Of a DNA stretch of 64,000 bases, positions 1 to 64,000 are shown piece by piece. The translations under genes and the position numbers were made by a program. The notes under the pieces were generated by a model, which was given only the letters and a program-made list of their open reading frames with translations, made no database searches and was not told the origin of the DNA. Source of the DNA: a virus; the IMG/VR virus record IMGVR_UViG_3300046542_000291, positions 51,641-115,640 of that record; one strand, written 5' to 3'. How positions within the stretch are numbered: the first letter of the stretch is position 1; every line of letters begins with the position of its first letter.

Positions 1-1
1 T

Positions 2-163
2 TACCGGGGCTTTGATGGATGGAAGAACTTCTTTGACCGTAACTTCATCCTGGAGATGGACCCTTATGAAAATGGGGGTTCAGCAACCGAACGCAATGCG
101 CGTAAGAAATCAGCTAAGTTGTCAATGTCTCGTCAAATGACTAAAGCTGGTATTACAGCGTAA
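2..163 (+). CDS. 3' end of a gene that starts upstream of the window (partial, 53 codons + stop)
   Basis: Open frame from the window edge to TAA at 161-163. It is followed by AAGAGGAA and the next ATG. Confidence 0.35.
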   Translation, partial: YRGFDGWKNFFDRNFILEMDPYENGGSATERNARKKSAKLSMSRQMTKAGITA

Positions 164-176
164 AGAGGAACAACGC

Positions 177-299
177 ATGGAACCGTACATGACCATCCTA
201 GGGATGGGTTTCACAGAACACGAGCTGACGGTTTGGCTGGCTACCTTTGCAGCGTGCTGTATGGTGGGTATGTTTGCAATGATTGCCTTTAACGACTAG
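177..299 (+). CDS. small hydrophobic protein (40 aa)
   Basis: ATG at 177 preceded by AAGAGGAA; single hydrophobic segment; below the ORF-track size cutoff, found by reading. Confidence 0.35.
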   Translation: MEPYMTILGMGFTEHELTVWLATFAACCMVGMFAMIAFND

Positions 300-308
300 G
301 AAAAGAAT

Positions 309-620
309 ATGTCATGTGAAGATCTTCTGTTTCATGGTAAGCGTACAACTCAAGGCGTAAAGATCCTAGAGTATCCAACCTACACCATCGCTAATCTAAC
401 GGGTAACCGTTGGAACGTTCTGTGTCGTATGTACGGTGACTCGGGTTATCAACCCAGTGAAGCGGCCTGTAAGGAGTGGGTGCGTCGCCACATCAATCAT
501 TACGTACGTTTGGAAGAGCTTACCAAACTGCAAGACAAACTGGACCGGATAGAAAAACACATCAAAGGCCTCGGTTATAACTCCATTGAAGAATTTGCGG
601 TTGAGCACACAGGTGACTAG
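309..620 (+). CDS. hypothetical protein (103 aa)
   Basis: ORF-track ORF; AGGAAAAG RBS 5 nt upstream of ATG. Confidence 0.5.
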   Translation: MSCEDLLFHGKRTTQGVKILEYPTYTIANLTGNRWNVLCRMYGDSGYQPSEAACKEWVRRHINHYVRLEELTKLQDKLDRIEKHIKGLGYNSIEEFAVEHTGD

Positions 621-623
621 ACC

Positions 624-746
624 ATGGAAATAGTAATGACCCTGTTTGGCGCACCCATTACTGGCGAGCAGTTAGTTTTCGGTATAGCTGCTCTTTGTAT
701 AGCCACCGCATTTATCTGCGTGGGTTTAATCGTATCTGGAGATTGA
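624..746 (+). CDS. small membrane protein (40 aa)
   Basis: ATG at 624; hydrophobic 40-aa product; stop overlaps start of next ORF (TGATATG). Confidence 0.35.
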   Translation: MEIVMTLFGAPITGEQLVFGIAALCIATAFICVGLIVSGD

Positions 747-747
747 T

Positions 748-1002
748 ATGGTACAGGCATGTTGCGACAGCGTAGGTAAGTACATCAGTGAAGAAGGTGT
801 CCTGGATACCGAGAAGGTACGGGAACGGTTTGGGCTGGACGCGGTAATCGAAGTACGTGAGGATAAAGAATCTGAACTGGCCAAATGGATATTCACCAGG
901 GAAGCACGCTACCCCTCAGAGACATTTGTGATTGTCGGGGAAGTGGAATCGAAACTCTGTGTTTGCCCATGCCACCGAGTTGGTTTGATGGTGATGCATT
1001 AA
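748..1002 (+). CDS. hypothetical protein (84 aa)
   Basis: ORF-track ORF; tight spacing with neighbours. Confidence 0.45.
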   Translation: MVQACCDSVGKYISEEGVLDTEKVRERFGLDAVIEVREDKESELAKWIFTREARYPSETFVIVGEVESKLCVCPCHRVGLMVMH

Positions 1003-1070
1003 TAGGGAGCCTTAGGGCTCCTTTTATGCCCTATCGTTATGTTATTAAATTTACCGTTTACGAGGCAACT

Positions 1071-1793
1071 ATGATCGAGCAAATGCTGAATCCAGGTGTA
1101 TTGCTCCCCGAGGATACCGGCGACGTGATTTTTCTTTACGACCCCGTTACGAATACGGATCTCATCGGCGGCCCTGCGGTGAGTACGTTATCAGGGGGCG
1201 CAATCGCCGACTCAACTATCCTGATCAATAACCAGCCCACACTTAAGTTCCCAACTACAAACGCAAAGCATGTCATCACGTGGCCAACGGATCTAAACTT
1301 GGCTATCGGCAACTGGACATTAGAATGGTCTTTTATCAATGACAGCACACCGGCGGCGTACGGCAACGATCTTGTAATGTATTCCAGGTCAGGTGGTTCG
1401 GGTGTAGGTGTTTATATGCGCTTCGGCAACACGGGTTTTGGTAATCGTTATTTCATGTCCGATCCGAGGGGTGCGGTTGACCAAACTTTAACACAACCTC
1501 TACCGATTGCTAACTCATCACTGACCGGGGTCACCACTAACATAGCCTTGGTGAGTATTCAAGGTGTTATCCGAATCTACGTCAACGGCGTAGCTCAAAT
1601 GATGGCCCTAGGTGTAAGCACTAATACTTACGACAGACCAAGCATGATAGCTCAGGGAATGGATAAGATTTATTCCATTGGTCTGGGGTGGGCTGTTTCT
1701 GCTGTCCCCGCGGTACCAGGTCACCGCGGACGAATTAGGTTGAGTAACTTCGCCAGATACAGACGGAGCTATACGCCAGGACCGTTGGTGTAG
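1071..1793 (+). CDS. hypothetical beta-rich protein (240 aa), possibly jelly-roll/lectin-like
   Basis: ORF-track 885..1793 trimmed to the internal ATG at 1071 (MIEQML...), which has a GAGG RBS. The Gly/Thr/Asn-rich composition is typical of concanavalin-like folds; the fold call is a weak inference. Confidence 0.5.
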   Translation: MIEQMLNPGVLLPEDTGDVIFLYDPVTNTDLIGGPAVSTLSGGAIADSTILINNQPTLKFPTTNAKHVITWPTDLNLAIGNWTLEWSFINDSTPAAYGNDLVMYSRSGGSGVGVYMRFGNTGFGNRYFMSDPRGAVDQTLTQPLPIANSSLTGVTTNIALVSIQGVIRIYVNGVAQMMALGVSTNTYDRPSMIAQGMDKIYSIGLGWAVSAVPAVPGHRGRIRLSNFARYRRSYTPGPLV

Positions 1794-2063
1794 AATAAAA
1801 ATACTGGTCAGGTAATACTATACAGGAGACTGCACTCAAACCTGTCTCTGTTGGAAGGTGCCTAAACTCAACCTAGGCAACGGGCTGCACAGCCAATAGA
1901 GTAGAAGCCCTACGACCACGTCAAGCTGTCTATAGTGAAGCCGTGATCAGGGAAGCCCACCGCCGTACCCTTAGTATATCGAATCCGGGATAGACCCTGG
2001 TGAAGACCCAATAATCACCCGAAGGGCAAAGAAGGTGGACGGTACTACAGCGTATCTGTAGTA

Positions 2064-2137
2064 GCTCTGATCGTCTAACGGTAAGACAGTTGCCGCCCAG
2101 GCAACGTACATGGGTTCGACTCCCGAGATGAGCACCA
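2064..2137 (+). tRNA. tRNA-like element (74 nt), possible pseudo-tRNA: anticodon-loop triplet CCC with G at position 33, acceptor stem only 4/7 paired
   Basis: D-stem GTCT/AGAC, anticodon stem GTTGC/GCAAC with 7-nt loop CGCCCAG, T-arm ATGGG-TTCGACT-CCCGA and 3' ACCA are all in canonical register. The 5' GCTCTGA does not pair with the 3' GATGAGC beyond 4 bp. Confidence 0.35.
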
Positions 2138-2344
2138 TTTATAGATTCAATTGCCCCCGGAGGCATTTGCGTCGAATTTGAAAGATATAGTGGGTATCAC
2201 TGGCCTGACCGTGGTTGGTCCTAATGCTGGTTTCCCTCTTAATGAGAGGTAGGTATCTCTTTCAAATACAGTCGCTCTTCTTACCCAAGATCGGCAACCT
2301 ACGAGAATTAAGTGCACTGCTTATAAAGAGTGCCAGAGTTTGTG

Positions 2345-2430
2345 AGCGGGGTCGTCTAGCGGCCTAGGACACCGGTGGCCACCATAGCACCAAGCCGGAA
2401 ACACAGGTTCGATTCCTGTCCCCAATCCCA
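2345..2430 (+). tRNA. tRNA-like element (86 nt): tRNA-Glu-like D-arm and canonical T-arm, but no foldable anticodon arm and 2 acceptor mismatches
   Basis: T-arm ACAGG-TTCGATT-CCTGT followed by CCCCAAT-C-CCA; D-arm GTCT-AGCGGCCTA-GGAC resembles tRNA-Glu. A 31-nt middle segment containing the palindrome GGTGGCCACC cannot form a standard anticodon arm. Confidence 0.25.
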
Positions 2431-2437
2431 AAGTTTA

Positions 2438-2513
2438 GGATCAGTAGCTCAATTGGCAGAGCAACCGATTCCAAATCGGTAGGTTCCAAGTTCGACTCCT
2501 GGCTGGTCCGCCA
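2438..2513 (+). tRNA. trnW: tRNA-Trp (anticodon CCA), 76 nt with encoded CCA
   Basis: Hand-folded: acceptor GGATCAG/CTGGTCC (one G-U), D-arm GCTC-AATTGGCA-GAGC, anticodon arm ACCGA-TTCCAAA-TCGGT, variable AGGTT, T-arm CCAAG-TTCGACT-CCTGG, discriminator G, CCA. Confidence 0.85.
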
Positions 2514-2670
2514 GTTTTAAGAATCTGCTGCAGCAGATAGTGTGAGACATTCGGTCTGCGATAGTGCCAGCGCCTCGTAAGCGTGAGAAGACCCTAGGCC
2601 TCAGGATGAGGGAAAAGACCCGTAGCCGACGGAGAGCATCACACTAACACCATCCCCATTGGAGTATCCC

Positions 2671-2856
2671 ATGACGTCAGTAGTTACCATCAAAGCACAC
2701 CCGGTTGAAGGCAAGCAGGTCCAAGTGACCGTGAGTGACCCAACCATGAACCAGGAAGTCCTGGAACAGTTCTATCTGCAGAACGGTGAAAGCGCAGAAC
2801 GCGTTGTCTACGAAGACCGTGTGGTATCCGTTCGTGAAGTTTCCAAACCTGCGTAA
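2671..2856 (+). CDS. hypothetical protein (61 aa)
   Basis: ORF-track 2659..2856; first ATG is the 5th codon, preceded by GGAG. Confidence 0.45.
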   Translation: MTSVVTIKAHPVEGKQVQVTVSDPTMNQEVLEQFYLQNGESAERVVYEDRVVSVREVSKPA

Positions 2857-2877
2857 TGCACGCACCAGAGAGTAAAG

Positions 2878-3552
2878 ATGTTCGTCGATATCAGTGCCTA
2901 TTTGATCGCCACTCCTCTTCCAGTCTCCGATGAAAATCCGGTAGCGCTGGAACTCCTCGGCTCGGAAGCCTTGGTAAACTGCAAGGACGTGATCTGTCAA
3001 CTGGAAGACGGCTCCATACAACTCTCCGCTCCCACGTTGGGGGCATCTAGCAAAAGTACACACCGCACTCGGTGTGAATGGAAAGAGCCAGCTTACTGGG
3101 CTCTCGCTAGTGCCGCACATCACTGGTCTCGCCAAGAGATGGCTGTTACTCAGGTCAACTCAGCTCAGAAAGTAGTGATTGCACAAACACATGTGAAAGG
3201 CGCCACTACTCCGCCCCTGAAAGTCTTCTGGAATAAAGGGAAGATTACAGCTGGATTCCGTTCGAGTTTCGTTGATCCCACGATCAACAACTTTACCCTA
3301 CTCGAAGACGTGCCTCTCGGCATACTCTTCAAAGTAAGCCTGCATGTAACAGCGGCGGGTTCTGTTTCCGTCAATGTCCTTTGCGAAGGGCGTAAATCGG
3401 TGTGTCCGGTGTTGAAATTGGACAGCTCGTGGAAAGACCAGACCTTCCAGTTCCATGGGGGTGTTTACAACCAGATCGATTACAGCGATACGACACCGCC
3501 AGAAGATGGTTCTATCTGCATAATCACCGAGTTGTCAACAACGCATTACTAA
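2878..3552 (+). CDS. hypothetical protein (224 aa)
   Basis: ORF-track ORF; GAGAGTAAAG RBS region before ATG. Confidence 0.55.
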   Translation: MFVDISAYLIATPLPVSDENPVALELLGSEALVNCKDVICQLEDGSIQLSAPTLGASSKSTHRTRCEWKEPAYWALASAAHHWSRQEMAVTQVNSAQKVVIAQTHVKGATTPPLKVFWNKGKITAGFRSSFVDPTINNFTLLEDVPLGILFKVSLHVTAAGSVSVNVLCEGRKSVCPVLKLDSSWKDQTFQFHGGVYNQIDYSDTTPPEDGSICIITELSTTHY

Positions 3553-3606
3553 ACGTGATCGGAACCTTCGGGTTCCGTTTATGCCCACCAACAAAGAGTA
3601 ACTAAA

Positions 3607-4185
3607 ATGAAAGAGCCTAAGACGTTCGAGCTAATCGATCATTACGTGAACGGCATGAAAGAATATATCGCCACCAATCGCGAATACTGGCGAAGATCGA
3701 CCGGTGATGATCAAGCAACCTTCCTGAAAGACTTCGCTACCATCGGCGTAACGGTTCCTCGACAATCCGGAGCAACCTTCTGGGTACATACTCGTGCCAT
3801 TGCCGATAAGGACTCAATGGTTATTGTCTTCGGGCAACGCGATAAAGACGCGGCTTACAATAACTTTACCCACGCGGGGGAATACATTCCAATCCACTGC
3901 GGTAGGGAAGTTACAGCGGAAGAATGGCTACGTCGTAATGAGCAACGTGGACTTGGGGCTAAGTTCCTAGGTCGCTTCTTCACCACCGATGACGTGTTCC
4001 AGGAAATGAATAGTTGGTCCGAAGGGTTACAGGGGCACTCTCCATGGATTCGCGGACTGGGTATTAACAAAACGATTTACCTCATGGGGGCAGGTGCTAT
4101 CATGAGTAAGGTGAAACGTAACAAGCTGTATAACTGGCTTGCTAACTTCACTGACCCCGACAGCGTTATCATCACGGTGAACTAA
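3607..4185 (+). CDS. hypothetical protein (192 aa)
   Basis: ORF-track ORF; stop abuts start of next ORF (TAAATG). Confidence 0.55.
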   Translation: MKEPKTFELIDHYVNGMKEYIATNREYWRRSTGDDQATFLKDFATIGVTVPRQSGATFWVHTRAIADKDSMVIVFGQRDKDAAYNNFTHAGEYIPIHCGREVTAEEWLRRNEQRGLGAKFLGRFFTTDDVFQEMNSWSEGLQGHSPWIRGLGINKTIYLMGAGAIMSKVKRNKLYNWLANFTDPDSVIITVN

Positions 4186-4371
4186 ATGAGAGTCAAAGCT
4201 ACAATCGAAGCCGTTGCAAAGAACATCGAATTTCACAAGATCGATCTGGACAAAGACAACCGCATGGTGCGCCTGGGCGTAGGTCGACATGACGGTAAGT
4301 GGTTTGTTCGTGCCGACCTCTGGTTTGCGGGCTTCCGTCTCAACCAACGCGACTATACGTTGTTCGCGTAA
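4186..4371 (+). CDS. hypothetical protein (61 aa)
   Basis: ORF-track ORF directly coupled to the upstream gene; followed by a terminator hairpin. Confidence 0.45.
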   Translation: MRVKATIEAVAKNIEFHKIDLDKDNRMVRLGVGRHDGKWFVRADLWFAGFRLNQRDYTLFA

Positions 4372-4397
4372 CTGGTTGATTTTTCTGTAATAGTATG

Positions 4398-4438
4398 TAG
4401 GTAGTGCCCGAGCCTGGACACTACCTACAGCGTTTTAT
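4398..4438 (+). terminator. intrinsic terminator: 10-bp stem GTAGGTAGTG/CACTACCTAC, then AGCGTTTTAT
   Basis: Perfect inverted repeat with 12-nt loop followed by a T-run, 27 nt after the stop of 4186..4371. Confidence 0.6.
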
Positions 4439-4515
4439 GTCGCTTTGAATAATAAACAAATACTGACAACCACCCCGTATGTGGATGACCCACGCAAAAA
4501 GAAAGGACCTTTATC

Positions 4516-6372
4516 ATGCAACTCACACCAGAAATTTTGGCTGTCATCGATACAGCCCCAGAAGAGCGTAAAGAAAGTCTCACCGAACTCATCAAAAACA
4601 CCATCGCAAGCAACCTGGATAAGGATGCTTTGGCTATTGCGCAACACCTTGTGGCCTTTGGCCACTTCCACGACATGACCCGTTCGATCGTACACCCCGA
4701 TGAATTGTGGGATGCGGTCTCTGCGGTCGAGGAAGAGTTGCCTGAATACTGGCAGAGCACATCGGACGCCATCCAGGTCTGCCGCGGTGGCAACCAGATC
4801 ATCACCGAGAAGCTCGGTATCTGGCAAGCAGCCATGGATAAATACCAATCCACTAAAGAAGGTACCATCGATCCAAAGGTCATCTCCCCACTACCAGAAG
4901 AAGCTCCTGGAGACGCTCTCCTGGCTGAGTGCGACGTAACCCCTACCGTTGAGGTGGATAAACATCCAGACCTCTTCCAAACGCCTATCAGCGACGTACA
5001 CAGCTTCATGAAGCTTCTGGACGAAACGTTGAACCGGTATTTCGGCATTGACAACCTCCCAGTTGGCATGATCAGCGATGAACTCGCTCGCCTGGTCCAC
5101 AACAAGCTCTACGAACACTTCCTGGATCGCTACTGGGTAGAAGGCCATAACTACGCTTGGCCAAAGCGTGACCACGTTGAGCTCCGTCCTCGGAAGGTCG
5201 TTCGTATCTTCCTCGATGAGCATGATCCAGCGCCAGATCAAACACTGGCGTTCATCAAGAAAGAACTGGCCAAGTTGGATAAGGTCACCATCCTCGATTT
5301 ACTGAGTAATGGCACCGTCATCGAATGTGACGTCGACCAACCAATCAATGATGCAATCGATTCGGTTGAGTGTGAAGCCACTGCGCTGCCACACGACCCA
5401 CATTCCGATGAAGACACAGCGAAGATGTTGGAAAGTCTGGAGGACCCGTCCAAGTTGTACATGATGAAAGTCGATGGCGAACCCACCATCCTTTACATGG
5501 ATGGCGATGAAGCGGAACTGGCCAAAGAAGTATCGGCCGGTTTGCATAAGGACATCGAACTGCTGGCTGCCGAAGGCGCTGATGCATTGATGTTTGAACA
5601 CGGCCTGATCAGTAACATCCCGGATGGCTTCCCGAACGCCGAGAAATGGCGGACACTCATTCGTGAGAACTGCAGCCGCGCTTTCCGGAAGATCCTTCTG
5701 GAAAACGGTGAGCATGAAGAACTGGCTAAGCTGGATGCAGAAGCTGGCGAGAAAGTAGTTGGTCATATCGCTGGTGCCGAGATCCTCGCTCCAGAGAAAC
5801 CAAGCGAACAAATCGCTCAAGCTTCCATCGTCCCGAATGAACCGCAGGTAGATCCACTGACCTCGTTGGTGGAACCAAAGTTCTATCGTCCACTCAGCCT
5901 GTACGACATTGATCAATTCGATATCCCGGAAGGGAAAACCGAGTTGTTCGAATCGACCTGGAACATGATTCGTCAACCCGACATGCAAGTTTGGCTGGCT
6001 GGTCGTTACGATGTTCCTGATCTGCCATGCACTCCAGCTGACCTGGTTACCGTACAACGCTTCCTGACTCCTGTTCAGGAACACCCACAGCAGGAAGTCA
6101 TGTTCCGTCGTGTGCTGGAAAAGATCGGTGAAGAAGAACCGGAAATCAAGGAATGGTTGGAAAAGCGTGACGCTGCCCAAACTTCCCTGGAGTTCGATCT
6201 GACCGTCACTCCCGAAGGCCGTGCCCGTCAAAAGGTGATTGTACCGGCTGGTGTATCTGACCCACAGACACTGCTGCGTGAGATGGGGGACTTCCTCCAC
6301 ACTGACGAAGGTGTGTTCATGAGTCGTGATGCTGTCGAAGCCAAGTTCGGCGTGAAGATCATCGACGTTTAA
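4516..6372 (+). CDS. large acidic hypothetical protein (618 aa)
   Basis: Long ORF with AAGAAAGGA RBS; Asp/Glu-rich; no motif recognised; terminated by the bidirectional hairpin. Confidence 0.7.
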   Translation: MQLTPEILAVIDTAPEERKESLTELIKNTIASNLDKDALAIAQHLVAFGHFHDMTRSIVHPDELWDAVSAVEEELPEYWQSTSDAIQVCRGGNQIITEKLGIWQAAMDKYQSTKEGTIDPKVISPLPEEAPGDALLAECDVTPTVEVDKHPDLFQTPISDVHSFMKLLDETLNRYFGIDNLPVGMISDELARLVHNKLYEHFLDRYWVEGHNYAWPKRDHVELRPRKVVRIFLDEHDPAPDQTLAFIKKELAKLDKVTILDLLSNGTVIECDVDQPINDAIDSVECEATALPHDPHSDEDTAKMLESLEDPSKLYMMKVDGEPTILYMDGDEAELAKEVSAGLHKDIELLAAEGADALMFEHGLISNIPDGFPNAEKWRTLIRENCSRAFRKILLENGEHEELAKLDAEAGEKVVGHIAGAEILAPEKPSEQIAQASIVPNEPQVDPLTSLVEPKFYRPLSLYDIDQFDIPEGKTELFESTWNMIRQPDMQVWLAGRYDVPDLPCTPADLVTVQRFLTPVQEHPQQEVMFRRVLEKIGEEEPEIKEWLEKRDAAQTSLEFDLTVTPEGRARQKVIVPAGVSDPQTLLREMGDFLHTDEGVFMSRDAVEAKFGVKIIDV

Positions 6373-6373
6373 G

Positions 6374-6424
6374 CAAAAAAAAAATACGGCATAAGGCCAG
6401 CCCCGTTAAGGGCTGGCTTTTATG
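6374..6424. terminator. bidirectional intrinsic terminator at the strand switch (A10 - GGCCAGCCC-GTTAA-GGGCTGGC - TTTTAT)
   Basis: 8-9 bp GC stem flanked by an A-tract upstream and a T-tract downstream, so it can terminate both convergent transcripts (4516..6372 + and 6429..6665 -). Confidence 0.7.
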
Positions 6425-6428
6425 TCGT

Positions 6429-6665
6429 CTAACGGTACAGGAGAGCAAAGGTACCGTAGAGAGCCATTACCGTCACACCATGCAGAGCATAGGTTTCACT
6501 AGTGGACCAATACAGCAGACGAGCCTGAACGTGAGCGATACGTTCCTGGAACTTAGCCTTCTTGGATTGCTTGGTCCAGTAGTATTGCATCAGGAGACAG
6601 AAGACTGCCACTACGATCAATGCACCGCTGAACCACCAGAACGATTCGTGGATGTTCGCCCTCAT
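6429..6665 (-). CDS. small membrane protein (78 aa)
   Basis: ORF-track ORF; two hydrophobic segments; last gene of the minus-strand block. Confidence 0.5.
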   Translation of the reverse strand: MRANIHESFWWFSGALIVVAVFCLLMQYYWTKQSKKAKFQERIAHVQARLLYWSTSETYALHGVTVMALYGTFALLYR

Positions 6666-7429
6666 TCAATCACTTCCCATACATCGTAGGAGAGGTCAGT
6701 CTCCAGGTTAAAGGTATCCGCCGTCAGGCAGGCGGTGTAACCAACATAGTCGCTCGGCGATTCCGGGTTCAGGACCAGAGCGTACGCATTGTCGCTAGGG
6801 AACATCGTACGGAGGTTGCGAGCGATGGCGATGCCTGTGGTAGGCAAGACTGCGATCATGTCTTTGAAGTCCACCTGAGCGCGTTCCACGAGGTAAGCAC
6901 GCAGATGATCGACAACCATTTCGATCAGTGGGTCACCAAGCATGAGCGACACACCCACACCTTGGTTATCCATGACGTGGAAAGGACCTTGACCATCGGC
7001 CAGTGTCACACGTCCCTTGTCGACCGAATCAACAGCCACCACCGCAGTTGTACCAGTTGCATACGTGATCTGCACCTGGAAGCCAATGCCGAACATTTGC
7101 GATGCCAACATCAGGCGATCGATAGGATGCTCGACTTCCGCCAGCGTCTTGCCGTAGGCCGACTTGGTGGACAGGAAGTTAGCCATCTTGTTGTACTCGT
7201 CGCGATCGGCGTCACTCAGACACCAGACGTTGATGTTGTGCATGCCAGTACCGATGTTCACATCGACTTTGGCTTCAACCTGACCGTTGTCCGTATAGAC
7301 TTGGGCCATGTCGTTGTTGGCGCTCACCAGTCGACCAATCTGGGTAGTACCCATGACGTTGGTCTTGTGGACAAAGATGGTACGTTCGGATTGCCGACGT
7401 GCATCGATGAAGAGTTTAAGCTTGGACAT
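6662..7429 (-). CDS. hypothetical protein (255 aa)
   Basis: ORF-track ORF; AGGAGC RBS before ATG; overlaps downstream gene by 4 nt. Confidence 0.6.
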   Translation of the reverse strand: MSKLKLFIDARRQSERTIFVHKTNVMGTTQIGRLVSANNDMAQVYTDNGQVEAKVDVNIGTGMHNINVWCLSDADRDEYNKMANFLSTKSAYGKTLAEVEHPIDRLMLASQMFGIGFQVQITYATGTTAVVAVDSVDKGRVTLADGQGPFHVMDNQGVGVSLMLGDPLIEMVVDHLRAYLVERAQVDFKDMIAVLPTTGIAIARNLRTMFPSDNAYALVLNPESPSDYVGYTACLTADTFNLETDLSYDVWEVIE

Positions 7430-7442
7430 TTGAAGCTCCTGG

Positions 7443-7619
7443 TTAGAAAGCGGGTTCGACGATGTACATTTCCCATTCCTTCACGGCTTGACCAACGATC
7501 AAGTCGACGTTCGGATACTGCTCTTCGATATCAGAACCGCGGGCAGTGATTTGACGCTGTTCATCGCCAGACAGGTTCTTGACAGTGAGGGTGTACATTT
7601 GGTTTGGTTGCAGGGACAT
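7443..7619 (-). CDS. small hypothetical protein (58 aa)
   Basis: Read manually (below track cutoff): AAGGAA RBS 7 nt before ATG at 7619; fills an otherwise empty 190-nt gap. Confidence 0.4.
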   Translation of the reverse strand: MSLQPNQMYTLTVKNLSGDEQRQITARGSDIEEQYPNVDLIVGQAVKEWEMYIVEPAF

Positions 7620-7630
7620 GGAACGGTTCC

Positions 7631-7912
7631 TTATTTAAAGTGGTTGTAAATATCCAGGCCGGCTTCGATACCGGCAAGGAATAAGCAGAGGGTCGCAGAT
7701 TGAAGCAGGAGACGATCTATGTTCGCCACCCAGGGTTTGCGTAGCCATTGGATCATAAGCAGCTCACCGAGCGCACGGCGCTTCTCAGGGGTATCTATAG
7801 GCTCACCAGCCCACGTTATACGGTGGACAACGTACCAACGCATTACTTTACGCCAGATCATCCAGATGAGTGCGATGACAATGAACGGCTTGATGAAGTA
7901 AGCTTGCTCCAT
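7631..7912 (-). CDS. membrane protein (93 aa)
   Basis: ORF-track ORF; hydrophobic N- and C-terminal segments. Confidence 0.5.
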   Translation of the reverse strand: MEQAYFIKPFIVIALIWMIWRKVMRWYVVHRITWAGEPIDTPEKRRALGELLMIQWLRKPWVANIDRLLLQSATLCLFLAGIEAGLDIYNHFK

Positions 7913-7916
7913 GGAG

Positions 7917-8225
7917 TTAACCTTGAACGTAGGGGTAAATAAGAAAAATCAGGCAAAGACCACTCAGGATGATCAAGGTGTTCAGCGCAAAGCGCGTCGC
8001 GTCATACCAGATCTTGGCTTCGATATAATCAACATGAGCATTGACCATATCCACCAACCACGTTCGGGTATAGCCTTTGTCCTTGTCTTCTTTCAAGCCC
8101 TTCATGAAAGGTCCCCAAAGACGGTATTGTCGAACACAGCAGTAAATCCAAGTGCCCATAGGCAGAGCGATTCTGAGAATCAACCCCACAACGAACAGTA
8201 CTACGTAAACTGCAATGGGTGTCAT
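7917..8225 (-). CDS. membrane protein (102 aa)
   Basis: ORF-track ORF; two or three predicted TM helices. Confidence 0.5.
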   Translation of the reverse strand: MTPIAVYVVLFVVGLILRIALPMGTWIYCCVRQYRLWGPFMKGLKEDKDKGYTRTWLVDMVNAHVDYIEAKIWYDATRFALNTLIILSGLCLIFLIYPYVQG

Positions 8226-8416
8226 GGTGTTCCCCTAGTTACTTGAATAGTAGTTGAAAAAGTACAAACGTAACACAGATAGTCAGTAGTACCCACAAGC
8301 CAATTCGTTGCAGCTTGTCTTTACGCATCTCCCATTGGCGACGCTTAAGTCGCTCTAACAAAACGTTGGTCACAATGTATCTCCAGTTAGTGATACAGGC
8401 TTGAGATTTTTTTGGA

Positions 8417-9088
8417 TTACTTATCAAGTTGCATGTAAGACTTACGGATAGGAGTGGGATCAATGGCCAGCCATTTGGACACACGGGCACAGACTTTCTC
8501 GGCGTAGTCGTCACGAAAGGTGTTACCACCCACAACGTGGCCACTGTCCCGGACATAATAGTCATACTCTTCACTCACGGTGTTAGAGCGACGATTACCT
8601 AAGATGTGATAGTCCAGTGGGGTCATGCGGTAGTCGTCTGGAAGCAACTCCCGGATTTCTTTGAAGTACTCACGCGTACCACCAATGATAACCGGAACAC
8701 CCGTGCCATGACAGATGACATTGAAATTACCACTGTCCGTGTCAACAGAACCATGAAGGGTTTTACCGTCTGCGGTTAAACAAACGAAACTGATTTCCTT
8801 CACTGTTTTCAAGCCGAACCAGTTTTCATATTGGAGCAGGTGCTTTAACGAACCACCCGAATCCAGGAACTGAAGAAACTTCTTTTTGTTAGTGGTAAGT
8901 CCGGCAATGCCAATGGCCAGTAACACGTGCCCGAACGCCTCTACTTCACGTTGGAATAAATGGATCTTGTCTGAATCATTGGTGGTATAACGAACAACAC
9001 CGCCACCATCTTCGTTTTGCAGGGCGTGCGACCACGAGCTATGGCGATCAGCCAACATGACATTTCCGTCACAGTAAATTTGAGTCAT
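8417..9088 (-). CDS. hypothetical protein (223 aa); weak resemblance to HslV/proteasome-beta-type Ntn hydrolases
   Basis: AGGGAAAG RBS. The N-terminus M-T-QIYCDGNVMLAD and later Gly-rich blocks loosely match the HslV pattern; similarity judged by eye only. Confidence 0.6.
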   Translation of the reverse strand: MTQIYCDGNVMLADRHSSWSHALQNEDGGGVVRYTTNDSDKIHLFQREVEAFGHVLLAIGIAGLTTNKKKFLQFLDSGGSLKHLLQYENWFGLKTVKEISFVCLTADGKTLHGSVDTDSGNFNVICHGTGVPVIIGGTREYFKEIRELLPDDYRMTPLDYHILGNRRSNTVSEEYDYYVRDSGHVVGGNTFRDDYAEKVCARVSKWLAIDPTPIRKSYMQLDK

Positions 9089-9097
9089 AATCTTTCC

Positions 9098-9307
9098 CTA
9101 GAAACCGTTAACGTAACGCCAGTGACCTAGATGCAAACAGATAGCTGACATGAACATAGTCAGCAACATGATCGACCCGGACATGGCCACCAGTGGATGA
9201 TTATCTTTCAGCTTGATGCACGACCAGATAAACGTAATGGTCGAGAGCACACAGAGCGTACAGATGAAGATCAGGATGTACAGCTTTTCTGTAGAGAGTC
9301 CCCACAT
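9098..9307 (-). CDS. small membrane protein (69 aa)
   Basis: ORF-track ORF; strongly hydrophobic. Confidence 0.45.
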   Translation of the reverse strand: MWGLSTEKLYILIFICTLCVLSTITFIWSCIKLKDNHPLVAMSGSIMLLTMFMSAICLHLGHWRYVNGF

Positions 9308-9328
9308 ACCGAAGGCCTTTTGTTTGGA

Positions 9329-9667
9329 TTAGACCCGGCGATAAGACCGAGGAGAAAGCGGAACCGATCGTGAACGTATTGGAACTGGCTTCACTCGAAA
9401 GATACGGTCATGCAATGCAACCGCTAAGACAATACCAATCGAACTACCTAATGCCCCAGTCACCATAATCCAACGACCACCTGCAACCGATGTCTGTGCA
9501 GCCAGTACCTCAGATGCCCCGATGATGGCGCCAATGATAGCCATGGGTAGATACTTCCCCGCTACCATGTTCTTTACTTGAAAGCTTTTCATGAACACAA
9601 CAGAAAACGTGATCGAGAAGCTCAACATGAACAACCAAGCTTGATGCATAAAAACTCCAGAGGACAT
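9329..9667 (-). CDS. membrane protein (112 aa)
   Basis: ORF-track 9329..9718 trimmed to ATG at 9667, which has a GGAGGG RBS. The RBS lies in the 3' arm of a UUCG-type hairpin. 3-4 TM helices predicted. Confidence 0.5.
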   Translation of the reverse strand: MSSGVFMHQAWLFMLSFSITFSVVFMKSFQVKNMVAGKYLPMAIIGAIIGASEVLAAQTSVAGGRWIMVTGALGSSIGIVLAVALHDRIFRVKPVPIRSRSVPLSPRSYRRV

Positions 9668-9803
9668 AAAGCCCTCCCGAAGGAGAGCTCTATGCGTTAG
9701 ACGGGGGTCACCAGGCATCCACCTATTCGTGGACGGGGGAGAGAGGTGGAGAGATTGCCCTGGGGCCCCCTAAGCCGATAATCTTACATATAGTACTGTA
9801 AGA

Positions 9804-10307
9804 TTATTGATAGTGAGTTAACCCATCGCTCCCCAACGTCCCGCCTGACAACGAACTGGTGCCTAACAACAGTTCGATAATGCGCTGCTGCACATCGTCG
9901 TACATCGACTCGTTGGCCAGGGCGCTAGTGCCATCTGTAAAGTTCATGAGATACTTTACACCTACCTTCCCACCACCGTATTCCCCAGCCCCTGCTTCAA
10001 AATGGATCAGTGTTTCACCCGCTCCAAATTTAGGAGCGCAGAACCGGGTGAACGGAGCCAGTTGTCCAAAGGCACTCATCACGAAGATGACCTTCTCGTT
10101 TGCTTCAACGAGGTTTCGCATTCTCGCAACATGGGCTTGGTTGCTTTCCCACTTCACCAACCATTCGTCATACATCCGACGAAGTTCTGGACCGGCAGAG
10201 GAAGGTGGTTTATCGAAGACCCGTTGTGAACGCAGGTATTCCTCAACCTCATCGTACTCCTTACGTAAGTCGGTGATGGCTGGGTACTGTAGAATGAAAC
10301 GTTCCAT
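9804..10307 (-). CDS. hypothetical protein (167 aa)
   Basis: ORF-track ORF trimmed to internal ATG with GGGGG RBS; TAATG overlap with upstream gene. Confidence 0.55.
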   Translation of the reverse strand: MERFILQYPAITDLRKEYDEVEEYLRSQRVFDKPPSSAGPELRRMYDEWLVKWESNQAHVARMRNLVEANEKVIFVMSAFGQLAPFTRFCAPKFGAGETLIHFEAGAGEYGGGKVGVKYLMNFTDGTSALANESMYDDVQQRIIELLLGTSSLSGGTLGSDGLTHYQ

Positions 10308-10480
10308 TACTTTACCCCCACTTGCGTAGTAGCAATGGCAATGCATGCCAACATAGCCAGGTTGGTGTAGAAAAGGTACTTACGTGTTTGGCTATCCGAT
10401 GAACCGTTGATCAGGTGGAACACGGTCAACAATCCAATGAACCCCCAAACCGAAAACAGTTGATCAATCACTGCGGGCAT
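10307..10480 (-). CDS. small membrane protein (57 aa)
   Basis: ORF-track 10307..10549 trimmed to ATG with GGGAGG RBS; start overlaps stop of upstream gene. Confidence 0.4.
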   Translation of the reverse strand: MPAVIDQLFSVWGFIGLLTVFHLINGSSDSQTRKYLFYTNLAMLACIAIATTQVGVK

Positions 10481-10776
10481 TGAGCCTCCCAGACATCTTT
10501 CGGAAACCACAGAGTTGCGTAGTTCAGACCGATGGTCATGTGATGCCATCCCGCTTTCTGGAAGCGATCACACACGAGTTCACGCAAGCCTTCATCAGGT
10601 ACCATGCCTTCGGTCAGCGGGATGTGGATGGAACGCCACTCCCCTTCACGCATGATTCCAGGATAGGCTTCGAGGTGGGTGTTAATGTAAGCAACCACTG
10701 CATCGAGGTTGTCGAGCTTGTTGCGTTTCAAGAAGTCCAGAGTGGACATCGGTTGGGTATGTGAATGATCAGCCAC
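10468..10776 (-). CDS. hypothetical protein (102 aa)
   Basis: ORF-track ORF. Confidence 0.55.
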   Translation of the reverse strand: MADHSHTQPMSTLDFLKRNKLDNLDAVVAYINTHLEAYPGIMREGEWRSIHIPLTEGMVPDEGLRELVCDRFQKAGWHHMTIGLNYATLWFPKDVWEAQCPQ

Positions 10777-11041
10777 GGAGCCTCGTTGGAATCATGAACA
10801 TGATTCGGTCAAAGAATTTGAAGGAGATGTTCTTCCAACCGCGAGGCTCGTAGAGCTCGTCGATCAGAGGTTGCATCCAGTCTTCCGTGCTAACATCAAC
10901 ACGGATGTGTTTGCCATAGCCGTTGCATGGATCGTCAACTATACGACCTCTCTTTAAAGCTTCCTCGATCTTTTCGAGTACGGCCTTAAAGTCAGGGTCA
11001 TTCATCACGACCTCTTGAGCACTGGTGCGTTCTATTTGCAT
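10769..11041 (-). CDS. hypothetical protein (90 aa)
   Basis: ORF-track ORF; overlaps neighbours by a few nt. Confidence 0.55.
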   Translation of the reverse strand: MQIERTSAQEVVMNDPDFKAVLEKIEEALKRGRIVDDPCNGYGKHIRVDVSTEDWMQPLIDELYEPRGWKNISFKFFDRIMFMIPTRLRG

Positions 11042-11277
11042 ATTTGATCCTTGAAGCGGAAGAGGTGTTTAGCCCCCACGCCGAAGGCAACACATAGGAC
11101 CAGGCACAGCACTGCCCACCATGGGGACTGGTCATTCATGCTACTGAACATCGAGCCGAAGCTTATACCCGATGCCAGCGCCAGTAGGATGAAAACCAGC
11201 CAGAAGAACACTTCGCGGAGGTACATCCAGATTACTTGTTTGACGGTAACTTCACGGGCCATATTTACGTCTGCCAT
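11032..11277 (-). CDS. membrane protein (81 aa)
   Basis: ORF-track ORF; two TM segments. Confidence 0.5.
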   Translation of the reverse strand: MADVNMAREVTVKQVIWMYLREVFFWLVFILLALASGISFGSMFSSMNDQSPWWAVLCLVLCVAFGVGAKHLFRFKDQICK

Positions 11278-11750
11278 ATTGGAGGTTGAAGATGAGTGAA
11301 CAGGCTCAGCATGTTATCAAGGGTGGCATGGTCCATTTGGTACAGTAGTTTGGCGATACGAACACCAACGTCCCAGTTCTTTTCAACGATCGTGATTCGC
11401 TGATCACCGTCAGAGAGCACAAAACAAAAATTGAACTCTCCGTTCGAAGGTACCATCATGTGTTTTGCTGTGACGTAACTACCCTGACGGTAGAACTCAT
11501 CCAACTGGATAAGTGCAGTCATGTCACCAAACACACGCATCAGGTCACCAATAATCGTATTGAGTTCGATAAAACGACTGAGTTGGTGATGCCGTGGAGA
11601 ATGCGTTTCGATGAACTGCTTACGGGTATCGCCATCCAGAACCATCAACTCATTCTGAAAAGCCTCCGCTTCCTGGGTAAGGTTGTAGACAACGCCATAG
11701 ACTGCGTGGTACTCATTACCGTCAATACCAACATGATCATCATTCCACAT
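11265..11750 (-). CDS. hypothetical protein (161 aa)
   Basis: ORF-track ORF; first gene after the hairpin at 11788. Confidence 0.55.
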   Translation of the reverse strand: MWNDDHVGIDGNEYHAVYGVVYNLTQEAEAFQNELMVLDGDTRKQFIETHSPRHHQLSRFIELNTIIGDLMRVFGDMTALIQLDEFYRQGSYVTAKHMMVPSNGEFNFCFVLSDGDQRITIVEKNWDVGVRIAKLLYQMDHATLDNMLSLFTHLQPPIWQT

Positions 11751-11787
11751 AGATCACCTATTTGCCAAAATTAAAGTGGGACATAAT

Positions 11788-11805
11788 GCCTCCCCGAAGG
11801 GAGGC
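11788..11805 (-). terminator. GC-rich hairpin GCCTCCC-CGAA-GGGAGGC (UUCG loop in minus-sense RNA): putative terminator or RNA-stabilising stem
   Basis: Member of the repeated hairpin family; lies in an intergenic gap between 11960..12382 and 11265..11750. Confidence 0.5.
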
Positions 11806-11959
11806 AAGAAGCGGACCTAGCAACCTAGGACCAGGGGAAGGTCGATTACAATCCCCAAAGTGTACGGACTCGAACCGCACGTGTCACACGCTACATTGTT
11901 AAAGAGCATCGTAAAGGAGCAGAGGTAACCAGGAACCAATAGCTCTATATAATTACACA

Positions 11960-12382
11960 CTAAACGATTGGATCATGGCCAACGGGTTCAACCGTGGTCC
12001 ATGCCAGATCAGTCGGTGTAATGAGTGCCTCACCCAAACGGATGAGAGACTCTGTTCGTAGGTATTGATGATTCACGATATTGAACCGACCACCCACCGC
12101 ATGTTCATATTGCTTGAACAAACGATTGATAGCCAGATCCCGATCCGATTGGACCTCGTCGTCTTTCCGAGGAAGCGGCCGTTCATCTTCAGGCCACAGT
12201 ACAATAAAGCGGTAGTTGTCTACACCGTATTCCACGTGGTATGAATATTGATGCACGTTGAAATGTTCGCACTCCAGTTCGGTGTACGATTCGATAGTTG
12301 TCGTTGACTCACCAGTTAAAGCATTAAACGAGGCAAGCCTACGTCCCTTGGTTGTATCTACGATAACCAGGCTGGCCGACAT
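11960..12382 (-). CDS. hypothetical protein (140 aa)
   Basis: ORF-track ORF. Confidence 0.55.
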   Translation of the reverse strand: MSASLVIVDTTKGRRLASFNALTGESTTTIESYTELECEHFNVHQYSYHVEYGVDNYRFIVLWPEDERPLPRKDDEVQSDRDLAINRLFKQYEHAVGGRFNIVNHQYLRTESLIRLGEALITPTDLAWTTVEPVGHDPIV

Positions 12383-13038
12383 TACGCGGCCACTGCTTGG
12401 CGGTTGTGCTTGTTGCGGGTACGGATCACTTCACGGGTCAGTTGAATCTGCACTTCTTCCGAGAAGATCTCCGGGAATGCCCGACTCAACGCCACCGCAG
12501 CCATTTCTTCAGCTTGCTGGATGTCGATGTAGTTCGTCAGGATGATCCCGCGGTGATAGATGAAACAGTGGTGCCAGCTACCGTTCAGGTACAGGTCACC
12601 TTCGAAACCACCATAGGTGAGGGTTTCGTCGTTAGGACCGTCGCGGTACACATCCAGCTGTACGTTGCGATCCATGTGCATTTGCAGCAGGTCATTGCCC
12701 GTACCACCGAAGATGGTCGGACGCTTACGGCCGGTTACCACGTCCTGGATGGAATCCATCAGGCGAGGCAGTTCAGAAACCAGCTCCTGGAGATCACAAG
12801 CTTTGCTCATGGCATCCATGAATCGTTTGGCCAGGAAGTCGTACTCCGGGCCAGTCCACTGCCGTTGTTCGGCAGCGATGATGTGTACGCCGAACCAAGC
12901 ATAGCCGTTGGCATGCTTTGCCTTCACACAGAGGTGAGGGATGTTGTCTTCACCCGACTGATGATTCGTGGTGTAGTTTTCGATGCGTTTGATGACCAGG
13001 GTAATCAAACCCTTTTCGTCGATAATTTGAGTAGACAT
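12382..13038 (-). CDS. hypothetical protein (218 aa)
   Basis: ORF-track ORF; GGAACC RBS region. Confidence 0.6.
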   Translation of the reverse strand: MSTQIIDEKGLITLVIKRIENYTTNHQSGEDNIPHLCVKAKHANGYAWFGVHIIAAEQRQWTGPEYDFLAKRFMDAMSKACDLQELVSELPRLMDSIQDVVTGRKRPTIFGGTGNDLLQMHMDRNVQLDVYRDGPNDETLTYGGFEGDLYLNGSWHHCFIYHRGIILTNYIDIQQAEEMAAVALSRAFPEIFSEEVQIQLTREVIRTRNKHNRQAVAA

Positions 13039-13132
13039 GGGTGGTTCCTTTTGAACTTAGAATCTCTGGGTGGAGTTGAGGCCTCTTTTATCTCAACAAA
13101 TAATAATCGTACGTAGTTCTTTAAAAGGAAAC

Positions 13133-13801
13133 TCAGTCGCGATTGAGACAGTTGCCGAACTTTTGTTCTGCTTGGTATTGAATCTTCTTGGTGATGCTGT
13201 CCAACGTACTATCGAAGTTGCACACGAAGTCAATGGTGAAGTTGATCCCTTTGAGGATGTCTTCGCTATTGTCCGTGATGAACTGCGCCAGCTTCTTGTT
13301 GGAATGACCTGTATCAGTTGCTGCGTCTTCCTGCATCCGGGTAAGTAAACGTTGGATTACAGTTGAGTCAGCCAGATCGGCAATCCGGGTAGTGGTCAGG
13401 AAGTAATCGTTGGTGCCCTTATGACGGACAACAAACAAACGACCAGCCCCTTTACTCGAATATTCTTTACGATCTAACAGAAGACTTTCATCGATCAGGT
13501 CCCCTTCCAGCTCTGCAGCCGAGAAACGATGTGGTTGAGTAAGCATCCACAGTTCCAGCTCAGCGCCGCGTTCAATATGTTTAGCCAGCTCCCCGCCAAA
13601 CTGTTTTGGATGACGCCCCATCACCCGACGAATAACGGTGGTCCAATTGTTCGTTTCCGACAACCACACATCGCCAGTGTCCTTGACCACGATAGCGTAG
13701 AAGCCACCGGGGATCTTGGTCTTTGGTGCGGTGGTCTGGCCGGTCCAGTTAGCCATGTAACGCTTCAACACACCACGTGCAGTGTTATAACGGTTGAACA
13801 T
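13133..13801 (-). CDS. putative GIY-YIG-type (homing) endonuclease (222 aa)
   Basis: GFYAIVVKDTGDVWLSETNN...RR...H...E pattern resembles the GIY...YIG...R...H...E core. Basic C-terminal half fits a DNA-binding tail. First gene after a promoter-like motif. Confidence 0.45.
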   Translation of the reverse strand: MFNRYNTARGVLKRYMANWTGQTTAPKTKIPGGFYAIVVKDTGDVWLSETNNWTTVIRRVMGRHPKQFGGELAKHIERGAELELWMLTQPHRFSAAELEGDLIDESLLLDRKEYSSKGAGRLFVVRHKGTNDYFLTTTRIADLADSTVIQRLLTRMQEDAATDTGHSNKKLAQFITDNSEDILKGINFTIDFVCNFDSTLDSITKKIQYQAEQKFGNCLNRD

Positions 13802-13867
13802 GTAATACTCCTAGTTCCTATTGTTCTATTGAATGGTGTAGCTGAGTCTTTCTTTATTTACACGATT

Positions 13868-13876
13868 GTAATATAG
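13868..13876 (-). promoter_or_regulatory. conserved promoter-like motif CTATATTAC (minus sense), 67 nt upstream of the 13801 start
   Basis: One of five near-identical copies, each 25-45 nt downstream of a UUCG hairpin. Confidence 0.5.
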
Positions 13877-13897
13877 CTTTTAAATCACGTCCAATAA

Positions 13898-13917
13898 GGC
13901 CTCCCCGAAGGGAGGCG
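13898..13917 (-). terminator. UUCG-loop GC hairpin (GGCCTCCC-CGAA-GGGAGGC), putative terminator
   Basis: Repeated hairpin family; directly after the stop of 13924..14181. Confidence 0.55.
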
Positions 13918-13923
13918 CTTATG

Positions 13924-14181
13924 TCAGTTCTCCTGGCTAGAATCGATCAGGGGTACACAGTCCAGCTTGTAGTCGTCGTTAAACCCAGGGATCTCGTCTT
14001 CTACGAGCCAGCGCTTATCACTGATCCGCTTAACCGAGGGTTCCTTCAGAGTCGAGATGAAAGCATCACGCACAGCGTAACACTTATCCATCGACGACAC
14101 TACCTGTACGGTACGGGAACCGATTTCTGCATTACCCGACCCACCACTGAACACCATCACGAACAACGCTTCAACTAACAT
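13924..14181 (-). CDS. hypothetical protein (85 aa)
   Basis: ORF-track ORF. Confidence 0.5.
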   Translation of the reverse strand: MLVEALFVMVFSGGSGNAEIGSRTVQVVSSMDKCYAVRDAFISTLKEPSVKRISDKRWLVEDEIPGFNDDYKLDCVPLIDSSQEN

Positions 14182-15029
14182 GCTTTTTCCTTACGCTCAT
14201 TGCGAGCAGCCAGATAGAGTTCAACCGCTTCGGCAAACTCTTTCCATTCCTGGACGTATGCTTCACCGAGGACTTGTGGCAAGACACGCCACAGTTCATC
14301 GTTAGATGGGAGACCTGCTTCGGCGCAGGAAATCTTCCAGCTGTTGCGAAGCTTACGCAGACCGGACCCATAACGGGCTTTGTGCAAGATCACCGACCCG
14401 GACATTTCTGCCCCAGCTACCTTACCTAACTTCAAACCACCACCAGGGCCCAGCGAATGCCGAGAAGCATAGTTGATCAGATCACGGGTTAATGGACCCA
14501 GTTCATCAACGAGCTCTTCAAGGGTACGGGTACTGTCGTAGTGAATACCACCTGGGAAGTGACCCATCCAGAAAGGAAACATCTCTTTCAGATAGACCGC
14601 TTGCGCACGACGATGTTCACGGTGCTCTTCTTCACATTGTCGGGTGACGATTTCCTCGAACTCTTTGGTCATGCCATTAAAGAATTGACCAGTGGCGTTC
14701 ACGCTTTGCCACAGAATCGGCTTATACCGATCCGACAAAGCCACCCGGTCGATTACACGACAGACTTCGATCATGTAAGCGGAATGAGGTTCTTCCCATT
14801 CTTCCAGAGTAGCCTGGTATTCTTCGAAGTTCTTTTTGATGGCCGGTTTGACGAAGTTGATCAACGCCGGGAAGTCATGTGGATCTTGCGACCACTGTGC
14901 ACCCAGCTTCATCATCTCCATGGGAATCAGATTCCCTTCGTTGGTGATGGTGTACGTCTTATGGTCATCCGCTCGGCGAACACACCAAATGTAACCGAGC
15001 ATCACACCGCGTTCTTTTTCAACTGCCAT
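14175..15029 (-). CDS. hypothetical protein (284 aa)
   Basis: ORF-track ORF. Confidence 0.6.
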   Translation of the reverse strand: MAVEKERGVMLGYIWCVRRADDHKTYTITNEGNLIPMEMMKLGAQWSQDPHDFPALINFVKPAIKKNFEEYQATLEEWEEPHSAYMIEVCRVIDRVALSDRYKPILWQSVNATGQFFNGMTKEFEEIVTRQCEEEHREHRRAQAVYLKEMFPFWMGHFPGGIHYDSTRTLEELVDELGPLTRDLINYASRHSLGPGGGLKLGKVAGAEMSGSVILHKARYGSGLRKLRNSWKISCAEAGLPSNDELWRVLPQVLGEAYVQEWKEFAEAVELYLAARNERKEKAC

Positions 15030-15038
15030 GAGTCATCC

Positions 15039-15557
15039 TTACTTGAAAGAGTGACGAACCGTTTTATCCCCATGCTCACGCACCAGCTTAACTGGATCAA
15101 TGTGAATAGGTGCCCGGGTGAAGGTGAGGTTCTTACCGACGAGGAACTTCTTGAGGTCAATGCGTTCAACGGTAATGTTGCGCACGGTCTCCTGAGTCTT
15201 CCATTCGGTTTCGATGTTGTTGTGAGGGTTCATGACCTTAACCCAGCCATCATCCCCACGGAATGGGAAGGTGTACAGGTAGATGGTCATGTCGAAGAAC
15301 GCCGACAAGTCGATAGGCTTCCGGCAGTAGATGTAGATGTCGTCGCCAATGGTCGCGTAACGCTCACTGTCGAATGCTTTCTCCGTACCGCTACCGATGC
15401 CGAGACGAATGGCTTCTTCACGCTCAGAAGTCGCATAGAGCCACTGATTGGATTCGGTAACGTCCCACTGAACCAACTTCTTGGTGTGATTGAACCCAGG
15501 TTGGATCTCGTTTTGCTTAAACAGAGATCCGTGATACAGCGTTGTTGGTTGTTCCAT
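15039..15557 (-). CDS. hypothetical protein (172 aa)
   Basis: ORF-track ORF. Confidence 0.55.
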   Translation of the reverse strand: MEQPTTLYHGSLFKQNEIQPGFNHTKKLVQWDVTESNQWLYATSEREEAIRLGIGSGTEKAFDSERYATIGDDIYIYCRKPIDLSAFFDMTIYLYTFPFRGDDGWVKVMNPHNNIETEWKTQETVRNITVERIDLKKFLVGKNLTFTRAPIHIDPVKLVREHGDKTVRHSFK

Positions 15558-15807
15558 GTTGGTTTTCCACGAAGAAGAAGTCAGGGTGTTCGACCGAAGC
15601 AGCCCACCGGCGAATGGTTTTGGTGCTGATGTTTACAGCTGCCGCTGCCCGAGTGAGGTTCGGATAAACCACACCACGGATAGAAACGTGTTTCCGGATG
15701 GTTGCTTCACGAAGCAGAGAGGCAGCACGAATGTTCGCGATCTGTTCTTTGGTACGGACCTGACCTTCGTTCGGGTGTTCTTTCGGAAAGCTGTAGTGCG
15801 TGTTCAA
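15517..15807 (-). CDS. small helix-turn-helix DNA-binding protein (96 aa)
   Basis: Segment AAAAVNISTKTIRRWAAS looks like a typical HTH recognition helix. Confidence 0.5.
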   Translation of the reverse strand: MNTHYSFPKEHPNEGQVRTKEQIANIRAASLLREATIRKHVSIRGVVYPNLTRAAAAVNISTKTIRRWAASVEHPDFFFVENQHGTTNNAVSRISV

Positions 15808-16250
15808 ATCCCTGTTTCCTTGTCACGGTGTGCTTTAATCAATGGCAAAACTTGCTCATTGAGTGAAGGGTTGTAACTCCAGTCCTTTCCTGTCAAAGGC
15901 TGCTTGTCAAACAGTACCCGCTCTAAGCGGTTGAACTGATCGCAATAAGCTTCCAGGTTATGGACCATGTGGGTTTCATTCATGAAGTATTCGATCACTT
16001 GATAAGCAGTCCAATACTCCATCGAAGGGACCTGGTTGTCGTGGTCAAAGTTCAACCCCGCTTCCTCAGCCGCCCGCATCATTGTTTGCGTACGCCGAAC
16101 CAGCAGATCGATTTGCATCGGTTCCACTGGATAGGCCAAGAACCGACCACCTGGCATCCAATGGAGCCAATTCAGGAAGGTGCTATAGAAGTACGTGTGT
16201 TGATTGCGCTTCTGTGCTTCCGCCTTCTTCTGTTCCTTAGACTTTGCCAC
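15804..16250 (-). CDS. hypothetical protein (148 aa)
   Basis: ORF-track ORF. Confidence 0.55.
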   Translation of the reverse strand: MAKSKEQKKAEAQKRNQHTYFYSTFLNWLHWMPGGRFLAYPVEPMQIDLLVRRTQTMMRAAEEAGLNFDHDNQVPSMEYWTAYQVIEYFMNETHMVHNLEAYCDQFNRLERVLFDKQPLTGKDWSYNPSLNEQVLPLIKAHRDKETGI

Positions 16251-16890
16251 CGCGATTCTCCTTGGCGTCTGCGTAGTACTTGGCTTTGGACCCGGTACCT
16301 ACCACGCGATAATGATCGCGGATAGGCTCGATCCCTTCCGACACACCAGACATGGGGCGTGGGATGTGTTCAGATGGATGGGGCATACGGGCGGTGATCT
16401 GAGAGAACTTCATCTCACCCATTTCCGCCCGAAGTTTATCCCAGTCGTAGATGACCGAAGCGTTCGCCAAAGCTGGGCTGTCACTGTAGACATCAACCAA
16501 CTCCTGAGTGTAAGAACTCAGAAGAACGGTTGGACGTTTATCAATGATACCCTGACGGTAACACTCGTTCTCGAAATGGTTGATCAACACCATCCGACGG
16601 ATAGGGCTGGTGATCTTCGATGGAAACGTACCCACCCCGCGAGAACGCAGCCGATCGAGATCGTCTTCAGGCCAAGGTTGACCAGTGATACTCACCTGGG
16701 CTTCAATGGCGGCTTGAGCCAACTGTGCGGACAACTCAATGAAAGCTTCACTGAGAATATCCCCTTGCTCATACGACAGCAGTGCCCACTGCGGGAACAG
16801 GTCAGTCATATAAGCTTTGCGCTTCGCGTTAATATCCCCATCGCGTTTGCGCACTGCTACTGTAATGGTCGGCTTCAACTTCTTTTTCAT
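16237..16890 (-). CDS. hypothetical protein (217 aa)
   Basis: ORF-track ORF. Confidence 0.55.
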   Translation of the reverse strand: MKKKLKPTITVAVRKRDGDINAKRKAYMTDLFPQWALLSYEQGDILSEAFIELSAQLAQAAIEAQVSITGQPWPEDDLDRLRSRGVGTFPSKITSPIRRMVLINHFENECYRQGIIDKRPTVLLSSYTQELVDVYSDSPALANASVIYDWDKLRAEMGEMKFSQITARMPHPSEHIPRPMSGVSEGIEPIRDHYRVVGTGSKAKYYADAKENRGGKV

Positions 16891-16916
16891 GATTGCATCC
16901 AGCTTGTTATTAGTGG

Positions 16917-17360
16917 TTATTCTACAGCGGCATCCAGTTCTTCCAGATAAGGAAGCATATCGGTCAGAACAGCACGGAACTCAATCCACTTTTTCTTACC
17001 GAACTGATCCGGTACTTCAGGTTGCCATGGAAAGAAGGCATGGAACATCTTGTTATTCGCCATGACCTCTTTCCAGTGCTTCCGGTCGTTCCGCATCTTG
17101 CCTGAGTTCAGGTAACGCGCCATCACCTTGGTAGGGGTGGTCAGTCGACGCCCACGCAGGCGATCGAGCAACAAGCTGTTACCGGCAACACGGCAGTTGA
17201 GCAGCATCATCGCCGCTACCAGTTCCTTGGTCTTGGTGTGTACCACCAGAACACGCTCACGCATTGGAATGGTTTCGTCGTAATCGTTACCACCTGGAAA
17301 CAAAGCCATCCAGTCCGGGAACAACTTAGTGATGTACTCGTGATGGGTTACTTCAGACAT
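16917..17360 (-). CDS. hypothetical protein (147 aa)
   Basis: ORF-track ORF. Confidence 0.55.
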   Translation of the reverse strand: MSEVTHHEYITKLFPDWMALFPGGNDYDETIPMRERVLVVHTKTKELVAAMMLLNCRVAGNSLLLDRLRGRRLTTPTKVMARYLNSGKMRNDRKHWKEVMANNKMFHAFFPWQPEVPDQFGKKKWIEFRAVLTDMLPYLEELDAAVE

Positions 17361-17610
17361 CCGTTGCTTCCTTTTGCGAATTTTGGTATTTACTGCGGCC
17401 CATCATGGCGTCCACGAATTCCCGAGGACAGATAGGTACAATGGCGTTGTGCTCGACTCGAATGATATCGTCATGACGATTACCTTTCTTATCGAAGTAA
17501 GCGTAGATGGTCAGCAGGTATTGATTGCCTAACCGATCAACATCGAAAGCTTTGTAAGTCTCGATGTGTTTGTTAGTGGGAGCCTTGAACCAAGGCGCGT
17601 ACTTAGCCAT
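17353..17610 (-). CDS. hypothetical protein (85 aa)
   Basis: ORF-track ORF. Confidence 0.5.
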   Translation of the reverse strand: MAKYAPWFKAPTNKHIETYKAFDVDRLGNQYLLTIYAYFDKKGNRHDDIIRVEHNAIVPICPREFVDAMMGRSKYQNSQKEATDV

Positions 17611-17899
17611 TGGCTTGATCCGGCGTGTAACATGGAGGGCAATGCTTTACCCATTCCTGTTTTTCCCACGTGTCGATCGCCATCTGCCGCATACCCGGTA
17701 GACTGAGAAGGGCCACAGCCTCGTTTACACTAAGCGCGCGCTCACCCCGGATCATGGTGCCACTGATATTCAAGCCAAGTCGGCTTGCCTCAGTTGCCAA
17801 CTCAAGGGTGTACTGCATGTAATCCGGGTGGTCCATACCGACATGGGACCACTCCACGAACAACCCACACCGGTATTTCCAGAAATATTCGTAATCCAT
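17603..17899 (-). CDS. hypothetical protein (98 aa)
   Basis: ORF-track ORF trimmed to ATG with AGGTG RBS. Confidence 0.5.
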   Translation of the reverse strand: MDYEYFWKYRCGLFVEWSHVGMDHPDYMQYTLELATEASRLGLNISGTMIRGERALSVNEAVALLSLPGMRQMAIDTWEKQEWVKHCPPCYTPDQANG

Positions 17900-17906
17900 G
17901 GAGCAC

Positions 17907-18326
17907 CTATTTAAAAATGTAAAGGGTGGTTGCCAGTAGGGCACAGCCAATTACTGTGCCAAGCATTTTATTCATCTGCCGGATAGAGGCTCGACCATGG
18001 TCGATAAAGATGCAGAAGAGCAGATACCCCAGCGTCAAAGTGCCAAAGGTGGCTGACCCAACAAAGCTAAGTGCCGCAATAGCTTCGAGGTTATCGCGAC
18101 CAAAGGTGGCGAGGTAGGTGATGATTACACCGATGCAGCAAACGATAGCTGCCCACCACCAACGATAGCCGTTCTTCACGGCTTTCTTGTTCTCGGGGTC
18201 CCAGAGCAAATAAGCCCCGATGACCAAGAAGAAGATGCCGAATAGGGAGAAGCTGGTGATCAGTGCTTCCGGTATGGTGATCGGGTCGTATGCTGGGCGG
18301 TCACGCATGAGGATCATTACGCTCAT
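17907..18326 (-). CDS. membrane protein (139 aa)
   Basis: ORF-track ORF; 4 predicted TM helices. Confidence 0.55.
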   Translation of the reverse strand: MSVMILMRDRPAYDPITIPEALITSFSLFGIFFLVIGAYLLWDPENKKAVKNGYRWWWAAIVCCIGVIITYLATFGRDNLEAIAALSFVGSATFGTLTLGYLLFCIFIDHGRASIRQMNKMLGTVIGCALLATTLYIFK

Positions 18327-18652
18327 GATTCCACCACAACCAGTGGGTGATAGTCAGGTGAAGTTTCCCACAGGCGAACAACCCCAGTGAGTTTCTCCGC
18401 GATAACATCGGCCACGAAGCCATCACGGTTTTCGTACTTTACGAATTCCGCCAGTTTCTCTTTCGGAATTTCTTTGGCTTTATCCAACTGAAAGCCATCG
18501 GCGTTGTAGTCTTCTACAATCACCAAGTTACCCGATGCCAGAACACTCAGTACAACGAGGTATGGAACCGAAAAGAGTTCGTGCCAATAGTCACCTGGTT
18601 TTGGATCTTCCAGGTGGAGGCGATTTAATGCTTCCTGGTCGGCGTAGTTCAT
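18323..18652 (-). CDS. hypothetical protein (109 aa)
   Basis: ORF-track ORF. Confidence 0.55.
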   Translation of the reverse strand: MNYADQEALNRLHLEDPKPGDYWHELFSVPYLVVLSVLASGNLVIVEDYNADGFQLDKAKEIPKEKLAEFVKYENRDGFVADVIAEKLTGVVRLWETSPDYHPLVVVES

Positions 18653-18674
18653 AGATTCCTCTTTGCGTTATAAG

Positions 18675-18694
18675 GACCGCCCCGAAGGGCGGCC
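18675..18694 (-). terminator. UUCG-loop GC hairpin (CCGCCC-CGAA-GGGCGG)
   Basis: Repeated hairpin family; intergenic. Confidence 0.5.
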
Positions 18695-18700
18695 AGGTTG

Positions 18701-18988
18701 TTAACCTTCGAAGTCAAATGACATTCGAAGTTCTTCGGCCCCACGGGGCATGTTCCACAGAACGAGAGCGTACTGACCTGCAGGCTTTTCCAGCTTGCGG
18801 AGCAGTTTGTACATCCACTCGGGTTCGTTCATGTAGGCATGTGCCGTGTACATGCAGAGATCCCAGTCAGCACTGTGCCAGTGGTCGTTGGTTGGTTTCG
18901 GAGCCTTCCAGAGAAGGATCTTCGACGCCGTACCCTGACACAGTTGACCGATGACCTCGGTACCGTCATACAACCGGATGGAGTGCAC
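18701..18988 (-). CDS. hypothetical protein (95 aa)
   Basis: ORF-track ORF. Confidence 0.5.
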   Translation of the reverse strand: MHSIRLYDGTEVIGQLCQGTASKILLWKAPKPTNDHWHSADWDLCMYTAHAYMNEPEWMYKLLRKLEKPAGQYALVLWNMPRGAEELRMSFDFEG

Positions 18989-18990
18989 GT

Positions 18991-19467
18991 TTATGCGTCC
19001 TTCAGGAACTGAGACGAGAACGAACGGTCGGTTTCGTTGACCCAGTGTGGGTCCATCGTTGCCGACAGCACCGGATCAACACGCAGGTTGAACAACAGTT
19101 GATCGATGACATTGCCTTTACGGTTGTGCACGTTCAGGTCACCATTGACGAACATGTACACCATGGTCGGGGTGATCAGGAAGAAGTCACCGATGGTCAT
19201 CATCGAGAAGTCTTTCAGATCGTCAACGCGCTGCAGCTCACGTTTGACCAGATCACGGTAGACCGCTTCTGCGTGGTGGTTACCCAGGACAGCCAGGCCA
19301 GTCAGCTTTTCACCGTTGAACTCGTAGTCAACCGGACGGTTCAGGTAGTTGTGCTCGGAACACACGCTTTCTTGGAACAGATTCACACCAGTCGGACGAA
19401 CCGACAGGATGTAGTTGTGGGCCGATGGGTTGAACACGTACAGTGCTTGGGTTTTCTCTTGAGGCAT
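18991..19467 (-). CDS. hypothetical protein (158 aa)
   Basis: ORF-track ORF. Confidence 0.55.
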   Translation of the reverse strand: MPQEKTQALYVFNPSAHNYILSVRPTGVNLFQESVCSEHNYLNRPVDYEFNGEKLTGLAVLGNHHAEAVYRDLVKRELQRVDDLKDFSMMTIGDFFLITPTMVYMFVNGDLNVHNRKGNVIDQLLFNLRVDPVLSATMDPHWVNETDRSFSSQFLKDA

Positions 19468-19479
19468 TGAAGATCTCTC

Positions 19480-19803
19480 CTAGTTTGTGAATGGTACCGT
19501 AACCATAAGCTCCTGTTGCCATACGGCGTGGAGCCCGTATAGATAGTTGCCGGCCGGTAGATTTTTAACACAGCCAGATGGTGCACTGGCCAGTTGGATG
19601 AGCGCTTGTCTTGCAACAAAGAAGTTGTTGAAGATTACACGCTCGTGTTGGTCTTCTGGCTTGACCCAGTCAGCCTTGTTGGACCCCTTCAGCCTCGAGT
19701 ACTCGCAGACAAGTCGGCGATCGGGTGAAAGGATAGTAAGGTAGTACTGGGGTTCCGGCTGGTGGATATGCCACGTTTGCCGTGATTCGTCGAACCCCTC
19801 CAT
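19480..19803 (-). CDS. hypothetical protein (107 aa)
   Basis: ORF-track ORF. Confidence 0.5.
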   Translation of the reverse strand: MEGFDESRQTWHIHQPEPQYYLTILSPDRRLVCEYSRLKGSNKADWVKPEDQHERVIFNNFFVARQALIQLASAPSGCVKNLPAGNYLYGLHAVWQQELMVTVPFTN

Positions 19804-19805
19804 GA

Positions 19806-20048
19806 TTACAGCCCCTGCGGTGTTTCCGGGAATGGAATCGTACCGTGTTCAACAAGGTCGCCTTCGGCCACCCAGTTCTTTGCAAAGTTTTCGTTGTCTT
19901 TGCGAACCAGATACGGACTGGATTTCTCGGGGTAGAACGCCATTACCATGACGCTTTCCCCTTTGGCCAACGTTCCGGACGGATTAGCGACCTGAACTTG
20001 TTGCTTGGTGCGCCATGTACGAATTGGATTAACTGCATCAGGGTGCAT
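19806..20048 (-). CDS. hypothetical protein (80 aa)
   Basis: ORF-track ORF. Confidence 0.45.
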   Translation of the reverse strand: MHPDAVNPIRTWRTKQQVQVANPSGTLAKGESVMVMAFYPEKSSPYLVRKDNENFAKNWVAEGDLVEHGTIPFPETPQGL

Positions 20049-20055
20049 AGGGTCC

Positions 20056-20661
20056 TCAGTGGTATTTTGGATTGATGAGGTTACTTGCTTTAATACCTAC
20101 CCCGAAAGGTTCAGTGTCGAACAAGTGTTGCGTGACGCCACATTGGGGATCGTCAGGGAAGCGACCTTGATAGTCGGACAGGATGATCTGGTAGATCTCT
20201 GCCTTCGCCATCGTGTCACGGGTCAGCAACTTACTGGCCATCTTGCCGTAGCCTTCGTAATGACGCTGGGTATCCAGCTTTCGCAAACGCACATACGGAT
20301 GATTGTAAGCGCGTTCTGGGTCATCCTTGCCGTAGTGCAAATGGAGGAAAGTCGCAAAGCGCTCTTTCCCTTCGTCGTCGTCCAGATTAGTGAAGCCATG
20401 GTTGTGCTCGTAAAACTCCAGTACCAACTCAAACAAATCGTTGACACCGCCATTCAGGATGTTCCCACCGAACAGCAAATCCGGAAGACCACGTGTCGCA
20501 AGGCCAGCGGTGAATTGGAATGGTGGGACGGCTGGATCATGACTGTACGTCACCAGGCTGAAGCGATGGTGCGACAACACGCTGTGGAACGAATGGACCA
20601 TTGATTCCAAGTAGTCTTCGACATCGGAACCAGTTGTTGGCCACTGTAGTACGTTGAGCAT
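20056..20661 (-). CDS. hypothetical protein (201 aa)
   Basis: ORF-track ORF. Confidence 0.55.
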   Translation of the reverse strand: MLNVLQWPTTGSDVEDYLESMVHSFHSVLSHHRFSLVTYSHDPAVPPFQFTAGLATRGLPDLLFGGNILNGGVNDLFELVLEFYEHNHGFTNLDDDEGKERFATFLHLHYGKDDPERAYNHPYVRLRKLDTQRHYEGYGKMASKLLTRDTMAKAEIYQIILSDYQGRFPDDPQCGVTQHLFDTEPFGVGIKASNLINPKYH

Positions 20662-20675
20662 GGCTTCCTCTTTTT

Positions 20676-21023
20676 CTAGTTAAGCAAACAATAAGGCGTA
20701 TCGTTTGTCTTGCGGATTTCTTTTTCCAACGCTTTGCTTTCTTTGTCAGAGCTGGTTGGGAACTCCAACATCCGAAGCTCAGGTTCCCAGTCCCACTGAG
20801 CCTGCAGCTTCTTGTTTGGGTGCTTGCCATTAGCGAGCATTGCCAAATGTCGATCTACGTCATTACTGACGACGCGAGAAGTCCCAACAATAAACTTCCC
20901 CGTTGAAATTGTTTCGATCAGGTACACTCCACGCGTCACTGGCGTGGATCGCCCAGACTTCCCACGCTCACGTCCCCAAATGGTCGTGGTCCACGTGTGG
21001 GCCTTTGCTTCTGTTTTAAACAT
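20676..21023 (-). CDS. small GIY-YIG nuclease (115 aa)
   Basis: Clear GIY-YIG core: GVYLIETISTGKFIVGTS...R..H.....N..L, with downstream E and N. Confidence 0.65.
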   Translation of the reverse strand: MFKTEAKAHTWTTTIWGRERGKSGRSTPVTRGVYLIETISTGKFIVGTSRVVSNDVDRHLAMLANGKHPNKKLQAQWDWEPELRMLEFPTSSDKESKALEKEIRKTNDTPYCLLN

Positions 21024-21068
21024 GACAATCTCCTAAACCTATAGATTTAGGTCCATAGTACTACTTCC

Positions 21069-21272
21069 CTAGCCAGGACTGACCTGACTAGAGGAGCAGT
21101 AGAAGTCACACGCTGGATAAGCTTCCGGGTGCACCTTCAGGGATTCAGAACCCCCTTCAACGACCGTCAGACGCTCACCAGCAGACGCCATCAACAAAGG
21201 AGCCTCGTTATCAGGCCCATTGTTGTAGATGGCTTTCTTGGCGATCACAGTGTCCCCTGAGGAATAACTCAT
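21069..21272 (-). CDS. hypothetical protein (67 aa)
   Basis: ORF-track ORF. Confidence 0.4.
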   Translation of the reverse strand: MSYSSGDTVIAKKAIYNNGPDNEAPLLMASAGERLTVVEGGSESLKVHPEAYPACDFYCSSSQVSPG

Positions 21273-21466
21273 TTCTTCACCTCGAACAACGACAGGTCAG
21301 ACCAGTATTGCTTTTTATCGCGATGGGGTTGGAGCAGAACAAGTTGTTTACCCATCCACACATTAAAGCCAACTGCAACCGCCTTAGCATCTTTCTTCAG
21401 AACAGTCTTCTCATTCAGATCGACGTCCTGTTTCGCAACAATTACCATACCTGCATGACAGTACAT
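21269..21466 (-). CDS. hypothetical protein (65 aa)
   Basis: ORF-track ORF; 4-nt overlap with downstream gene. Confidence 0.4.
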   Translation of the reverse strand: MYCHAGMVIVAKQDVDLNEKTVLKKDAKAVAVGFNVWMGKQLVLLQPHRDKKQYWSDLSLFEVKK

Positions 21467-21478
21467 ACGTTCCCTTAC

Positions 21479-21991
21479 TTAGGCTGTGGCCTCCGTTACC
21501 TTCTTGGCATAGGTGGCTAGGTAGAATTCGAAACAATCCAGATCCCTGGAGTAGTTCATCCAATTGGACCGGATATTGATTTCTTTGGCATAACCATTGA
21601 TACCATCCTCCACAACGGTCGTGTGAATTGGCTGCAGGGCTTGTTGGAAAGCTTCAGCAGCCGAGATAGGAGCATCGCCAAACATCTCGATCCACGTAGT
21701 TAAACGATCACCCAACCCAGGGGTAGCGTAACGAGAGAACCACAACGCGGAGATCTCATGACCGTATTCCCGAGCCATTGCTTCCAGATGAAAGTAGGAT
21801 GGGTTTAAAGACAATAGATCTTCATGATTGTCGATCAAGCACGGTTGGATGGACATGGTGAAAGCGTCACGCACTTCAACCTTGACCAGACCTTTATCCC
21901 AGCAGATGAATCGAACACGGTCACCGGCTTTTGCAACGCGGATATCGTTGAGGCGTATCTCACTTCCCAACCGCAACATAATCTTTTTCAA
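21479..21991 (-). CDS. hypothetical protein (170 aa)
   Basis: ORF-track ORF. Confidence 0.55.
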   Translation of the reverse strand: MKKIMLRLGSEIRLNDIRVAKAGDRVRFICWDKGLVKVEVRDAFTMSIQPCLIDNHEDLLSLNPSYFHLEAMAREYGHEISALWFSRYATPGLGDRLTTWIEMFGDAPISAAEAFQQALQPIHTTVVEDGINGYAKEINIRSNWMNYSRDLDCFEFYLATYAKKVTEATA

Positions 21992-22368
21992 TTGGTGTAG
22001 TCCTTGAATGGGTCTTCCAGGTCACCGGCACGTACCGCACCGATCTCACCATGGTTTTCGTTGTTCTTGACTGTGAAGAAATCTTCGCCACGGTGAATGT
22101 CTTCACCCAGCACTTCGATCTGATCACCTTCGTTCGCGTACTTAACTTCCGTGTAACCGTTCTCACGGTCGAACAACAGGATGTAGATGTCGCGCGCAGC
22201 GGTCAGGATCATCCCCTGACCTACTTCGGATCGAGCGAGTTGACCGAGAAGACTCAGACCCCCACTCAGGTTTTGCATCATGTTCATACGGTGTACCTCT
22301 ATGTGGTTTGACAGATCTGTAATGTAGATCTGAGATCGGTTGAGATGAAGCGACATAAGCGGACCCAA
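21988..22368 (-). CDS. hypothetical protein (126 aa)
   Basis: ORF-track ORF. Confidence 0.5.
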   Translation of the reverse strand: MGPLMSLHLNRSQIYITDLSNHIEVHRMNMMQNLSGGLSLLGQLARSEVGQGMILTAARDIYILLFDRENGYTEVKYANEGDQIEVLGEDIHRGEDFFTVKNNENHGEIGAVRAGDLEDPFKDYTN

Positions 22369-22383
22369 ATGGGCCCACTCAGT

Positions 22384-22920
22384 TTATGCAAAGTGCAGCT
22401 TAAGACCGACCACCGGAGACTCTTTGTCCGAGGTGATCTTGCAAAGGCCGGTGTTGATGTTGAACTCCAGATTGAAGCCCCAACGCAAACCGTTCAGCTT
22501 GGTAACGAAACCAGTCTTCACGATGCGTTCATTGCCTACGTTGTAGGCTTTGTCACTCAGTTCGATGACAGCCATCTTGTTGAGGGGGTGAATCTTGAGG
22601 TTGTCGCCGTCATCAACGTAGGCGAGTTCCTTCAAGTACAGCTTGCTCGGGATCTTGCCGAGTTGGCAGATATCGTAGAGCTTTACACCGGCTTCGGACA
22701 GTTTGAGATAACCGGTAAGGGCAATCTCCCCGTTCGATTCCACGCGCTGTGGCATGGACTGGCTATGCTGAACGAACAGCTCGCCATTGGTGTCCCGGTT
22801 AAACACAGGAAACATCCCTGGCATGTGTTTTTCGATCATCAGGATTTTCCTGTAAGGGTTGATAAAGTAGCCGCACCTAATATCAGCATGAGGCCAAGCA
22901 GTAACTGAACTTCGGACCAA
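22384..22920 (-). CDS. hypothetical protein (up to 178 aa; start uncertain)
   Basis: ORF-track ORF with several candidate internal ATGs. Confidence 0.5.
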   Translation of the reverse strand: MVRSSVTAWPHADIRCGYFINPYRKILMIEKHMPGMFPVFNRDTNGELFVQHSQSMPQRVESNGEIALTGYLKLSEAGVKLYDICQLGKIPSKLYLKELAYVDDGDNLKIHPLNKMAVIELSDKAYNVGNERIVKTGFVTKLNGLRWGFNLEFNINTGLCKITSDKESPVVGLKLHFA

Positions 22921-22935
22921 GACTGAAACATAGTG

Positions 22936-23352
22936 TCACTCCTTGATGGCCCGTCTCCAAGTTAACTGGGCATTCAGTCCAGACAGGTTAGTAACGTTCA
23001 CCCGCGTTATCCGCTCGTGCTGTACCCTAACACTGACCTTCAGTAGCACCACGTCTTCAGAACCACGTAATATTGGTTTCAGAAGATACGGATCAGACGT
23101 GTGGTGCCAACTAGCCTTCTGCTTATCGATGATCAAGTAAAACTGGCTGAGACCATTCATCAGTGGAATCAAACCGCTTTCCATTGAAATGGGCCATTTT
23201 GAGGTCAGCCTTTGGTTGGCGTATTCCGTATGAACTGTCAGGTGAATTGGTTGGAACCAGCAAACCGGTTTAGCCAATATCCTGAAAACGACCCAGCCGG
23301 CGAGGCAGAGCAGTACTGCCAGCAGCGAACTGTTTATCGGGTTCATGTACAC
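22936..23352 (-). CDS. membrane protein (138 aa)
   Basis: ORF-track ORF; N-terminal TM segment. Confidence 0.5.
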   Translation of the reverse strand: MYMNPINSSLLAVLLCLAGWVVFRILAKPVCWFQPIHLTVHTEYANQRLTSKWPISMESGLIPLMNGLSQFYLIIDKQKASWHHTSDPYLLKPILRGSEDVVLLKVSVRVQHERITRVNVTNLSGLNAQLTWRRAIKE

Positions 23353-23359
23353 TCCTTAT

Positions 23360-23680
23360 TTACGCAGCCGCTTGTCCCACGGCCATCAGCATTGCGAGCT
23401 GGCTGTTTTTGGGTATTTCCAGCTCAGTCAGTTCTTCACCGGTTTTGCACAGTGTAAGTGTTTCCAGGTTTCCCCGGAGATCACAGGTGAACTCCACTGC
23501 GCCCTCCGGGTGTAACCCGAACGAGCGCCAGTTGCTATTATCGGAGATGTCAAAGGTAAAGAGTCGCTCCTTACCGAGAAATTCCGTTACCCAAGCTTCT
23601 CCGCGTTTAATCAATCTGACGCTTGCCATATTGTTACCCTTCGGCTTTGGTGAGATCCTCCTTTGTAAGAGAGATCCCAA
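23360..23680 (-). CDS. hypothetical protein (106 aa)
   Basis: ORF-track ORF. Confidence 0.5.
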   Translation of the reverse strand: MGSLLQRRISPKPKGNNMASVRLIKRGEAWVTEFLGKERLFTFDISDNSNWRSFGLHPEGAVEFTCDLRGNLETLTLCKTGEELTELEIPKNSQLAMLMAVGQAAA

Positions 23681-24095
23681 TGGTAGTTGAGGTTTCTTTC
23701 TTACCGCCGACGTAATGATCGTGTTCGATCACTTCTTCAGCATTGTTTGCTTCAAACCATTGGTGTGCCCGCTCGATAACTTCGGCGTGAGTACGACCGT
23801 AAACAGCTACAGTCAGCTTACTCTTCACCTTAGTGGTAGCGCCCCAACGTTTGCCATGTTCTGGATTAGGTACCATCTGGAACGTATCGAAATATCCGAC
23901 ACAGATGACGCCGTTAGCGAGGATCTCTTTCCAAAGCTCAGGATCTTCAGAGGCGTTATGAATCGCCCCGAAGGCCATCTTCTGGATACTGGTGATGCGG
24001 TCAAAGGACGAATCGGAATCGCAGTCCTTCACCCACATGTGCATGGTTACCCGAGTAACCCACTTGGTGAGTTGTTTCTCGAGACTGCTCATCAC
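23634..24095 (-). CDS. hypothetical protein (153 aa)
   Basis: ORF-track ORF. Confidence 0.55.
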   Translation of the reverse strand: MMSSLEKQLTKWVTRVTMHMWVKDCDSDSSFDRITSIQKMAFGAIHNASEDPELWKEILANGVICVGYFDTFQMVPNPEHGKRWGATTKVKSKLTVAVYGRTHAEVIERAHQWFEANNAEEVIEHDHYVGGKKETSTTIGISLTKEDLTKAEG

Positions 24096-24832
24096 ACGGC
24101 TTCCATCTCGCCATGCAGACTGCGCGATTCCAACTGGATGTCGCGCAGGATATCTGCTGGCATCAGGTTGAAGGCAACGATCAGGATGGAACGGTTCTCA
24201 CCATTCACCGGGTTGTATTGATGCAGGCAGATGGAGTGCTCATCTTTGTCGATGGCGGTGATCCGAGTGCCTTTGTTCTGCATGGAGTGCGCAATCGTCA
24301 TCATGGTGCTATTGACTTGGATCGCGTCGTCTTCAGGCATGTTGGTAATGTAGTGCCCGACTTCTTTCAGCACTTCACCAATCGAGTAATCCCCAGTGCG
24401 CCCGACACTTACCGGGGCAAAGGAAACCACCGAAGGCATGCCGATAGCTTGATATGCCTTTTCCAATTTGATAGCCTTTTCGAGATCTTTGAGGATCTCT
24501 GTTTCAGTGGGCCATTGGTGCATGACCCAATCCACAGAACCGATTTGTTCACGACTGTCCGGATTGACCGGAATCAAGCTAACCAGGAACCGACGACATT
24601 GATTGAAGTCGGTATCGCAAATAGCCAGAATGGTCAACTCCATGCTGTCGGCAAGTTGATCGAATGCAGCCTTCGCTTTCTCGTACGAGAAAAGCTCACA
24701 GTTGTAACGGTCTGCAAAGTACCACTGACTGAAGTTAGTCATGTTGACTTCGGTTTCCCCATTGCGTGGAGTAACGAAGCCAACTTCCTGACCGTCGGCC
24801 ATAATTTGCAGAACGTAATTTTCGTGAGGCAT
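24092..24832 (-). CDS. hypothetical protein (246 aa)
   Basis: ORF-track 24092..24892 trimmed to ATG with AAGGGA RBS. Confidence 0.55.
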   Translation of the reverse strand: MPHENYVLQIMADGQEVGFVTPRNGETEVNMTNFSQWYFADRYNCELFSYEKAKAAFDQLADSMELTILAICDTDFNQCRRFLVSLIPVNPDSREQIGSVDWVMHQWPTETEILKDLEKAIKLEKAYQAIGMPSVVSFAPVSVGRTGDYSIGEVLKEVGHYITNMPEDDAIQVNSTMMTIAHSMQNKGTRITAIDKDEHSICLHQYNPVNGENRSILIVAFNLMPADILRDIQLESRSLHGEMEAV

Positions 24833-24845
24833 GGGTAAATCCCTT

Positions 24846-25427
24846 TTAGATTGTTTTTGGTGGTGCTGGAGCGATCTTGTAGATATGCTCAAACATCAGT
24901 GAGTCAAGGTGAACATCGCTACGCCGAGTGACGTGGTGGATGCAGTTGGTTTGTTCGGTGAACAGTTGATGAAGGCGATCCCAATGGACCTCCAAGTTAT
25001 TTGCCCAGGCTGGACCCATCTTGCGACGAGCGTCAGTAAGCCAAGCTTCTTTGAAACCCTTGCGGGGGTAAACGACCGTGTAGGCGAGATTCATTTCTCG
25101 AAGACGGTCAAAGCTTTGTTTACCCCATGCTTCAATGGTAACCAGCCGGTCCATGTTGACCCCGCGCCAGATACGCATTTCTTCCGGTGGATGAAAAGCC
25201 CAACGCCCGGTGATCGGCACTTGCCCATATTGTGCAGATCCCAAATCCAACCCAGGCATCATCACTAAGATTCGATCACACTTAGGTCGAACCTCACCGT
25301 CAAAGCTTTCCTTGATGTAACACGCTTTCGAACGGTCTGTACGTTTCAGGATCAAGTCCAGGTACAGATCGTGGTTTCGGCGATCAGGAAACTCTACTTG
25401 TGGAAATGTACTCACAAGATCCCCCAA
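24846..25427 (-). CDS. hypothetical protein (193 aa); C-terminal domain paralogous to the C-terminus of 25412..26353
   Basis: Shared block VVYPRKGFKEAWL...NNLEVHWDRLHQLF...N.IHHV vs VIYPTRELFIEWL...LAVNWEKLQQFF...NCKHIEL. Confidence 0.55.
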   Translation of the reverse strand: MGDLVSTFPQVEFPDRRNHDLYLDLILKRTDRSKACYIKESFDGEVRPKCDRILVMMPGLDLGSAQYGQVPITGRWAFHPPEEMRIWRGVNMDRLVTIEAWGKQSFDRLREMNLAYTVVYPRKGFKEAWLTDARRKMGPAWANNLEVHWDRLHQLFTEQTNCIHHVTRRSDVHLDSLMFEHIYKIAPAPPKTI

Positions 25428-26353
25428 GACTTCAGATCATCCAACGTGATGGAGGCGTCGTGAAGTTCAATGTGTTTGCAGTTGTTGGACCGACGGAAGA
25501 ACTGCTGAAGCTTCTCCCAGTTAACAGCCAGCATACCTTCGTCTACCAGTGAATTGTTTGCCTTGTAGCGTTGCAGCCATTCAATGAAGAGTTCACGGGT
25601 TGGGTAGATAACCGTAAACGGCATCCCCTTTTCGTGAAGGATCGTGGAGACATCGCCAAAGGTTGTATAAACAACCGTTAACTTGTCTCGTTGAACCAAT
25701 TGCATTTTGACAATGAACTCGTCTGTGATGGTGCCGTAGCGCGTCGAGAACTCAGGACTGGTAAGCGCAGTAAAGGTACCCGGGAAACATACGAGAAACT
25801 TTGTCTGCTCCCGTTGGGTATCGAGCATCTTGGCCTTATCCAAGGCGTAGTCAACCCACGAAGTTGGCGTCTTGAGTGCCGGGTCATTCCGCACGTAGGT
25901 ACGCTTGTCCACTACAGTGAATAGTGGTGGCAAGTTATTCAAATCCACCGGTTCATTACGGTCAACTTCGTTCAGGTCTTCCGTAAGGATAGCCCGGTGG
26001 GGTGTTGGTAGACGACCCTTCGTACCGAGCTCCCAAACATTACCGAATTCCTTGTACTCGGTGCATGCTGGATTTACCCCAGTGATACGCCCTGACAGCT
26101 TTTCAGGAACTTTTTCAACGCCGAGGTAGGCGGCCAGTTTGTCCAATGGCAGACCCTTCAACCAGGCCAAGACGCCACACGCTTTCGGCCAGGAAGTGAA
26201 GACGTAAGCCTCACTGATACCTTGGACACAGGCCGCATCCACAAGAGCCTTCAGTCCACGTGAACTGTGGTAGCGATCAGGTTGACCGTACTGTGTGATA
26301 ACTACAACGAAGCCGCCTGCATTACCTGGGTTTGTTTCAGTTGTCATGTGCAT
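25412..26353 (-). CDS. two-domain hypothetical protein (313 aa)
   Basis: ORF-track ORF trimmed to ATG with AGGAAA RBS. N-terminal GGFVVVITQYG Rossmann-like start; C-terminal domain paralogous to 24846..25427. Confidence 0.6.
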   Translation of the reverse strand: MHMTTETNPGNAGGFVVVITQYGQPDRYHSSRGLKALVDAACVQGISEAYVFTSWPKACGVLAWLKGLPLDKLAAYLGVEKVPEKLSGRITGVNPACTEYKEFGNVWELGTKGRLPTPHRAILTEDLNEVDRNEPVDLNNLPPLFTVVDKRTYVRNDPALKTPTSWVDYALDKAKMLDTQREQTKFLVCFPGTFTALTSPEFSTRYGTITDEFIVKMQLVQRDKLTVVYTTFGDVSTILHEKGMPFTVIYPTRELFIEWLQRYKANNSLVDEGMLAVNWEKLQQFFRRSNNCKHIELHDASITLDDLKSWGIL

Positions 26354-26366
26354 TTTATTTTCCTGT

Positions 26367-26669
26367 TTACTTAAAGTAGTAGGTGCGGGAAACCATCTTA
26401 CTGCTGCGGGGGTCATCCCGGTGGAGCGAGTAGCTGAGGAACGCGGGTTTCTTGTCCAACTTCAGAAGCGCCAGCTTAACCAGATCTGGATAGTCAAACA
26501 CGGACGCAAACAATTCACGGGCGCGACTGTAGTCCCGCATACGAAACGCTTTCGCATGATCGGGCGTGGTGGTCAGGATCAGTGAATCCACATCAGGGCG
26601 AGCAACCGCGATGTAGTGGGCACCTTCCTCTCCAGGAACTTTGATAGTGATGAAGAATGGGTAGTTCAT
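26367..26669 (-). CDS. hypothetical protein (100 aa)
   Basis: ORF-track ORF. Confidence 0.5.
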   Translation of the reverse strand: MNYPFFITIKVPGEEGAHYIAVARPDVDSLILTTTPDHAKAFRMRDYSRARELFASVFDYPDLVKLALLKLDKKPAFLSYSLHRDDPRSSKMVSRTYYFK

Positions 26670-26728
26670 GATAATCCTTATTTACACAAAAAGAAAAGGG
26701 TCCTTGGTGGGACCCTACTCAACACGAC

Positions 26729-27052
26729 TTAATCAACTTCCACGCCAACTTCCGAGATGGAAGCGGTGGAGATGATTTCGGTCGTACCGAATATGGCTTG
26801 GTTAAAACGGTTGAACATGTACTCGTGCATTTCCTCAGAGCGGTCATAAACAATTCCATCCGCTTTGCCATCAATGTGGACAAACCGGTAGGTGACCAAC
26901 TCCGGTAGAAGATGATCAATGGTCAGGACGATCTTTTGAAAGCCGCGCATGTCCACCCCATAAAGAGGAGAACCTTGCCCGAGAATGGTAGTGACATTCA
27001 CAACCTTAGCCGTGAGGTCTTTGTTGAACTTACCGGTAGACTGAGATTGCAT
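26729..27052 (-). CDS. hypothetical protein (107 aa), first gene of a promoter-driven unit
   Basis: ORF-track ORF; GGAG RBS; 35 nt downstream of the CTATATTAC motif. Confidence 0.5.
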   Translation of the reverse strand: MQSQSTGKFNKDLTAKVVNVTTILGQGSPLYGVDMRGFQKIVLTIDHLLPELVTYRFVHIDGKADGIVYDRSEEMHEYMFNRFNQAIFGTTEIISTASISEVGVEVD

Positions 27053-27086
27053 ATGTAACTCCTGTTTTCTGGTTTAGATTCACAAA

Positions 27087-27095
27087 AGTAATATA
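27087..27095 (-). promoter_or_regulatory. conserved promoter-like motif CTATATTAC inside a 41-nt block nearly identical to 42685-42725
   Basis: Same motif as the other copies. Flank TTCAAAGCATTTAAAAGCCTATATTACTTTTGTGAATCTAA is near-identical to the copy at 42685-42725. Confidence 0.55.
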
Positions 27096-27134
27096 GGCTT
27101 TTAAATGCTTTGAATGTACAAAAAGAAAATGGCA

Positions 27135-27158
27135 TAAGGCCTCCCCGAAGGGAGGCTT
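27135..27158 (-). terminator. UUCG-loop hairpin CATAAGGCCTCCC-CGAA-GGGAGGCTTTATG (13-bp stem)
   Basis: Repeated hairpin family; follows the stop of the Big_2 protein gene; T-rich on the minus strand afterwards. Confidence 0.6.
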
Positions 27159-27163
27159 TATGT

Positions 27164-27703
27164 TTAAGCGGTAACGGTAACAGTCTTGTCGACGCTGTAC
27201 TTGCCAGCTTCTGCAACAGTGATAACCGAAGTACCAGCAGCAACACCGGTAACCAGACCGCTCGAAGAGACGGTGGCTTTGGCCGGGGTAGCCGAGGTGT
27301 AGGTTGGAGCAGGGGTGTACGCTTCGCCGTTCTTGGTAACGGTCAGGACGAGTTGTACAGTACCAGCAACAGCAACCGACGGAGTAGCCGGAGCCAGAGT
27401 GGCGACGTATACATCAACCTTTGGCTTCACCGAGAAGGCAACGACAACGCGTTTGGCTTCCTGGATGACTTCCACGTCTTTCCAGCCGGCTGCTTCGATG
27501 GCTTCTTTGAGGGAAGCCTGAGCAGCGGTGGTCAGCTGAACGCCATCGGCGATGACGCGCAGGTTCGGGTTGTCGATTTCGGCGTTGGTGACGTAGTCGA
27601 CGGTAGTTTGTTTGGTCAGGTGAGCATTGATTGCCGCTTCGATAGGACCAACGTCCAGGGCGACGCGGGCAGCAATGGCATCAGCTTTGTTCAGTACAGC
27701 CAT
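27164..27703 (-). CDS. Ig-like (Big_2-type) domain protein, possible virion surface/decoration protein (179 aa)
   Basis: C-terminal ATVSSSGLVTGVAAGTSVITVAEAGKYSVDKTVTVTA is a textbook bacterial Ig-like group-2 motif. Ala/Val/Thr-rich. GAGGAG RBS. Confidence 0.6.
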   Translation of the reverse strand: MAVLNKADAIAARVALDVGPIEAAINAHLTKQTTVDYVTNAEIDNPNLRVIADGVQLTTAAQASLKEAIEAAGWKDVEVIQEAKRVVVAFSVKPKVDVYVATLAPATPSVAVAGTVQLVLTVTKNGEAYTPAPTYTSATPAKATVSSSGLVTGVAAGTSVITVAEAGKYSVDKTVTVTA

Positions 27704-27894
27704 GTTGAAACTCCTCAAATGATGCATTCACAACGAATACATAAGATCAGGTAAAAGCCGCTTCAACGTGGTTAACTGACACCGCTAAGACGGGTCACAC
27801 CCATATAAAAAGTCCCGATGGCTAGCATCGAGAGTGGTCCACGGTATTCAAACGCGAGGACCGCTATCTTGTAAAACATGTTTCGTTCGATCAC

Positions 27895-28242
27895 CTACGT
27901 GTTAATGGATTCAGCGAATGCTTTACCCAGACTACATAAGGTGATATCGGTATCGCTGAAGTCAGCGTTGATCATGACTTCACCACGGAGCATTACAATC
28001 TCGCGTGCGTCTATGACATCGAATACCGTTTGAGCACCTTCCTTCAATCCATCTGCATAAGCGGCTTTGGCCTCGTCACTTCCACGATCGGTGGATTCTA
28101 CGGCCGCTTTATCAGTAAGGGAATCGACGACAGCCCCGAGCAACCGGGTTTGCTGTTCAAGGGACTCTTTCTTCTGTTCTTCTTCCAAGTCATTCAAGAT
28201 CTTGATAGCCTCTTGAAGACCGTCTGACATCATGAGTGACAT
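27895..28242 (-). CDS. paralogue family member (115 aa), C-terminus ...SLGKAFAESINT
   Basis: GAAGGA RBS; N-terminus MSLM; shares a ~40-aa core (AYADGLKEGAQTVFDVID...) and the C-terminal tail with 5-6 neighbours. Confidence 0.6.
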   Translation of the reverse strand: MSLMMSDGLQEAIKILNDLEEEQKKESLEQQTRLLGAVVDSLTDKAAVESTDRGSDEAKAAYADGLKEGAQTVFDVIDAREIVMLRGEVMINADFSDTDITLCSLGKAFAESINT

Positions 28243-28259
28243 GATAATACCGTCCTTCT

Positions 28260-28613
28260 TTACGTGTTGATTGATTCAGCGAAAGCCTTCGCCAGGCTAA
28301 TGCGGTGATGATCGTCAGTCGTGTAATCGATGTTGATCAGAGCCTCGCCCTTACCCAGAATGATGTCCTGCTCGTCAATGACTTCCAGAGTTTTGATAAC
28401 CCCTGCACGCAGACCCTCATTATAAGCTATCGCTTCGTATTGGTTAATGAAACCGCCGTTGTCGTGTTTCCCATCGACGAGTACATTTGACAGTGAACCC
28501 AGGAACGTTGTTTTCGCTGCTCCTGCTACAACCATCTGCTCACGCTCTACCCGTTCGAGGATGTCCACGGCACGTTGAAGGTCAGCTTTGTTGATTGGGC
28601 GCATTAGGCTCAT
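28260..28613 (-). CDS. paralogue family member (117 aa), C-terminus ...SLAKAFAESINT
   Basis: ORF-track 28260..28676 trimmed to the MSLM start with GGAG RBS. The frame stays open up to 28676, so the start is uncertain. Confidence 0.55.
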   Translation of the reverse strand: MSLMRPINKADLQRAVDILERVEREQMVVAGAAKTTFLGSLSNVLVDGKHDNGGFINQYEAIAYNEGLRAGVIKTLEVIDEQDIILGKGEALINIDYTTDDHHRISLAKAFAESINT

Positions 28614-28742
28614 GGTGTTCGTCTCCATAGACAGGTAGGCAATACCTACACTTCTTTTTGTCGGAGCACACCCCAATGATTTCCATCAAGGGTGCACTTC
28701 TATTGAGACGGCTGTCGAGTTTATTCGGCAACCACGCCAGAC

Positions 28743-29003
28743 TCAGCTATTGATTGCGTCAGCGAACGCTTTGCTGAGTTTGACGCTCTCGTTGATTACA
28801 CCAGCCGGGGAGACCAGTTGCAGGCCGACGGTGTCGATGACTTCCAGTACATGGTTGACACCGAACAGGCTACCAGCAACAAAAGCCGCTTTGTCGTGGT
28901 CGCCGTTGTTGTCTGCAGCCGATTCAGTTACAACGCCAACAGCGGCGATGAAAGCAGCTTGATCGACAGCCTGGTCTTCGGTAGTGGTGATTACGTCGTT
29001 CAT
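28743..29003 (-). CDS. paralogue family member (86 aa), C-terminus ...LSKAFADAINS
   Basis: AGGAG RBS; shares core and tail. Confidence 0.6.
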   Translation of the reverse strand: MNDVITTTEDQAVDQAAFIAAVGVVTESAADNNGDHDKAAFVAGSLFGVNHVLEVIDTVGLQLVSPAGVINESVKLSKAFADAINS

Positions 29004-29068
29004 GCGGTAAAACTCCTGGGTACTACTGCTAATGGCCTCTCTCGGTAAAATCCGGAGAGTGATTTGTT

Positions 29069-29554
29069 TTACGTATTGATTGCGTCAGCCCAGCATTGGC
29101 CGAGACTGATGAGCGTTTCGTCGTCGTTGTAATCCACGTTGATTGGGGTTTCCCCATCCATCGTAGTTACAATGAGTTTTCGTTTGTCGAGTGCGTTGAA
29201 CACTACACCCGCGCCTTCTTTCAGACCGGCTTTGAAGGCGACGTACGCTTCCGGGTTGCCTTGAAAGAACGTCCCGGTATTGCCTTTTTCTTGAAGATCT
29301 TCGATGACCTGCGTCATCAACCGCGTTCGTTCAACACCTGTGGTTTCGTTGTAAGCTGTTTCAAGATCACGGAGCTTCTGCTCTATGCGCTTATGCTCAT
29401 CCGATTTTTCAACAACAACCGTCATCGTTACCTCCGGCTCTGGTTGTATCACGCCTTGCATGAGTTGAATGTTAGCCCAGGTTGCCCCGAGCAGTTCTGC
29501 GATTGGAAAAGGGGCCGGGGTAGCCGGAACCAAATCCGAACAACTGTAGTTCAT
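29069..29554 (-). CDS. paralogue family member (161 aa), C-terminus ...SLGQCWADAINT
   Basis: ORF-track 29069..29572 trimmed to the ATG that overlaps the upstream stop (ATGA) and has a GGGAGGA RBS. Confidence 0.6.
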   Translation of the reverse strand: MNYSCSDLVPATPAPFPIAELLGATWANIQLMQGVIQPEPEVTMTVVVEKSDEHKRIEQKLRDLETAYNETTGVERTRLMTQVIEDLQEKGNTGTFFQGNPEAYVAFKAGLKEGAGVVFNALDKRKLIVTTMDGETPINVDYNDDETLISLGQCWADAINT

Positions 29555-30042
29555 GTATTGATGTCCTCCCACAGATTACTAATTATCCCCCAAACCGGAT
29601 TATGGTAATCATCGACCAAGTCAAGGTGACCCTGTAGGATTGTTACTGTGTCCGAGATAGATGTCTGAATACTTTCCTCGACCAGTGGCATAACCATGGC
29701 GTGGAGTTCTTTAGGCAACTGATCCTGGACAAATGTCGCTTGTGACTTGAAGAGGTCTTGTAACTCATCCCGTATAGGTCCTAAGACCGGTGACACACTT
29801 TCGTATGCATACCACGGGGCACTGCCGTCGGACGGGGGAGGTTCTACGCCTAGTTTTTCATAGGCCACCCGAATTGCCGGGTCAAGCCACTCATCTGGTT
29901 CGAGGTCCTCATCGGGCTCTACCATTACGTGCTCATCCCACGGCAAATCTTCATCACCAACGTCGTCTTCAAAGTCCCGACGAAAGTCCTCCTCGTCATC
30001 CATGGCATTGCCAAGCATGATCCCATCCAACGACATGTTCAT
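29551..30042 (-). CDS. acidic paralogue family member (163 aa), C-terminus ...IISNLWEDINT
   Basis: Asp/Glu-rich; ATGA overlap with both neighbours; divergent but recognisable tail. Confidence 0.55.
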   Translation of the reverse strand: MNMSLDGIMLGNAMDDEEDFRRDFEDDVGDEDLPWDEHVMVEPDEDLEPDEWLDPAIRVAYEKLGVEPPPSDGSAPWYAYESVSPVLGPIRDELQDLFKSQATFVQDQLPKELHAMVMPLVEESIQTSISDTVTILQGHLDLVDDYHNPVWGIISNLWEDINT

Positions 30043-30344
30043 GAATTAATCGCCTCTACAAACGCGTCTGCGATGTCTTCGAGGAATGGGAAGCAACCCA
30101 TATCCCCAGGCGATATAAACGCCAGCTGACAGCTGGCCTCTATCGTACTGCAGGTTCCGATTACAGCAGAGTGGATGGCGTCTTGTGCACACTCCTTCAC
30201 CCATTTGGTAGCATCATCGTTGATGTCCCAAAGAGCGCAGATGCGGTCATTGTTGATGAACTGTTCCACCGCAGCAGATGCTACGCCTTGCAGTTCACTA
30301 ACCAAGTCTTTCTTGCCTTGGGCGAGAATTTCATTTTCCATCAT
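30039..30344 (-). CDS. paralogue family member (101 aa), C-terminus ...IADAFVEAINS
   Basis: GAGGTG RBS; shares tail. Confidence 0.6.
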   Translation of the reverse strand: MMENEILAQGKKDLVSELQGVASAAVEQFINNDRICALWDINDDATKWVKECAQDAIHSAVIGTCSTIEASCQLAFISPGDMGCFPFLEDIADAFVEAINS

Positions 30345-30378
30345 TCACCTCTAGAGTATCACTCTGATAGGTATTTGT

Positions 30379-30651
30379 TTACAGGGTCAATAGTGGCCCC
30401 TTACCGTTGTGGATAGTAATCCCACCTTCACTGAGTTCTACCCGGTTACGTTCCAACCAATCCAGGGCATGTTGCACGCCCTGCTTGATCCCTTCGGCAA
30501 CATCACCATTGGGATCGGGTACTTTGGGCTGTGGTAAAGCCCGCAGTTCGTTTAGCAACGCTGAACGGCGATTAGATGTTGGTGTCTTTACAGTCACCAA
30601 TCCATGCGCTTCCAGCGTTGCCAGAAATGGATCATCTTCAACATCCTTCAC
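30379..30651 (-). CDS. hypothetical protein (90 aa)
   Basis: ORF-track ORF. Confidence 0.5.
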   Translation of the reverse strand: MKDVEDDPFLATLEAHGLVTVKTPTSNRRSALLNELRALPQPKVPDPNGDVAEGIKQGVQHALDWLERNRVELSEGGITIHNGKGPLLTL

Positions 30652-30985
30652 GGAGCGCTACTCCCGTCACGACTTGAATGAACATCTCCTTGCGTTCCCG
30701 TTCGTCCGTTAAAGGACCAACGTAAAACACCAAGTGAGGTTGTCCGGTAAAGTCAGGCTGCATGTATTCAGTGTACGCAATCCCTGCAGCCACTAAGTGA
30801 TGCCGACGACGATTGGCTGTGCGGTTAGGGCACATGTCTTCATCGGCCAGCATATAGAAGCTGTGCTCTCCATAAGAGAACTTCCCTTCCCCCTCACAGG
30901 GTTCGGTTGGAGGCAATCGCCACCAATCCTGTTTAACAGAGCCGTCGTTAACGACCCCCATGTATCCGACTGAGTTCAATGGCAT
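30638..30985 (-). CDS. hypothetical protein (115 aa)
   Basis: ORF-track ORF. Confidence 0.5.
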   Translation of the reverse strand: MPLNSVGYMGVVNDGSVKQDWWRLPPTEPCEGEGKFSYGEHSFYMLADEDMCPNRTANRRRHHLVAAGIAYTEYMQPDFTGQPHLVFYVGPLTDERERKEMFIQVVTGVALREGC

Positions 30986-31505
30986 TGGCCCGTGTTTCCT
31001 TTTTCAGCATGTGGTTACTTGAAACCCGCAGATGGTAATGCAACCCACCGTTAACCCAGGAAGAGATCTTGTCGTCAAACCCAAACGAGTTCAGGACTTG
31101 CTCCGCCAATTCGGCATCCACGTAGAACCACACCTGGGCTATCCCTTGTGGAGTCGACCAGATAATCGAGTTCTCACCGTCGATGACTGTATAACCCGCC
31201 ACGTGATTACCAGCTACGTAATCTTGACACCACTGGGCAATCAACATTGGTAACTTCGATGGTGGGTGGTTTGGATGACGGGGAATGTCACAGGCAGGAC
31301 CCATGTACGTGTAGTACGTACCATCCGTCAATTGACCATTGGCTTGGTCAAAAATACCACGACCTTTCAGTTCACGGATCTTACGGAGACCATCCTCTTT
31401 AGTTCGGTAGAGGTATACCGTTCCAGTCATCGGTGACGAGTCGGTAACAGTGACTTGGGTCAACTGCTCTACTTCGTTCCGAATAGCGATCGCCTGTAGG
31501 ATCAC
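30948..31505 (-). CDS. hypothetical protein (185 aa)
   Basis: ORF-track ORF. Confidence 0.55.
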   Translation of the reverse strand: MILQAIAIRNEVEQLTQVTVTDSSPMTGTVYLYRTKEDGLRKIRELKGRGIFDQANGQLTDGTYYTYMGPACDIPRHPNHPPSKLPMLIAQWCQDYVAGNHVAGYTVIDGENSIIWSTPQGIAQVWFYVDAELAEQVLNSFGFDDKISSWVNGGLHYHLRVSSNHMLKKETRANAIELSRIHGGR

Positions 31506-31536
31506 AGTAGCTTCCTTTTATAGTAGACGGCATAGA

Positions 31537-31556
31537 GCTACTCCCGAAGGAGCAGC
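31537..31556 (-). terminator. UUCG-loop hairpin (GCTACTCC-CGAA-GGAGCAGC, one mismatch)
   Basis: Hairpin family; directly after the SPFH gene. Confidence 0.45.
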
Positions 31557-31568
31557 ACTACACGTGGA

Positions 31569-32429
31569 TCAGTTGCCGCCGTTGAAGACTTTGTTGCTCA
31601 TGCCGGGGGTACCGAACGCTTGGTACGGTGCGAACACCACGTTCTTGTTCTCCGCCATCAGAGCTTGAACTTTCAGCGCTTCGTACGCCAGCAGATTCGG
31701 GCTGATACCCGCCGCCGTGATTTCGTTTTGATCGCGCAGAGTGCGAGCAACAGTCAGATCGATTTCACGTTGTGCTTGAGCCAGCTTCAGCGAGTTTTCA
31801 CGCTTGACCATTTCAATGGCCTGCTGGTTTTCTTCGGTCTTGATCGCCAGTTCACGTTCGGACTGTTTCTCGATCGCCTGCGTGATCACGTCCGGATACT
31901 TCAGATTGGCCAGGGTAACGTTGGAGACTTCCAGAGGAGAGTTCGCCATCGCTTCTTTCAGCTTGATCTGAAGATCTTTGTTGATCTGATCGAAGTTGGT
32001 ACCGACGTCTTCGGTGCGATATTTTCCAACGACAGAGCGAGCCACGGTTTGAACCATGTCACGGCCGTAGACACCGTACACCTGTTGCAGCGATACCAGG
32101 TTGTCTTGCACCTTGATGTCGTTGAACATGGAGTTGATGGTCTTGTCACCACCGCCGATACGAGTACGGAAACGGATCTCGAACTGGAGATCCATCCGAT
32201 CGAGCATCTTCACCCGCATCGTTTCCGAAACGGTTTGCGTCGACGTATCGAGCAGAACCAGTTCTTCACGCATGCCGATGGTGTACTTGCCGGTTTGCTT
32301 CACTTCGGTCGAGTAGCCATCAGGCGACAGGATTTTGCCGAGGTGTGCAGGGGGAACGGTCACGCGGTTGCAACCAGCGACTGCCAGCAGGCACAGCGAA
32401 ACGATCAGCGCTTTGATTCCGTACTTCAT
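31569..32429 (-). CDS. SPFH/band-7 (prohibitin/HflK-like) domain lipoprotein (286 aa)
   Basis: Signal peptide with lipobox LAVAG-C. Characteristic SPFH region (...VTLANLKYPDVITQAIEKQSERELAIKTEENQQAIEMVKRENSLKLAQAQ...) with coiled-coil tail. Confidence 0.75.
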   Translation of the reverse strand: MKYGIKALIVSLCLLAVAGCNRVTVPPAHLGKILSPDGYSTEVKQTGKYTIGMREELVLLDTSTQTVSETMRVKMLDRMDLQFEIRFRTRIGGGDKTINSMFNDIKVQDNLVSLQQVYGVYGRDMVQTVARSVVGKYRTEDVGTNFDQINKDLQIKLKEAMANSPLEVSNVTLANLKYPDVITQAIEKQSERELAIKTEENQQAIEMVKRENSLKLAQAQREIDLTVARTLRDQNEITAAGISPNLLAYEALKVQALMAENKNVVFAPYQAFGTPGMSNKVFNGGN

Positions 32430-32770
32430 TTAGCATTTTCCTTAACAGCGTTTTCGAGGGTTTTCTTGAAGCTTTCTTCCGCAGAAGCTTTGTTGGTACC
32501 GGTGGTAGCAGACGCCTTTGGTTCAGGCACTGTGTAATCCGGAGCATCAAAGCTTGCCCGAGGCAGAGAACTTTGCTTGTGACCGATGTTGACGTTCCAG
32601 GCAACCAGTACGGCCAGCGCAATCACCGAAATCCATACCCGCTGAGGCTTACCCAGCTGGACGATTTTGTTCTTGGTGAAGATGAGCCAACCACTGACCG
32701 CCAGGGTAAGTACCAGGTCAATAACGAACTTAACCGGGCTACCGGAGAAGTACATTGCGAAGAGATCCAT
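32426..32770 (-). CDS. small two-TM membrane protein (114 aa), possible NfeD-like partner of the SPFH protein
   Basis: Two hydrophobic helices then a soluble Lys/Ala-rich tail; 4-nt overlap with the SPFH gene start. The partner role is inferred from the usual SPFH-NfeD operon architecture. Confidence 0.5.
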   Translation of the reverse strand: MDLFAMYFSGSPVKFVIDLVLTLAVSGWLIFTKNKIVQLGKPQRVWISVIALAVLVAWNVNIGHKQSSLPRASFDAPDYTVPEPKASATTGTNKASAEESFKKTLENAVKENAK

Positions 32771-32833
32771 GGGATTCCTTAGAGTGTGATGTCAGAGGGC
32801 TAGTAACACAGTATGACTAAGCCCAGTATTTTG

Positions 32834-33055
32834 TTACCGTAAAGCTTTTGCCGTAATGAACCTTACATTTTTGGTCCTGGCCATGAAACCTTTTACCCGG
32901 TCAGCCATAGCCCGTATTTCTTCCTTGGAGGGCTCACATGCTCTCTTTGGCAGAAAGGCGCTGTCAGGGTAGTCCACAATCACAAAACCGTTCACAATGC
33001 TTACAGGGCAGTTACCGAGCAACATAGGCCACCTATGAGTTAATGGAAGCAGCAA
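32834..33055 (-). CDS. hypothetical protein (73 aa)
   Basis: ORF-track ORF. Confidence 0.4.
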   Translation of the reverse strand: MLLPLTHRWPMLLGNCPVSIVNGFVIVDYPDSAFLPKRACEPSKEEIRAMADRVKGFMARTKNVRFITAKALR

Positions 33056-33302
33056 ACGCTTCCGAGATCAGGCCGCCATCACGAATGATGCCTTCGTTAG
33101 CCAGGGTATCCACGGCAGTCCACATGGCCAGACCGATGACGTTGGTCACGATGTTCTCCACCCGCTTTTGTACTTCTGGATCATCGAAGCGGAAATGGCA
33201 CCGGCTGTCTGTGGCGTAGTTCTTAACCAGGTGATCTTTTGCCTTGGTCAATTGCTCAACCATTTTAGCACTGTCGTCAACTGGTTCATCGTTGTCGTGC
33301 AT
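33033..33302 (-). CDS. paralogue family member (89 aa), C-terminus ...ISEAFAASINS
   Basis: ORF-track 33033..33434 trimmed to ATG with AGGGGAA RBS located just after the stop of the upstream gene. Confidence 0.55.
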   Translation of the reverse strand: MHDNDEPVDDSAKMVEQLTKAKDHLVKNYATDSRCHFRFDDPEVQKRVENIVTNVIGLAMWTAVDTLANEGIIRDGGLISEAFAASINS

Positions 33303-33312
33303 GTCGTTCCCC

Positions 33313-33672
33313 TTAGGAATTAACCATTCGGAAGTGTTCGCACAGATTGCCCGCGATACTGGCGTTCTCTTCAACGAACGGGAGCCAGTTACCACCAGCT
33401 TCGATCGCTTCCTGTTTTTCAGTTTCGCCCACATCGGGCATCATGTTGAAGCCTGGGCAATTGGGATGATCGCCATCCAGGATCATGAAGATCCGGTCGC
33501 ACATGCCCGTAGCTACCGCCAGTGCCAGCTCCGCCGAATCATCGATGGCCTGAATGGCCGGAGAAGCCAACAGGTCGTCGCGTTCTGCTTTCACCGTATC
33601 AATGAACAGTTCGGTGACTTCACTGAAAGCAGCTTCACGGGATTGACCATTACCTTCGAAGTACACAGTCAT
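33313..33672 (-). CDS. hypothetical protein (119 aa); C-terminus ...CEHFRMVNS, possibly a distant family member
   Basis: Trimmed to the ATG that overlaps the upstream stop (ATGA). Confidence 0.5.
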   Translation of the reverse strand: MTVYFEGNGQSREAAFSEVTELFIDTVKAERDDLLASPAIQAIDDSAELALAVATGMCDRIFMILDGDHPNCPGFNMMPDVGETEKQEAIEAGGNWLPFVEENASIAGNLCEHFRMVNS

Positions 33673-34007
33673 GGTTTTGCTCCTTCGGTCCACTGTTTGA
33701 AGTAGTCCGAGTTATTGCCTTGGACATCCCGGAGTTTACCGAGAAGGCGTAAATCGCTAATGCCACCCAGCGAGTTACGGCAGGAAGCATGGTGCTGTTC
33801 TTGTAACACCGCTTTCCGCTCCAAGGTAACGTAGGTAATGGTTACCTTACCGTTGGTGCCAGTGCGGTTAAGCCCATAAGCCACGTAACCTTCTGCTTCA
33901 AGCGCTTTGTTAATAAGTGCATTGAACTCGGTGGTTGCATCGGACATGGTTACATGGTAGTAACCATCCTCCACCGGGAATTCTTTGTACGAGTCGATGT
34001 TAAGCAT
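33669..34007 (-). CDS. hypothetical protein (112 aa)
   Basis: ORF-track ORF. Confidence 0.5.
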   Translation of the reverse strand: MLNIDSYKEFPVEDGYYHVTMSDATTEFNALINKALEAEGYVAYGLNRTGTNGKVTITYVTLERKAVLQEQHHASCRNSLGGISDLRLLGKLRDVQGNNSDYFKQWTEGAKP

Positions 34008-34009
34008 CG

Positions 34010-34333
34010 TTATTGCCCCTGTTCTTCTTGCTCTTCCACAAAGCGCTGGTCATCCAGAGCAATAGTCAACGTGTGGCGGCCACTGTCTTCATCACGCGTC
34101 CAGACGTAGTTCCAACCGGCACTCTCCAACAGCAGATTAACCCGATCACGCAGTTTCTGACGCATTGGAAAGGTCAGATCGAAACGCCAGGTGGGTTCAA
34201 CGCGGGCATCGACCCTGTCGTCAGCTACCGTCTCTTTGCAGATACGTGCGATTAACGCTTGATACTTCAGTTCATCCACGTGTTTTTGGATGTACTCTTT
34301 GGTGGGAATCGGGAATGCTACAGCATCGGACAT
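34010..34333 (-). CDS. hypothetical protein (107 aa)
   Basis: ORF-track ORF. Confidence 0.5.
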   Translation of the reverse strand: MSDAVAFPIPTKEYIQKHVDELKYQALIARICKETVADDRVDARVEPTWRFDLTFPMRQKLRDRVNLLLESAGWNYVWTRDEDSGRHTLTIALDDQRFVEEQEEQGQ

Positions 34334-34345
34334 TACATACTCCTG

Positions 34346-34864
34346 TTATGACTGTTGAGGGCCAGGTTTAATAGTTTTGAGTTTCTTGATGAGGTCCTGT
34401 TCAATGCCTTCTTCGGCATCGTCCATTAACTCGTCAAGCGTATAAGCGAACATTGACTTGTCGTAGGTGCCTTCCGGCACACGGACGGTATTGGGTACGA
34501 ACAACATCACATCAAACAAATCGTGCTCATCTCGGAACTCGCCTAGATTATGAGCGGTCAGAGTAGAAGAGTGCATCTCACCGTATTTCAGTTCAAAGGT
34601 CGGGCCATCCTTATTGAAGTCTAAGCTCCAATCCTGAAAGGCGAAACCGTAACGATCTGGATCAGCGCGTGCTGTCGTAACGTCAGCATCAGATACGTTC
34701 TTGTAGCTGGCGTATCGATCGAAGAATTCTTTACTGAATGCTGAGACGTAGGCTAATTTTCCATCACCTCCGAAAACATACATCTCTGGGTACACACGTA
34801 ACTCAAGCGGACCGTCGTTGGTTGCCCATACTCCTTTTATGACGACAAGCTTTTGGTAGCTCAT
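34346..34864 (-). CDS. hypothetical protein (172 aa), first gene after a promoter motif
   Basis: ORF-track ORF; AGGAAG RBS; 28 nt downstream of CTATATTAC. Confidence 0.55.
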   Translation of the reverse strand: MSYQKLVVIKGVWATNDGPLELRVYPEMYVFGGDGKLAYVSAFSKEFFDRYASYKNVSDADVTTARADPDRYGFAFQDWSLDFNKDGPTFELKYGEMHSSTLTAHNLGEFRDEHDLFDVMLFVPNTVRVPEGTYDKSMFAYTLDELMDDAEEGIEQDLIKKLKTIKPGPQQS

Positions 34865-34891
34865 AGGAAGTTCCTTTTTGGTTGCCTGGTA

Positions 34892-34900
34892 GTAATATAG
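34892..34900 (-). promoter_or_regulatory. conserved promoter-like motif CTATATTAC
   Basis: Flank CATTTTATTTCAGATCTATATTACTAC is shared with the copy at 52949. Confidence 0.5.
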
Positions 34901-34935
34901 ATCTGAAATAAAATGGAGTAAAAAAGAAAAAAGTA

Positions 34936-34957
34936 AAGGCCTCCCCGAAGGGAGGCT
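34936..34957 (-). terminator. UUCG-loop hairpin GGCCTCCC-CGAA-GGGAGGC(TTTATG)
   Basis: Hairpin family; directly after the stop of 34966..35418. Confidence 0.55.
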
Positions 34958-34965
34958 TTATGTGG

Positions 34966-35418
34966 TTATGGGGCTTTAGCAAAGTTACGTTTCATTGCCT
35001 TAGCGGGTTTACCCACCATACCGGCACAGCCAATCTTAGTTGCCCTGTTAACAGCATCGGGGTAAGACACGCCAGCCTGAACTTGTTTAGCGATGACTGG
35101 GTTACCGAGCATGGAAACAATGTTGGCATCAAAACGCATTGCCATGTTAGTAGCTGCCCATCGGTCATCGTTGGCCGCTTCCGCCGCGGTGAGGTCAACC
35201 AACGCGGTAGTTCTTTCGTCAGCGTTTTTACCGTCCATGTACCATCGAGTGATTAATGTAGTCAACTCGGTGTAACGCTTGCAGGTTAGTGGGGTGATAG
35301 TGAGGTCGACGTCAACTTCAGTATCGAGACTTTGTACGACCCGTGGAGTGTCGTTAGCCGAAGCCAGACCCGTGAGGAACAACAGTCCTACGATCATGAG
35401 TGTAATTACGTTTTTCAT
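34966..35418 (-). CDS. secreted/periplasmic protein (150 aa)
   Basis: N-terminal signal peptide (MKNVITLMIVGLLFLTGLASA); paralogous to 35456..35890. Confidence 0.55.
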   Translation of the reverse strand: MKNVITLMIVGLLFLTGLASANDTPRVVQSLDTEVDVDLTITPLTCKRYTELTTLITRWYMDGKNADERTTALVDLTAAEAANDDRWAATNMAMRFDANIVSMLGNPVIAKQVQAGVSYPDAVNRATKIGCAGMVGKPAKAMKRNFAKAP

Positions 35419-35455
35419 GTCTTGCCTTTTGGTTTGTATTGAAAGGGGCGTAGTT

Positions 35456-35890
35456 TTATTCGCTAACGCGTAAAGGTACAGCGTACTTCGAGTTTTCGTT
35501 GAGAGCGCAGCGATTCTGCATTTCCAGGCCGAAAGCTTCTGGGGTTTTGTAACCAGCCTTCACCCGTTCCTTGACATTCTTATCAGTCAGAATCGTGTAG
35601 AAGTTATCGACCGCTGCAACCAACATGGCGTGTGCCAGGTATTGTGGATCGTCGTTCAGTACTTCGACCGAGTTGGTGGCTGTTTGCAGTTGCTCACTGA
35701 TTGACTCCAGTGGAACTTCTTCCACCAGTTGCCCACCGATAGTAACCGCCATGTCACGTACGACCGCACAGACTGGAGCCGTTACCAGCATCTCCGTTCT
35801 TTCGGTCGGTGAGATACCCGTGTAGATCTTTACTTCAGCGTGCGCAGGTTGCATGGTAAGTGCAGCTGCCATTACGAGACTAAGCATCAT
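35456..35890 (-). CDS. secreted/periplasmic protein (about 144 aa), paralogue of 34966..35418
   Basis: ORF-track ORF trimmed to MMLSLVMAAALTMQPAHA signal peptide; start overlaps upstream stop. Confidence 0.5.
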   Translation of the reverse strand: MMLSLVMAAALTMQPAHAEVKIYTGISPTERTEMLVTAPVCAVVRDMAVTIGGQLVEEVPLESISEQLQTATNSVEVLNDDPQYLAHAMLVAAVDNFYTILTDKNVKERVKAGYKTPEAFGLEMQNRCALNENSKYAVPLRVSE

Positions 35891-36338
35891 GTTCAGTACT
35901 CTCTTCTTTGGGGACGTACACGAAGGCATCCAGGTTAAAGCAGATAGCTTGGATGTCCATTCTTTTGGCCTCAATCTGGCGAGCTTCATGCTCAATCTGA
36001 GACCGGTTGGGGTTTCCCTTGAACAGGGTCATTTCAATGTGCCACCCCATTTGTTTCAGGCGGAACACCAGATGACGTGGCCCGTTGTACGGATCGATCT
36101 TTTGTGGCTGACCTGTTTCCAGTTCAATCACCTTCAGGTAGTGCTCGTAATGGGCACGAACCAGATCCTGACCACCAACTTCGTGACCATTGATGATTAC
36201 CCACAGGCAAGGCTTGCAGTTGTTGAACGGTGTTTCTGCTTTCACACACAGCGAACGTGTAAACAGATCCGTTGAACTGAGGAACTTGTCGCCGTACAGC
36301 TCGCCCAAGATCTTTGGGGTATTGATGAAGTTCTTCAT
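35880..36338 (-). CDS. hypothetical protein (152 aa)
   Basis: ORF-track ORF. Confidence 0.55.
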   Translation of the reverse strand: MKNFINTPKILGELYGDKFLSSTDLFTRSLCVKAETPFNNCKPCLWVIINGHEVGGQDLVRAHYEHYLKVIELETGQPQKIDPYNGPRHLVFRLKQMGWHIEMTLFKGNPNRSQIEHEARQIEAKRMDIQAICFNLDAFVYVPKEESTEHDA

Positions 36339-36643
36339 TGTACTTCCTTCTTTGCGGATATCAATACTTCGTTTTTCACTTGAAGCTCTTTGTTCTCGGT
36401 GACCAGCATCGCCACAAAGAAAAGAACCGTGAGTGCTGCAACAGGCTTAAGTACGGTCATCCCCACCCGGACGAATGACATTGACTTCTTAATGGGACGT
36501 TCAGCCTCCAGCCCATCGAAGTTGTACTTGAAAAGCTTATGTCGTAAAATCACAGCGTCAATGAGCAAGCCCGCCACAAAGATCAGGGTGATCAAACCGA
36601 AGCTGATAAAGAACACTTGTGCATACGGGATTTGGTCACTCAT
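36335..36643 (-). CDS. membrane protein (102 aa)
   Basis: ORF-track ORF; TM helices. Confidence 0.5.
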   Translation of the reverse strand: MSDQIPYAQVFFISFGLITLIFVAGLLIDAVILRHKLFKYNFDGLEAERPIKKSMSFVRVGMTVLKPVAALTVLFFVAMLVTENKELQVKNEVLISAKKEVQ

Positions 36644-36999
36644 TTTGGGCAGATATCCTTGAGGTTAATAGCAGCTGGCTTTTCCACACCCACCAGTTGG
36701 GAGGTCAGGAGCTGGTTACTTTCGAGCAGACGTTCGTTTTTCTCGATAAGCCCCCGAACATACAGCATGTTGAAAGTCACCAATCCGAAGAACAACATGA
36801 ACGAGGCGGCAATCGTACAAGTGCGGCCCAAGTCAATCATGGACTGCCAACGTTCTTCAAGAAGGTTGAATGTGTAATTAACCTTCTTACCCTGCGATCT
36901 GGTGTGGGATAGCTGGAGCTTAGCGTAGAACCACATCACCCCACCGAAGAAAAAGATAAGGCATGCAACGGTAAAAGCAATTGCAAACAAAAGAGGCAT
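36640..36999 (-). CDS. membrane protein (119 aa)
   Basis: ORF-track ORF; TM helices. Confidence 0.5.
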   Translation of the reverse strand: MPLLFAIAFTVACLIFFFGGVMWFYAKLQLSHTRSQGKKVNYTFNLLEERWQSMIDLGRTCTIAASFMLFFGLVTFNMLYVRGLIEKNERLLESNQLLTSQLVGVEKPAAINLKDICPK

Positions 37000-37025
37000 A
37001 ACGCATTCCTATTAGACGGTTAGAA

Positions 37026-37046
37026 AGGGTTCCCCGAAGGGAACCC
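37026..37046 (-). terminator. UUCG-loop hairpin GGGTTCCC-CGAA-GGGAACCC
   Basis: Hairpin family; after the stop of the 37055..38431 gene. Confidence 0.5.
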
Positions 37047-37054
37047 AGTATAGA

Positions 37055-38431
37055 TCAATCGATTGGGGTACCTTCGTCATCGTTGTCAGGTTCACCAGCA
37101 ACGACGTAGTCCAGATGGATGGCCACCTTAGACCCGTACGGTGATTGACGGCACAGTTCCCAAGCCCCATTACAGGTGGGTTTGTCACTGACAAACTTGA
37201 AACCCAGATCGTAGAGGTACTTCACAACCGGATCTTCCAGTTGCTTCTCGTGGATAGGTTTCAGGTTAATCCACCACGTGCGGTTGTTACGCCCTTCCGG
37301 CAAACGGAACTCCAAAAGAGTGTGGGCCAATGGAGCAGTGATCTCAATCACTTCGCCATTCCGCAGGGTAGTGCCTTGACGCTTCACGTGATCAGCCAGC
37401 CCGGTAGGAACAACGTTGCGGGTCATCAGGTAACCCTGAGTGATCGATGCAATGTCATTGGCTACGTAGCTGTGGAACTCCTCCGATTGGAACATGTCGC
37501 AGATACTGAGACGAACCATATCGGTGGACAGACGTTCGAAGTCAGAGTCGTAGTTCATGCGAATCTCATTAAGACGATTCTCCATGTACTCGATTTCGAC
37601 GTCGGTTTGACTTTCTTCGTGAAGCTTCCGCAACCAGTTAGGCATTTCACCGTAGCGGCGAGAGATGAGGTGTGTCAACAAACGTAACGGACCGATATGA
37701 GAGACGCCGCCGGTCGACTTGTGGATCACGCGCAACATGCTCAGCAACTTGTCTTCAGTGATACCGAGATGATCGGCTACGCAGTTGAAACGCACCGAGA
37801 CACTGAACGCAGCGCGCTCAACCAGGTAGTTGTGCAGTTGCATGAACAAGTTCTGGTTCCGTGACATGGCTTCAGCATGAGCCATGGTGTCGACTTCGAT
37901 GATCGGATCTTCAACACGATCCCAGCCATCACCAGGAATGTCATCAAGCGAAGTACCAAAACTGTCATCCTCTGGAGGAGCGTCAGTCAGTTGTGGCGTA
38001 CCGCCACTGGCGAGTACGTGACGAACATCCCAGAGAGGCTGGTGAAGCATGTCGTGGAGATCCTTTGGGTCAGGAATAGCCATTGCCTGAACTTGAAGGA
38101 TCTTTAGCGAGTTGATGAGTTGGGTGTAGAAGCCCCCGTCAGTCAAGCTTTCTGGCAAGAGACGGGCTACCCAACCAGGGCGCTGGTCAGTACCGGTACG
38201 GTAACCGATGAGCGCCAAAGCGGCGCATGTACTGGTGAAACGACTTGCACTGAAGTATTGGAACATTTCCTGCACTGTCGTTTCGACTGTGAGGATAGAC
38301 AAATCAACCTGGTTGGCAAGCTCATCCATGGTGATTGGTGACAATGTCTTGACCCGGGGTGCCAGGATGGTGATAATGGCGATAGCGGTTTGTGTAAGCT
38401 TGCCAAGGTGTTCATTAGACAGCATGTGCAT
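37055..38431 (-). CDS. large hypothetical protein (458 aa)
   Basis: ORF-track 37055..38503 trimmed to ATG with AGGAG RBS; no motif recognised. Confidence 0.6.
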   Translation of the reverse strand: MHMLSNEHLGKLTQTAIAIITILAPRVKTLSPITMDELANQVDLSILTVETTVQEMFQYFSASRFTSTCAALALIGYRTGTDQRPGWVARLLPESLTDGGFYTQLINSLKILQVQAMAIPDPKDLHDMLHQPLWDVRHVLASGGTPQLTDAPPEDDSFGTSLDDIPGDGWDRVEDPIIEVDTMAHAEAMSRNQNLFMQLHNYLVERAAFSVSVRFNCVADHLGITEDKLLSMLRVIHKSTGGVSHIGPLRLLTHLISRRYGEMPNWLRKLHEESQTDVEIEYMENRLNEIRMNYDSDFERLSTDMVRLSICDMFQSEEFHSYVANDIASITQGYLMTRNVVPTGLADHVKRQGTTLRNGEVIEITAPLAHTLLEFRLPEGRNNRTWWINLKPIHEKQLEDPVVKYLYDLGFKFVSDKPTCNGAWELCRQSPYGSKVAIHLDYVVAGEPDNDDEGTPID

Positions 38432-38535
38432 TTGAAACTCCTGCCCGTTGGGGCTCAGGGTATAAAAGAAAAGCAGTTGTGCCTTTCTTTGAAATGTAGC
38501 CAAGCTGTTGAGCTATGGCTACAGTATTACGGATC

Positions 38536-38979
38536 TCAGTAGAATTTACCTATGGTAATGCGATTGAGGATGTTTTCAAATAACTCCTCTTTGATGTCCA
38601 GTAACCAGACAGCCCGGTATCGGAAACCTGGGCGAGGTTCCAACTCGATCTTGATGAAATCAATATCAAGCACTTCAGGTGGAACACGGCAATGATGCCG
38701 GACAACCGAGAGAGGTGGCAAGTCTTCGTTGGTGTAGAAGAGACGCCACGTTCCATCCGTTGCCATGGTTTGCGACAGCGTTGTAGATAACTGCCCTTTC
38801 TTCCAACCTGGAATCTGACAGTTCATTGTTTTGTAACCATCCCCTGTTGAAAGAGGATGTATCCGACGAATGGTAGCGATTGCAGCTATCGCTTCGTTCT
38901 GGAAGTGGTACTCTACAGCCTTAGCCCCGAGTAGCATCTTCTTCAACCAATCCTCGGTTCGCTTATCGAGATGGTCCAT
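38536..38979 (-). CDS. hypothetical protein (about 147 aa; start uncertain)
   Basis: ORF-track 38536..39132. An upstream small membrane ORF overlaps the long N-terminal extension, so an internal start was chosen. Confidence 0.45.
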   Translation of the reverse strand: MDHLDKRTEDWLKKMLLGAKAVEYHFQNEAIAAIATIRRIHPLSTGDGYKTMNCQIPGWKKGQLSTTLSQTMATDGTWRLFYTNEDLPPLSVVRHHCRVPPEVLDIDFIKIELEPRPGFRYRAVWLLDIKEELFENILNRITIGKFY

Positions 38980-38995
38980 GTGTGTAGCCCTAGTT

Positions 38996-39199
38996 TCAAG
39001 AAAAGAAAGAACACGGTACAGTACCCAGCCGGTATGAAACGATTTGTGTAACAACCCACGAACCCAAGATTGCCCAGCTTGCATTCTTGTAGTTTTCTTT
39101 CGATGGGTTTTTGCTGAACAGGTAGCAAACAAAGAACAGCACGAGCATCGACCACACCCAAAGGATGAGACCGATATCAGACAACAGTGTAGGGTTCAA
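38996..39199 (-). CDS. small membrane protein (67 aa)
   Basis: ORF-track ORF; two TM helices. Confidence 0.45.
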   Translation of the reverse strand: MNPTLLSDIGLILWVWSMLVLFFVCYLFSKNPSKENYKNASWAILGSWVVTQIVSYRLGTVPCSFFS

Positions 39200-39228
39200 T
39201 TTAGATTGGACCTATAAAGGGTGAGGGT

Positions 39229-39651
39229 TTATGCAGCGGTCCAGCGTTTATACGTGCTGACTGGGTAAGCATCGCCAGCCCAGGTCATGTCGCTTTGCAT
39301 CTTTTCAACCAGCGCACAGATACGCGTGGCCACCATACGCTTGCTGATTGGACGGATACGATCTGGATTGTCCAGAACTTCCATCCCAGTAACAGTAGTG
39401 CGGGCCATTACGTGGAAACGGAAAGTCTCCAGCTCAGCACTTGCCGTGCTTTTAATGGTGATGTCGACGTGCTTCAAGTTATCGGTGTCTTTGAACACCG
39501 ACTGAACCACAAACGTCAATACCGTTTTGTTGATGGTGAAGGTTGTGTTGAACAGCTGATGTTTCTCCAACGCTGCGGAATAGCCTTCACGCAGCAGCGC
39601 CTCTAAAGCAGTCATTGCAATGGAGGTGAACATCTTGTTAGTAAACGACAT
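39229..39651 (-). CDS. hypothetical protein (140 aa), paralogue of 42182..42667
   Basis: Shared blocks TALEALLREGYSAALEKHQLFNT / DTDNLKHVDITIKSTAS with 42182..42667. Confidence 0.55.
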   Translation of the reverse strand: MSFTNKMFTSIAMTALEALLREGYSAALEKHQLFNTTFTINKTVLTFVVQSVFKDTDNLKHVDITIKSTASAELETFRFHVMARTTVTGMEVLDNPDRIRPISKRMVATRICALVEKMQSDMTWAGDAYPVSTYKRWTAA

Positions 39652-39681
39652 AACTCTTTTCCTTGGATTGTGGGTAGTGCT

Positions 39682-40182
39682 TTACAGCGGTAGGTTTCGT
39701 ACAACAAGTTCAGTTGGAACCGTCTTGCCGGGTTTGAGTGAACCGTCAGTTTCATAACGGTCCATGATTTCCATCATGTAGTACTGGAACGCCAGTTGGG
39801 TAGACATCATCCAACCTGCACCTTTGTCGCCAAACCAGGCCGATTCGGCATGCTGGACAATGAAGTTAGCATCGACTTGAAAGCGAACAGTGTGACTGAG
39901 CTTGCTACCTCGACGACCGGTACGGGTGAAGTCAAAGAAGTGTCCGTGCTCATTACTGAACGCCACGCTGAAACGGAACGACTCAGCTGACTCCGAGGTT
40001 TCACGATCCAACACAGGCATCAACCCACCCAGCATGACCAGGTAACCATGCTGGAGAACAATGTCCAACGTAGCCCTCATGTTTGCCAGGACCATGTTTT
40101 GTACCGGGTTGGAAGCGAGCATTTCTTTGTACTCGAGTTCCGTTCCTTTGAAGCCACAGGCTACCGCTTTTACATAGTCCAT
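39682..40182 (-). CDS. hypothetical protein (166 aa), possibly distantly related to 39229/42182
   Basis: ORF-track ORF; weak similarity over the first ~60 aa. Confidence 0.5.
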   Translation of the reverse strand: MDYVKAVACGFKGTELEYKEMLASNPVQNMVLANMRATLDIVLQHGYLVMLGGLMPVLDRETSESAESFRFSVAFSNEHGHFFDFTRTGRRGSKLSHTVRFQVDANFIVQHAESAWFGDKGAGWMMSTQLAFQYYMMEIMDRYETDGSLKPGKTVPTELVVRNLPL

Positions 40183-40394
40183 GTCAACCCCTTTTCTGCA
40201 ATGATTTCTTTGAAGTACGACATCATTTTTTCGTCGTACACGTCGAATCGGTCGGCGATGTGCAGTGCAGCCATCGTAACGCTCATGCCGTCATTCTTGA
40301 CGTACTTGCGGATGAGGTCGTATTTGAAGATTTGGCACGCGGCATTCCATGGTATCTCGATACCTTTCTCGGGAACAACTTTGTTATTGCTCAT
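40170..40394 (-). CDS. hypothetical protein (74 aa)
   Basis: ORF-track ORF. Confidence 0.45.
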   Translation of the reverse strand: MSNNKVVPEKGIEIPWNAACQIFKYDLIRKYVKNDGMSVTMAALHIADRFDVYDEKMMSYFKEIIAEKGLTWTM

Positions 40395-40395
40395 A

Positions 40396-40788
40396 TCAAC
40401 CTTCTGCTGGGTAGATTATTTCAGTAACGTAGTCGGCGAAGAGTTCAGGGATAAACTTCAGGAAGTCCCAGTCTTCATCAGCCACTTCGTCAACTTCTTT
40501 GAAATCATGGAACTTGACGTTACGGCATTGGTTGTTACCCACCACGTCGAAGTCAAACGAGAAGCCGTGACCGGTTTCATCATCCAGTACAATTACCTTG
40601 ATGATGCGGCGAATCAAACGACCCACGCCATTGATGGCGCTGATCGAGATGTGGTAACCGTCGGTGTGTTCGAAGATTGGGGTATCGTTGATTGCGTCGG
40701 TGTTCTTGTCACCCAGACGAGCACCGATTGCAGCAATGGAATCTTTGATCAGCATGAAGCGAGTACGGCGATGAGAATTCAGGTCCAT
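40396..40788 (-). CDS. hypothetical protein (130 aa)
   Basis: ORF-track ORF. Confidence 0.5.
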   Translation of the reverse strand: MDLNSHRRTRFMLIKDSIAAIGARLGDKNTDAINDTPIFEHTDGYHISISAINGVGRLIRRIIKVIVLDDETGHGFSFDFDVVGNNQCRNVKFHDFKEVDEVADEDWDFLKFIPELFADYVTEIIYPAEG

Positions 40789-40831
40789 GGTGTTGCTCCT
40801 TGTTTATGAATTAAGTATAACAGCTTTTCAG

Positions 40832-41149
40832 TTAGATAGCACTATCTACTGCGCCGTTTGTGTTGAAGTCCAGAATGAACTGCATGTCAGGCATTACGTG
40901 GGTGAAAGCCCAATCGGGTTCGGTGCCTTCTGGGAAGCGGCTGAAGGTAAACGTCCCAGCCTCTTTATTCGGCTCGACCAGTTCGCCGGTAACCAACCAG
41001 AGGCGATCTTTCTTGTCGTCACCCTGAACAGTGTACGCGTGTGCGAAGATAGGTTCAAGCCAGTTCACAGCAATTTCAGTGATGTTGTTACCCAACACCA
41101 AGGATACGAATTTGAGATGCTCAGCAAGGATTTCGGGATCTTTGTTCAT
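40832..41149 (-). CDS. hypothetical protein (105 aa)
   Basis: ORF-track 40832..41245 trimmed to the ATG downstream of the hairpin at 41167. Confidence 0.45.
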   Translation of the reverse strand: MNKDPEILAEHLKFVSLVLGNNITEIAVNWLEPIFAHAYTVQGDDKKDRLWLVTGELVEPNKEAGTFTFSRFPEGTEPDWAFTHVMPDMQFILDFNTNGAVDSAI

Positions 41150-41166
41150 GTTGTTCTCAAAGAAAA

Positions 41167-41182
41167 GGGCCCCGAAGGGCCC
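41167..41182 (-). terminator. UUCG-loop hairpin GGGCC-CCGAA-GGGCCC
   Basis: Hairpin family; between 41188..41556 and the next gene. Confidence 0.45.
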
Positions 41183-41187
41183 GTAGA

Positions 41188-41556
41188 TTAATCGTCGCAG
41201 AGAATGCCGATGGAATCGTAGAAGCAAGCGGATGCAGAGCTCCACGATGTACCGTAGAAGCTCTCCAGATCCTCTTCAGAGGCGTTCTTTGTCAGCTCGG
41301 CATACATTGCCTTACCCAGACCAGTACGGCGCGCCTCTGGGCTTACGTAAGACATTACCCAGTAACGGCAGTGAAGCATTACAGCTACCGGTTTGCCATC
41401 CTTCATGGCCAACACGCTGTCTGTCGAAGGGATGTGAAAGTCGTCAGCTAATACCCGGCGAAGAATGAAGCTACGACCCGGGGTGTCTTTGCAGTGCAAG
41501 CCAGCTTCCAGTGCCAGCTGAAGTTTCTCTTCATGAGAGCCTTGATGAAATTCCAT
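41188..41556 (-). CDS. small GNAT-family acetyltransferase-like protein (122 aa)
   Basis: Segment VSPEARRTGLGKAMYAEL matches the GNAT acetyl-CoA-binding motif A (R-x-x-G-x-G/A). Confidence 0.5.
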   Translation of the reverse strand: MEFHQGSHEEKLQLALEAGLHCKDTPGRSFILRRVLADDFHIPSTDSVLAMKDGKPVAVMLHCRYWVMSYVSPEARRTGLGKAMYAELTKNASEEDLESFYGTSWSSASACFYDSIGILCDD

Positions 41557-41635
41557 GTTGATTTCCTAGTTGCGTTTTGATGTGGTGATTATACGGGTGT
41601 AACAAACAGTCGTCAAGCTTTTTATTGCTCCAAGA

Positions 41636-41658
41636 AAAGCCCCCTTTCGGAGGCCTTC
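41636..41658 (-). terminator. GAAA-loop hairpin (GCCTCC-GAAA-GGGGGC in minus sense) followed by T-run: intrinsic terminator
   Basis: 6-bp stem with one G-U, GNRA loop, TTTTCTT after it on the minus strand; directly after the stop of 41664..41864. Confidence 0.5.
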
Positions 41659-41663
41659 CTTAG

Positions 41664-41864
41664 TTACGCACTACGAAGAAGAGCTTCTTCCCGGAGAGCG
41701 TCCCGTTCCTTATCGGAGAGGCTAAATGCAGCCAGTACACGATCAACGGTTTCTTCGGCGGTGTCCTCGGATTCCCCGACTTCACCAACAGCCGCGCTGA
41801 CGATGGAGACCAGATACGAAACACGTACCTGAGTGGACTTGAACAGCAGCTCTTCGTATTTCAT
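41664..41864 (-). CDS. hypothetical acidic protein (66 aa)
   Basis: ORF-track ORF. Confidence 0.45.
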   Translation of the reverse strand: MKYEELLFKSTQVRVSYLVSIVSAAVGEVGESEDTAEETVDRVLAAFSLSDKERDALREEALLRSA

Positions 41865-41945
41865 TTACTTCTTCCTGTTTGCTTGTTTGGAGATTAGATT
41901 TTAAGGCATAGCTCAAGGGGAGTCAACCCTTTTCTTCAACTATTT

Positions 41946-42185
41946 TTATTCCTTACTGATAATGACGCATGAAGTTTCACGGCGGAGACGACCGTCTTCA
42001 GATACGCTCCGATTGCCAATGAGCTTCGTAGGCAAGCCTGCGTGTTGACCACGAGCGTAGTCTTGACACATAGGCAAGGCATCAGGTCCTTCGAACTGCA
42101 AGGTACCTGTCGCTACCATTCCCGGCGGGGGACTGGCCATGTTTCCGATTGTGGTGAGAACGGTGAAGAATGCAACCTTGATCAT
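41946..42185 (-). CDS. small secreted protein (79 aa)
   Basis: N-terminal signal-peptide-like segment. Confidence 0.45.
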   Translation of the reverse strand: MIKVAFFTVLTTIGNMASPPPGMVATGTLQFEGPDALPMCQDYARGQHAGLPTKLIGNRSVSEDGRLRRETSCVIISKE

Positions 42186-42667
42186 CGTCTGGTTCCTTTA
42201 CGGCTGACATTCCCACGGTCAGTGAGAATCTGGGTTAGAATGGATGAGGAGTAATACTGTATCTCTGTGTTGCGTGGTTCACCGTCGACGGTAAAGTCCT
42301 CGTAGATTTTGATGACCAGGTGAGTGAGTACCCGACTGATACGGGCGTAGTTGACCGGGTATGGCTTGAAGGAATCCTGTTGGATCGACAAGACAAACAC
42401 GTTATTGCTTTCTTGTGGGAAGTCCAGCTTTACAATTTCACTCCAACCACTGGTGTGTGCCAGTTGAATGGTAAGGAAGCGAAGGTTGTCTGTGTCATCG
42501 GCCTTTGCATCAGCCAGGATGGTGATCGAATAGTTAGCCTTGCCATCAGGCACGATAGTGTTGAACTTACCATGACGCAGGAACATATCTGCGTAGCCAG
42601 CCAACAGGATCTTTTGCAGAGCAAATTGTAGTTGCCCTAAGTGAATTTCTTTGCTAAACTCTTTCAT
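42182..42667 (-). CDS. hypothetical protein (161 aa), paralogue of 39229..39651; first gene after a promoter motif
   Basis: ORF-track ORF; 33 nt downstream of CTATATTAC. Confidence 0.55.
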   Translation of the reverse strand: MKEFSKEIHLGQLQFALQKILLAGYADMFLRHGKFNTIVPDGKANYSITILADAKADDTDNLRFLTIQLAHTSGWSEIVKLDFPQESNNVFVLSIQQDSFKPYPVNYARISRVLTHLVIKIYEDFTVDGEPRNTEIQYYSSSILTQILTDRGNVSRKGTRR

Positions 42668-42699
42668 ACTGCTTTATTTCCTGGGTTAGATTCACGAAA

Positions 42700-42708
42700 G
42701 TAATATAG
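42700..42708 (-). promoter_or_regulatory. conserved promoter-like motif CTATATTAC inside the duplicated 41-nt block
   Basis: Near-identical to 27071-27111. Confidence 0.55.
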
Positions 42709-42750
42709 GCTTTTAAAACGTTTGAATAGACAAAAAGAAAACGGCATACA

Positions 42751-42768
42751 CCAGCCCCGAAGGGCTGG
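42751..42768 (-). terminator. UUCG-loop hairpin CCAGCCC-CGAA-GGGCTGG(CTTATG)
   Basis: Hairpin family; after the stop of 42780..43124. Confidence 0.55.
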
Positions 42769-42779
42769 CTTATGTGAGC

Positions 42780-43124
42780 TTAACCTTCGACTGTTTCAAC
42801 ATCCAGGAAAAGCTTGACAGCATCACCGACTACGGGTAACATCTTGTCACTCACCAGAATGATGACATCGCCCGGGTAGAGCAAAGTGGTGTACTGGTGG
42901 TTGTCGCCATGGGTCAACTGCCAGACGACGTAGTCAACAGCGGCATCAGCCCGGAAGAAGACTTTATCCCGCGTCAGGACACGTTGAAAGTTTTCGAGAT
43001 CCAGACCAACTGTTGGGTAGAACTGTTGCCCGTCGGTCTCCCCATCCCCGCACACTTCGGCATGGCCGACTTGAAGACCAGAGTGGGTAGTACCGAATTT
43101 GTCTTTGATGATTACTTTAGTCAC
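42780..43124 (-). CDS. hypothetical protein (114 aa)
   Basis: ORF-track ORF. Confidence 0.5.
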   Translation of the reverse strand: MTKVIIKDKFGTTHSGLQVGHAEVCGDGETDGQQFYPTVGLDLENFQRVLTRDKVFFRADAAVDYVVWQLTHGDNHQYTTLLYPGDVIILVSDKMLPVVGDAVKLFLDVETVEG

Positions 43125-43136
43125 GACAACACTTCC

Positions 43137-43562
43137 TTACATTACGCGGAATTCACCGCTAGCCAGTTCAACGATCTTGATTTGCTCACCGCCACGGATC
43201 TGATGGTCCGCTGAAGCCGTTAGCATTTGGGTACTGCCATTGAAGCTGACCAGCAGGTTACACCCCCAGGTTTCTTTGCCCATGGAGTTACCAACCGCAC
43301 CGCCAGCCAAACCACCTGCGATACCACCCAGCAGGCCACCAGCACCTTTGCCGAATAACATCTTGCCAACGATAGCGCCACCCACAGCACCAACACCACC
43401 ACCCACTACCGTTTTGCCAGTAGTGTCTTCTTTGTTTACCAGTTGACACGATGCCGTATCAACGGTAGCATGAGTTACCGATTTGACGCCTTCTGCTTTG
43501 GCGCAGGCAGACAGCAACATTGCAGCAGTGGCTACCGCAACCAGCAGTACACGATTTTTCAT
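43137..43562 (-). CDS. glycine-zipper outer-membrane lipoprotein (SlyB/17-kDa-antigen-like), 141 aa
   Basis: Lipobox LLSA-C. Long Gly-x-x-x-Gly zipper (GGGVGAVGGAIVGKMLFGKGAGGLLGGIAGGLAGGAVG). Confidence 0.65.
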   Translation of the reverse strand: MKNRVLLVAVATAAMLLSACAKAEGVKSVTHATVDTASCQLVNKEDTTGKTVVGGGVGAVGGAIVGKMLFGKGAGGLLGGIAGGLAGGAVGNSMGKETWGCNLLVSFNGSTQMLTASADHQIRGGEQIKIVELASGEFRVM

Positions 43563-43571
43563 TTCAGTTCC

Positions 43572-43841
43572 TTAGTAGAGGATGAGTTTGACTTTTACAG
43601 CGTTGTAGGTGAACGTCCAGACTTCCCCTTCCGTTGTCCAGTGAGGACGCATGGTGATATCGACAGGTTGGTTAGGACGGGTAACGTTTCGGATATGCCG
43701 AAGCATTTCCTTCACGGAGGAATCGAAGAACAGATTCTCGTTTTCCACCGTACACTTCCAGTGCTTGGTACGGGTGAACGGAATTTTGATTGCATGACAC
43801 AACCAGATCCAGAAGATGTAAGGAATCGCCCAGAGACTCAT
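43572..43841 (-). CDS. membrane protein (89 aa)
   Basis: ORF-track ORF; N-terminal TM helix. Confidence 0.45.
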   Translation of the reverse strand: MSLWAIPYIFWIWLCHAIKIPFTRTKHWKCTVENENLFFDSSVKEMLRHIRNVTRPNQPVDITMRPHWTTEGEVWTFTYNAVKVKLILY

Positions 43842-44554
43842 TAGCGTTCCCCGGCAGCGTCACACACATCGAAACGTTCAACACCCGTTTCATCGGGTAG
43901 TTCTTCACGCACAACCACCGGTTTTAGTGGTGGTAGTTCGGGAGCTTTACCGAAACCTTCGATGGCAGCTGCTTTGAGCGCAGCGCTCTCCATCTCCGAT
44001 TCACCCTGGAAGTTGCTGAAGGTGATGGTCTTCGTTACTTCATTGTTACGGAAGACGAAATCTTTCATGCCCAGACCTGGATGCCCACCAGTGGCATGAG
44101 CCAACAAGCAATGCATAGCCTGGACGCGGGACAACTTGTCAGGGGTGGCCTCGAACTTATAGATGAGGGGTTCCCCGTAGAATTCTCCACGGTCATTCTG
44201 GGAGTGTAGATGAACCACACCAGTAGCGACGCCATTGATCATCAAGATCTCAGCGAAGGTGTGGCGCCAGAAGTCACCACCTGGCCAGTGGTAGTGGGGC
44301 CAGCTGTTATCACCGAACAGCGAGTTGAACGCACCCGTCAAAGTGTCACGGGTTCCGTAATGACCACTGCCACGACCGAAGACGGTTTCACGAGCATGGG
44401 CCAGAATGCCGATGTTGATCCCGTGAACATCACCTGTAGGGCCGACGATGTGAATATCAGGTTGAAGGTGCCCGGCATCATTGACCAACTGATCAATTAC
44501 GAGGGCAAGTTTCTCACGCGATTCACCTTTAATATCCGCTGTGTTGCGTTGCAT
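43841..44554 (-). CDS. hypothetical protein (237 aa) with a GDVHG motif; possible phosphoesterase
   Basis: VGPTGDVHG resembles metallophosphoesterase motif I, but motifs II/III are not canonical. Sits immediately downstream of the ligase and RtcB genes. Confidence 0.55.
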   Translation of the reverse strand: MQRNTADIKGESREKLALVIDQLVNDAGHLQPDIHIVGPTGDVHGINIGILAHARETVFGRGSGHYGTRDTLTGAFNSLFGDNSWPHYHWPGGDFWRHTFAEILMINGVATGVVHLHSQNDRGEFYGEPLIYKFEATPDKLSRVQAMHCLLAHATGGHPGLGMKDFVFRNNEVTKTITFSNFQGESEMESAALKAAAIEGFGKAPELPPLKPVVVREELPDETGVERFDVCDAAGER

Positions 44555-44577
44555 GTTATTCTACCTGTTGTCAAAAG

Positions 44578-44594
44578 CAGGCCCCGAAGGGCCC
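44578..44594 (-). terminator. UUCG-loop hairpin GGCCC-CGAA-GGGCC
   Basis: Hairpin family; after the ligase gene stop. Confidence 0.45.
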
Positions 44595-44600
44595 ACTTGA

Positions 44601-46001
44601 TTATTCTTCGTCGTCTTTCTTCTTTTCCAAATACTGAGTACTTACAGCTTTAAAGCTGAACACTCGGTCGGTGCACTTGAACACCAGTCCTTCGCGGTAA
44701 GTTTTCTTCGGTTGTTTCGGATCGACATTGAACGCACGCGGACCTTCAGCCATCAGGAGAATATCCTGAATAGTAGTGCCCACCGGAATAACAAACTTCT
44801 CATGCATGACCGGGACGTAAGGAAGGCCGATGGCAGCACATACACCACGAGCTTCTTCCGGCAACAACTCCTGGCTACCATTGCGGTATACGCTGTAGAC
44901 ATGGTATTCAACATCTTCCACGCCTTCGAAGCCAGACTGGATATCTGGACCGATCAGCTCGCCTTGAACAGTGATGTATTCACCTGTCTCTTCCTGGTAC
45001 GCCTTCAGCTTCTCAACCACCTTGTTCTTGGTGACGTAGCGGGTGAAGTTCCGGGAGGTGCTGTCGCCAATACCGGTGTTGGCTTTCCATTCAGGGACGT
45101 GAAGGTTGTTCATACGGAACGCCCATTTGCCATCTTCGTCCTTGAAGAACCACGACTTCGGTTTTAGGAAGTTGCGGTTGCGCGCCAGGAGGGTACCGAT
45201 CCAGTAACGGATCTGATCTGGTTTGGACCATTCCTCGTCACCGATAACCAACTCGTAGTTACGCGAGCAAACGCCAGTACGAACACCACCATCATCCAGG
45301 CAGAATACCGTCATGGAGCTACCGTCGAGTTTCCAGGTAACTTCGAATTCAGTGCCTTCCGCCTTTGCCGCTTCGAACGCGACTGTCTTGTTCTGGATAC
45401 GATCCTGATCAGACTTGAGCAGTTGCTTCGGCCATGGCAGGAGAGCATTACCCACGTTACCGAGGATCTTACGTACCAGACGCATGTACCAGCCAGAACC
45501 AGCTGCAGCCTGTTGCGCCGGCGACATGAGTGGCTTGGCTGCAAACTTCAGGATGCCCAGCTCCAACGTCATGTTGGTTTCAGCTGGAAGGTCTTTGTAT
45601 TTCTCTGGGAGTGGTACAACCAACCCCTGGGCCAGCTCCTTACGAAGACGGAGCGTGCGCAAACGGTGATAAGCCTTACCGTTGATCAGGCGGTTATCGG
45701 AACGGCGTGCCTCGAGGAACCCGAACAGTGGGTTATCGATTGGCAACAGCGAGTCGATCTCGCAGTACACCACACGGTCACCCTTCTTGTATTCGTCCAG
45801 CTTGACCACGCACTGCCAGCCGCCGATGATTGCCAGAGACAAGGCATCAGCATTTGGATGTTTGATCACGTCGTCAAGTACGACGATACGCGCCAGTTTG
45901 CGGTCGGTTTCAACCACCCCGTTCCCCTCACGGATTGGTTTGAGTTCAGCAGCTACATCGGGGGTAGCGGTTGCGACTTCGATCTTTTCTACGACAGACA
46001 T
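44601..46001 (-). CDS. ATP-dependent polynucleotide (RNA/DNA) ligase with an N-terminal OB domain resembling tRNA-binding (Myf/EMAP-like) domains, 466 aa
   Basis: Nucleotidyltransferase motif I WKLDGSS (KxDG) and motif IV EGLVFK. N-terminus (ARIVVLDDVIKHPNADALSLAIIGGWQCVV...KKGDRVVY) follows the HP.AD.L pattern of tRNA-binding OB domains. Confidence 0.75.
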   Translation of the reverse strand: MSVVEKIEVATATPDVAAELKPIREGNGVVETDRKLARIVVLDDVIKHPNADALSLAIIGGWQCVVKLDEYKKGDRVVYCEIDSLLPIDNPLFGFLEARRSDNRLINGKAYHRLRTLRLRKELAQGLVVPLPEKYKDLPAETNMTLELGILKFAAKPLMSPAQQAAAGSGWYMRLVRKILGNVGNALLPWPKQLLKSDQDRIQNKTVAFEAAKAEGTEFEVTWKLDGSSMTVFCLDDGGVRTGVCSRNYELVIGDEEWSKPDQIRYWIGTLLARNRNFLKPKSWFFKDEDGKWAFRMNNLHVPEWKANTGIGDSTSRNFTRYVTKNKVVEKLKAYQEETGEYITVQGELIGPDIQSGFEGVEDVEYHVYSVYRNGSQELLPEEARGVCAAIGLPYVPVMHEKFVIPVGTTIQDILLMAEGPRAFNVDPKQPKKTYREGLVFKCTDRVFSFKAVSTQYLEKKKDDEE

Positions 46002-46017
46002 GTTTCTTCCTTAGGTC

Positions 46018-46266
46018 TTATTGCAAAGGTTTGCAGGTTACAGTGATTTTTGCCATACGGCTCGACAGTGCGCCACCATCGACTCTCGATTCAACGTAGT
46101 CTTTGGTTTCTTTGACGAGGTAAGGCTTCATGCCGTATGTCTCTACGACTTGTTCAATTGCGGCTGGACACGTGTTGGCATCTGACAGTTCTGTGACTGT
46201 TGGTGCACCACCAGGTCCTGCGCCTGTATTGAACGCAAATGCGATAACAAGTAACGCTTTCATCAT
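46018..46266 (-). CDS. small secreted protein (82 aa)
   Basis: Signal peptide MMKALLVIAFAFNTGAG; two Cys. Confidence 0.5.
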   Translation of the reverse strand: MMKALLVIAFAFNTGAGPGGAPTVTELSDANTCPAAIEQVVETYGMKPYLVKETKDYVESRVDGGALSSRMAKITVTCKPLQ

Positions 46267-47546
46267 TACCCCTTAACGCAGAGAACCTGCTTCAGCGTGT
46301 GGACGATCTCGACGAGTTCAGCCTGAGCTGCCATCACGTCTTCGATGTTCTTGTACGCCTTCGGGGTCTCATCGAGCACACCTTCATCTTTACGGCATTC
46401 AACACCAGCCGTATCGCGGATGTGATCTTCGATGGTGAAGTTACGGTTAGCCGCTTTACGCGACATCACACGACCAGCACCATGCGAACAGGAGCAGAAC
46501 GACTCACGGTTGCCCTTACCACGAACGATGAACGACTTCGCACCCATCGACCCTGGGATAATACCCAGAGTACCTTCCTCGGCGTTTACGGCACCTTTAC
46601 GGGTAACCAGAACGTTCTCACCGAAGTGACGTTCCTGGGACACGTAGTTGTGGTGGCAATTGATTGCCGCCATGTCGGTGTCGATTGGCAGGTTCAGGGT
46701 TTTGTGGATCGCCCCCAGAACAGCCTTCATCATGAGCGTACGATTCAGTGCTGCGAAACGCTGTGCCCACGATACCGCCTGCAGGTAGTCGTCGTAGTAC
46801 TTGGTACCGTGTGGCAGGTAAGCCAGATCTTGGTCTGGTAGATGGATAAAGAAACGACCCATCTCTTCCTTTGCCTTGTTGATGAAGTACTGACCGATCG
46901 CATTCCCGATACCACGGGAACCAGAGTGCAGCATTACCCACACACGCTGTTCCTCGTCCAAGCACAGCTCAACGAAGTGGTTACCGGTACCGAGAGTACC
47001 CACATGGTTCCACGCCCGTTGTGCAGCCTTGGTGAGCTTCGGGTGTTTCTCAACGATTTGGTTCAGTTGCGTTCGCAACTTCTCCGCTTCAGCAGCGATC
47101 ATGATGTCCTTGTTATCGAACACAGTCACCTTACCGAAAGCACCACGGTCGTTTGGACCACCGTTGTCAGTACGGCCATGTGGTACTACCGCTTCGATAG
47201 CTGCCCGCAGATGGCCGAGGCTATCTGGCAGTTGGTCTGCACCGAACGTCAAGCGACGAGCGGCCATTCCGCACCCGATATCGACCCCCACCGCAGCGGG
47301 AATGATTGCACCTTTAGTAGCAATGACGCTACCGACAGTGGCACCCAACCCGAAGTGTACGTCCGGCATTACTGCAACGTGCGAATGGATGAACGGCAAC
47401 GACGCCAGGTTCTTCAACTGCTTGACTGCGGTCTCTTCGACTGGAACCCCCACGGTCCAGCCTTTAATCGGCTTCGAACCCGGTTCAGGTTCGCCACCAA
47501 TGATTTCGAAAGACTTATCTTGCTGCTGGGATTTCTTTTGTTTCAT
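46266..47546 (-). CDS. rtcB: RtcB-family RNA ligase (3'-phosphate/5'-OH ligase), 426 aa
   Basis: Blocks HFGLGATVGSVIA, DIGCGMAA, GTLGTGNHFVEL and HSGSRGIGN match conserved RtcB metal/GTP-binding motifs. Confidence 0.9.
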   Translation of the reverse strand: MKQKKSQQQDKSFEIIGGEPEPGSKPIKGWTVGVPVEETAVKQLKNLASLPFIHSHVAVMPDVHFGLGATVGSVIATKGAIIPAAVGVDIGCGMAARRLTFGADQLPDSLGHLRAAIEAVVPHGRTDNGGPNDRGAFGKVTVFDNKDIMIAAEAEKLRTQLNQIVEKHPKLTKAAQRAWNHVGTLGTGNHFVELCLDEEQRVWVMLHSGSRGIGNAIGQYFINKAKEEMGRFFIHLPDQDLAYLPHGTKYYDDYLQAVSWAQRFAALNRTLMMKAVLGAIHKTLNLPIDTDMAAINCHHNYVSQERHFGENVLVTRKGAVNAEEGTLGIIPGSMGAKSFIVRGKGNRESFCSCSHGAGRVMSRKAANRNFTIEDHIRDTAGVECRKDEGVLDETPKAYKNIEDVMAAQAELVEIVHTLKQVLCVKG

Positions 47547-47578
47547 AACTACCTCACGCGGATGGAAAGAGGGTGTAG

Positions 47579-47830
47579 CTAAACGTTGTTTATTTCTTTG
47601 ATGTAAGCAAAGGCCTCATCACGGTAGAAGACATGACCATTATGGTTACCCATGTCCGCTACCGCTTCATTGAGTTCCCTTTCGAACCACCAGTACCACT
47701 CCGGCCCCTTTGGTTGATAACGGGCACACCACTTAGCGTATTCCAGCAAGTTGCATGCACAGTTACCACGAGGGACCTGGGGCTCTTTAGGTGGAGTCTT
47801 ACCAAAGACTCGGCGTAACCATTCGACCAT
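47579..47830 (-). CDS. hypothetical Cys/Trp-rich protein (83 aa)
   Basis: ORF-track ORF. Confidence 0.45.
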   Translation of the reverse strand: MVEWLRRVFGKTPPKEPQVPRGNCACNLLEYAKWCARYQPKGPEWYWWFERELNEAVADMGNHNGHVFYRDEAFAYIKEINNV

Positions 47831-48210
47831 TACGCCACTGCCGCCTCACCAAACGTCAGCTCTTTGTAAAGCTGCGGTTTCGGAGGCATCAGGGTGATAC
47901 CACTGCAAGCACTGAAATGGGCCTGAATGGTTTCGTTGCGTTCCTGGCGGATGTAATCGTAGTTGAACAGGAACCCGTCCAACTCAACTTGATTAATCGC
48001 CTTGGTCGGATCGATGTAACTGGTTTCCCACGGACCAACCTCATGGTTAACCGAATGGAACAGCACACCGGCTGTTTTCTCAGCCAGGGATTGCATCCCG
48101 GTCATGACCTTGGAATAGAAGCGTTCGATCAACAAGCGTTGCTGCTTAGGAGAACTGGCACTCCAGATAGCCGAGCCATAATGTTCTACAACCTGTTCTG
48201 TACGTTCCAT
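47830..48210 (-). CDS. hypothetical protein (126 aa)
   Basis: ORF-track ORF. Confidence 0.5.
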   Translation of the reverse strand: MERTEQVVEHYGSAIWSASSPKQQRLLIERFYSKVMTGMQSLAEKTAGVLFHSVNHEVGPWETSYIDPTKAINQVELDGFLFNYDYIRQERNETIQAHFSACSGITLMPPKPQLYKELTFGEAAVA

Positions 48211-48225
48211 CGGATACCTCTTGAG

Positions 48226-49542
48226 TTATGCCGCTTTGAGAAGGGGCAATGTGGGGATGGATGCAATAAAGGCATCCGGGTCACGGCGATGTTCAAGGAA
48301 CAACGCTTGCAGGTCACAGCCCGCTATGTCCTCGAAACACCCACTGAATTCGTAGGTATGCTCCGGGAACACAACATGGATGTACTCGCGTACTTCTACA
48401 TCGGTCAAGTAACCGATTTCCATCAGGTGGTCCACTCGACCTTTACGAACTACCGCATCATCGATCTTGTCGATGTGGTTGGTAGTCATGAAGATCACCG
48501 TGCCGTTCAGCGAAACCACCCCGTCCAACACGTTGAGCACTTTGCTCAGGGTCAACCGGGAGAACTCTTCGTTCAGGGCTTCGAAGATGTTTGCTTCCGC
48601 AACTTTCTTCTTGGCTGGCGCCGCCGGTAAAGCACCGAGTGTTTCCACCGGTTCAACCTTTGGCTTCTTCGGTGTACGCGCCTTGAAGGCAGCCGAACTG
48701 TCGAAGTCTTCGATCAACACCACCGAGTTCGGGGGCAGGTGACTGAGGGCTTTCTCGAATGACGTATCGTCCATCGAGTTGATGTTGATGGTGCAGATGT
48801 TCTTGCCGAAGTGGGCAGCCAGTGCCTTGATGATACTGGTCTTGCCTGTACCTGGCTTACCGTGGATAACAAACGTCGACTTGTAAGCCATGCCACGTTC
48901 GTTGTACCACTCTTCACTTTCGTAGAACTGTTCCAGCTCGAAGATCAACTTATCCTTCGTAGCTTTGTTCATCGCTACCGTCTTGAGAGGACGCTTCTTG
49001 ATCTCACACAGGTACTGCCAGCCTTGATCACCGGTGTACGTATAGATGCGGGACTTCAGTGAGTTCTCTTTCGGCATGAACGAACTGACCAGGTCCTTCA
49101 ACACTTGTTGATTACGACCCCAGGTGAAAATCGTGACGCGTTCTTTCTCGTTGGTTGACCCTTGACTGTTCAATGCTTCTTTCTTGAACCAGTACAGGCG
49201 TCTCTTATAAACGAAGAAGTGTGTGCCGAAACCAGGGCCTATAATTGTCCGGCTGTTGGGTGACTCCAAGCTGATGTTCCGCGAGTAGCGTGACCAGGGT
49301 TGTTCACAGAACCACTGCATGAAGGACGTGAAGTGAACACGGTCTTCTGACCAAGCGGTGGCGTTGTTGAACGTCAGGCTGGTCATGCATTGTTTCAGTG
49401 TGGCCGAGTACACCGTTTTGGGCACCTGCCGCAGTATCGCGTACAGGAACCCCATTAGGCCAGCAAGGACGATGCCTGCTGCCCAGGGGGAAACCTTGTT
49501 GAATGTCAGGTATTGCTGCTGAAGCCAATCAATAAATTCCAT
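48226..49542 (-). CDS. membrane-anchored AAA+ ATPase, BCS1-like (438 aa)
   Basis: N-terminal TM helix plus a BCS1-N-like region. Walker A IHGKPGTGKTSII, Walker B VVLIEDFD, arginine-finger region. Confidence 0.75.
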   Translation of the reverse strand: MEFIDWLQQQYLTFNKVSPWAAGIVLAGLMGFLYAILRQVPKTVYSATLKQCMTSLTFNNATAWSEDRVHFTSFMQWFCEQPWSRYSRNISLESPNSRTIIGPGFGTHFFVYKRRLYWFKKEALNSQGSTNEKERVTIFTWGRNQQVLKDLVSSFMPKENSLKSRIYTYTGDQGWQYLCEIKKRPLKTVAMNKATKDKLIFELEQFYESEEWYNERGMAYKSTFVIHGKPGTGKTSIIKALAAHFGKNICTININSMDDTSFEKALSHLPPNSVVLIEDFDSSAAFKARTPKKPKVEPVETLGALPAAPAKKKVAEANIFEALNEEFSRLTLSKVLNVLDGVVSLNGTVIFMTTNHIDKIDDAVVRKGRVDHLMEIGYLTDVEVREYIHVVFPEHTYEFSGCFEDIAGCDLQALFLEHRRDPDAFIASIPTLPLLKAA

Positions 49543-49610
49543 GTCACATAGCTCTCTGTGTTAAACCGGCATAGATCGCCCCTTCCCTGGAGCGGTTCTA
49601 TGTTGGGGTG

Positions 49611-51392
49611 TTATGCAGCTTCGCGCAGGGTTGCACGAACTTCTTCGAAGGTCACTTCGTTCGGGAACGTGCCGTCTTTGTAGATCGGACGCAGTTCACC
49701 CGAGTGAGTGTCGAGGTCAGCGATTTCGAACTTCTGCTCTTGGAGCAGCTCAAAGTCACCGGCTTCGTTCTTCACAACCTTCAGGAAGCCCTTGGCCGAC
49801 TTCTTGTTGGTTTCGCCTTCGGTCTTCGGCGCCTTGAACAGCTCAACGAACACGTCGTCCACTTGAACGGCGGTAGCCTTGATGGCGTAGCCGAAGGTGT
49901 CACGAGTGTTGTGCTGATAGGTGTACGAACCGATACCCAGAACCCAGTTGCACGAAGCGAAGCCTTTCTTCATCAGGCGACGCATGATTTCCTGGGTACG
50001 TTCCACAGTGATCGAATCACCGTAGATCAGGCCAACACGTTCGTGCAGCACTTTGAAGCCCTTGTCGGTCATGGTGCCACCGAAAGTGTTCCACAGGCAT
50101 TCCACCGCACCGATCTGTTCGGCGTTCAGTTCTACCGGAGCCCACAGGTAGCCCAGAGCCGTGTAGTACTTCTCGGCGTCTTCAGCACTGATCGGATTTT
50201 CGTAGCGGGTTGCTTTGTACGTCATGCCGTTCAACAGAACGTACTCGACGTCTTTCGCTTTGCCGTTGTTGACCAGTTCGCTGAATTCCAGCGAGTTGTG
50301 AACTTCCACACCGCAGATGACTTCAACAGGATCACCGGAATCCGGACGGAACACCACTTTGGCCAGGCCGTTGGCGTCTGGTTGACGAGCCAGGATTTCT
50401 TCCTTCAGGGAAGGGGCAACAATGGTCAGGACACCCCAGAAGTCGAAGCTGTCGCAGACCAGGCTGATGATGCCAGTAGGACACTTGACGGTAATGGCAT
50501 CCAGGATGAACTGACGCTCGGCCAGCAGTTGCGCTTTGCCGTATGCATCGGGATCGAGGTCACCACCAGTCAGGCCTTTTTCCAGCAGCCACTTGGTCAT
50601 GTTGTACAGGATGTTCGAAGTAGCAACGGCGTGTTCGGTAGCACGCACCGATACAGCCAGGAACTCGACGTCGCTGTTGGCGAAGTACATGTCTTCGGCG
50701 TAGTCGATGGCCGGCAGGGTATCGGTACCCACGAAGCTGGTCAGGTGACCGGCGCCAGTACGAGCAGCATCTTCAGGACCGGACAGGCCACGGAAGGCGA
50801 AGTCATGCCCTTGCAACGCAACGAAGTCACGAGGCGAACCAGTCAGGTCAGCGAAGTGTTCCAGGATGCGACGGTATTCGTAAGCGATGGTGGCGTTGCA
50901 GACCATTTTCCAGATCAGCGACGACATCAGGGTTTCCAGGTAGTTCACTACCCAGAAGAATTCCGGTACGGTGTTGTAGATCACGTAGCCCGGAACGTTC
51001 ATGTTCAGGCGAGAGCCTTCCGGTACCGACAGGATGGTAACCGGTAAGTAACCCAGGTCATGCAGTGCTGCCATGGCTTCGATGTCAACCATACCTTCAC
51101 CGAGGTAGTTCTTCATGCGGCGAGCGTAGCGACGGATCACTTGCTCTTTCGGCTTGCTGAAGAACGAATCGTGCCACAGGCCGTGAACTTCACGCATCAC
51201 GCCTTGGATACCGAACCAGACGACTTTGCTATCCCAGAGGTAGGACTGGGACTTGCTGCCCTTGAACAGACGGTCTGCACGTGGAGTGCCGTTACCGTAG
51301 GCGAAGTTGGTGCCGTTCGGGTACAGAGGGCCGTGACCCATTTTGTAACCGTCTGCTGCAGTCGGGCCAAACAGTTTGAAAGAAGTGCTCAT
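49611..51392 (-). CDS. nadV: nicotinamide phosphoribosyltransferase-family enzyme (NadV/Nampt-like; could be a Namat-type variant), 593 aa
   Basis: Conserved Nampt blocks including VFRPDSGDP and the GS...DSFD region. ORF-track 49611..51443 trimmed to ATG with AAGGAAA RBS. Confidence 0.85.
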   Translation of the reverse strand: MSTSFKLFGPTAADGYKMGHGPLYPNGTNFAYGNGTPRADRLFKGSKSQSYLWDSKVVWFGIQGVMREVHGLWHDSFFSKPKEQVIRRYARRMKNYLGEGMVDIEAMAALHDLGYLPVTILSVPEGSRLNMNVPGYVIYNTVPEFFWVVNYLETLMSSLIWKMVCNATIAYEYRRILEHFADLTGSPRDFVALQGHDFAFRGLSGPEDAARTGAGHLTSFVGTDTLPAIDYAEDMYFANSDVEFLAVSVRATEHAVATSNILYNMTKWLLEKGLTGGDLDPDAYGKAQLLAERQFILDAITVKCPTGIISLVCDSFDFWGVLTIVAPSLKEEILARQPDANGLAKVVFRPDSGDPVEVICGVEVHNSLEFSELVNNGKAKDVEYVLLNGMTYKATRYENPISAEDAEKYYTALGYLWAPVELNAEQIGAVECLWNTFGGTMTDKGFKVLHERVGLIYGDSITVERTQEIMRRLMKKGFASCNWVLGIGSYTYQHNTRDTFGYAIKATAVQVDDVFVELFKAPKTEGETNKKSAKGFLKVVKNEAGDFELLQEQKFEIADLDTHSGELRPIYKDGTFPNEVTFEEVRATLREAA

Positions 51393-51405
51393 TACTTTGT
51401 TTTCC

Positions 51406-52281
51406 TTACGCATTGATCCAGGTGAGTTTGTTATCGACAACACCGTCTGGGCGAGTACTGCCCTGTGCTGTCGGATGGAACGAGTTGGTGGTGTAGACGT
51501 GGTCGTACTTTTCAGTAACCAGGTCGAAACCGTACGAGAAGATCCCGTGCGTTACCAACAGTTCCAATCGTGCTGGATTATGCTTGCGGATTTCTTCAGC
51601 CAGTTGGATGAAGGTCCGTCCACCATCACAGATGTCGTCACAGACCAGCAGTCGTTTGCCAGTTACATCGGCATCGAACTTGGTCTTGGTGATTTCCATC
51701 GTTTCCAGGTCACGCTCTTTAGTAGCCGTGATGTAACCAGCGCAGCCCAGGTGAGCAGCCAACGCTTTCACTTTCTTGACAGCCCCTGCATCAGGAGCCA
51801 CCAGCCAGGTATCGTGCAGTTCGTTTGCCGTAGCATCCAACATGTGCACGATGTCAGCCTGGGTCTTGACGATCACGCGGTTGATCAACGCCGGCGTAGT
51901 GTCGCTGTGCGGGTCCAAAATGGTCACACTGACGAACTCACAGAGGTTGATCAACTTCGCTGCTACCGCAATACCCAACGACTCCCCGGGGTTACACACG
52001 CGGTCCTGCCGGGCGTAAGGGACATAAGGGATATATGCGCTTACCGGTACGTCGGGACGAATGCGACGGATCGCATCGGTAACGTGCAGTAAAGCGAGGA
52101 AGTCAGTTGGGGTACGGAGGTTGGCCATGACTTGAATGTCCATGCAACCGCGGATTTTGTTGTGGAACTCTTTCGGAATAAGTGGGTTAACTTCCCCACC
52201 TTTGAACGTGCTCACGTCAACGATAGTCTGCGCCACTCCCCAGTGGTCGCCATTGCCGCGTCGGATACTTAAACGAATCAT
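51406..52281 (-). CDS. prs: ribose-phosphate pyrophosphokinase-family enzyme (PRPP synthetase, or ADPR-pyrophosphokinase-type homologue), 291 aa
   Basis: YARQDR motif and PRPP-binding loop LLVCDDICDGGRTF; immediately upstream of the nadV-like gene. Confidence 0.85.
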   Translation of the reverse strand: MIRLSIRRGNGDHWGVAQTIVDVSTFKGGEVNPLIPKEFHNKIRGCMDIQVMANLRTPTDFLALLHVTDAIRRIRPDVPVSAYIPYVPYARQDRVCNPGESLGIAVAAKLINLCEFVSVTILDPHSDTTPALINRVIVKTQADIVHMLDATANELHDTWLVAPDAGAVKKVKALAAHLGCAGYITATKERDLETMEITKTKFDADVTGKRLLVCDDICDGGRTFIQLAEEIRKHNPARLELLVTHGIFSYGFDLVTEKYDHVYTTNSFHPTAQGSTRPDGVVDNKLTWINA

Positions 52282-52332
52282 TACGGTAGCCTTTTGCTAT
52301 GGTCTTGTATTATTCGGGACGCAGGTATTCCT

Positions 52333-52563
52333 TTACGCTGCGACCTGTAACAATGCTGGGTTCCATGGAATACGGCCTTCGAACATCTGTTCACGTTCAG
52401 AGAGTTCGGCCACAGGTTTACGGCCTTCCAGCTTACGCCAGGCCTTATCAAGGTCAGCCATGTGCTTGTCCAGTTCTTTGGTTTTCTTGAGTGTTGCCAA
52501 CTCATAACCACCCGAACCAGGCATCATCATGGTGCCGTCTTTATAGCGGATTGGCTTAGCCAT
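52333..52563 (-). CDS. hypothetical protein (76 aa)
   Basis: ORF-track ORF. Confidence 0.45.
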   Translation of the reverse strand: MAKPIRYKDGTMMMPGSGGYELATLKKTKELDKHMADLDKAWRKLEGRKPVAELSEREQMFEGRIPWNPALLQVAA

Positions 52564-52916
52564 CAGTAACCCACCGAGCGTTGGATGAAGGCGATGAATG
52601 CCGGGAAGTTCTCTTCCATTACTTTAACGATAGTATCGGGATCAGTTTCAATCCCCATGTCGTTATCGTAAAGGGAAGGATCTTTGTAGGTGAAGTGACT
52701 ACCGGAATTGTCAATCCGGAACTCCAGGGTAAGCTTACCCTTCTTCAATGTGTAGGCGGCATAAGCGGTAGATTGACTACCATAATCCAAACGACGGCAT
52801 TGGATGGTTACACCCGAATGCATTTGTGGTTCGGATTGGATCTTGTCCGCTTCTTCCCGGTGGTGAATGATAGCCGCTTTGTAGAGAGCAGCCCACAATC
52901 TGAGTTTATAGTGCAT
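52563..52916 (-). CDS. hypothetical protein (117 aa), first gene after a promoter motif
   Basis: ORF-track ORF; 33 nt downstream of CTATATTAC. Confidence 0.5.
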   Translation of the reverse strand: MHYKLRLWAALYKAAIIHHREEADKIQSEPQMHSGVTIQCRRLDYGSQSTAYAAYTLKKGKLTLEFRIDNSGSHFTYKDPSLYDNDMGIETDPDTIVKVMEENFPAFIAFIQRSVGY

Positions 52917-52948
52917 TACATTTTCCTCTTGGTTTTAGACACAAAGTA

Positions 52949-52957
52949 GTAATATAG
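52949..52957 (-). promoter_or_regulatory. conserved promoter-like motif CTATATTAC
   Basis: Flank shared with the copy at 34892. Confidence 0.5.
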
Positions 52958-52995
52958 ATTTCAAATAAAATGGAGTAAAAAAGAAACGGAATAAA

Positions 52996-53015
52996 GCCTC
53001 TCCCGAAGGAGAGGC
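52996..53015 (-). terminator. UUCG-loop hairpin GCCTCTCC-CGAA-GGAGAGGC
   Basis: Hairpin family; after the stop of 53046..53387. Confidence 0.55.
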
Positions 53016-53045
53016 AATATCTTTAGATGTCAGGACGAACGTCCA

Positions 53046-53387
53046 TCACACCCAATCTTCTTCGCGACCAGCACCGGTGCCAATATCTTGACTACCGATC
53101 TCTTCGCAGCCGATACCTTCACCGACTCCATGATCCATCTCTTTCATGTTACACTCCCATGCCTCATCGGCTTTTAATTCAGCAACAGTAATCAAACCCC
53201 ATTGCCGTCGTGGATTCCCCCACAACCGACACCGAAAGCAACTGCAGTTAAAGGCATTACGTTTCCGTAAGCGCCCAGGCACTGCAACGACCTCCCCAAC
53301 ACGGGCTTTGTAAATCTGCATGTGTTTATGCACAACCCGATCATTGTGGTGTTGGCGCAGTTGTGCGAGAGATTTGTTACTTGACAT
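53046..53387 (-). CDS. Cys-rich hypothetical protein (113 aa)
   Basis: CSCFRC...C..W pattern suggests a small zinc-binding module. Confidence 0.5.
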   Translation of the reverse strand: MSSNKSLAQLRQHHNDRVVHKHMQIYKARVGEVVAVPGRLRKRNAFNCSCFRCRLWGNPRRQWGLITVAELKADEAWECNMKEMDHGVGEGIGCEEIGSQDIGTGAGREEDWV

Positions 53388-53435
53388 GCTTGTTCCTCAA
53401 CACGAGCCTACAGCACAACGCTGTAGGCTATCGTA

Positions 53436-53903
53436 TCAAGAAGCTTTGCCCCATTGCGAGATGTTCCATACTGCGAGCTCCTCGGCGGTCATGTCGATGG
53501 TTTCATAAGGTTTGTCAACCATCTCCGTCCAAAGGGTTGGGTTCAGCCAAATCCCCCGGTCTTCGAAGACGTTGTTCCCTTTATCGGCCCAGTTCTGAAG
53601 AAGCCGTTTGCGGTATTGCCACGGCATCAACTTGTACCAGACCTTGTTGAACCATTCCACAGTAATAGGCCATTCATCAAGGCGATCCCGTGGAATAGCT
53701 AACATCACCTGGGTGTGCCAACTCAAGTTGATACTCGCGCGAACTGGCCCGGGTTGTGCCCCAATCAACTTACGGCACATTCTCTGGACAACGTACATGA
53801 ACTTGTTCAACCGCACTTCATCGAGGAAGATGAAATTGGAGAGATCCCCGACACCACGTTCCCGTACGATTGCTGTCAACCTTTCCCGTTCGGTCAGTTG
53901 CAT
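53436..53903 (-). CDS. hypothetical Trp-rich protein (155 aa)
   Basis: ORF-track ORF. Confidence 0.55.
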   Translation of the reverse strand: MQLTERERLTAIVRERGVGDLSNFIFLDEVRLNKFMYVVQRMCRKLIGAQPGPVRASINLSWHTQVMLAIPRDRLDEWPITVEWFNKVWYKLMPWQYRKRLLQNWADKGNNVFEDRGIWLNPTLWTEMVDKPYETIDMTAEELAVWNISQWGKAS

Positions 53904-54036
53904 CTTAGACCTTTCCTTTATTCAGCTTTGTGGTTTTGAACAACCACGTTATTGAGGGTGACCCCAATACCCGCTGTGACGAACGTACCTACCACCAGAG
54001 CGACGGTAAAGAATGCAGCGCGAACTACTTTCCGGT

Positions 54037-54357
54037 TCATACGTAAATCACCTCGAGCTTGTTGCCACCCCATTTAGCACGAAAGACATGCCGTCCGTAC
54101 TTCCACGGGTGTGGGTAGTTCTCGATCGTGATGGAGATAGTTGGTTCATCTTCCACCAGTTCTTGAACTTTCTGCAACACCTCACCGATTGCTCGGTGAG
54201 GATACACAGGTACGTAATTGCTCAGGTCTTCCTTGTGACGAATCACGACGGTGTTTTTGCCCAGGTAAAGGTGGTACGGAAACATCAGTCCCCATACCAA
54301 ACTACCCAAGGTCATTGCCGCCACTTCTTCCCACAGTGGTCTTTTAGGGCGATGCAT
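54037..54357 (-). CDS. hypothetical protein (106 aa)
   Basis: ORF-track ORF; N-terminal hydrophobic segment. Confidence 0.5.
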   Translation of the reverse strand: MHRPKRPLWEEVAAMTLGSLVWGLMFPYHLYLGKNTVVIRHKEDLSNYVPVYPHRAIGEVLQKVQELVEDEPTISITIENYPHPWKYGRHVFRAKWGGNKLEVIYV

Positions 54358-54360
54358 GGT

Positions 54361-55704
54361 TTAGATCCCGTTGGCACCACACGACTTCAGTACGGACTGA
54401 AGGGTGGCATTGGTGGTTGACCCGCGTTCAAAGATTGCAATGCGGAAGTGTTTGCTCAGCTCGGTGAGTACATCATCCAGCTTGGTAGCCGGATAGAGAT
54501 TGTTGCCACCGTCTGGGAGTTGCTGCATGAACACGGCGTCCTCTTTGATCCCCACGCCGCCGACCAGATAATTACAGATCTGTTGCACGAGGGCCGTTTT
54601 ACCGGAGTGAGGAGCCGCGACGATTGCGATGTTGGTGACGCCATGTGCGAGGTCGCGGACGGGGGCTGGATAGACGCGCATGGCTTCGTCCAAAGGGAGT
54701 GGGCGTGCCGGATCTACCGAGAATCGCTGAACGATACGGTGCTCACTCACAATGTACTCTTTGGTGGGAACATAGTTCTTCACCGATTCCATCAGAGCAT
54801 CACGACCCATCAAGCCAATGTCAGCTTGCAGATCCTGGGCCACTACTTCAAAACCAGCGTCGCTCAGCATGTGTGCCAGCTTCGCCGACAAAGCCGTTTT
54901 ACCCGAACCCGTTTCACCGGTGATGATGATAGCCACTTGTTGCTTTTCTTTTGGCTTCTCTTCAACCACACGTCGCGCCACTGGAGCAGCCAACGCACGG
55001 ATTTGCATCCGACTGACCTGAACAAGGCCAGCCGACATGACGAACGGATCGCTACCACTGTAGAGCAGGATCAAATCACCCGCTTCCATCTTGCGCCCAC
55101 GGGGCTCACCACCTGGATGACTCGCCGGTGGATGCCCACCATTGAAGTACCACACACCTTCCCATTGTGTCAACGTTTTCGAATCGACCCAGTTGGTAAA
55201 TGTAGCCACAGCGTTGGTAGTAACACCAATACCCACATGGCCTTCTTCGTCGTTGAAGTAGACACCTTCATAGGAATGCTCCAGTGCGTCAGTGATTTTG
55301 ATAGCCGTGTGATTAGCACGCTTGTCTTCTGGCGAAGTGATCGAGAACTTGGCGTTAGCCCTTGAACGACTGTAGTGTTCTGGATCACCGTCGGGCTCAC
55401 TGAGGATCAACACATCCCCAACATAAACCTGGATGTTTCGGGTGGACCCCTGACTGTTGATGAGGCGGGCGTATACGCTGAACTCACGCCCGCCATGGAG
55501 GGCAAAGAACTCCAGACGATAGACTTTCTGCAACACAGCAAACAGCGCTTCAGCCGCAGCGCTGGTGTATGCCAGTTCCACCACCGCTTTACCCTCAAAC
55601 ACCGAGACGGCTTTGATGAGTGCCCCTTCCATCGTTACAGCTTTGGCGTCAGATGGACGATGCTGTTCGATGCGGATACACGGAAACTTAATTGGGTTTT
55701 GCAT
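54361..55704 (-). CDS. P-loop NTPase-domain protein with two Walker-A motifs (447 aa)
   Basis: GETGSGKTAL and APHSGKTAL in the C-terminal half; beta-rich N-terminal half; no specific family recognised. Confidence 0.6.
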   Translation of the reverse strand: MQNPIKFPCIRIEQHRPSDAKAVTMEGALIKAVSVFEGKAVVELAYTSAAAEALFAVLQKVYRLEFFALHGGREFSVYARLINSQGSTRNIQVYVGDVLILSEPDGDPEHYSRSRANAKFSITSPEDKRANHTAIKITDALEHSYEGVYFNDEEGHVGIGVTTNAVATFTNWVDSKTLTQWEGVWYFNGGHPPASHPGGEPRGRKMEAGDLILLYSGSDPFVMSAGLVQVSRMQIRALAAPVARRVVEEKPKEKQQVAIIITGETGSGKTALSAKLAHMLSDAGFEVVAQDLQADIGLMGRDALMESVKNYVPTKEYIVSEHRIVQRFSVDPARPLPLDEAMRVYPAPVRDLAHGVTNIAIVAAPHSGKTALVQQICNYLVGGVGIKEDAVFMQQLPDGGNNLYPATKLDDVLTELSKHFRIAIFERGSTTNATLQSVLKSCGANGI

Positions 55705-55730
55705 GGATCACCTTGTTAAGGAATGAATGG

Positions 55731-56534
55731 TTACTCGGCAGCTTTCAATTCACTACCAGGTTCGATTATGAGCCATCCGAACGTGTCCGTGCGGAGATCT
55801 TCTGTGTCGCGTCTTGCGCCATTGAATGGATTGTAGAACCAGGCAACCGTAGGGAATGTGCACCGGAAGATATCTACGGTCCAGCCACTGTCCATCTTCG
55901 ATCCAGTGTGTGGATGAAAGGCAAGCTTAGCCCCATGGATATCGCGCTTCTCCGGATAGATCTTACCGCCGTTGGCAACGATTTCCTCACGCTTGCATTT
56001 CTTCATGAGGTCGTTGAAAGGCATGCCCGAGTCGGCGGCGCAGATACGTACGTCGACAACAATACCGCGTTCCACCAGGCGTTGAATTTGATCAACCACA
56101 CGCACTTCGGTGTAGTCGATATTCAAATCATCGTCAAGTGAAGTAATGATGATGCGTGCTGGATCAACGTCGAGTTTCATCAACTCCAGCTTAACGTACT
56201 CCATAAGAGTACTCTTGCCAGTATTTGGTAATCCGATCGAGAAGAGACTCATCTGACTGCGAACTGACGGCTGCAACACCACCGATGGACGGATACGGTG
56301 ATCCGGTTTGTCAACGTCAGCCTGGAACAGCCCCATCGACAAACCATGTTCGCTGAACCGGAAGTTCATCCCGCGCAAACGACCCATGTCAGCGATGTTC
56401 TCATCCCCGATCGCAGTTACGCCGAAATTGACGGTCAAACCTGCTTCACGCAGCTTCTTGGTGATCCAGGCAGCGAAGTGACCTTTACCATGGCCAACAT
56501 GTGCGCTAATGATCAACGTTACTTTATTTTCCAT
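55731..56534 (-). CDS. P-loop protein with tandem nucleotide-binding motifs, possible nucleoside/nucleotide kinase (267 aa)
   Basis: ISAHVGHGKGH and GLPNTGKSTL (Walker A) about 100 aa apart. A kinase role in the nucleotide/NAD context is inference only. Confidence 0.6.
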   Translation of the reverse strand: MENKVTLIISAHVGHGKGHFAAWITKKLREAGLTVNFGVTAIGDENIADMGRLRGMNFRFSEHGLSMGLFQADVDKPDHRIRPSVVLQPSVRSQMSLFSIGLPNTGKSTLMEYVKLELMKLDVDPARIIITSLDDDLNIDYTEVRVVDQIQRLVERGIVVDVRICAADSGMPFNDLMKKCKREEIVANGGKIYPEKRDIHGAKLAFHPHTGSKMDSGWTVDIFRCTFPTVAWFYNPFNGARRDTEDLRTDTFGWLIIEPGSELKAAE

Positions 56535-56552
56535 TTTGTATCTCCGACATAA

Positions 56553-56572
56553 GGCCTCCCCGAAGGGAGGCG
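56553..56572 (-). terminator. UUCG-loop hairpin GCCTCCC-CGAA-GGGAGGC between thyA-like gene and the next gene (terminator or attenuator/processing site)
   Basis: Hairpin family. Only 18 nt before the RBS of 55731..56534, so read-through is probably needed for the downstream gene. Confidence 0.45.
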
Positions 56573-56578
56573 GTACGT

Positions 56579-57952
56579 TTAAACTGCCACTGGAGCAGGG
56601 ATATGGGGATGGCTATCGTAACCGACCAATTTAAAGTCGTTGATATCCATGTCCAGAACATCACGCTTATTCGGATTTATCCAAATAGTGCACGGCTGTT
56701 TTGGTGTACGGGTTTGTTGCAGAGCCACCTGGTCCATGTGGTCCAGATAGATGTGGGCATCACCAACTTGATGAATCAGTTCTTCAGCCCAGTAGTTGCA
56801 CTCATGAGCCAACAGGTGAGTGAGAATCGAGTACTGGGTGAGATTGAAGGGCGCGCCCAAAAAGATGTCATTGGAACGCATCCAGAACAAACACTTCAAT
56901 GCACGACGTGGAACCTTCATGCTGTCGAGGTCGAGGTGTTGTTCCTCTTCGGTGCGGTCAGGAAAGCGGAGCATCTTGCTGAGGTTCATGTACATACCGT
57001 ACAGAGGCTCCTCAGGATGGTCTGCTGCCTGTTTGTAGATCTCGGCCTGGTGACGATCATGGATCTTGTCGTAGATCGCCCAGCGCTCTTCCAGGGACAG
57101 CACACGGGTCCAGAACTGAACCATGGCATGGCATGGCGGCAGGGCTTGTTGATCCACGTAAGCCGGATTCCAGAAACACAGAATGTGACGTCGGGAGTCA
57201 GGGCTGTTCTTCAGCGAGTGCTGCAGATCTTTAAACTGGTCGATGGTTCGGGTAATGATGAACTTACCCTTGTTCCGGCAAAGCTTCTTGTAACCCAGCT
57301 TCTGCATCTCCGGCCATTCTTTTGGCGAGATAACGCGGGTGTCTTCCAGGTTACGGATCATCTTGCCGTAAACGTGACCCAGAGGACCTTCAGTCACTTC
57401 CTGGTCGGAAATACCAATGTGGCGGAAGAAGTCCTTCCACAACGGATGTTCCTTGTCATCGTGCATTGCCTGGGCATTGTCCGTCGACGTCTCGATCAAA
57501 TAGTTCGGGATCATCTTGTCGCTACCAGGCACTTCAGTGTAGTTGACGTAAGAATGAAACTTCTCGCCAACATTACCAAAGTGAATACCCGCAGGATAAC
57601 CCTTCAGTTCGATCTCACCCCAACCGAAGTGCTTGCGCTTGTATTGCTTGCGCATTTCAGCCGCAGTACGAGGACGGTACTTGGCCCCTTCTGGCTTGAC
57701 CCAGTCATCCCAGATGCCACAGTTGTTGTCTTTCAGGTACTTGACGTTGGTGTCGCCGGAGAGCACCCACTTGAGTTCGACCTTGTTGTCGTTCTCAGGT
57801 ACGAACTTTGTCGTTGGTCTGGCTACGGTCCAGTCGGAGATGTCGTAGCGATGCATGGCGCCGAAGCTGGAGATCGTTCCTGTATTGGTCCGGTCCCCCT
57901 TGGCCACGCCGTGCTTCAAAGTGTTTTCCTGGTACTGAAGGTATTGATGCAT
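56579..57952 (-). CDS. thyA: thymidylate synthase-family enzyme with two large insertions (ThyA or dUMP/dCMP hydroxymethylase-type), 457 aa
   Basis: GDRTNTGT N-terminal motif, catalytic LPPCH, DIFLGAPFN...YSILTHLLAHEC block, and C-terminal HPHIPAPVAV. About 90-aa and 85-aa insertions relative to 264-aa E. coli ThyA. Confidence 0.85.
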   Translation of the reverse strand: MHQYLQYQENTLKHGVAKGDRTNTGTISSFGAMHRYDISDWTVARPTTKFVPENDNKVELKWVLSGDTNVKYLKDNNCGIWDDWVKPEGAKYRPRTAAEMRKQYKRKHFGWGEIELKGYPAGIHFGNVGEKFHSYVNYTEVPGSDKMIPNYLIETSTDNAQAMHDDKEHPLWKDFFRHIGISDQEVTEGPLGHVYGKMIRNLEDTRVISPKEWPEMQKLGYKKLCRNKGKFIITRTIDQFKDLQHSLKNSPDSRRHILCFWNPAYVDQQALPPCHAMVQFWTRVLSLEERWAIYDKIHDRHQAEIYKQAADHPEEPLYGMYMNLSKMLRFPDRTEEEQHLDLDSMKVPRRALKCLFWMRSNDIFLGAPFNLTQYSILTHLLAHECNYWAEELIHQVGDAHIYLDHMDQVALQQTRTPKQPCTIWINPNKRDVLDMDINDFKLVGYDSHPHIPAPVAV

Positions 57953-58245
57953 CGTATTTCCCTAGTAGTTCTGTAACAGCAAAATTGGAATTGCGGAGGC
58001 TATACGAATTGATGAGTGCACCCAAGGCAGCAGCCATCGACACTTGATCCGGTAGCCCAATGAAACCTTTTGGTGCCTCCATCAACCAAGGCCTGACGCG
58101 CCTGAAAGGAGGCATGCAATAAAAGCCATCGATGTCTGTGTAAGGCTTAGGGGCCTCAAGGCAACGATAACTGATAAGGTACTTCTTTACAGGACCAGGT
58201 AAGGCCCACGGGGTTTGTCGCCGTTCATAGCACATCGCGGCACCT

Positions 58246-58818
58246 TTAAACGAAGCCACCTACCTGCAGGACGGCGTAGGGGATGATGATTGCTTCTGGG
58301 TCCATACCCGAACGCTCGAAGTACAACAGCGCTGGGAAGTCATGGTCCTTCGGAATCGTAGCCAAACTACCCGGCAGATTAGCGTCGTCAAACGCTTGGT
58401 CCAGACCAATACGGTCATTGACCCGATAAGTCCATGGAGCCATCTTGATGAAGTGGACTTTCTTTGGAGTTTCCACTTCCAGGTCCATCGCCAGGGTTGC
58501 CCCTTTTGGCAGTGGCCGAAGCTTGGTCAGCAACCAGGTACCCAGATGAAGATCCAGGGTCAGGTAAGCTGCCATCTGATCACCGTCAGCGAAACGCTGG
58601 AAGATGGTCACAGTAAAGCGTCCGTCGGCGCTTGTAGTGCCACCACGGACGTAATAGTCATTGGAGGCCAGTGGCATGCCACGAAGATAAACGCCAGCCT
58701 CTGAGAGCTTCACAGACTTGTCACGGATACCATCAACACCAGCGGACGCATCCAGTGGCATAGAAACTTGTAAAGTGCGCGCTTTGGTAGTGGCGTCGCA
58801 TTCAGTGCAGCAAGCCAT
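58246..58818 (-). CDS. hypothetical protein (190 aa)
   Basis: ORF-track 58246..58872 trimmed to ATG with AAGGAGG RBS. Confidence 0.55.
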   Translation of the reverse strand: MACCTECDATTKARTLQVSMPLDASAGVDGIRDKSVKLSEAGVYLRGMPLASNDYYVRGGTTSADGRFTVTIFQRFADGDQMAAYLTLDLHLGTWLLTKLRPLPKGATLAMDLEVETPKKVHFIKMAPWTYRVNDRIGLDQAFDDANLPGSLATIPKDHDFPALLYFERSGMDPEAIIIPYAVLQVGGFV

Positions 58819-58872
58819 TGGGGCCTCCTTGCTAAAAGAAAAGGATGAAAGGGGGAGCCAGGCTCCCCGCAT

Positions 58873-59613
58873 TCAATATTTGCCGTGGATGTGGAAGATC
58901 AAGCTGATGTTCTCATCGTGACGCAGAGCGATCAGGCCGTGTTCCAGTTCGTAGGTTTGCTTGTCCATGTCGAATGTGATGAACGTGTGGTCCATCGCAG
59001 CGTCGATACGGAAGCGCGCTTTACGTGCATCATCGCTGGCAACCGGAACAACCTGGATGTCATTGATCAGCGTGGTGCCTTCAAAGACACCTGTCGCCGT
59101 AACACGTTCGATAGTAGCTTGCTCATGGGGCTCGATGAAACGAGTTTCCCCCACCAGCACACTGCCGTCGATGGTGAGCTGCCGACGCAGTTCGTCATTG
59201 CCGCGATTCTCTGGCAACCGCATGGGTTCCAGGATGAGGTTGACCTGTGCGGTCTTTGGTCCGTTGTGCATTTGGTTGATGTTCTCGCTTGGTTCCACTT
59301 CTACCAACTTTTCCGGGAAGCATGCGCTAACACTAATGCACATCTCGACACCATGTATATTGAATACATAGTTGTCTTTTGCAAACCAGGCACTCTCCGA
59401 CTTATGAATCACATCGGGGTAAATTGGATCGTCGAACATGTTCAGGAAGGTGACTCCCGAAAGGCCGGTAATGATCCAGCCCTCGGGAATGTTACTGGTG
59501 TTGACAACGGCACCGTCACGGGTAATGTCTACCGGGTAGGTGACCAACTGAGCCAGCAGGTTGGTGTGTGGGTGATACACAACATCAAGACGGTGGTTCT
59601 CGGGCTCTTGCAT
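58873..59613 (-). CDS. hypothetical protein (246 aa)
   Basis: ORF-track ORF. Confidence 0.6.
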   Translation of the reverse strand: MQEPENHRLDVVYHPHTNLLAQLVTYPVDITRDGAVVNTSNIPEGWIITGLSGVTFLNMFDDPIYPDVIHKSESAWFAKDNYVFNIHGVEMCISVSACFPEKLVEVEPSENINQMHNGPKTAQVNLILEPMRLPENRGNDELRRQLTIDGSVLVGETRFIEPHEQATIERVTATGVFEGTTLINDIQVVPVASDDARKARFRIDAAMDHTFITFDMDKQTYELEHGLIALRHDENISLIFHIHGKY

Positions 59614-60323
59614 CAGTCGAGTCTCGGTTTGAGGAAGATGGCTTTCGCCGCCCCCACGGCTTGAATGTGATCGAACAGAGCGCTGTTGCCAACGTTCTGC
59701 AAGACCTGCAGTTGTTCTTCGTTGATGGGTGAACCATTCCAGTTGAACCCAGCACGATCCTTGATGTCCCAGAAGGTTTCCAGGAGACGGTTAGGGATCA
59801 AATGCACACAGTGAATAGTAAGCACTTTCTCCGTGGTCGGAAAACGACGAAGGTAGTTGGTATCCTGCGCATGGAGCGTAGTCCCCACAACAATGGTTTC
59901 TACGTTCTCTTCCAACACATTAAGAGGAGTCTCGTAAAACTCCCCACCGCGTGTTTCGTACCGACAGCGATAACTGGCCAAAACGTCTTTGTTAACGTAA
60001 CGGATGTAGTCCTGGATCGGGGTTCCCGTTCCGTCATCCATGGTGCTCTTGGCCTGGATTTCTTCGGTCGTGTTCAGCGCCATGCGCAGCACGTCGAATG
60101 TGTCTTGGCCGGTCATGGTGATAGCCGTGAAGGCGAACTGAATTTTGACGAGTTCCTTGGAATCTTTGAACGCATCTTCCGGCGCATACAGAATGTGCTG
60201 GGCGAAGGTGTCTTGGATTTCGTAGATTTCGCTATCGTTCATCGACACCTCCTTCGTCAGGCGTGCCAAGTTCAGGAATTCACCAACAGGATTATTGCGA
60301 ATCCCAGCGAAGAGTTCAATCAT
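59613..60323 (-). CDS. hypothetical protein (236 aa)
   Basis: ORF-track ORF. Confidence 0.6.
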   Translation of the reverse strand: MIELFAGIRNNPVGEFLNLARLTKEVSMNDSEIYEIQDTFAQHILYAPEDAFKDSKELVKIQFAFTAITMTGQDTFDVLRMALNTTEEIQAKSTMDDGTGTPIQDYIRYVNKDVLASYRCRYETRGGEFYETPLNVLEENVETIVVGTTLHAQDTNYLRRFPTTEKVLTIHCVHLIPNRLLETFWDIKDRAGFNWNGSPINEEQLQVLQNVGNSALFDHIQAVGAAKAIFLKPRLD

Positions 60324-61087
60324 TGTTTACCGCCTTGAAGGAGGGTGAGTTTAGGGGGACCCTTATAACGCGAAGGGCCTTTGAATACAGGGGTGGTTGG
60401 AAGATCACCGAAGTCCAGCAATGGGCTTGGCATTTCCAGAGCCGCGGAGAGGAAGTCTTCTTCCGTCCCAGTGAAGCCTTTTGCACGGGCCAGGTCGTAA
60501 GCCGACATGTGGTCACCCTTCGAGGCAACCTGCGTAGTGCGTTCTTCGAGCGATGGACGCTTCATCAACGCATCCCGCACCTGACCAGCCTTTTCACGGA
60601 AAGTCGCAGTGAACTTTTTCGGATAAACGTCGTTCGCTGCACCCGGTCCCATGAACGGTGGGTTACCAATGTCGTCTTTCTGCTCCGGGGTGAATACCGG
60701 AAACAGGTCCAGCGGAATACCACCGTTGTTAGCCATCATCTCCAGTTCCGCTTCCACCCCAGGGAACGGCGCCAGAGTTGTGTGCATTTCGTCCAGTGGA
60801 ACTTGAACGGCCAGCAGAGAATGCCAAGGGGCTTCCACCTGTTGTACGACACCACCAGATTTGCAGCTGAAACTGAAACCTTCGTCGGTGTACTTCAGGT
60901 CACGAATGGCCTGCATCGACATGTTGATTACAGAAACCCCGGTGTCATCACAGACGGAGTTCAGGTATGCGTTGTCGGAATCCCAGGCACGAATCACTAC
61001 GTTCATGCGCCCGAAACCGTTCTCACCAAACCACTCGTAAAAAGCGTTCAGGATGACGTGGTTCAGCGAGGTCAAAGGCTTGCTCAT
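60320..61087 (-). CDS. SspB-like ClpXP adaptor homologue (255 aa)
   Basis: N-terminal 110 aa align to stringent-starvation-protein-B substrate-binding domain: LNAFYEWFGENG, VINMSMQAIRDL, FSCKSGG, VPLDEM vs E. coli LRAFYEWLLDN, VLNIAPRAVGNL, FNARFGG. Followed by a long flexible acidic/Pro-rich tail. Confidence 0.6.
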   Translation of the reverse strand: MSKPLTSLNHVILNAFYEWFGENGFGRMNVVIRAWDSDNAYLNSVCDDTGVSVINMSMQAIRDLKYTDEGFSFSCKSGGVVQQVEAPWHSLLAVQVPLDEMHTTLAPFPGVEAELEMMANNGGIPLDLFPVFTPEQKDDIGNPPFMGPGAANDVYPKKFTATFREKAGQVRDALMKRPSLEERTTQVASKGDHMSAYDLARAKGFTGTEEDFLSAALEMPSPLLDFGDLPTTPVFKGPSRYKGPPKLTLLQGGKQ

Positions 61088-61099
61088 GTTTACTCCTAG

Positions 61100-61348
61100 T
61101 TAGTTATGTTCTTCAACTGTAGGCTCAAGAATCCACTTGAAGGGAATACCGAGTCTATCGACGTACCCCAAAAGGGTTTCCAAACGTACAGCCCCGTCTT
61201 CGCGGTTTACTTTGAGGCGGCTATAAGTCTCCCTGCTAATGCAGAGAAGACTGGCCATTTGCTTGCCGTACAGGCGGTGCTTCTTTTGGTAACTAAACAC
61301 GGCATCGATCAGCATCTGCTTCACTGCCGGGATTTGGTCACTCAACAT
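61100..61348 (-). CDS. small HTH (XRE/Cro-like) transcriptional regulator (82 aa)
   Basis: MASLLCISRETYSRLK matches a helix-turn-helix. Confidence 0.5.
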   Translation of the reverse strand: MLSDQIPAVKQMLIDAVFSYQKKHRLYGKQMASLLCISRETYSRLKVNREDGAVRLETLLGYVDRLGIPFKWILEPTVEEHN

Positions 61349-61388
61349 ATTTGGAACCCCAGTATATTTACGAGATTGTATTCAACGT

Positions 61389-61397
61389 TGTAATGTA
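61389..61397 (-). promoter_or_regulatory. variant of the promoter-like motif (CTACATTAC), 41 nt upstream of the HTH gene
   Basis: One mismatch to CTATATTAC; not preceded by a UUCG hairpin. Confidence 0.3.
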
Positions 61398-61621
61398 GAC
61401 TTGAAACTTTTTGCGTTAATTCTTGCGGAACAGGCCCAACATACCGGCGACAGCGCCGAGCATAATGAGGCTACCGATAGCCATCAGACCGTATTGAAAG
61501 AAGTCGTGCATTGTTCACCCGATTGGATAATGGAAGAGGCCGAAGATACCGGCCAAGGTTAGGACAACCCCGAGAACGTAAACGTCACCGCCGGGGTATT
61601 TGTATGGGTTAAAGCAGCCAT

Positions 61622-61870
61622 TCAGGACGACACACAGTACACCCGCAAAGAAGCAGACCAATGAAAGCTGGAACATTCGATATTCACCAAGTAGCCCGAG
61701 ATAGCGAAGAGGGCAACAGCCGCCCCCATCAAGTAATAAGAGAACGTTCGTAATTCTTTTAGTTCGTTACGCCCATCATCTCCGTGAGAAGTTACTACCC
61801 AGAAGACCATCCCGAAACACAGGCAGATTACCCCGGTGGAAAACATTAGAGCTGTCCAGTTAATATCCAT
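61622..61870 (-). CDS. small membrane protein (82 aa; frame near the 3' end uncertain)
   Basis: ORF-track ORF. An alternative overlapping frame also encodes a hydrophobic peptide, so there is a possible frameshift or two small genes. Confidence 0.4.
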   Translation of the reverse strand: MDINWTALMFSTGVICLCFGMVFWVVTSHGDDGRNELKELRTFSYYLMGAAVALFAISGYLVNIECSSFHWSASLRVYCVSS

Positions 61871-61886
61871 GTTTAGTCTCTAATAA

Positions 61887-61911
61887 GCGACATAACGCCT
61901 CCCCGGAGGGA
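61887..61911 (-). terminator. hairpin GCCTCCC-CGGA-GGGAGGC (UCCG loop in minus sense)
   Basis: Hairpin family variant; after the stop of 61922..62329. Confidence 0.5.
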
Positions 61912-61921
61912 GGCTTATGTT

Positions 61922-62290
61922 TCAGTATGTCAAAACCACAGCCTTGCCGTAGTCGTTCATCATGCAGGAATTGTACGACGCCATGTAGGTGTCCATTGGG
62001 GAAAGTTTGTTATTCCACACTGGATCGACGTCTTGGATTACTTTAGGAAGAACACTGTAAAGAACGTTATCTTTATTCTTCACAACGTAGCCCTTGAGAG
62101 CCTGGAGATTTTTACGCCAAGACTCTTCAGTCTCGCCGCGCTGCTTTGCTTCCGTGGTAGCCTTGGTCATTAGCGCCAAGCCTTCACAGTAGTTCAGATC
62201 AGCCATCACCGCTGTAGCCATTGCTTGCATTGGAACTGAGAACAGAACCAGTACAACCAAAAGCCGCATTACGTGTGTTAAACATTGCAT
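61922..62290 (-). CDS. secreted protein (about 122 aa)
   Basis: ORF-track 61922..62329 trimmed to signal-peptide start MQCLTHVMRLLVVLVLFSVPMQAMA. Confidence 0.5.
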   Translation of the reverse strand: MQCLTHVMRLLVVLVLFSVPMQAMATAVMADLNYCEGLALMTKATTEAKQRGETEESWRKNLQALKGYVVKNKDNVLYSVLPKVIQDVDPVWNNKLSPMDTYMASYNSCMMNDYGKAVVLTY

Positions 62291-62328
62291 CACGTTGTAC
62301 CTTGGTTGAGGGATCAGAATATAGGACA

Positions 62329-62829
62329 CTACTCGGAGTCTTCACCGGACATATAGAAGAGAGCATTGTTGTGATTAAACCCATCGGTAGCGACACGGAA
62401 GATGTAACTCAACCGACTTATTCCGTCACCAATGTAGTCGTATGCGCTGATGCCACAATAGAGCCGGTTAGGGTTCTTGGCATCCAATGTACTCACCAAC
62501 GAGTCGATGTACTCCATGGCGGGCACAAAGCCAAACGTTTTCTCGTCCTGTCTCCAAGAGTCATTCGTTAGGCTGGTAATGTACCGTTCCGTGACGTCAT
62601 CGCTTTGATCTTGACAGAAGCCTGCAACCGCAGACAAGATGTATAGATCGGGATCGAGGTCCATGTGTGCATACGTTTCATTAAACGCGTACAACCACTC
62701 ACCTTTCTCAGCAATGATCTTTTCTAACCACCCGTGTTCAGCCGTACCATTAACGACAACGTCTGTAAAGAGCTCAGGGCAAGCTGCCGCAAGATACTCT
62801 TTACGAATAATGCGAAACCGTTGAGCCAT
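62329..62829 (-). CDS. hypothetical protein (166 aa)
   Basis: ORF-track ORF. Confidence 0.55.
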   Translation of the reverse strand: MAQRFRIIRKEYLAAACPELFTDVVVNGTAEHGWLEKIIAEKGEWLYAFNETYAHMDLDPDLYILSAVAGFCQDQSDDVTERYITSLTNDSWRQDEKTFGFVPAMEYIDSLVSTLDAKNPNRLYCGISAYDYIGDGISRLSYIFRVATDGFNHNNALFYMSGEDSE

Positions 62830-62831
62830 TA

Positions 62832-62990
62832 TTATTGTCCCAGTGAACAGAGTTGTTTACACTCCGACACTTGTTTAGCCAGCTTCTGCAAAAGATCAGC
62901 CTGGTTGTTCGTGAGTTCCTTAAGTTCAAGGACCTCTTCTTCCAACTTGGCAATACGCTCTTCTTTCTTTGCTTTCTCTGGACAGCCCAT
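62832..62990 (-). CDS. small coiled-coil protein (52 aa)
   Basis: Read manually: GGAG 8 nt before ATG; heptad-like KLEEEVLELKELT; fills the gap between two genes. Confidence 0.35.
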   Translation of the reverse strand: MGCPEKAKKEERIAKLEEEVLELKELTNNQADLLQKLAKQVSECKQLCSLGQ

Positions 62991-63003
62991 AGGGATTCTC
63001 CGA

Positions 63004-63420
63004 CTAGATATTTAACCGATAATTCCAGTCCCCGTGATGGGTACCGTTATTAAAGGCTTCGATCTGATGCGGCTCCATACCTGTCGCGTGCAGGTGGAAC
63101 GTCATGTTCAAGCGACGGGTCATGTACCGCTCCGACAACTCTACCGCATAAGTGTCGTCATTGCAGTTAATGGTTACCTTCGCCACGTGGATGGGTTTCA
63201 TCTTGCACGACTTATCCCAGATGTCAAAAACCTTAATGTCCTCGTACCGATCCAACTTGGGAACAATACGAAAAGCAAAAATGGGAACTTCGTTCACACC
63301 ACTCACTCGGTCTGGTGTAATCCAAACCGGATGGCCAATGTGCTTCTGACAGAATCCACGGATACTGTCATTGAGGTCTCCCTTCACCCCACTGTACAAG
63401 GGAAGATGAACGACGATCAT
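63004..63420 (-). CDS. hypothetical protein (138 aa)
   Basis: ORF-track ORF. Confidence 0.55.
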   Translation of the reverse strand: MIVVHLPLYSGVKGDLNDSIRGFCQKHIGHPVWITPDRVSGVNEVPIFAFRIVPKLDRYEDIKVFDIWDKSCKMKPIHVAKVTINCNDDTYAVELSERYMTRRLNMTFHLHATGMEPHQIEAFNNGTHHGDWNYRLNI

Positions 63421-63812
63421 ACAGCGATACTCCCTTGATACTGTTGCTTACCGAGTTCTTGAGTAATCTCCAAGACAGCGGTAAATGGGCGGGTCTTCTG
63501 GTTAGCCTTGGGTTTAACCCACCAATACTTTTTCTTCTGCATGTCGAACTCGAGTTCAACCACAGGGGCATTGTCTTCCTCGTCGAAGAAGGTGAACACT
63601 GTACGGGCGGGTCGTTCAATAGGGACTTCCCGGTACCACTGAACCTTACTGACTTGTTGCATGTCAGGTGGGTAAGCGGTAGCCAGGATGTCTACGGATT
63701 CAAAACTGGATAGCTTGTCCCCGTAATGGGCGAGGCTGATCGGGTACCCGGACTTGGAGAAGTCCAAGAGGTAGTTCAACGTCACCAGCGTTTTGAGAAT
63801 CTTCGGTTCCAT
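63417..63812 (-). CDS. hypothetical protein (131 aa)
   Basis: ORF-track ORF. Confidence 0.5.
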   Translation of the reverse strand: MEPKILKTLVTLNYLLDFSKSGYPISLAHYGDKLSSFESVDILATAYPPDMQQVSKVQWYREVPIERPARTVFTFFDEEDNAPVVELEFDMQKKKYWWVKPKANQKTRPFTAVLEITQELGKQQYQGSIAV

Positions 63813-64000
63813 CTGGCAGTTTCTCTCGAATGAAGAACATCATATCGATAGGCCAGGTTTCACTTGGATCAGTCCAGGTCAGGACAATACGCTTGTTGAT
63901 ACGGCTGGTACGAACAAACGCCACTTCCCGTCCTTCACGAACAACGGAGATGAGTTCAGACTTCTCACCTTCACCACGTGTAATGGTGAATGTAAAGCCC
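63700..64000 (-). CDS. 3' part of a gene starting beyond the window (frame open to 64000); true 3' end unclear
   Basis: ORF-track 63700..63924 stays open upstream to the window edge. It overlaps 63417..63812 by about 110 nt, so one of the two C-termini is probably wrong. Confidence 0.35.
   Translation of the reverse strand, partial: GFTFTITRGEGEKSELISVVREGREVAFVRTSRINKRIVLTWTDPSETWPIDMMFFIREKLPDGTEDSQNAGDVELPLGLLQVRVPDQPRPLRGQAIQF

What the first reader, a model, noticed from the sequence alone, without database searches (positions are those of the whole stretch)
2064..2430. Two tRNA-like elements with non-pairing acceptor stems next to a canonical tRNA-Trp
Upstream of tRNA-Trp(CCA) (2438..2513) are two elements that keep canonical T-arms (GGTTCGAYTCC), D-arms and a 3' ...CCA, in exact tRNA register. 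The first (2064..2137) has a good anticodon arm (anticodon-position triplet CCC but G33) and only 4 of 7 acceptor base pairs. The second (2345..2430) has a tRNA-Glu-like D-arm, an unpairable 31-nt central segment containing the perfect palindrome GGTGGCCACC, and 2 acceptor mismatches. They could be decaying pseudo-tRNAs. Other possibilities are tRNA-derived regulatory or decoy RNAs (for example, sponges for tRNA-targeting nucleases, which would fit the RNA-repair module), or processing signals. Each is followed by a CCA-like end, which argues for retained RNase P/Z processing.
Basis: seen in the sequence. Interest (0 to 1): 0.55.

Follow-up and report, generated by a model that had tools for sequence, protein, structure and literature searches.

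The report
Anticodon-less tRNA mimics beside phage tRNA-Trp
A giant Pseudomonas-type phage carries two tRNA-shaped RNA genes that cannot decode, next to a real tRNA-Trp; the glutamate-tRNA-like one is under clear purifying selection, so it is a working tRNA mimic, while the glutamine-tRNA-like one has no known relative and may be a decaying copy.

Summary
Both elements sit at the stated coordinates inside an 860-bp ORF-poor block that starts at a phage promoter-like motif and shows no terminator.

Element 2 (2345..2430) has tRNA-Glu architecture, but a 17-nt loop closed by a 5-bp stem replaces the anticodon loop. It is not decaying. A distant relative (L019) keeps it at 88.5% identity, loop included. 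Four-fold degenerate sites of the adjacent gene are only 47% identical, and the upstream spacer cannot be aligned. Every stem substitution keeps or restores pairing. The 3' CCA is not conserved.

Other relatives, including cultured phage Psa21, carry a circularly permuted tRNA-Glu-like element next to tRNA-Trp. Its layout matches the tRNA-like module of bacterial Y RNA (YrlA), and it shows compensatory changes. Oversized-loop tRNA-Glu-like genes also recur in unrelated phage tRNA clusters.

Element 1 (2064..2137) has tRNA-Gln architecture and scores 25.8 bits on the Rfam tRNA model (threshold 29). No homolog was found, so decay or a recent origin cannot be excluded.

Best reading: element 2 is a non-decoding tRNA mimic whose function lies in the tRNA core and loop. 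Its partner is unknown.

A covarying ~105-nt structured RNA absent from Rfam lies just downstream (2540..2644).

The parts
1812..1822 (+). Promoter-like motif GTAATACTATA heading the non-coding block
   Evidence: GTAATANTATA with up to 1 mismatch gives 7 hits in the window against 1.26 expected. The hits I checked (1812, 4387, 11946, 38520) lie in gaps between ORFs and face the downstream gene. The same motif precedes the tRNA or tRNA-like clusters in L019, L028, L244-L247 and Viktualia. That it is a promoter is inferred.
2043..2063 (+). 8-bp hairpin (TACTACAG cgtat CTGTAGTA) abutting the 5' end of element 1
   Evidence: Read from the sequence. It competes with the alternative distal acceptor strand 2050..2056 that ARAGORN picks at low threshold.
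2064..2137 (+). Element 1: tRNA-Gln-type tRNA-like RNA gene with a degenerate acceptor stem, a G33-CCC-A loop and a 3' ACCA
   Evidence: Rfam tRNA model 25.8 bits, threshold 29. Its D arm TCGTCTAAYGGTARGAC is the phage tRNA-Gln type: 104 of 122 IMG/VR matches carry a TTG or CTG anticodon. It has the 4-nt variable loop typical of tRNA-Gln. No homolog was found.
2345..2430 (+). Element 2: tRNA-Glu-derived tRNA mimic. Acceptor 2345-2351/2420-2426, D arm 2354-2370, stem 2372-2376/2394-2398 closing the 17-nt loop 2377-2393, variable AAAC 2399-2402, T arm 2403-2419, C73 at 2427, CCA 2428-2430.
   Evidence: Homolog in L019 is 77/87 identical, with pairing-preserving substitutions. ARAGORN at 80% threshold calls exactly these ends. 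It has the Glu-type D arm and a 4-nt variable loop.
2438..2513 (+). Canonical tRNA-Trp(CCA), always tightly linked to the Glu-like element in this clade
   Evidence: ARAGORN. Rfam tRNA model 63.6 bits. Syntenic tRNA-Trp in D6, Psa21, RVTF4, L019, L028 and L244-L247.
2523..2538 (+). Perfect palindromic hairpin ATCTGCTGCAGCAGAT between tRNA-Trp and the conserved RNA
   Evidence: An equivalent hairpin with changed stem bases is present in 201phi2-1, Viktualia, L004, L005, L031 and L035.
2540..2644 (+). Conserved ~105-nt structured RNA: P1 2540-2545/2639-2644, P2 2551-2554/2626-2629, P3 2570-2573/2581-2584, P4 2599-2603/2607-2611. Same transcription unit, family unknown.
   Evidence: 92-95% identical to unannotated DNA of 201phi2-1 and Viktualia, while the rest of 12 kb has no megablast match. 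In 8 sequences 94.2% of cells are paired and 11 of 22 pairs show compensatory changes, 0 of 500 shuffles. No Rfam match at E<=10.

Best explanation
The block 1812..2660 is one phage transcription unit: promoter-like motif, spacer, element 1, spacer, element 2, tRNA-Trp, hairpin, conserved 105-nt RNA, then the ORFs.

Element 2 is a selectively maintained, non-decoding RNA derived from a tRNA-Glu gene, that is, a tRNA mimic. It keeps the Glu-type D arm, the 4-nt variable loop, the T arm and both coaxial helices. It should therefore fold into the tRNA L-shape and be cut out of the precursor by the host tRNA-processing enzymes (RNase P at the 5' end, 3' trimming).

It has no anticodon loop and needs no CCA end, so it neither decodes nor needs charging. 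Its activity most likely lies in the tRNA core or elbow together with the conserved 17-nt loop. Through these it would bind, and titrate or redirect, a protein or RNA that recognises tRNA shape. The model is the tRNA-like module of bacterial Y RNA (YrlA).

Element 1 is a tRNA-Gln-derived copy of the same general kind. It is specific to this lineage, has a degraded acceptor/T junction, and shows no evidence of selection.

Shown: anatomy, conservation, compensatory changes, related elements elsewhere. Inferred: transcription, processing, folding, binding partner.
For: 1. Purifying selection on element 2. Identity between the window and L019:
- whole element: 77/87 (88.5%)
- loop: 16/18
- four-fold degenerate sites of the adjacent 86%-identical ORF: 47%
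- codon position 3 of that ORF: 57%
- upstream 110 nt: unalignable
- tRNA-Trp: 80.5%
The binomial probability for the whole element is at most 2e-10.

2. Every stem substitution keeps or restores pairing in L019: A49-U65 to G.U, G7-C66 to G.U, C3.A70 to A-U, G2.A71 to G.U.

3. Relatives L028, L244-L247 and the cultured phage Psa21 carry a circularly permuted Glu-like element. It lies within a few nt of tRNA-Trp (after tRNA-Ser in Psa21) and just before the same lyase-like gene.
- Order: anticodon-stem 3' strand, AAAC, T arm, acceptor stem closed by a loop, Glu D arm, anticodon-stem 5' strand.
- 97.6% of cells are paired and 4 pairs show compensatory changes; slid controls give 36-52%.
- This is the YrlA arrangement (PMC4201824).
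- It shows that neither a free acceptor end nor an anticodon is required in this clade.

4. tRNA-Glu-type genes with 14-20-nt loops in the anticodon position recur in unrelated phage contigs. Most have intact acceptor stems and many sit inside tRNA clusters.

5. Other phages of this group also carry tRNA-like genes with oversized loops: 201phi2-1, Viktualia, and D6, where it is annotated 'tRNA-OTHER'.

6. A promoter-like motif lies upstream and no terminator-like site on the + strand lies within the block.
Against: - Only two copies of element 2 are known. Covariation therefore rests on a single pair of sequences.
- The window copy has two acceptor mismatches that the relative lacks.
- No expression, processing or binding data exist.
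- No Ro60/TROVE, CCA-adding enzyme or synthetase gene was found among about 96 ORFs of the window. No partner is in sight.
- The Rfam YrlA model does not recognise element 2 or the permuted elements. Its only hits come from a T arm next to the D arm of the following tRNA.
- The loops of different oversized-loop elements share no motif. These elements may not have a common function.
- Element 1 has no homolog and its flanks show no fold signal, z = +0.20 and -0.51.
- The relatives also contain obvious tRNA debris. Turnover of tRNA genes is therefore rapid in this clade.
Confidence: 0.45

Rival explanations
1. Cis-acting punctuation or stability modules. The tRNA-shaped elements exist only to be cut by RNase P and 3' processing enzymes. 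This separates the neighbouring RNAs (spacer RNAs, tRNA-Trp, the 105-nt RNA) and defines or protects the 5' end of the downstream lyase-like mRNA. The excised RNA itself would have no function.
For: - All elements lie in one terminator-less block upstream of ORFs.
- In L244-L247 the permuted element ends about 20 nt before the start codon of the lyase-like gene.
- M. smegmatis YrlA is cleaved by RNase P (PMC4201824).
- Both window elements encode CCA.
Against: - A pure processing signal does not explain the conservation of the 17-nt loop sequence (16/18). RNase P does not read that part.
- The closed acceptor stems in the permuted relatives are poor RNase P/Z substrates in Salmonella and Deinococcus Y RNAs.
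- L019 has no extra RNA to liberate between element 2 and tRNA-Trp.
Confidence: 0.22
2. Both elements are decaying pseudo-tRNAs: relics of tRNA-Gln and tRNA-Glu genes, drifting neutrally.
For: - Element 1 has no homolog in any relative or collection.
- Element 1 scores below the Rfam threshold, has 3 acceptor mismatches plus a T-stem mismatch, and carries G33.
- Relatives contain scrambled tRNA fragments.
- The window copy of element 2 has two acceptor mismatches and L019 has none.
Against: For element 2, identity is 88.5% against 47% at neutral sites, its substitutions preserve pairing, and it is better conserved than the adjacent functional tRNA-Trp. For element 1 nothing argues against decay except the intact D arm, anticodon arm, T loop and CCA.
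Confidence: 0.15
3. A more specific form of the decoy idea. The large loop of element 2 shows ACCA twice (CCACCA, GCACCA) and the loop of element 1 shows CCCA. These would imitate the CCA anticodon loop of tRNA-Trp, or a tRNA 3' end, and so soak up a host nuclease or transferase that attacks tRNA-Trp or CCA ends.
For: - Both ACCA motifs are kept in L019 although its 3' CCA is lost.
- The element is always next to tRNA-Trp.
- Phage tRNAs are proposed to counter anticodon nucleases (PMC10264068, listed; its content is recalled from memory).
- RtcB and an RNA ligase are encoded in the window.
Against: - The permuted elements of the relatives have no such loop.
- Loops of other oversized-loop elements carry no shared CCA motif.
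- No defence system that targets tRNA-Trp or CCA ends is known for the (unknown) host.
- The motifs are short.
Confidence: 0.1
4. Element 2 is a real tRNA gene interrupted by a short intron, which is removed to give a decoding tRNA (RtcB would seal it).
For: - ARAGORN in intron mode at 80% threshold proposes tRNA-Gly(CCC) with a 10-nt intron.
- The same search pattern finds archaeal intron-containing tRNA-Glu/Gln genes.
- The phage encodes RtcB.
Against: - The spliced loop would be GGCCCAA with G33 instead of U33, on a tRNA-Glu body.
- No Glu anticodon (UUC or CUC) is present.
- I could not draw a bulge-helix-bulge motif in the central segment (by eye).
- No splicing endonuclease family was found among the window ORFs.
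- The call needs a threshold at which ARAGORN also reports nonsense genes.
Confidence: 0.03
5. The conserved feature acts at the DNA level. The overlapping palindromes CACCGGTG and GGTGGCCACC would be a protein-binding, recombination or attachment site, and the tRNA shape would be incidental.
For: - The perfect 10-bp palindrome overlapping an 8-bp one is kept in L019.
- HNH endonuclease genes sit in the tRNA clusters of relatives.
Against: Conservation covers the whole 86 nt, and substitutions preserve RNA pairing, including G.U pairs, which have no meaning in DNA. The element lies in a transcribed tRNA cluster.
Confidence: 0.05

Closest known systems
YrlA, the tRNA-like module of bacterial and phage Y RNAs (Rfam RF02553; Chen et al. 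2014, PMC4201824)
   Same: A non-decoding RNA that copies the tRNA D arm, T arm and acceptor helix. The anticodon is dispensable. It is found in phages and near RtcB-type RNA-repair genes. The permuted elements of the relatives have exactly the YrlA order: T arm, closed acceptor stem, D arm.
   Different: Element 2 has normal, unpermuted tRNA topology with free ends and a 17-nt loop. It has no long Ro60-binding helix, and no GNCGAAN0-1G motif was seen. No Ro60/TROVE gene lies in the window. The D arm is Glu-type. The Rfam model does not score it.
tRNA pseudogenes and 'tRNA-OTHER/undetermined' calls in phage tRNA clusters
   Same: Sub-threshold tRNA-like genes next to real tRNAs, with mismatched stems and aberrant anticodon loops. 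Element 1 fits this description fully.
   Different: Element 2 evolves far more slowly than neutral sites, and more slowly than the neighbouring functional tRNA.
Stable species 1 and species 2 RNAs encoded in the phage T4 tRNA gene cluster (recalled from memory, not checked here)
   Same: Small stable RNAs of unknown function, co-transcribed and co-processed with phage tRNAs, and partly tRNA-like.
   Different: No sequence relationship was tested, and the phage family is different.
Archaeal tRNA-Glu/Gln genes with short bulge-helix-bulge introns
   Same: Same D arm and T loop, with extra nucleotides in the anticodon region. They are found by the same search pattern.
   Different: Those keep a proper anticodon and a splicing motif. 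Element 2 has neither and comes from a bacterial virus.
Phage tRNAs with anticodon-loop changes that evade host anticodon nucleases (van den Berg et al. 2023, PMC10264068)
   Same: tRNA-cluster genes of phages shaped by conflict with tRNA-targeting defences, with the changes concentrated in the anticodon loop.
   Different: Those tRNAs still decode. Elements 1 and 2 cannot.

Membership tests
tRNA (Rfam RF00005) | Score at or above the curated threshold (29 bits), or a default ARAGORN call | tested here: not met
   Element 1 scores 25.8 bits. Element 2 has no tRNA match, only tRNA-Sec at 15.7 bits, E=5.4. Default ARAGORN calls neither.
tRNA (Rfam RF00005) | 7-nt anticodon loop with U33 and a purine at position 37 | tested here: not met
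   The element 1 loop is CGCCCAG with G33, and C32-G38 can pair. Element 2 has a 17-nt loop.
tRNA (Rfam RF00005) | 7-bp acceptor stem stacked on a 5-bp T stem | tested here: not met
   Element 1 has 4 of 7 acceptor pairs plus an A49.A65 mismatch. Element 2 has 5 of 7 in the window but 7 of 7 in L019.
tRNA (Rfam RF00005) | D arm, T arm with GGTTCGAnTCC, and tRNA-like spacing | tested here: met
   Both elements. The D arms match the phage tRNA-Gln type and the tRNA-Glu type.
YrlA / bacterial Y RNA (RF02553) | Covariance-model score at or above 69 bits | tested here: not met
   The only hit is 19.7 bits, formed by the T arm of element 2 plus the D arm of tRNA-Trp. The permuted elements in L244-L247 and L028 are not hit at E<=5.
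YrlA / bacterial Y RNA (RF02553) | Encoded next to a Ro60 (Rsr, TROVE-domain) gene | tested here: not met
   No TROVE family appears among the 10 largest and 86 further ORFs of the window. The rest of the ~300-kb genome was not available.
YrlA / bacterial Y RNA (RF02553) | Permuted order (T arm, closed acceptor-like stem, D arm) with the 5' and 3' ends forming a long Ro60-binding helix carrying GNCGAAN0-1G | tested here: not met
   Element 2 has normal tRNA order and free acceptor ends. The relatives' elements have the permuted order, but only a 5-bp closing helix. No such motif was seen by eye in 1800..2700.
Intron-containing tRNA (bulge-helix-bulge type) | Cognate anticodon, and a 3-nt bulge / 4-bp helix / 3-nt bulge at the exon-intron junctions | tested here: not met
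   No UUC or CUC in the loop. The ARAGORN intron model gives G33-CCC on a Glu body, and only at 80% threshold. Loop length differs in L019.
tmRNA tRNA-like domain | G3.U70 alanine identity pair, a tag reading frame, an ARAGORN or Rfam tmRNA call | tested here: not met
   No tmRNA call. Element 2 has C3.A70 and element 1 has U3-A70.
Functional (selected) non-coding RNA | Substitution rate well below the neutral rate, and pairing-preserving changes | tested here: met
   Element 2: 88.5% identity against 47% at four-fold sites, with all 4 stem changes compatible with pairing. Element 1 could not be tested because it has no homolog.
Functional (selected) non-coding RNA | A discrete RNA species accumulates in infected cells | not testable with these tools
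   No transcriptome is available for this phage. The supplementary tables of the 201phi2-1 transcriptome paper are not held.

The most novel reading that the evidence does not exclude
Element 2, together with the permuted Glu-like elements of Psa21-like phages and the many oversized-loop tRNA-Glu-type genes in unrelated phage tRNA clusters, forms an undescribed and widespread class of phage tRNA-Glu-derived mimic RNAs. These would act in trans on a tRNA-recognising host factor, for example as an RNA anti-defence decoy against a tRNA-targeting immune nuclease, or as a Ro-independent Y-RNA analogue. They would be co-expressed with a second new structured RNA (2540..2644) that has riboswitch-like conservation.
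Probability: 0.3. Interest if true: 0.75.

Novelty: new variant of a known kind. Interest (0 to 1): 0.55.

Why it matters
Phage tRNA clusters are usually explained by codon supply or by replacing host tRNAs that immune nucleases destroy. A tRNA-shaped RNA that cannot decode, yet is conserved better than the real tRNA beside it, points to a third use of the tRNA fold by phages, in which tRNA-shape mimicry is itself the function.

The same clade reaches this state in two topologies, normal and circularly permuted. That singles out the tRNA core as the part under selection. It also links these elements to bacterial Y RNAs, whose tRNA-like module still has no known partner.

Phages of this kind can be manipulated genetically, and Psa21 is in culture. 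The elements therefore offer a testable route to that partner. Annotation pipelines currently drop or mislabel these genes.

Tried and rejected
- Default tRNA and Rfam scans call only tRNA-Trp.
- BLAST of each element alone against 50,697 phage records found nothing.
- Exact or degenerate pattern scans for element 2 found only L019 in IMG/VR and nothing in metagenomes. A looser stem-anchored pattern gave 38 chance matches plus L019.
- A pattern for the anticodon arm of element 1 found nothing.
- A protein-anchored search of IMG/VR with the upstream gene found nothing. Protein homolog look-ups worked instead.
- The YrlA hits in the window and in relatives are artefacts of adjacent tRNAs.
- Many apparent 'permuted' hits in unrelated phages are simply tandem tRNA-Glu genes, where the 3' acceptor strand of copy 1 pairs with the 5' strand of copy 2. 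I therefore restricted the permuted-element claim to Psa21, L028 and L244-L247, where tRNA-Trp (tRNA-Ser in Psa21) abuts the element and leaves no room for a first copy.
- Antisense ORFs over the block (1930..2166, 2147..2317) and the + strand ORF 2215..2367 have no PHROG family.
- The spacers 1829..2063 and 2138..2344 show no excess folding energy.
- The window holds no long antisense target for the element 2 loop. A 12-mer repeat at 39326..39337 is close to chance.
- The supplementary sRNA table of the 201phi2-1 transcriptome paper is not held.
- Literature searches found no description of oversized-loop tRNA-Glu-like phage RNAs.
Full report
**Where we are**

The window belongs to a jumbo phage of the nucleus-forming Pseudomonas group.
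- The gene just upstream of the finding (885..1793) has its only phage-database relatives in Pseudomonas phages D6, Psa21, RVTF4 and Noxifer, at 36-48% amino-acid identity.
- A 78-nt stretch downstream matches 201phi2-1 and Viktualia.
- The window encodes RtcB (46266..47546, minus strand), an RNA ligase (44601..46001, minus strand), a NAPRTase and a PRPP synthetase-like protein.
- The finding lies in an ORF-poor gap, 1794..2658.
- The gap begins with GTAATACTATA (1812..1822). This motif is enriched in the window, with 7 hits against 1.26 expected. The hits I checked lie in gaps between ORFs and face the downstream gene. It also precedes tRNA or tRNA-like clusters in the relatives.
- No sigma-70 promoter-like site and no terminator-like site on the + strand lies inside the gap.
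- I therefore treat 1812..3552 as one transcription unit. This is an inference.

**Checking the observation**

Both elements are as described.

Element 1 (2064..2137) has exact tRNA spacing, 7/2/4/7/4/1/5/7/5/4/5/7/5/7/1/3.
- Its D arm, anticodon arm and T loop are good.
- Only G1-C72 to C4-G69 pair in the acceptor stem. They are followed by U.U, a tandem G.A/A.G, and an A49.A65 mismatch at the top of the T stem.
- The loop is CGCCCAG, with G33.

Element 2 (2345..2430) has mismatches G2.A71 and C3.A70, the palindrome GGTGGCCACC and a terminal CCA.

One correction is needed. The centre of element 2 is not unpairable. CCGGU (2372..2376) pairs with GCCGG (2394..2398), exactly where an anticodon stem belongs, and closes a 17-nt loop.

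The match to tRNA is beyond chance:
- GGTTCGANTCC occurs 3 times against 0.16 expected.
- The Rfam tRNA model gives element 1 25.8 bits, E=0.007 in 1 kb, which is below the 29-bit threshold.
- ARAGORN at 80% threshold calls element 2 at precisely 2345..2430.
- Default detectors call only tRNA-Trp.

**Ancestry of the two elements**

The D arm of element 1, TCGTCTAAYGGTARGAC, is the phage tRNA-Gln type. Of 122 IMG/VR genes with this arm at tRNA spacing, 104 carry a TTG or CTG anticodon. Element 1 also has the 4-nt variable loop of tRNA-Gln.

Element 2 has the tRNA-Glu pattern: D stem GUCU/GGAC with U11-A24 and U13.G22, the D loop AGCGGCCUA, and a 4-nt variable loop AAAC. As I recall them, these are the features of the augmented D helix of E. 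coli tRNA-Glu. That comparison was not tested here.

Neither element has a usable anticodon, so neither can decode.

**Is element 2 decaying? No.**

IMG/VR contig IMGVR_UViG_3300046692_000091 (locus L019, 314.8 kb) has the same arrangement: upstream gene, promoter motif, element 2 homolog, tRNA-Trp, lyase-like gene.

Identity between the window and L019:

| Region | Identity |
|---|---|
| Upstream gene, protein level (P0011, on a contig of the same length as L019's) | 44% |
| Lyase-like gene, protein level | 86% |
| Lyase-like gene, codon position 3 | 57% |
| Lyase-like gene, four-fold degenerate sites | 47% |
| 110 nt upstream of element 2 | unalignable |
| tRNA-Trp | 80.5% |
| Element 2 | 77/87 (88.5%) |
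| Loop of element 2 | 16 of 18 columns |

The binomial probability of 77/87 is at most 2e-10, even with 57% taken as the neutral identity.

The substitutions in helices are A49-U65 to G.U, G7-C66 to G.U, C3.A70 to A-U and G2.A71 to G.U. L019 therefore has a fully paired acceptor stem, and the window copy has two mismatches. The 3' CCA is TTC in L019.

Element 2 is thus under purifying selection, loop included, and the CCA end is not part of what is selected. The limit of this evidence is that only these two copies are known.

**Related elements in the clade**

Four contigs whose lyase-like protein is 84-87% identical to the window's (L244-L247), plus L028 and the cultured phage Psa21 (L007), lack element 2 upstream of tRNA-Trp. 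Instead they carry an element just before the lyase-like start codon. In L028 and L244-L247 it begins within a few nucleotides of the tRNA-Trp 3' end. In Psa21 it follows tRNA-Ser, which follows tRNA-Trp.

In L244 the element reads, in order:
- GAGGG (anticodon-stem 3' strand)
- AAAC (variable loop)
- AUCGG UUCGACC CCGGU (T arm)
- A CUGUCC UUCG GGGCAG U (acceptor stem closed by a loop)
- UC
- GUCU AGUGGCCUA GGAC (Glu-type D arm)
- A
- CCCUC (anticodon-stem 5' strand)

This is a tRNA-Glu-like body whose ends sit at the anticodon position and whose acceptor stem is closed by a loop.
- Across the six sequences, 97.6% of cells pair. Four pairs carry compensatory changes, for example GAGGG/CCCUC versus GAGAG/CUCUC and C36-G45 versus G36-C45. 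Slid controls give 36-52%.
- In Psa21 it lies at NC_062581 291888..291960 (minus strand) and is not annotated.
- The order (T arm, closed acceptor stem, D arm) is the one described for the tRNA-like module of YrlA, the bacterial Y RNA (PMC4201824).

The stems of element 2 and of the permuted elements differ in sequence. They may therefore be independent derivatives of tRNA-Glu genes. What they share is the Glu-type D arm, the AAAC variable loop, the T loop and the helices, which together make up the tRNA core.

**A wider pattern**

A pattern requiring the Glu-type D arm, then 30-60 nt, then the T loop finds many phage and metagenome contigs in which 14-20 nt, or much more, replace the 7-nt anticodon loop.
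- Examples are L011, L013, L015/L022/L202, L024, L010/L023, L199/L235, L216, L222, L225 and L221.
- Most have intact acceptor stems, and many lie inside tRNA clusters, sometimes beside normal tRNA-Glu genes.
- Their loops share no motif.
- The same pattern in cellular genomes finds archaeal intron-containing tRNA-Glu/Gln genes, as expected.
- It also finds about 25 Streptomyces genomes with a tRNA-Glu-like gene whose anticodon loop is replaced by an extended stem with a UUCG-type cap.

Other phages of this group also carry tRNA-like genes with oversized loops:
- 201phi2-1 (L001 2739..2830): 14-nt loop, 7/7 acceptor pairs, CCA, not annotated.
- Viktualia (L002 2783..2865): 26 bits on the tRNA model.
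- D6: annotated 'tRNA-OTHER', 14-nt loop.

One caution applies. Many apparent permuted hits in unrelated phages are just tandem tRNA-Glu genes, and I do not count them.

**Element 1**

I found no homolog.
- None appears in the loci of the relatives.
- None appears among 50,697 phage genomes.
- None appears in IMG/VR with a pattern for its anticodon arm.

Relative to L019, the window has replaced a ~110-nt leader with about 500 nt: spacer, element 1, spacer. Neither spacer shows excess folding energy, with z = +0.20 and -0.51. Antisense ORFs over the block have no family match.

An 8-bp hairpin (2043..2063) abuts the 5' end of element 1. At low threshold ARAGORN prefers a distal strand (2050..2056) that would give 6 of 7 acceptor pairs but needs a 14-nt insertion. 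It also overlaps that hairpin, so I regard this call as spurious.

The tandem G.A/A.G could be structurally tolerated, but this is conjecture. Element 1 is either a young tRNA-Gln-derived mimic or a decaying copy, and the data cannot decide.

**Mechanism**

Shown:
- the anatomy of both elements;
- selection on element 2;
- structure-preserving evolution of the related permuted elements;
- recurrence of anticodon-less Glu-type bodies in phages.

Inferred: the block is transcribed from the 1812 motif. Host RNase P and 3'-processing enzymes excise the tRNA-shaped units together with tRNA-Trp. Element 2 folds into an L-shape that cannot decode or be charged in any useful way. It then acts through its core or elbow and its conserved loop, by binding a factor that recognises tRNA shape.

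The window offers no partner. It holds no Ro60/TROVE, CCA-adding enzyme or synthetase gene.

A more specific possibility is that the loop, which shows ACCA twice and keeps both in L019, imitates the CCA anticodon loop of the neighbouring tRNA-Trp or a tRNA 3' end, and titrates a tRNA-targeting host enzyme. The permuted relatives lack any such loop, which weakens this reading.

The main rival is a purely cis role as processing punctuation or as a 5'-UTR structure for the lyase-like mRNA. It fits the position of the elements but does not explain conservation of the loop sequence.

An intron-containing tRNA is very unlikely: splicing would leave G33, there is no Glu anticodon, no splicing motif and no endonuclease.

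A DNA-level role for the palindromes does not explain G.U-compatible substitutions.

**Comparison with known families**

The elements fail the tests for membership of tRNA (score, anticodon loop, acceptor stem) and of YrlA (model score, Ro60 linkage, Ro-binding helix).

Element 2 most resembles the YrlA tRNA-like module in what it probably does. It most resembles the old, never-explained stable RNAs of phage tRNA clusters in where it sits; that second comparison is from memory.

I found no description of oversized-loop or permuted tRNA-Glu-like RNAs in these phages. The 201phi2-1 transcriptome paper reports 11 small RNAs, one next to a tRNA, but its tables are not held.

I rate the finding as a new variant of a known kind, with interest 0.55.

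**Also in the same unit**

Directly after tRNA-Trp come a perfect palindromic hairpin (2523..2538) and a ~105-nt RNA (2540..2644).
- The RNA is 92-95% identical to unannotated DNA in 201phi2-1 and Viktualia, and is present in five further contigs.
- It has four helices. Of 22 pairs, 11 show compensatory changes, 94.2% of cells pair, and no shuffle reaches the observed values.
- Its joining strands are invariant: ACGAUAG, GAGAAGACCC, GGGAAAAGACCCGUAG, CGGAGAG.
- It has no Rfam match.
- This pattern is typical of a ligand-binding or catalytic RNA and deserves its own follow-up.

Noticed in passing
window 2540..2644 (+), with hairpin 2523..2538: A conserved ~105-nt structured RNA, a three-way junction with helices P1-P4. 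It is 92-95% identical to unannotated DNA of 201phi2-1 (NC_010821 302516-302595) and Viktualia, and is present in L004, L005, L031, L035 and L037. Of 22 pairs, 11 covary. The joining strands are invariant, and the motif GA(G/A)AAGACCC occurs twice. It has no Rfam family. The conservation pattern resembles a riboswitch or ribozyme.
   Followed up: partly
L007 5089..5161 (Psa21, NC_062581 291888-291960, minus strand); L028 3234..3310; L244 3907..3979; L245 and L246 3903..3979; L247 3908..3980: A circularly permuted tRNA-Glu-like element (T arm, acceptor stem closed by a loop, Glu D arm, ends paired as an anticodon stem) just before the lyase-like gene. It starts within a few nt of tRNA-Trp, or after tRNA-Ser in Psa21. 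It has YrlA-like topology, compensatory changes, and is not annotated in Psa21.
   Followed up: yes
L001 2739..2830 (201phi2-1, NC_010821 302766-302857, minus strand); L002 2783..2865 (Viktualia); L006 2051..2131 (D6 'tRNA-OTHER'): Other phages of this group carry tRNA-like genes with loops of 8-14 nt in the anticodon position. Acceptor pairing is 7/7 in 201phi2-1, 6/7 in Viktualia and irregular in D6. The 201phi2-1 copy has a CCA end and sits just upstream of the conserved 105-nt RNA.
   Followed up: partly
window 11790..11960 (-), T-loop match at 11866..11876: An intergenic region with a promoter-like motif (11946..11956), followed by an isolated T-arm-like hairpin (GTGCGGTTCGAGTCCGTAC) and two further hairpins. 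It may be another tRNA-derived or Y-RNA-like module. Rfam finds nothing.
   Followed up: partly
L244 5201..5255; L245 5067..5159; L008 6177..6232; the non-coding stretches L019 1..850 (minus strand) and L028 4072..4847: Relatives have a stretch of about 800-950 nt without called genes between the lyase-like gene and tRNA-Leu. It contains a segment matching 23S rRNA positions ~330-384 (37.7 bits, E=4.8e-8 in L244). This may be a large structured RNA with an rRNA-like piece. It is not present at the syntenic place in the window.
   Followed up: no
L019 1716..1830 (minus strand), L028 3040..3150, L244-L247 3715..3825; similar 3' parts in L002 3190..3235 and L004 9990..10030: A conserved ~115-nt leader RNA between the promoter motif and tRNA-Trp (or element 2) in relatives (...GAGCGTAAGAG...GGGACCAGGGATATCGGTTAGCCTGGTTTAACAAAAACCCGACCAAG). 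The window has replaced it with the 500-nt block that contains element 1.
   Followed up: no
L157-L196, about 25 Streptomyces genomes (e.g. L181 6330..6389, L193 2162..2221): Streptomyces chromosomes carry a tRNA-Glu-like gene whose anticodon loop is replaced by an extended stem with a GGGTTCGCCC-type cap. The acceptor stems are mostly paired. Context and function were not examined.
   Followed up: no
L015/L022/L202, L199/L235, L216, L222: A subfamily of oversized-loop tRNA-Glu-type phage elements has G3.U70 plus A73. As I recall, this is the alanine identity set used by tRNA-Ala and tmRNA. They might therefore be charged with alanine despite lacking an anticodon.
   Followed up: no
window 39326..39337 (+), inside ORF 39229..39651 (-): The 12-mer GTGGCCACCATA from the loop of element 2 recurs here. 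The loop is therefore complementary to the mRNA of this minus-strand ORF. This is close to the chance expectation.
   Followed up: partly
window 2094..2100 and 2377..2393: The loop of element 1 (CGCCCAG), and the loop of element 2 after removal of its central 10 nt (GGCC|CAA), would both read G33-CCC-A37. The ARAGORN intron mode calls the latter tRNA-Gly(CCC). This is probably coincidence and remains unexplained.
   Followed up: no
window 44601..51443 (-): A cluster containing an RNA ligase (OB-fold plus RNA_ligase domains), RtcB, a BCS1-like AAA ATPase and a NAPRTase-family protein. A PRPP synthetase-like ORF lies elsewhere in the window. Together these amount to RNA-repair and NAD-salvage genes. 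In the relatives L028, L244 and L247, RtcB lies only 4-5 kb from the tRNA cluster.
   Followed up: partly

Follow-up and report, generated by a model that had tools for sequence, protein, structure and literature searches.

Hairpin and probable phiKZ-type early-promoter cassettes in a 64-kb window from an undeposited jumbo phage

Five intergenic cassettes, each made of a GC-rich hairpin and the invariant nonamer CTATATTAC, very probably mark the places where, in a phiKZ-like (Chimalliviridae) jumbo phage, one transcription unit ends at a terminator and the next begins at an early promoter that the virion-packaged RNA polymerase (vRNAP) reads. The cassettes lie in what we call the window, the whole 64-kb stretch of viral DNA that was analysed. 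The unit of hairpin and CTATATTAC is an already known kind of element, met here in an undeposited relative. We document the anatomy of the cassettes, the statistics of their occurrence, their identity with elements of phiKZ and Psa21, and the kinship of the phage; for the window cassettes, the identity of the polymerase, its start site and its early timing we infer by homology from phiKZ, 201phi2-1 and AR9.

Anatomy and placement of the cassettes

The nonamer CTATATTAC has five exact matches in the 64-kb window, against 0.11 expected from dinucleotide shuffles. None of 100 shuffles contained five or more copies, and the Poisson probability of at least five is about 1e-7. The 8-mer TATATTAC leads to the same five sites (five of five exact, 0.47 expected). 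When one mismatch to the 9-mer was allowed, 9 matches were found against 5.2 expected, which is no overall enrichment; among these one-mismatch matches only the intergenic one at 61390 is credible. A first, sequence-only reading of this DNA had described a 9-nt motif invariant in five copies. These counts bear it out, and its coordinates are exact for four copies and off by one for the fifth (27088 instead of 27087).

From about 6.4 kb on, the genes of the window are almost all on the minus strand and tightly tiled. All five CTATATTAC copies fall inside the gaps between minus-strand ORFs and on the gene strand. Since the intergenic share of 6429-63924 is 6%, five copies placed at random would all do so with a probability of about 2.5e-8. 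The motif thus stands co-oriented and intergenic, before operons of small genes of unassigned function. The first genes behind each motif gave no Pfam match; early genes of 201phi2-1 have likewise been reported without one (PMC11512511).

Every CTATATTAC copy is preceded by a perfect GC-rich stem of 7-8 bp with a TTCG loop (dG -15 to -16.5 kcal/mol). The hairpin claimed for each copy is therefore present at all five, at a distance of 22-42 nt rather than the 25-45 nt given before. An ATG follows the motif at 27-66 nt (28-67 nt in the earlier account) with a ribosome-binding site of the GGAG/AGGA type. The shared flanks, too, agree with that account: three of the five copies carry TTTAAAAGC, and two carry ATCTATATTACTAC. 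Three copies read TTTAAAAGC(C)TATATTAC-NNNN-GTG, and the flanks fall into two subtypes, TTTAAAAGCC and TTTCAGATC/TTTGAAATC. The elements are listed here, with scores in bits from the weight matrix introduced below.

13868-13876, 27088-27096, 34892-34900, 42700-42708, 52949-52957, all minus strand: exact matches of CTATATTAC
13861..13916, minus strand: cassette 1, with hairpin 13899-13916, CTATATTAC 13868-13876, predicted start G 13861 and first gene 13133-13801; 22.0 bits
27139..27156, minus strand: terminator hairpin of the focal cassette, GCCTCCC-TTCG-GGGAGGC, perfect 7-bp stem, dG -15.1 kcal/mol
27081..27116, minus strand: predicted early promoter of the focal cassette, with upstream ATTCAAAGCATTTAAAAGC, core CTATATTAC 27088-27096, 6-nt spacer and predicted start G 27081
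26729..27052, minus strand: 107-aa gene at the head of the focal early unit; no match in Pfam
34885..34956, minus strand: cassette 3, with hairpin 34939-34956, CTATATTAC 34892-34900, predicted start G 34885 and first gene 34346-34864; 37.2 bits
42693..42768, minus strand: cassette 4, with hairpin 42751-42768 (CCAGCCC-TTCG-GGGCTGG), CTATATTAC 42700-42708, predicted start G 42693 and first gene 42182-42667; 40.1 bits
52942..53015, minus strand: cassette 5, with hairpin 52996-53015 (8-bp stem), CTATATTAC 52949-52957, predicted start G 52942 and first gene 52563-52916; 35.2 bits
8383..8397, minus strand: candidate sixth early promoter, degenerate core TGTATCAC (8390-8397), strong upstream flank AAATCTCAAGCC, G after 6 nt, intergenic, on the gene strand; 30.0 bits
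61383..61398, minus strand: candidate seventh early promoter, CTACATTAC with flank TTTCAAGT, G after 6 nt, a one-mismatch match, intergenic; 24.3 bits

In the focal cassette, the hairpin lies 7 nt past the stop codon of an Ig-like gene (27164-27727); CTTATGCC and a stretch rich in T (27110-27138) come next. The predicted promoter behind it has the top matrix score, 41.6 bits, and is 80% identical to the syntenic intergenic region of Psa21, where the 107-aa first gene also has a weak homolog at the syntenic place. Directly after this gene comes a canonical hairpin with a U-tract (26697-26716), so the focal unit may hold a single gene. Cassette 4 contains 39 nt (42689-42727) that are 97% identical to phage D6. 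At the candidate sixth promoter we saw no hairpin upstream. The core of the candidate seventh, as matched by the matrix, is TACATTAC at 61390-61397, and its T-to-C variant is also present in the published motif of phage EL (PMC7058600).

The motif had further been expected to recur before genes elsewhere in the genome. Indeed, about 9.6 kb beyond the right end of the window contain two more exact copies of TATATTAC (L032 4400 and 6820), both intergenic, on the gene strand and with G after six bases, and one of the two is preceded by a GGCCTCCCTTCGGGGAGGC hairpin. The 7 kb of the genome beyond the left window end hold no copy of TATATTAC; plus-strand ribonucleotide reductase and tRNA genes are located there.

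Likeness to the early promoters and terminators of phiKZ

The early promoter of phiKZ is listed as TATATTAC and its 201phi2-1 version as TTTRARR_BTATATTACDWHDGTG (PMC7058600). In jumbo phages that encode RNA polymerases, early promoters are about 10 nt long, AT-rich, strongly conserved and centred near -10, and a virion-packaged polymerase reads them (PMC7598289); those of 201phi2-1 and phiKZ show conservation at -10, -20 and -30 (PMC11512511). As the early motif of 201phi2-1 was found at only 6 transcription start sites (PMC11512511), not every motif copy need be active.

Direct comparison gave the same picture. Positions 1-50000 of phiKZ (NC_004629) contain TATATTAC 7 times, in each case upstream of and co-oriented with genes, including gp54, which encodes chimallin. 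Several of these copies lie behind a hairpin GCCTCCCTTCGGGGAGGC-TTTATG and an upstream stretch ATTCAAAC-N-TTTAAAC, as in the window. A 40-kb segment of Psa21 has 4 copies, all on the gene strand, and three of them are behind such hairpins. We then scanned both strands of the window with a weight matrix made from eleven external sites only (phiKZ and Psa21) and covering 52 positions, from 30 nt upstream to 14 nt downstream. The seven best scores belonged to the five copies (22-42 bits) and to the candidates at 8390 and 61390, against a maximum of 18.4 bits in shuffled sequence; all seven matches are intergenic minus-strand sites with G after six bases. With this phiKZ/Psa21 matrix, the window elements were found to share the extended conservation of the -20 and -30 regions. 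The match to the phiKZ early promoter, which the earlier account had put forward, is thereby supported: the core is the published phiKZ TATATTAC, and a matrix of phiKZ and Psa21 sites alone ranks the five copies at the top.

Transcription from the early promoters of phiKZ and phiR1-37 starts 6 nt downstream of the consensus, and the AR9 promoter is written with (6N)-G+1 (PMC5312081); for phiKZ-type promoters we take this offset from secondary statements (PMC7598289, PMC5312081). G is the seventh base past the final C in all five window copies and in all 11 of the Psa21 and phiKZ copies.

The window copies thus resemble the early promoters of phiKZ, and their 201phi2-1 and PhiPA3/Psa21 versions, in the core TATATTAC and in TTTAAA-type and ATTCAAA-type elements near -20 and -30. 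They also resemble phiKZ-type early promoters in the G after a 6-nt spacer, in their co-oriented intergenic site before small genes and in the terminator that is frequently ahead. They differ from those of phiKZ by an additional invariant C before the core and by their two flank subtypes, and a T-rich run separates terminator and promoter in the window cassettes but not in the phiKZ copies inspected. The genome context differs as well, GC content being 50.6% in the window phage as against 37% in the phiKZ segment and 43% in Psa21. These differences leave the kind of element unchanged. Taken at the level of sequence, the comparisons support the view that the CTATATTAC elements are phiKZ-type early promoters, within the terminator and promoter units that are standard for phiKZ-like giant phages.

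The hairpins have an equally close counterpart. ONT-cappable-seq yielded the terminator consensus BCCYCCCCHWWDGGGRRGGBYTTATKYYGT at 61 phiKZ termination sites (PMC10914365), and GCCTCCC-TTCG-GGGAGGC with CTTATGCC fits it. The commonest terminator motif of 201phi2-1 strongly resembles that of phiKZ, and a selection of eight terminators from 201phi2-1 worked in vivo (PMC11512511). A GC stem-loop directly followed by TTAT(K)YY is found in four of the five cassette hairpins, the one at 34939-34956 having CTTTAC in place of TTAT, and in at least six stand-alone hairpins, among them the following.

6396..6417, both strands: bidirectional terminator between convergent genes, 8-bp stem, TTATG on each strand (CTTATGCC on the minus, TTTATGTC on the plus)
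11787..11806, minus strand: stand-alone terminator of the same family, TGCCTCCC-TTCG-GGGAGGCA with TTATGTCC; no early promoter after it
37027..37046, minus strand: stand-alone TTCG-loop terminator, GGGTTCCC/GGGAACCC
56554..56571, minus strand: stand-alone terminator, GCCTCCC-TTCG-GGGAGGC with CTTATGTC
61897..61914, minus strand: stand-alone terminator, GCCTCCC-TCCG-GGGAGGC with GTTATGTC

Bidirectional terminators like that at 6396-6417 have been described for phiKZ (PMC10914365). Window hairpins and the intrinsic terminators of phiKZ and 201phi2-1 have in common a GC-rich stem of 7-8 bp, a loop of 4 nt and a tail, TTAT(G/T)YC, that takes the place of a long U-tract. As in phiKZ, they follow genes on the coding strand, on either strand, with a bidirectional copy between convergent genes. 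The differences from phiKZ are that the window loop is almost always TTCG and that 34939-34956 carries CTTTAC.

The cassette after the Ig-like gene has a counterpart at the equivalent position in Psa21 and several uncultured relatives, and the stems of these orthologous hairpins show compensatory changes (GCCTCCC/GGGAGGC, GCTTCCC/GGGAAGC, GCCTCTCC/GGAGAGGC). Among 13 window hairpins, the loop and two closing C-G pairs are fixed, and five of the seven stem positions vary in both arms; as the hairpins were selected for complementarity, this count is purely descriptive. We also considered whether TTATG is merely a lower AU stem paired with an upstream CATAA. Judged by eye, this fits the hairpins at 27.1 kb and 61.9 kb but not those at 11787-11806 and 56554-56571, where such pairing is missing, and TTATG is therefore a sequence motif in its own right. 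The tail reads TATG(Y)C in seven of about 12 hairpins and is kept even without pairing to the upstream flank, for example at 11787-11806.

Together, these elements suggest how a cassette would work. The UUCG-loop GC hairpin with its (C)TTATGYC tail would be the conserved intrinsic terminator of the lineage, ending the upstream unit and insulating the next one. The extended AT-rich element would serve as an early promoter for a split multisubunit vRNAP that is packaged in the virion and enters the cell with the DNA. Counted from the predicted start, the three A-type copies would have ATTCAAA at -30 and TTTAAAAGC at -20, and TATATTAC would lie at -14 to -7 in all five. The vRNAP would bind this -30/-20/-10 element and start at the invariant G seven nt past the final C, that is, at minus-strand positions 13861, 27081, 34885, 42693 and 52942. 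Early transcription from the cassettes would then need neither the host polymerase nor new protein synthesis, as is known for phiKZ and AR9 (PMC7598289, PMC5312081). The transcripts would run from short leaders of 21-60 nt into operons of small genes of unassigned function and stop at the next hairpin.

Kinship of the source phage

The relatives of the window were found at the protein level. Twenty-nine window ORFs are collinear with the 40-kb Psa21 segment at 25-65% protein identity. The best matches of the RNA ligase are to 300-kb Pseudomonas jumbo phages: D6 (62%), RVTF4 (59%), Psa21 (59%), PhiPA3 (56%), Phabio (53%) and 201phi2-1 (40%). By these two measures, gene content and gene order are shared with recognised members of Chimalliviridae. 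Psa21 and D6 carry chimallin homologs, and their genome papers report PhuZ and the phages' own RNA polymerases. When the window ORFs were compared with the 50-kb phiKZ segment and the 40-kb Psa21 segment, none was vRNAP, the non-virion polymerase (nvRNAP), chimallin or PhuZ. The sole match to the 50-kb phiKZ segment was that of a 74-aa window ORF, weakly, to part of gp55.

At the nucleotide level, megablast against 50,697 phage records returned short matches only, and these are the cassettes: Psa21 at 80% over 27078-27253, and D6 over 39 nt (42689-42727). In IMG/VR, no relative was nearer than 63% protein or 74% nucleotide identity. The 17-mer TTAAAAGCCTATATTAC occurs in 23 IMG/VR stretches, none of them from the window's own genome and most of them in viral contigs of 300-317 kb. 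Exact window proteins are present on three Logan contigs of SRR26076635 (13.7, 63.7 and 95.9 kb); contigs of this run are interrupted at the 27.1-kb cassette and at the 6.4-kb hairpin. The contigs of this run that carry window proteins sum to at least about 180 kb, and an identical RtcB protein is on a contig of the 0.2-1 Mb class.

The Psa21 collinearity and the RNA ligase matches place the source, as a new and diverged member, in the PhiPA3/Psa21 branch of the phiKZ-like phages. Judged from its sequence, then, the source phage is an undeposited jumbo phage of the phiKZ/PhiPA3/Psa21 type. The proposal that the window is an early-gene region of a phiKZ-related phage is supported by the phiKZ-type early-promoter elements, the 29 ORFs collinear with Psa21 and the RNA ligase matches.

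In this lineage, promoter and terminator have remained almost unchanged in a genome of 50% GC, while the coding sequence has diverged beyond nucleotide recognition; the best identity to a GenBank phage is about 62% for the protein tested, the RNA ligase. Both signals can therefore serve as an inexpensive means of recognising such phages in metagenomes. For annotation, the gain is a set of early start sites predicted to the nucleotide, five in number and perhaps seven, together with some twelve terminators. The window cassettes leave the existing picture of transcription in phiKZ-like phages unaltered.

Alternative readings and related systems

One alternative would make CTATATTAC the -10 element of host sigma70 promoters, with the bacterial RNA polymerase transcribing the units. 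TATATT is identical to TATAAT at five of six positions, and we asked for a TTGACA-like -35 hexamer 16-18 nt upstream of a TATAAT-like hexamer, with a minimum of 9/12. Only two of the five copies, those at 34892 and 52949, reach this minimum, just at the threshold (TTTACT-17-TATATT, 9/12). In the other three there is no -35 at 16-18 nt, the nearest hexamers being TTGTAC/TTGTCT at 20 nt. The earlier statement that the motif does not fit a sigma70 -35/-10 geometry is accordingly right for three copies, while the two with ATCTATATTACTAC come up to the scan minimum. Sigma70-like sites are moreover fewer than in shuffles in three 20-kb stretches (6 vs 18.2, 13 vs 15.8 and 10 vs 15.4), and the near-consensus sigma70 promoters that the same window does contain, at 41.6-41.9 kb, look quite different. 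The invariant leading C, the trailing AC and the G after 6 nt are traits of phiKZ vRNAP promoters rather than of sigma70, and phiKZ transcription has been reported to be independent of the host RNA polymerase (PMC7598289, among others). We consequently reject host sigma70 promoters as highly improbable. It is also very unlikely that the motif belongs to a middle or late promoter class read by nvRNAP instead of the early class. The phiKZ middle motif AAanTTACc shares TTAC with TATATTAC, and the core of the late promoters, TATG, is present in several hairpin tails. Yet in phiKZ the middle motif is a weak one with its centre at -24, and the late one is just TATG at the start site (PMC7598289), whereas the window element is long and strongly conserved, shows the -10/-20/-30 pattern by which the early class is defined, and is identical to phiKZ copies ahead of early genes such as gp54.

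Two further readings concern the cassette as a whole. One sees the cassettes mainly as portable repeats, recombination substrates that shuffle early-gene modules, with promoter and terminator activity secondary; it is compatible with the terminator and early-promoter reading, and we regard it as most improbable. In its favour, the similarity between copies extends beyond the core, to 70-100 nt. The repeat is also of sufficient length to interrupt an assembly, as two Logan contigs of SRR26076635 terminate within the 27.1-kb cassette, and around the 52.9-kb cassette the gene order departs from that of Psa21. However, copies are 67-81% identical within the genome and up to 81% across genomes. Pairwise identity within the genome is thus no higher than between genomes, there is no sign of gene conversion or recent spread, and we rejected both. 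The cassette after the Ig-like gene is syntenic in Psa21 and several uncultured relatives, and cassette conservation tracks the published -10/-20/-30 promoter pattern (PMC11512511). In the other reading the hairpin tail would have a role beyond termination, and a number of junctions would act as three-way switches that combine a stop for the upstream unit, an nvRNAP restart at TATG and a vRNAP early start at TATATTAC. The only known core of phiKZ late promoters is TATG with G as +1, and if such junctions were real the downstream operon would be expressed continuously, as in AR9. We consider this unlikely and do not favour it, because the phiKZ model late promoter P119L has no hairpin upstream of TATG; for the same reason hairpin plus TATG was discarded as a general late promoter. 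A terminator followed by a vRNAP early promoter is the reading we prefer.

Outside the phiKZ group, the closest parallels are with AR9 and T4. The early promoters of the AR9/PBS1 type, AAATATATATTAT-(6N)-G+1, likewise combine an extended AT-rich element, a 6-nt spacer and a G start with a virion-packaged multisubunit polymerase (PMC5312081). AR9 differs in that its core ends in TTAT, against TTAC in the window, and in that it is a distant lineage with a uracil-containing genome and no phage nucleus (PMC7598289). The parallel with T4 lies in the arrangement. There, early promoter/stem-loop cassettes (PeSL) are recurrent units of promoter and stem-loop that flank small early genes in a plastic region of the genome; they contain host sigma70 promoters and have been proposed to mediate shuffling. 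No sign of concerted evolution was found among the window cassettes (67-81% identity within the genome, up to 81% across genomes).

Two other features of the window were noted in passing. At 41.6-41.9 kb there are two near-consensus sigma70 promoter modules, which are more unusual than the cassettes, and one of them has its TTGAC and 17-nt spacing kept in Psa21 and D6. The plus-strand block contains a second recurrent motif.

Host-type promoter-like modules inside a predicted early operon

Two modules with host-type (sigma70-like) signals lie on the minus strand at window positions 41167-41926, both of them within the operon begun by the cassette whose early-promoter core is at 42700. They are composed as follows.

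41926-41898, minus: module 1, promoter-like element TTGACT-17-TAAAAT, near-consensus sigma70
41664-41864, minus: module 1, gene for 66 aa, after which a hairpin and U-tract close the module
41616-41588, minus: module 2, promoter-like element TTGACG-17-TATAAT, sigma70 score 11/12
41188-41556, minus: module 2, gene for a GNAT acetyltransferase of 122 aa
41182-41167, minus: end of module 2 after the GNAT gene, GGGCCCTTCGGGGCCC-TTTTCTTT

Homologs of the 66-aa gene in the related Pseudomonas jumbo phages Psa21 and D6 are preceded by TTGACA-17-TAAACT (L001, the Psa21 sequence, ~33017-33045) and TTGACG-17-TATTAT (L026, that of D6, ~11903-11931), respectively. The 17-nt spacers between the hexamers are unrelated in sequence among the elements that precede this gene in Psa21, D6 and the window. 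Such sigma70-like modules are unexpected in a lineage whose transcription has been described as needing no host RNA polymerase at all.

Other recurrent elements and assembly breaks

Some copies of the hairpin with TTATGYC have no early promoter beside them; these always share the orientation of the local genes.

11787-11806, 37027-37046, 56554-56571 and 61897-61914, minus: hairpin and TTATGYC, no early promoter
1006-1021 and 3560-3577, plus: the same
6396-6417, both strands: the same

The TATG within the hairpin tail of the window elements is identical to the phiKZ late promoter core; unlike these hairpin-borne tails, however, the model late promoter P119L of phiKZ has no hairpin.

A second motif, GTAATA[GC]TAT[AG], is intergenic in the plus-strand block, where the window holds two copies against 0.22 expected.

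1812-1822, plus: GTAATA[GC]TAT[AG]
4387-4397, plus: GTAATA[GC]TAT[AG]

Two further copies are located just beyond the window, near 4590 and 6100 of L033, the same genome past the left end. The copies lie upstream of tRNA genes and of a 618-aa gene (4516-6372), and the motif could represent a different promoter class.

Logan contigs of sequencing run SRR26076635 that carry window proteins terminate at repeats, corresponding to window 27096-27163 and 6396-6417. Two of these contigs break off within the 27.1-kb cassette, and one ends at the bidirectional hairpin at 6.4 kb. Evidently, short-read assemblies of this phage are broken up by its repeated regulatory cassettes.

Genes neighbouring the cassettes

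40170-40394, minus: 74-aa ORF similar to residues 310-375 of phiKZ gp55
27164-27727, minus: gene whose 187-aa product has a bacterial Ig-like (Big_2) domain, directly upstream of the 27.1-kb cassette
44601-57952, minus: nucleotide, NAD and RNA-repair genes, clustered between the cassettes (RNA ligase, RtcB, BCS1-like AAA ATPase, nicotinamide phosphoribosyltransferase, ribose-phosphate pyrophosphokinase, thymidylate synthase)
2438-2513, plus: tRNA-Trp (CCA)
2064-2134, plus: weaker tRNA-like sequence (25.8 bits, under the Rfam threshold of 29)

phiKZ gp55 is the beta-like subunit of the non-virion RNA polymerase, and the 74-aa ORF, with 32% identity to it (E = 3e-5, calculated against the window alone), may represent a fragment or domain relic. 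The Psa21 and D6 homologs of the Ig-like protein bear the annotation 'major head protein', seemingly an error for a protein of such small size encoded in an early-type region. Just past the window's right end (L032, the same genome, 1-3827) follow genes for a Thg1-like protein, dCTP deaminase and NAD-dependent DNA ligase. The tRNA-Trp gene and the weaker tRNA-like sequence share one 880-nt non-coding stretch, and further tRNAs are found a short way beyond the window's left end.
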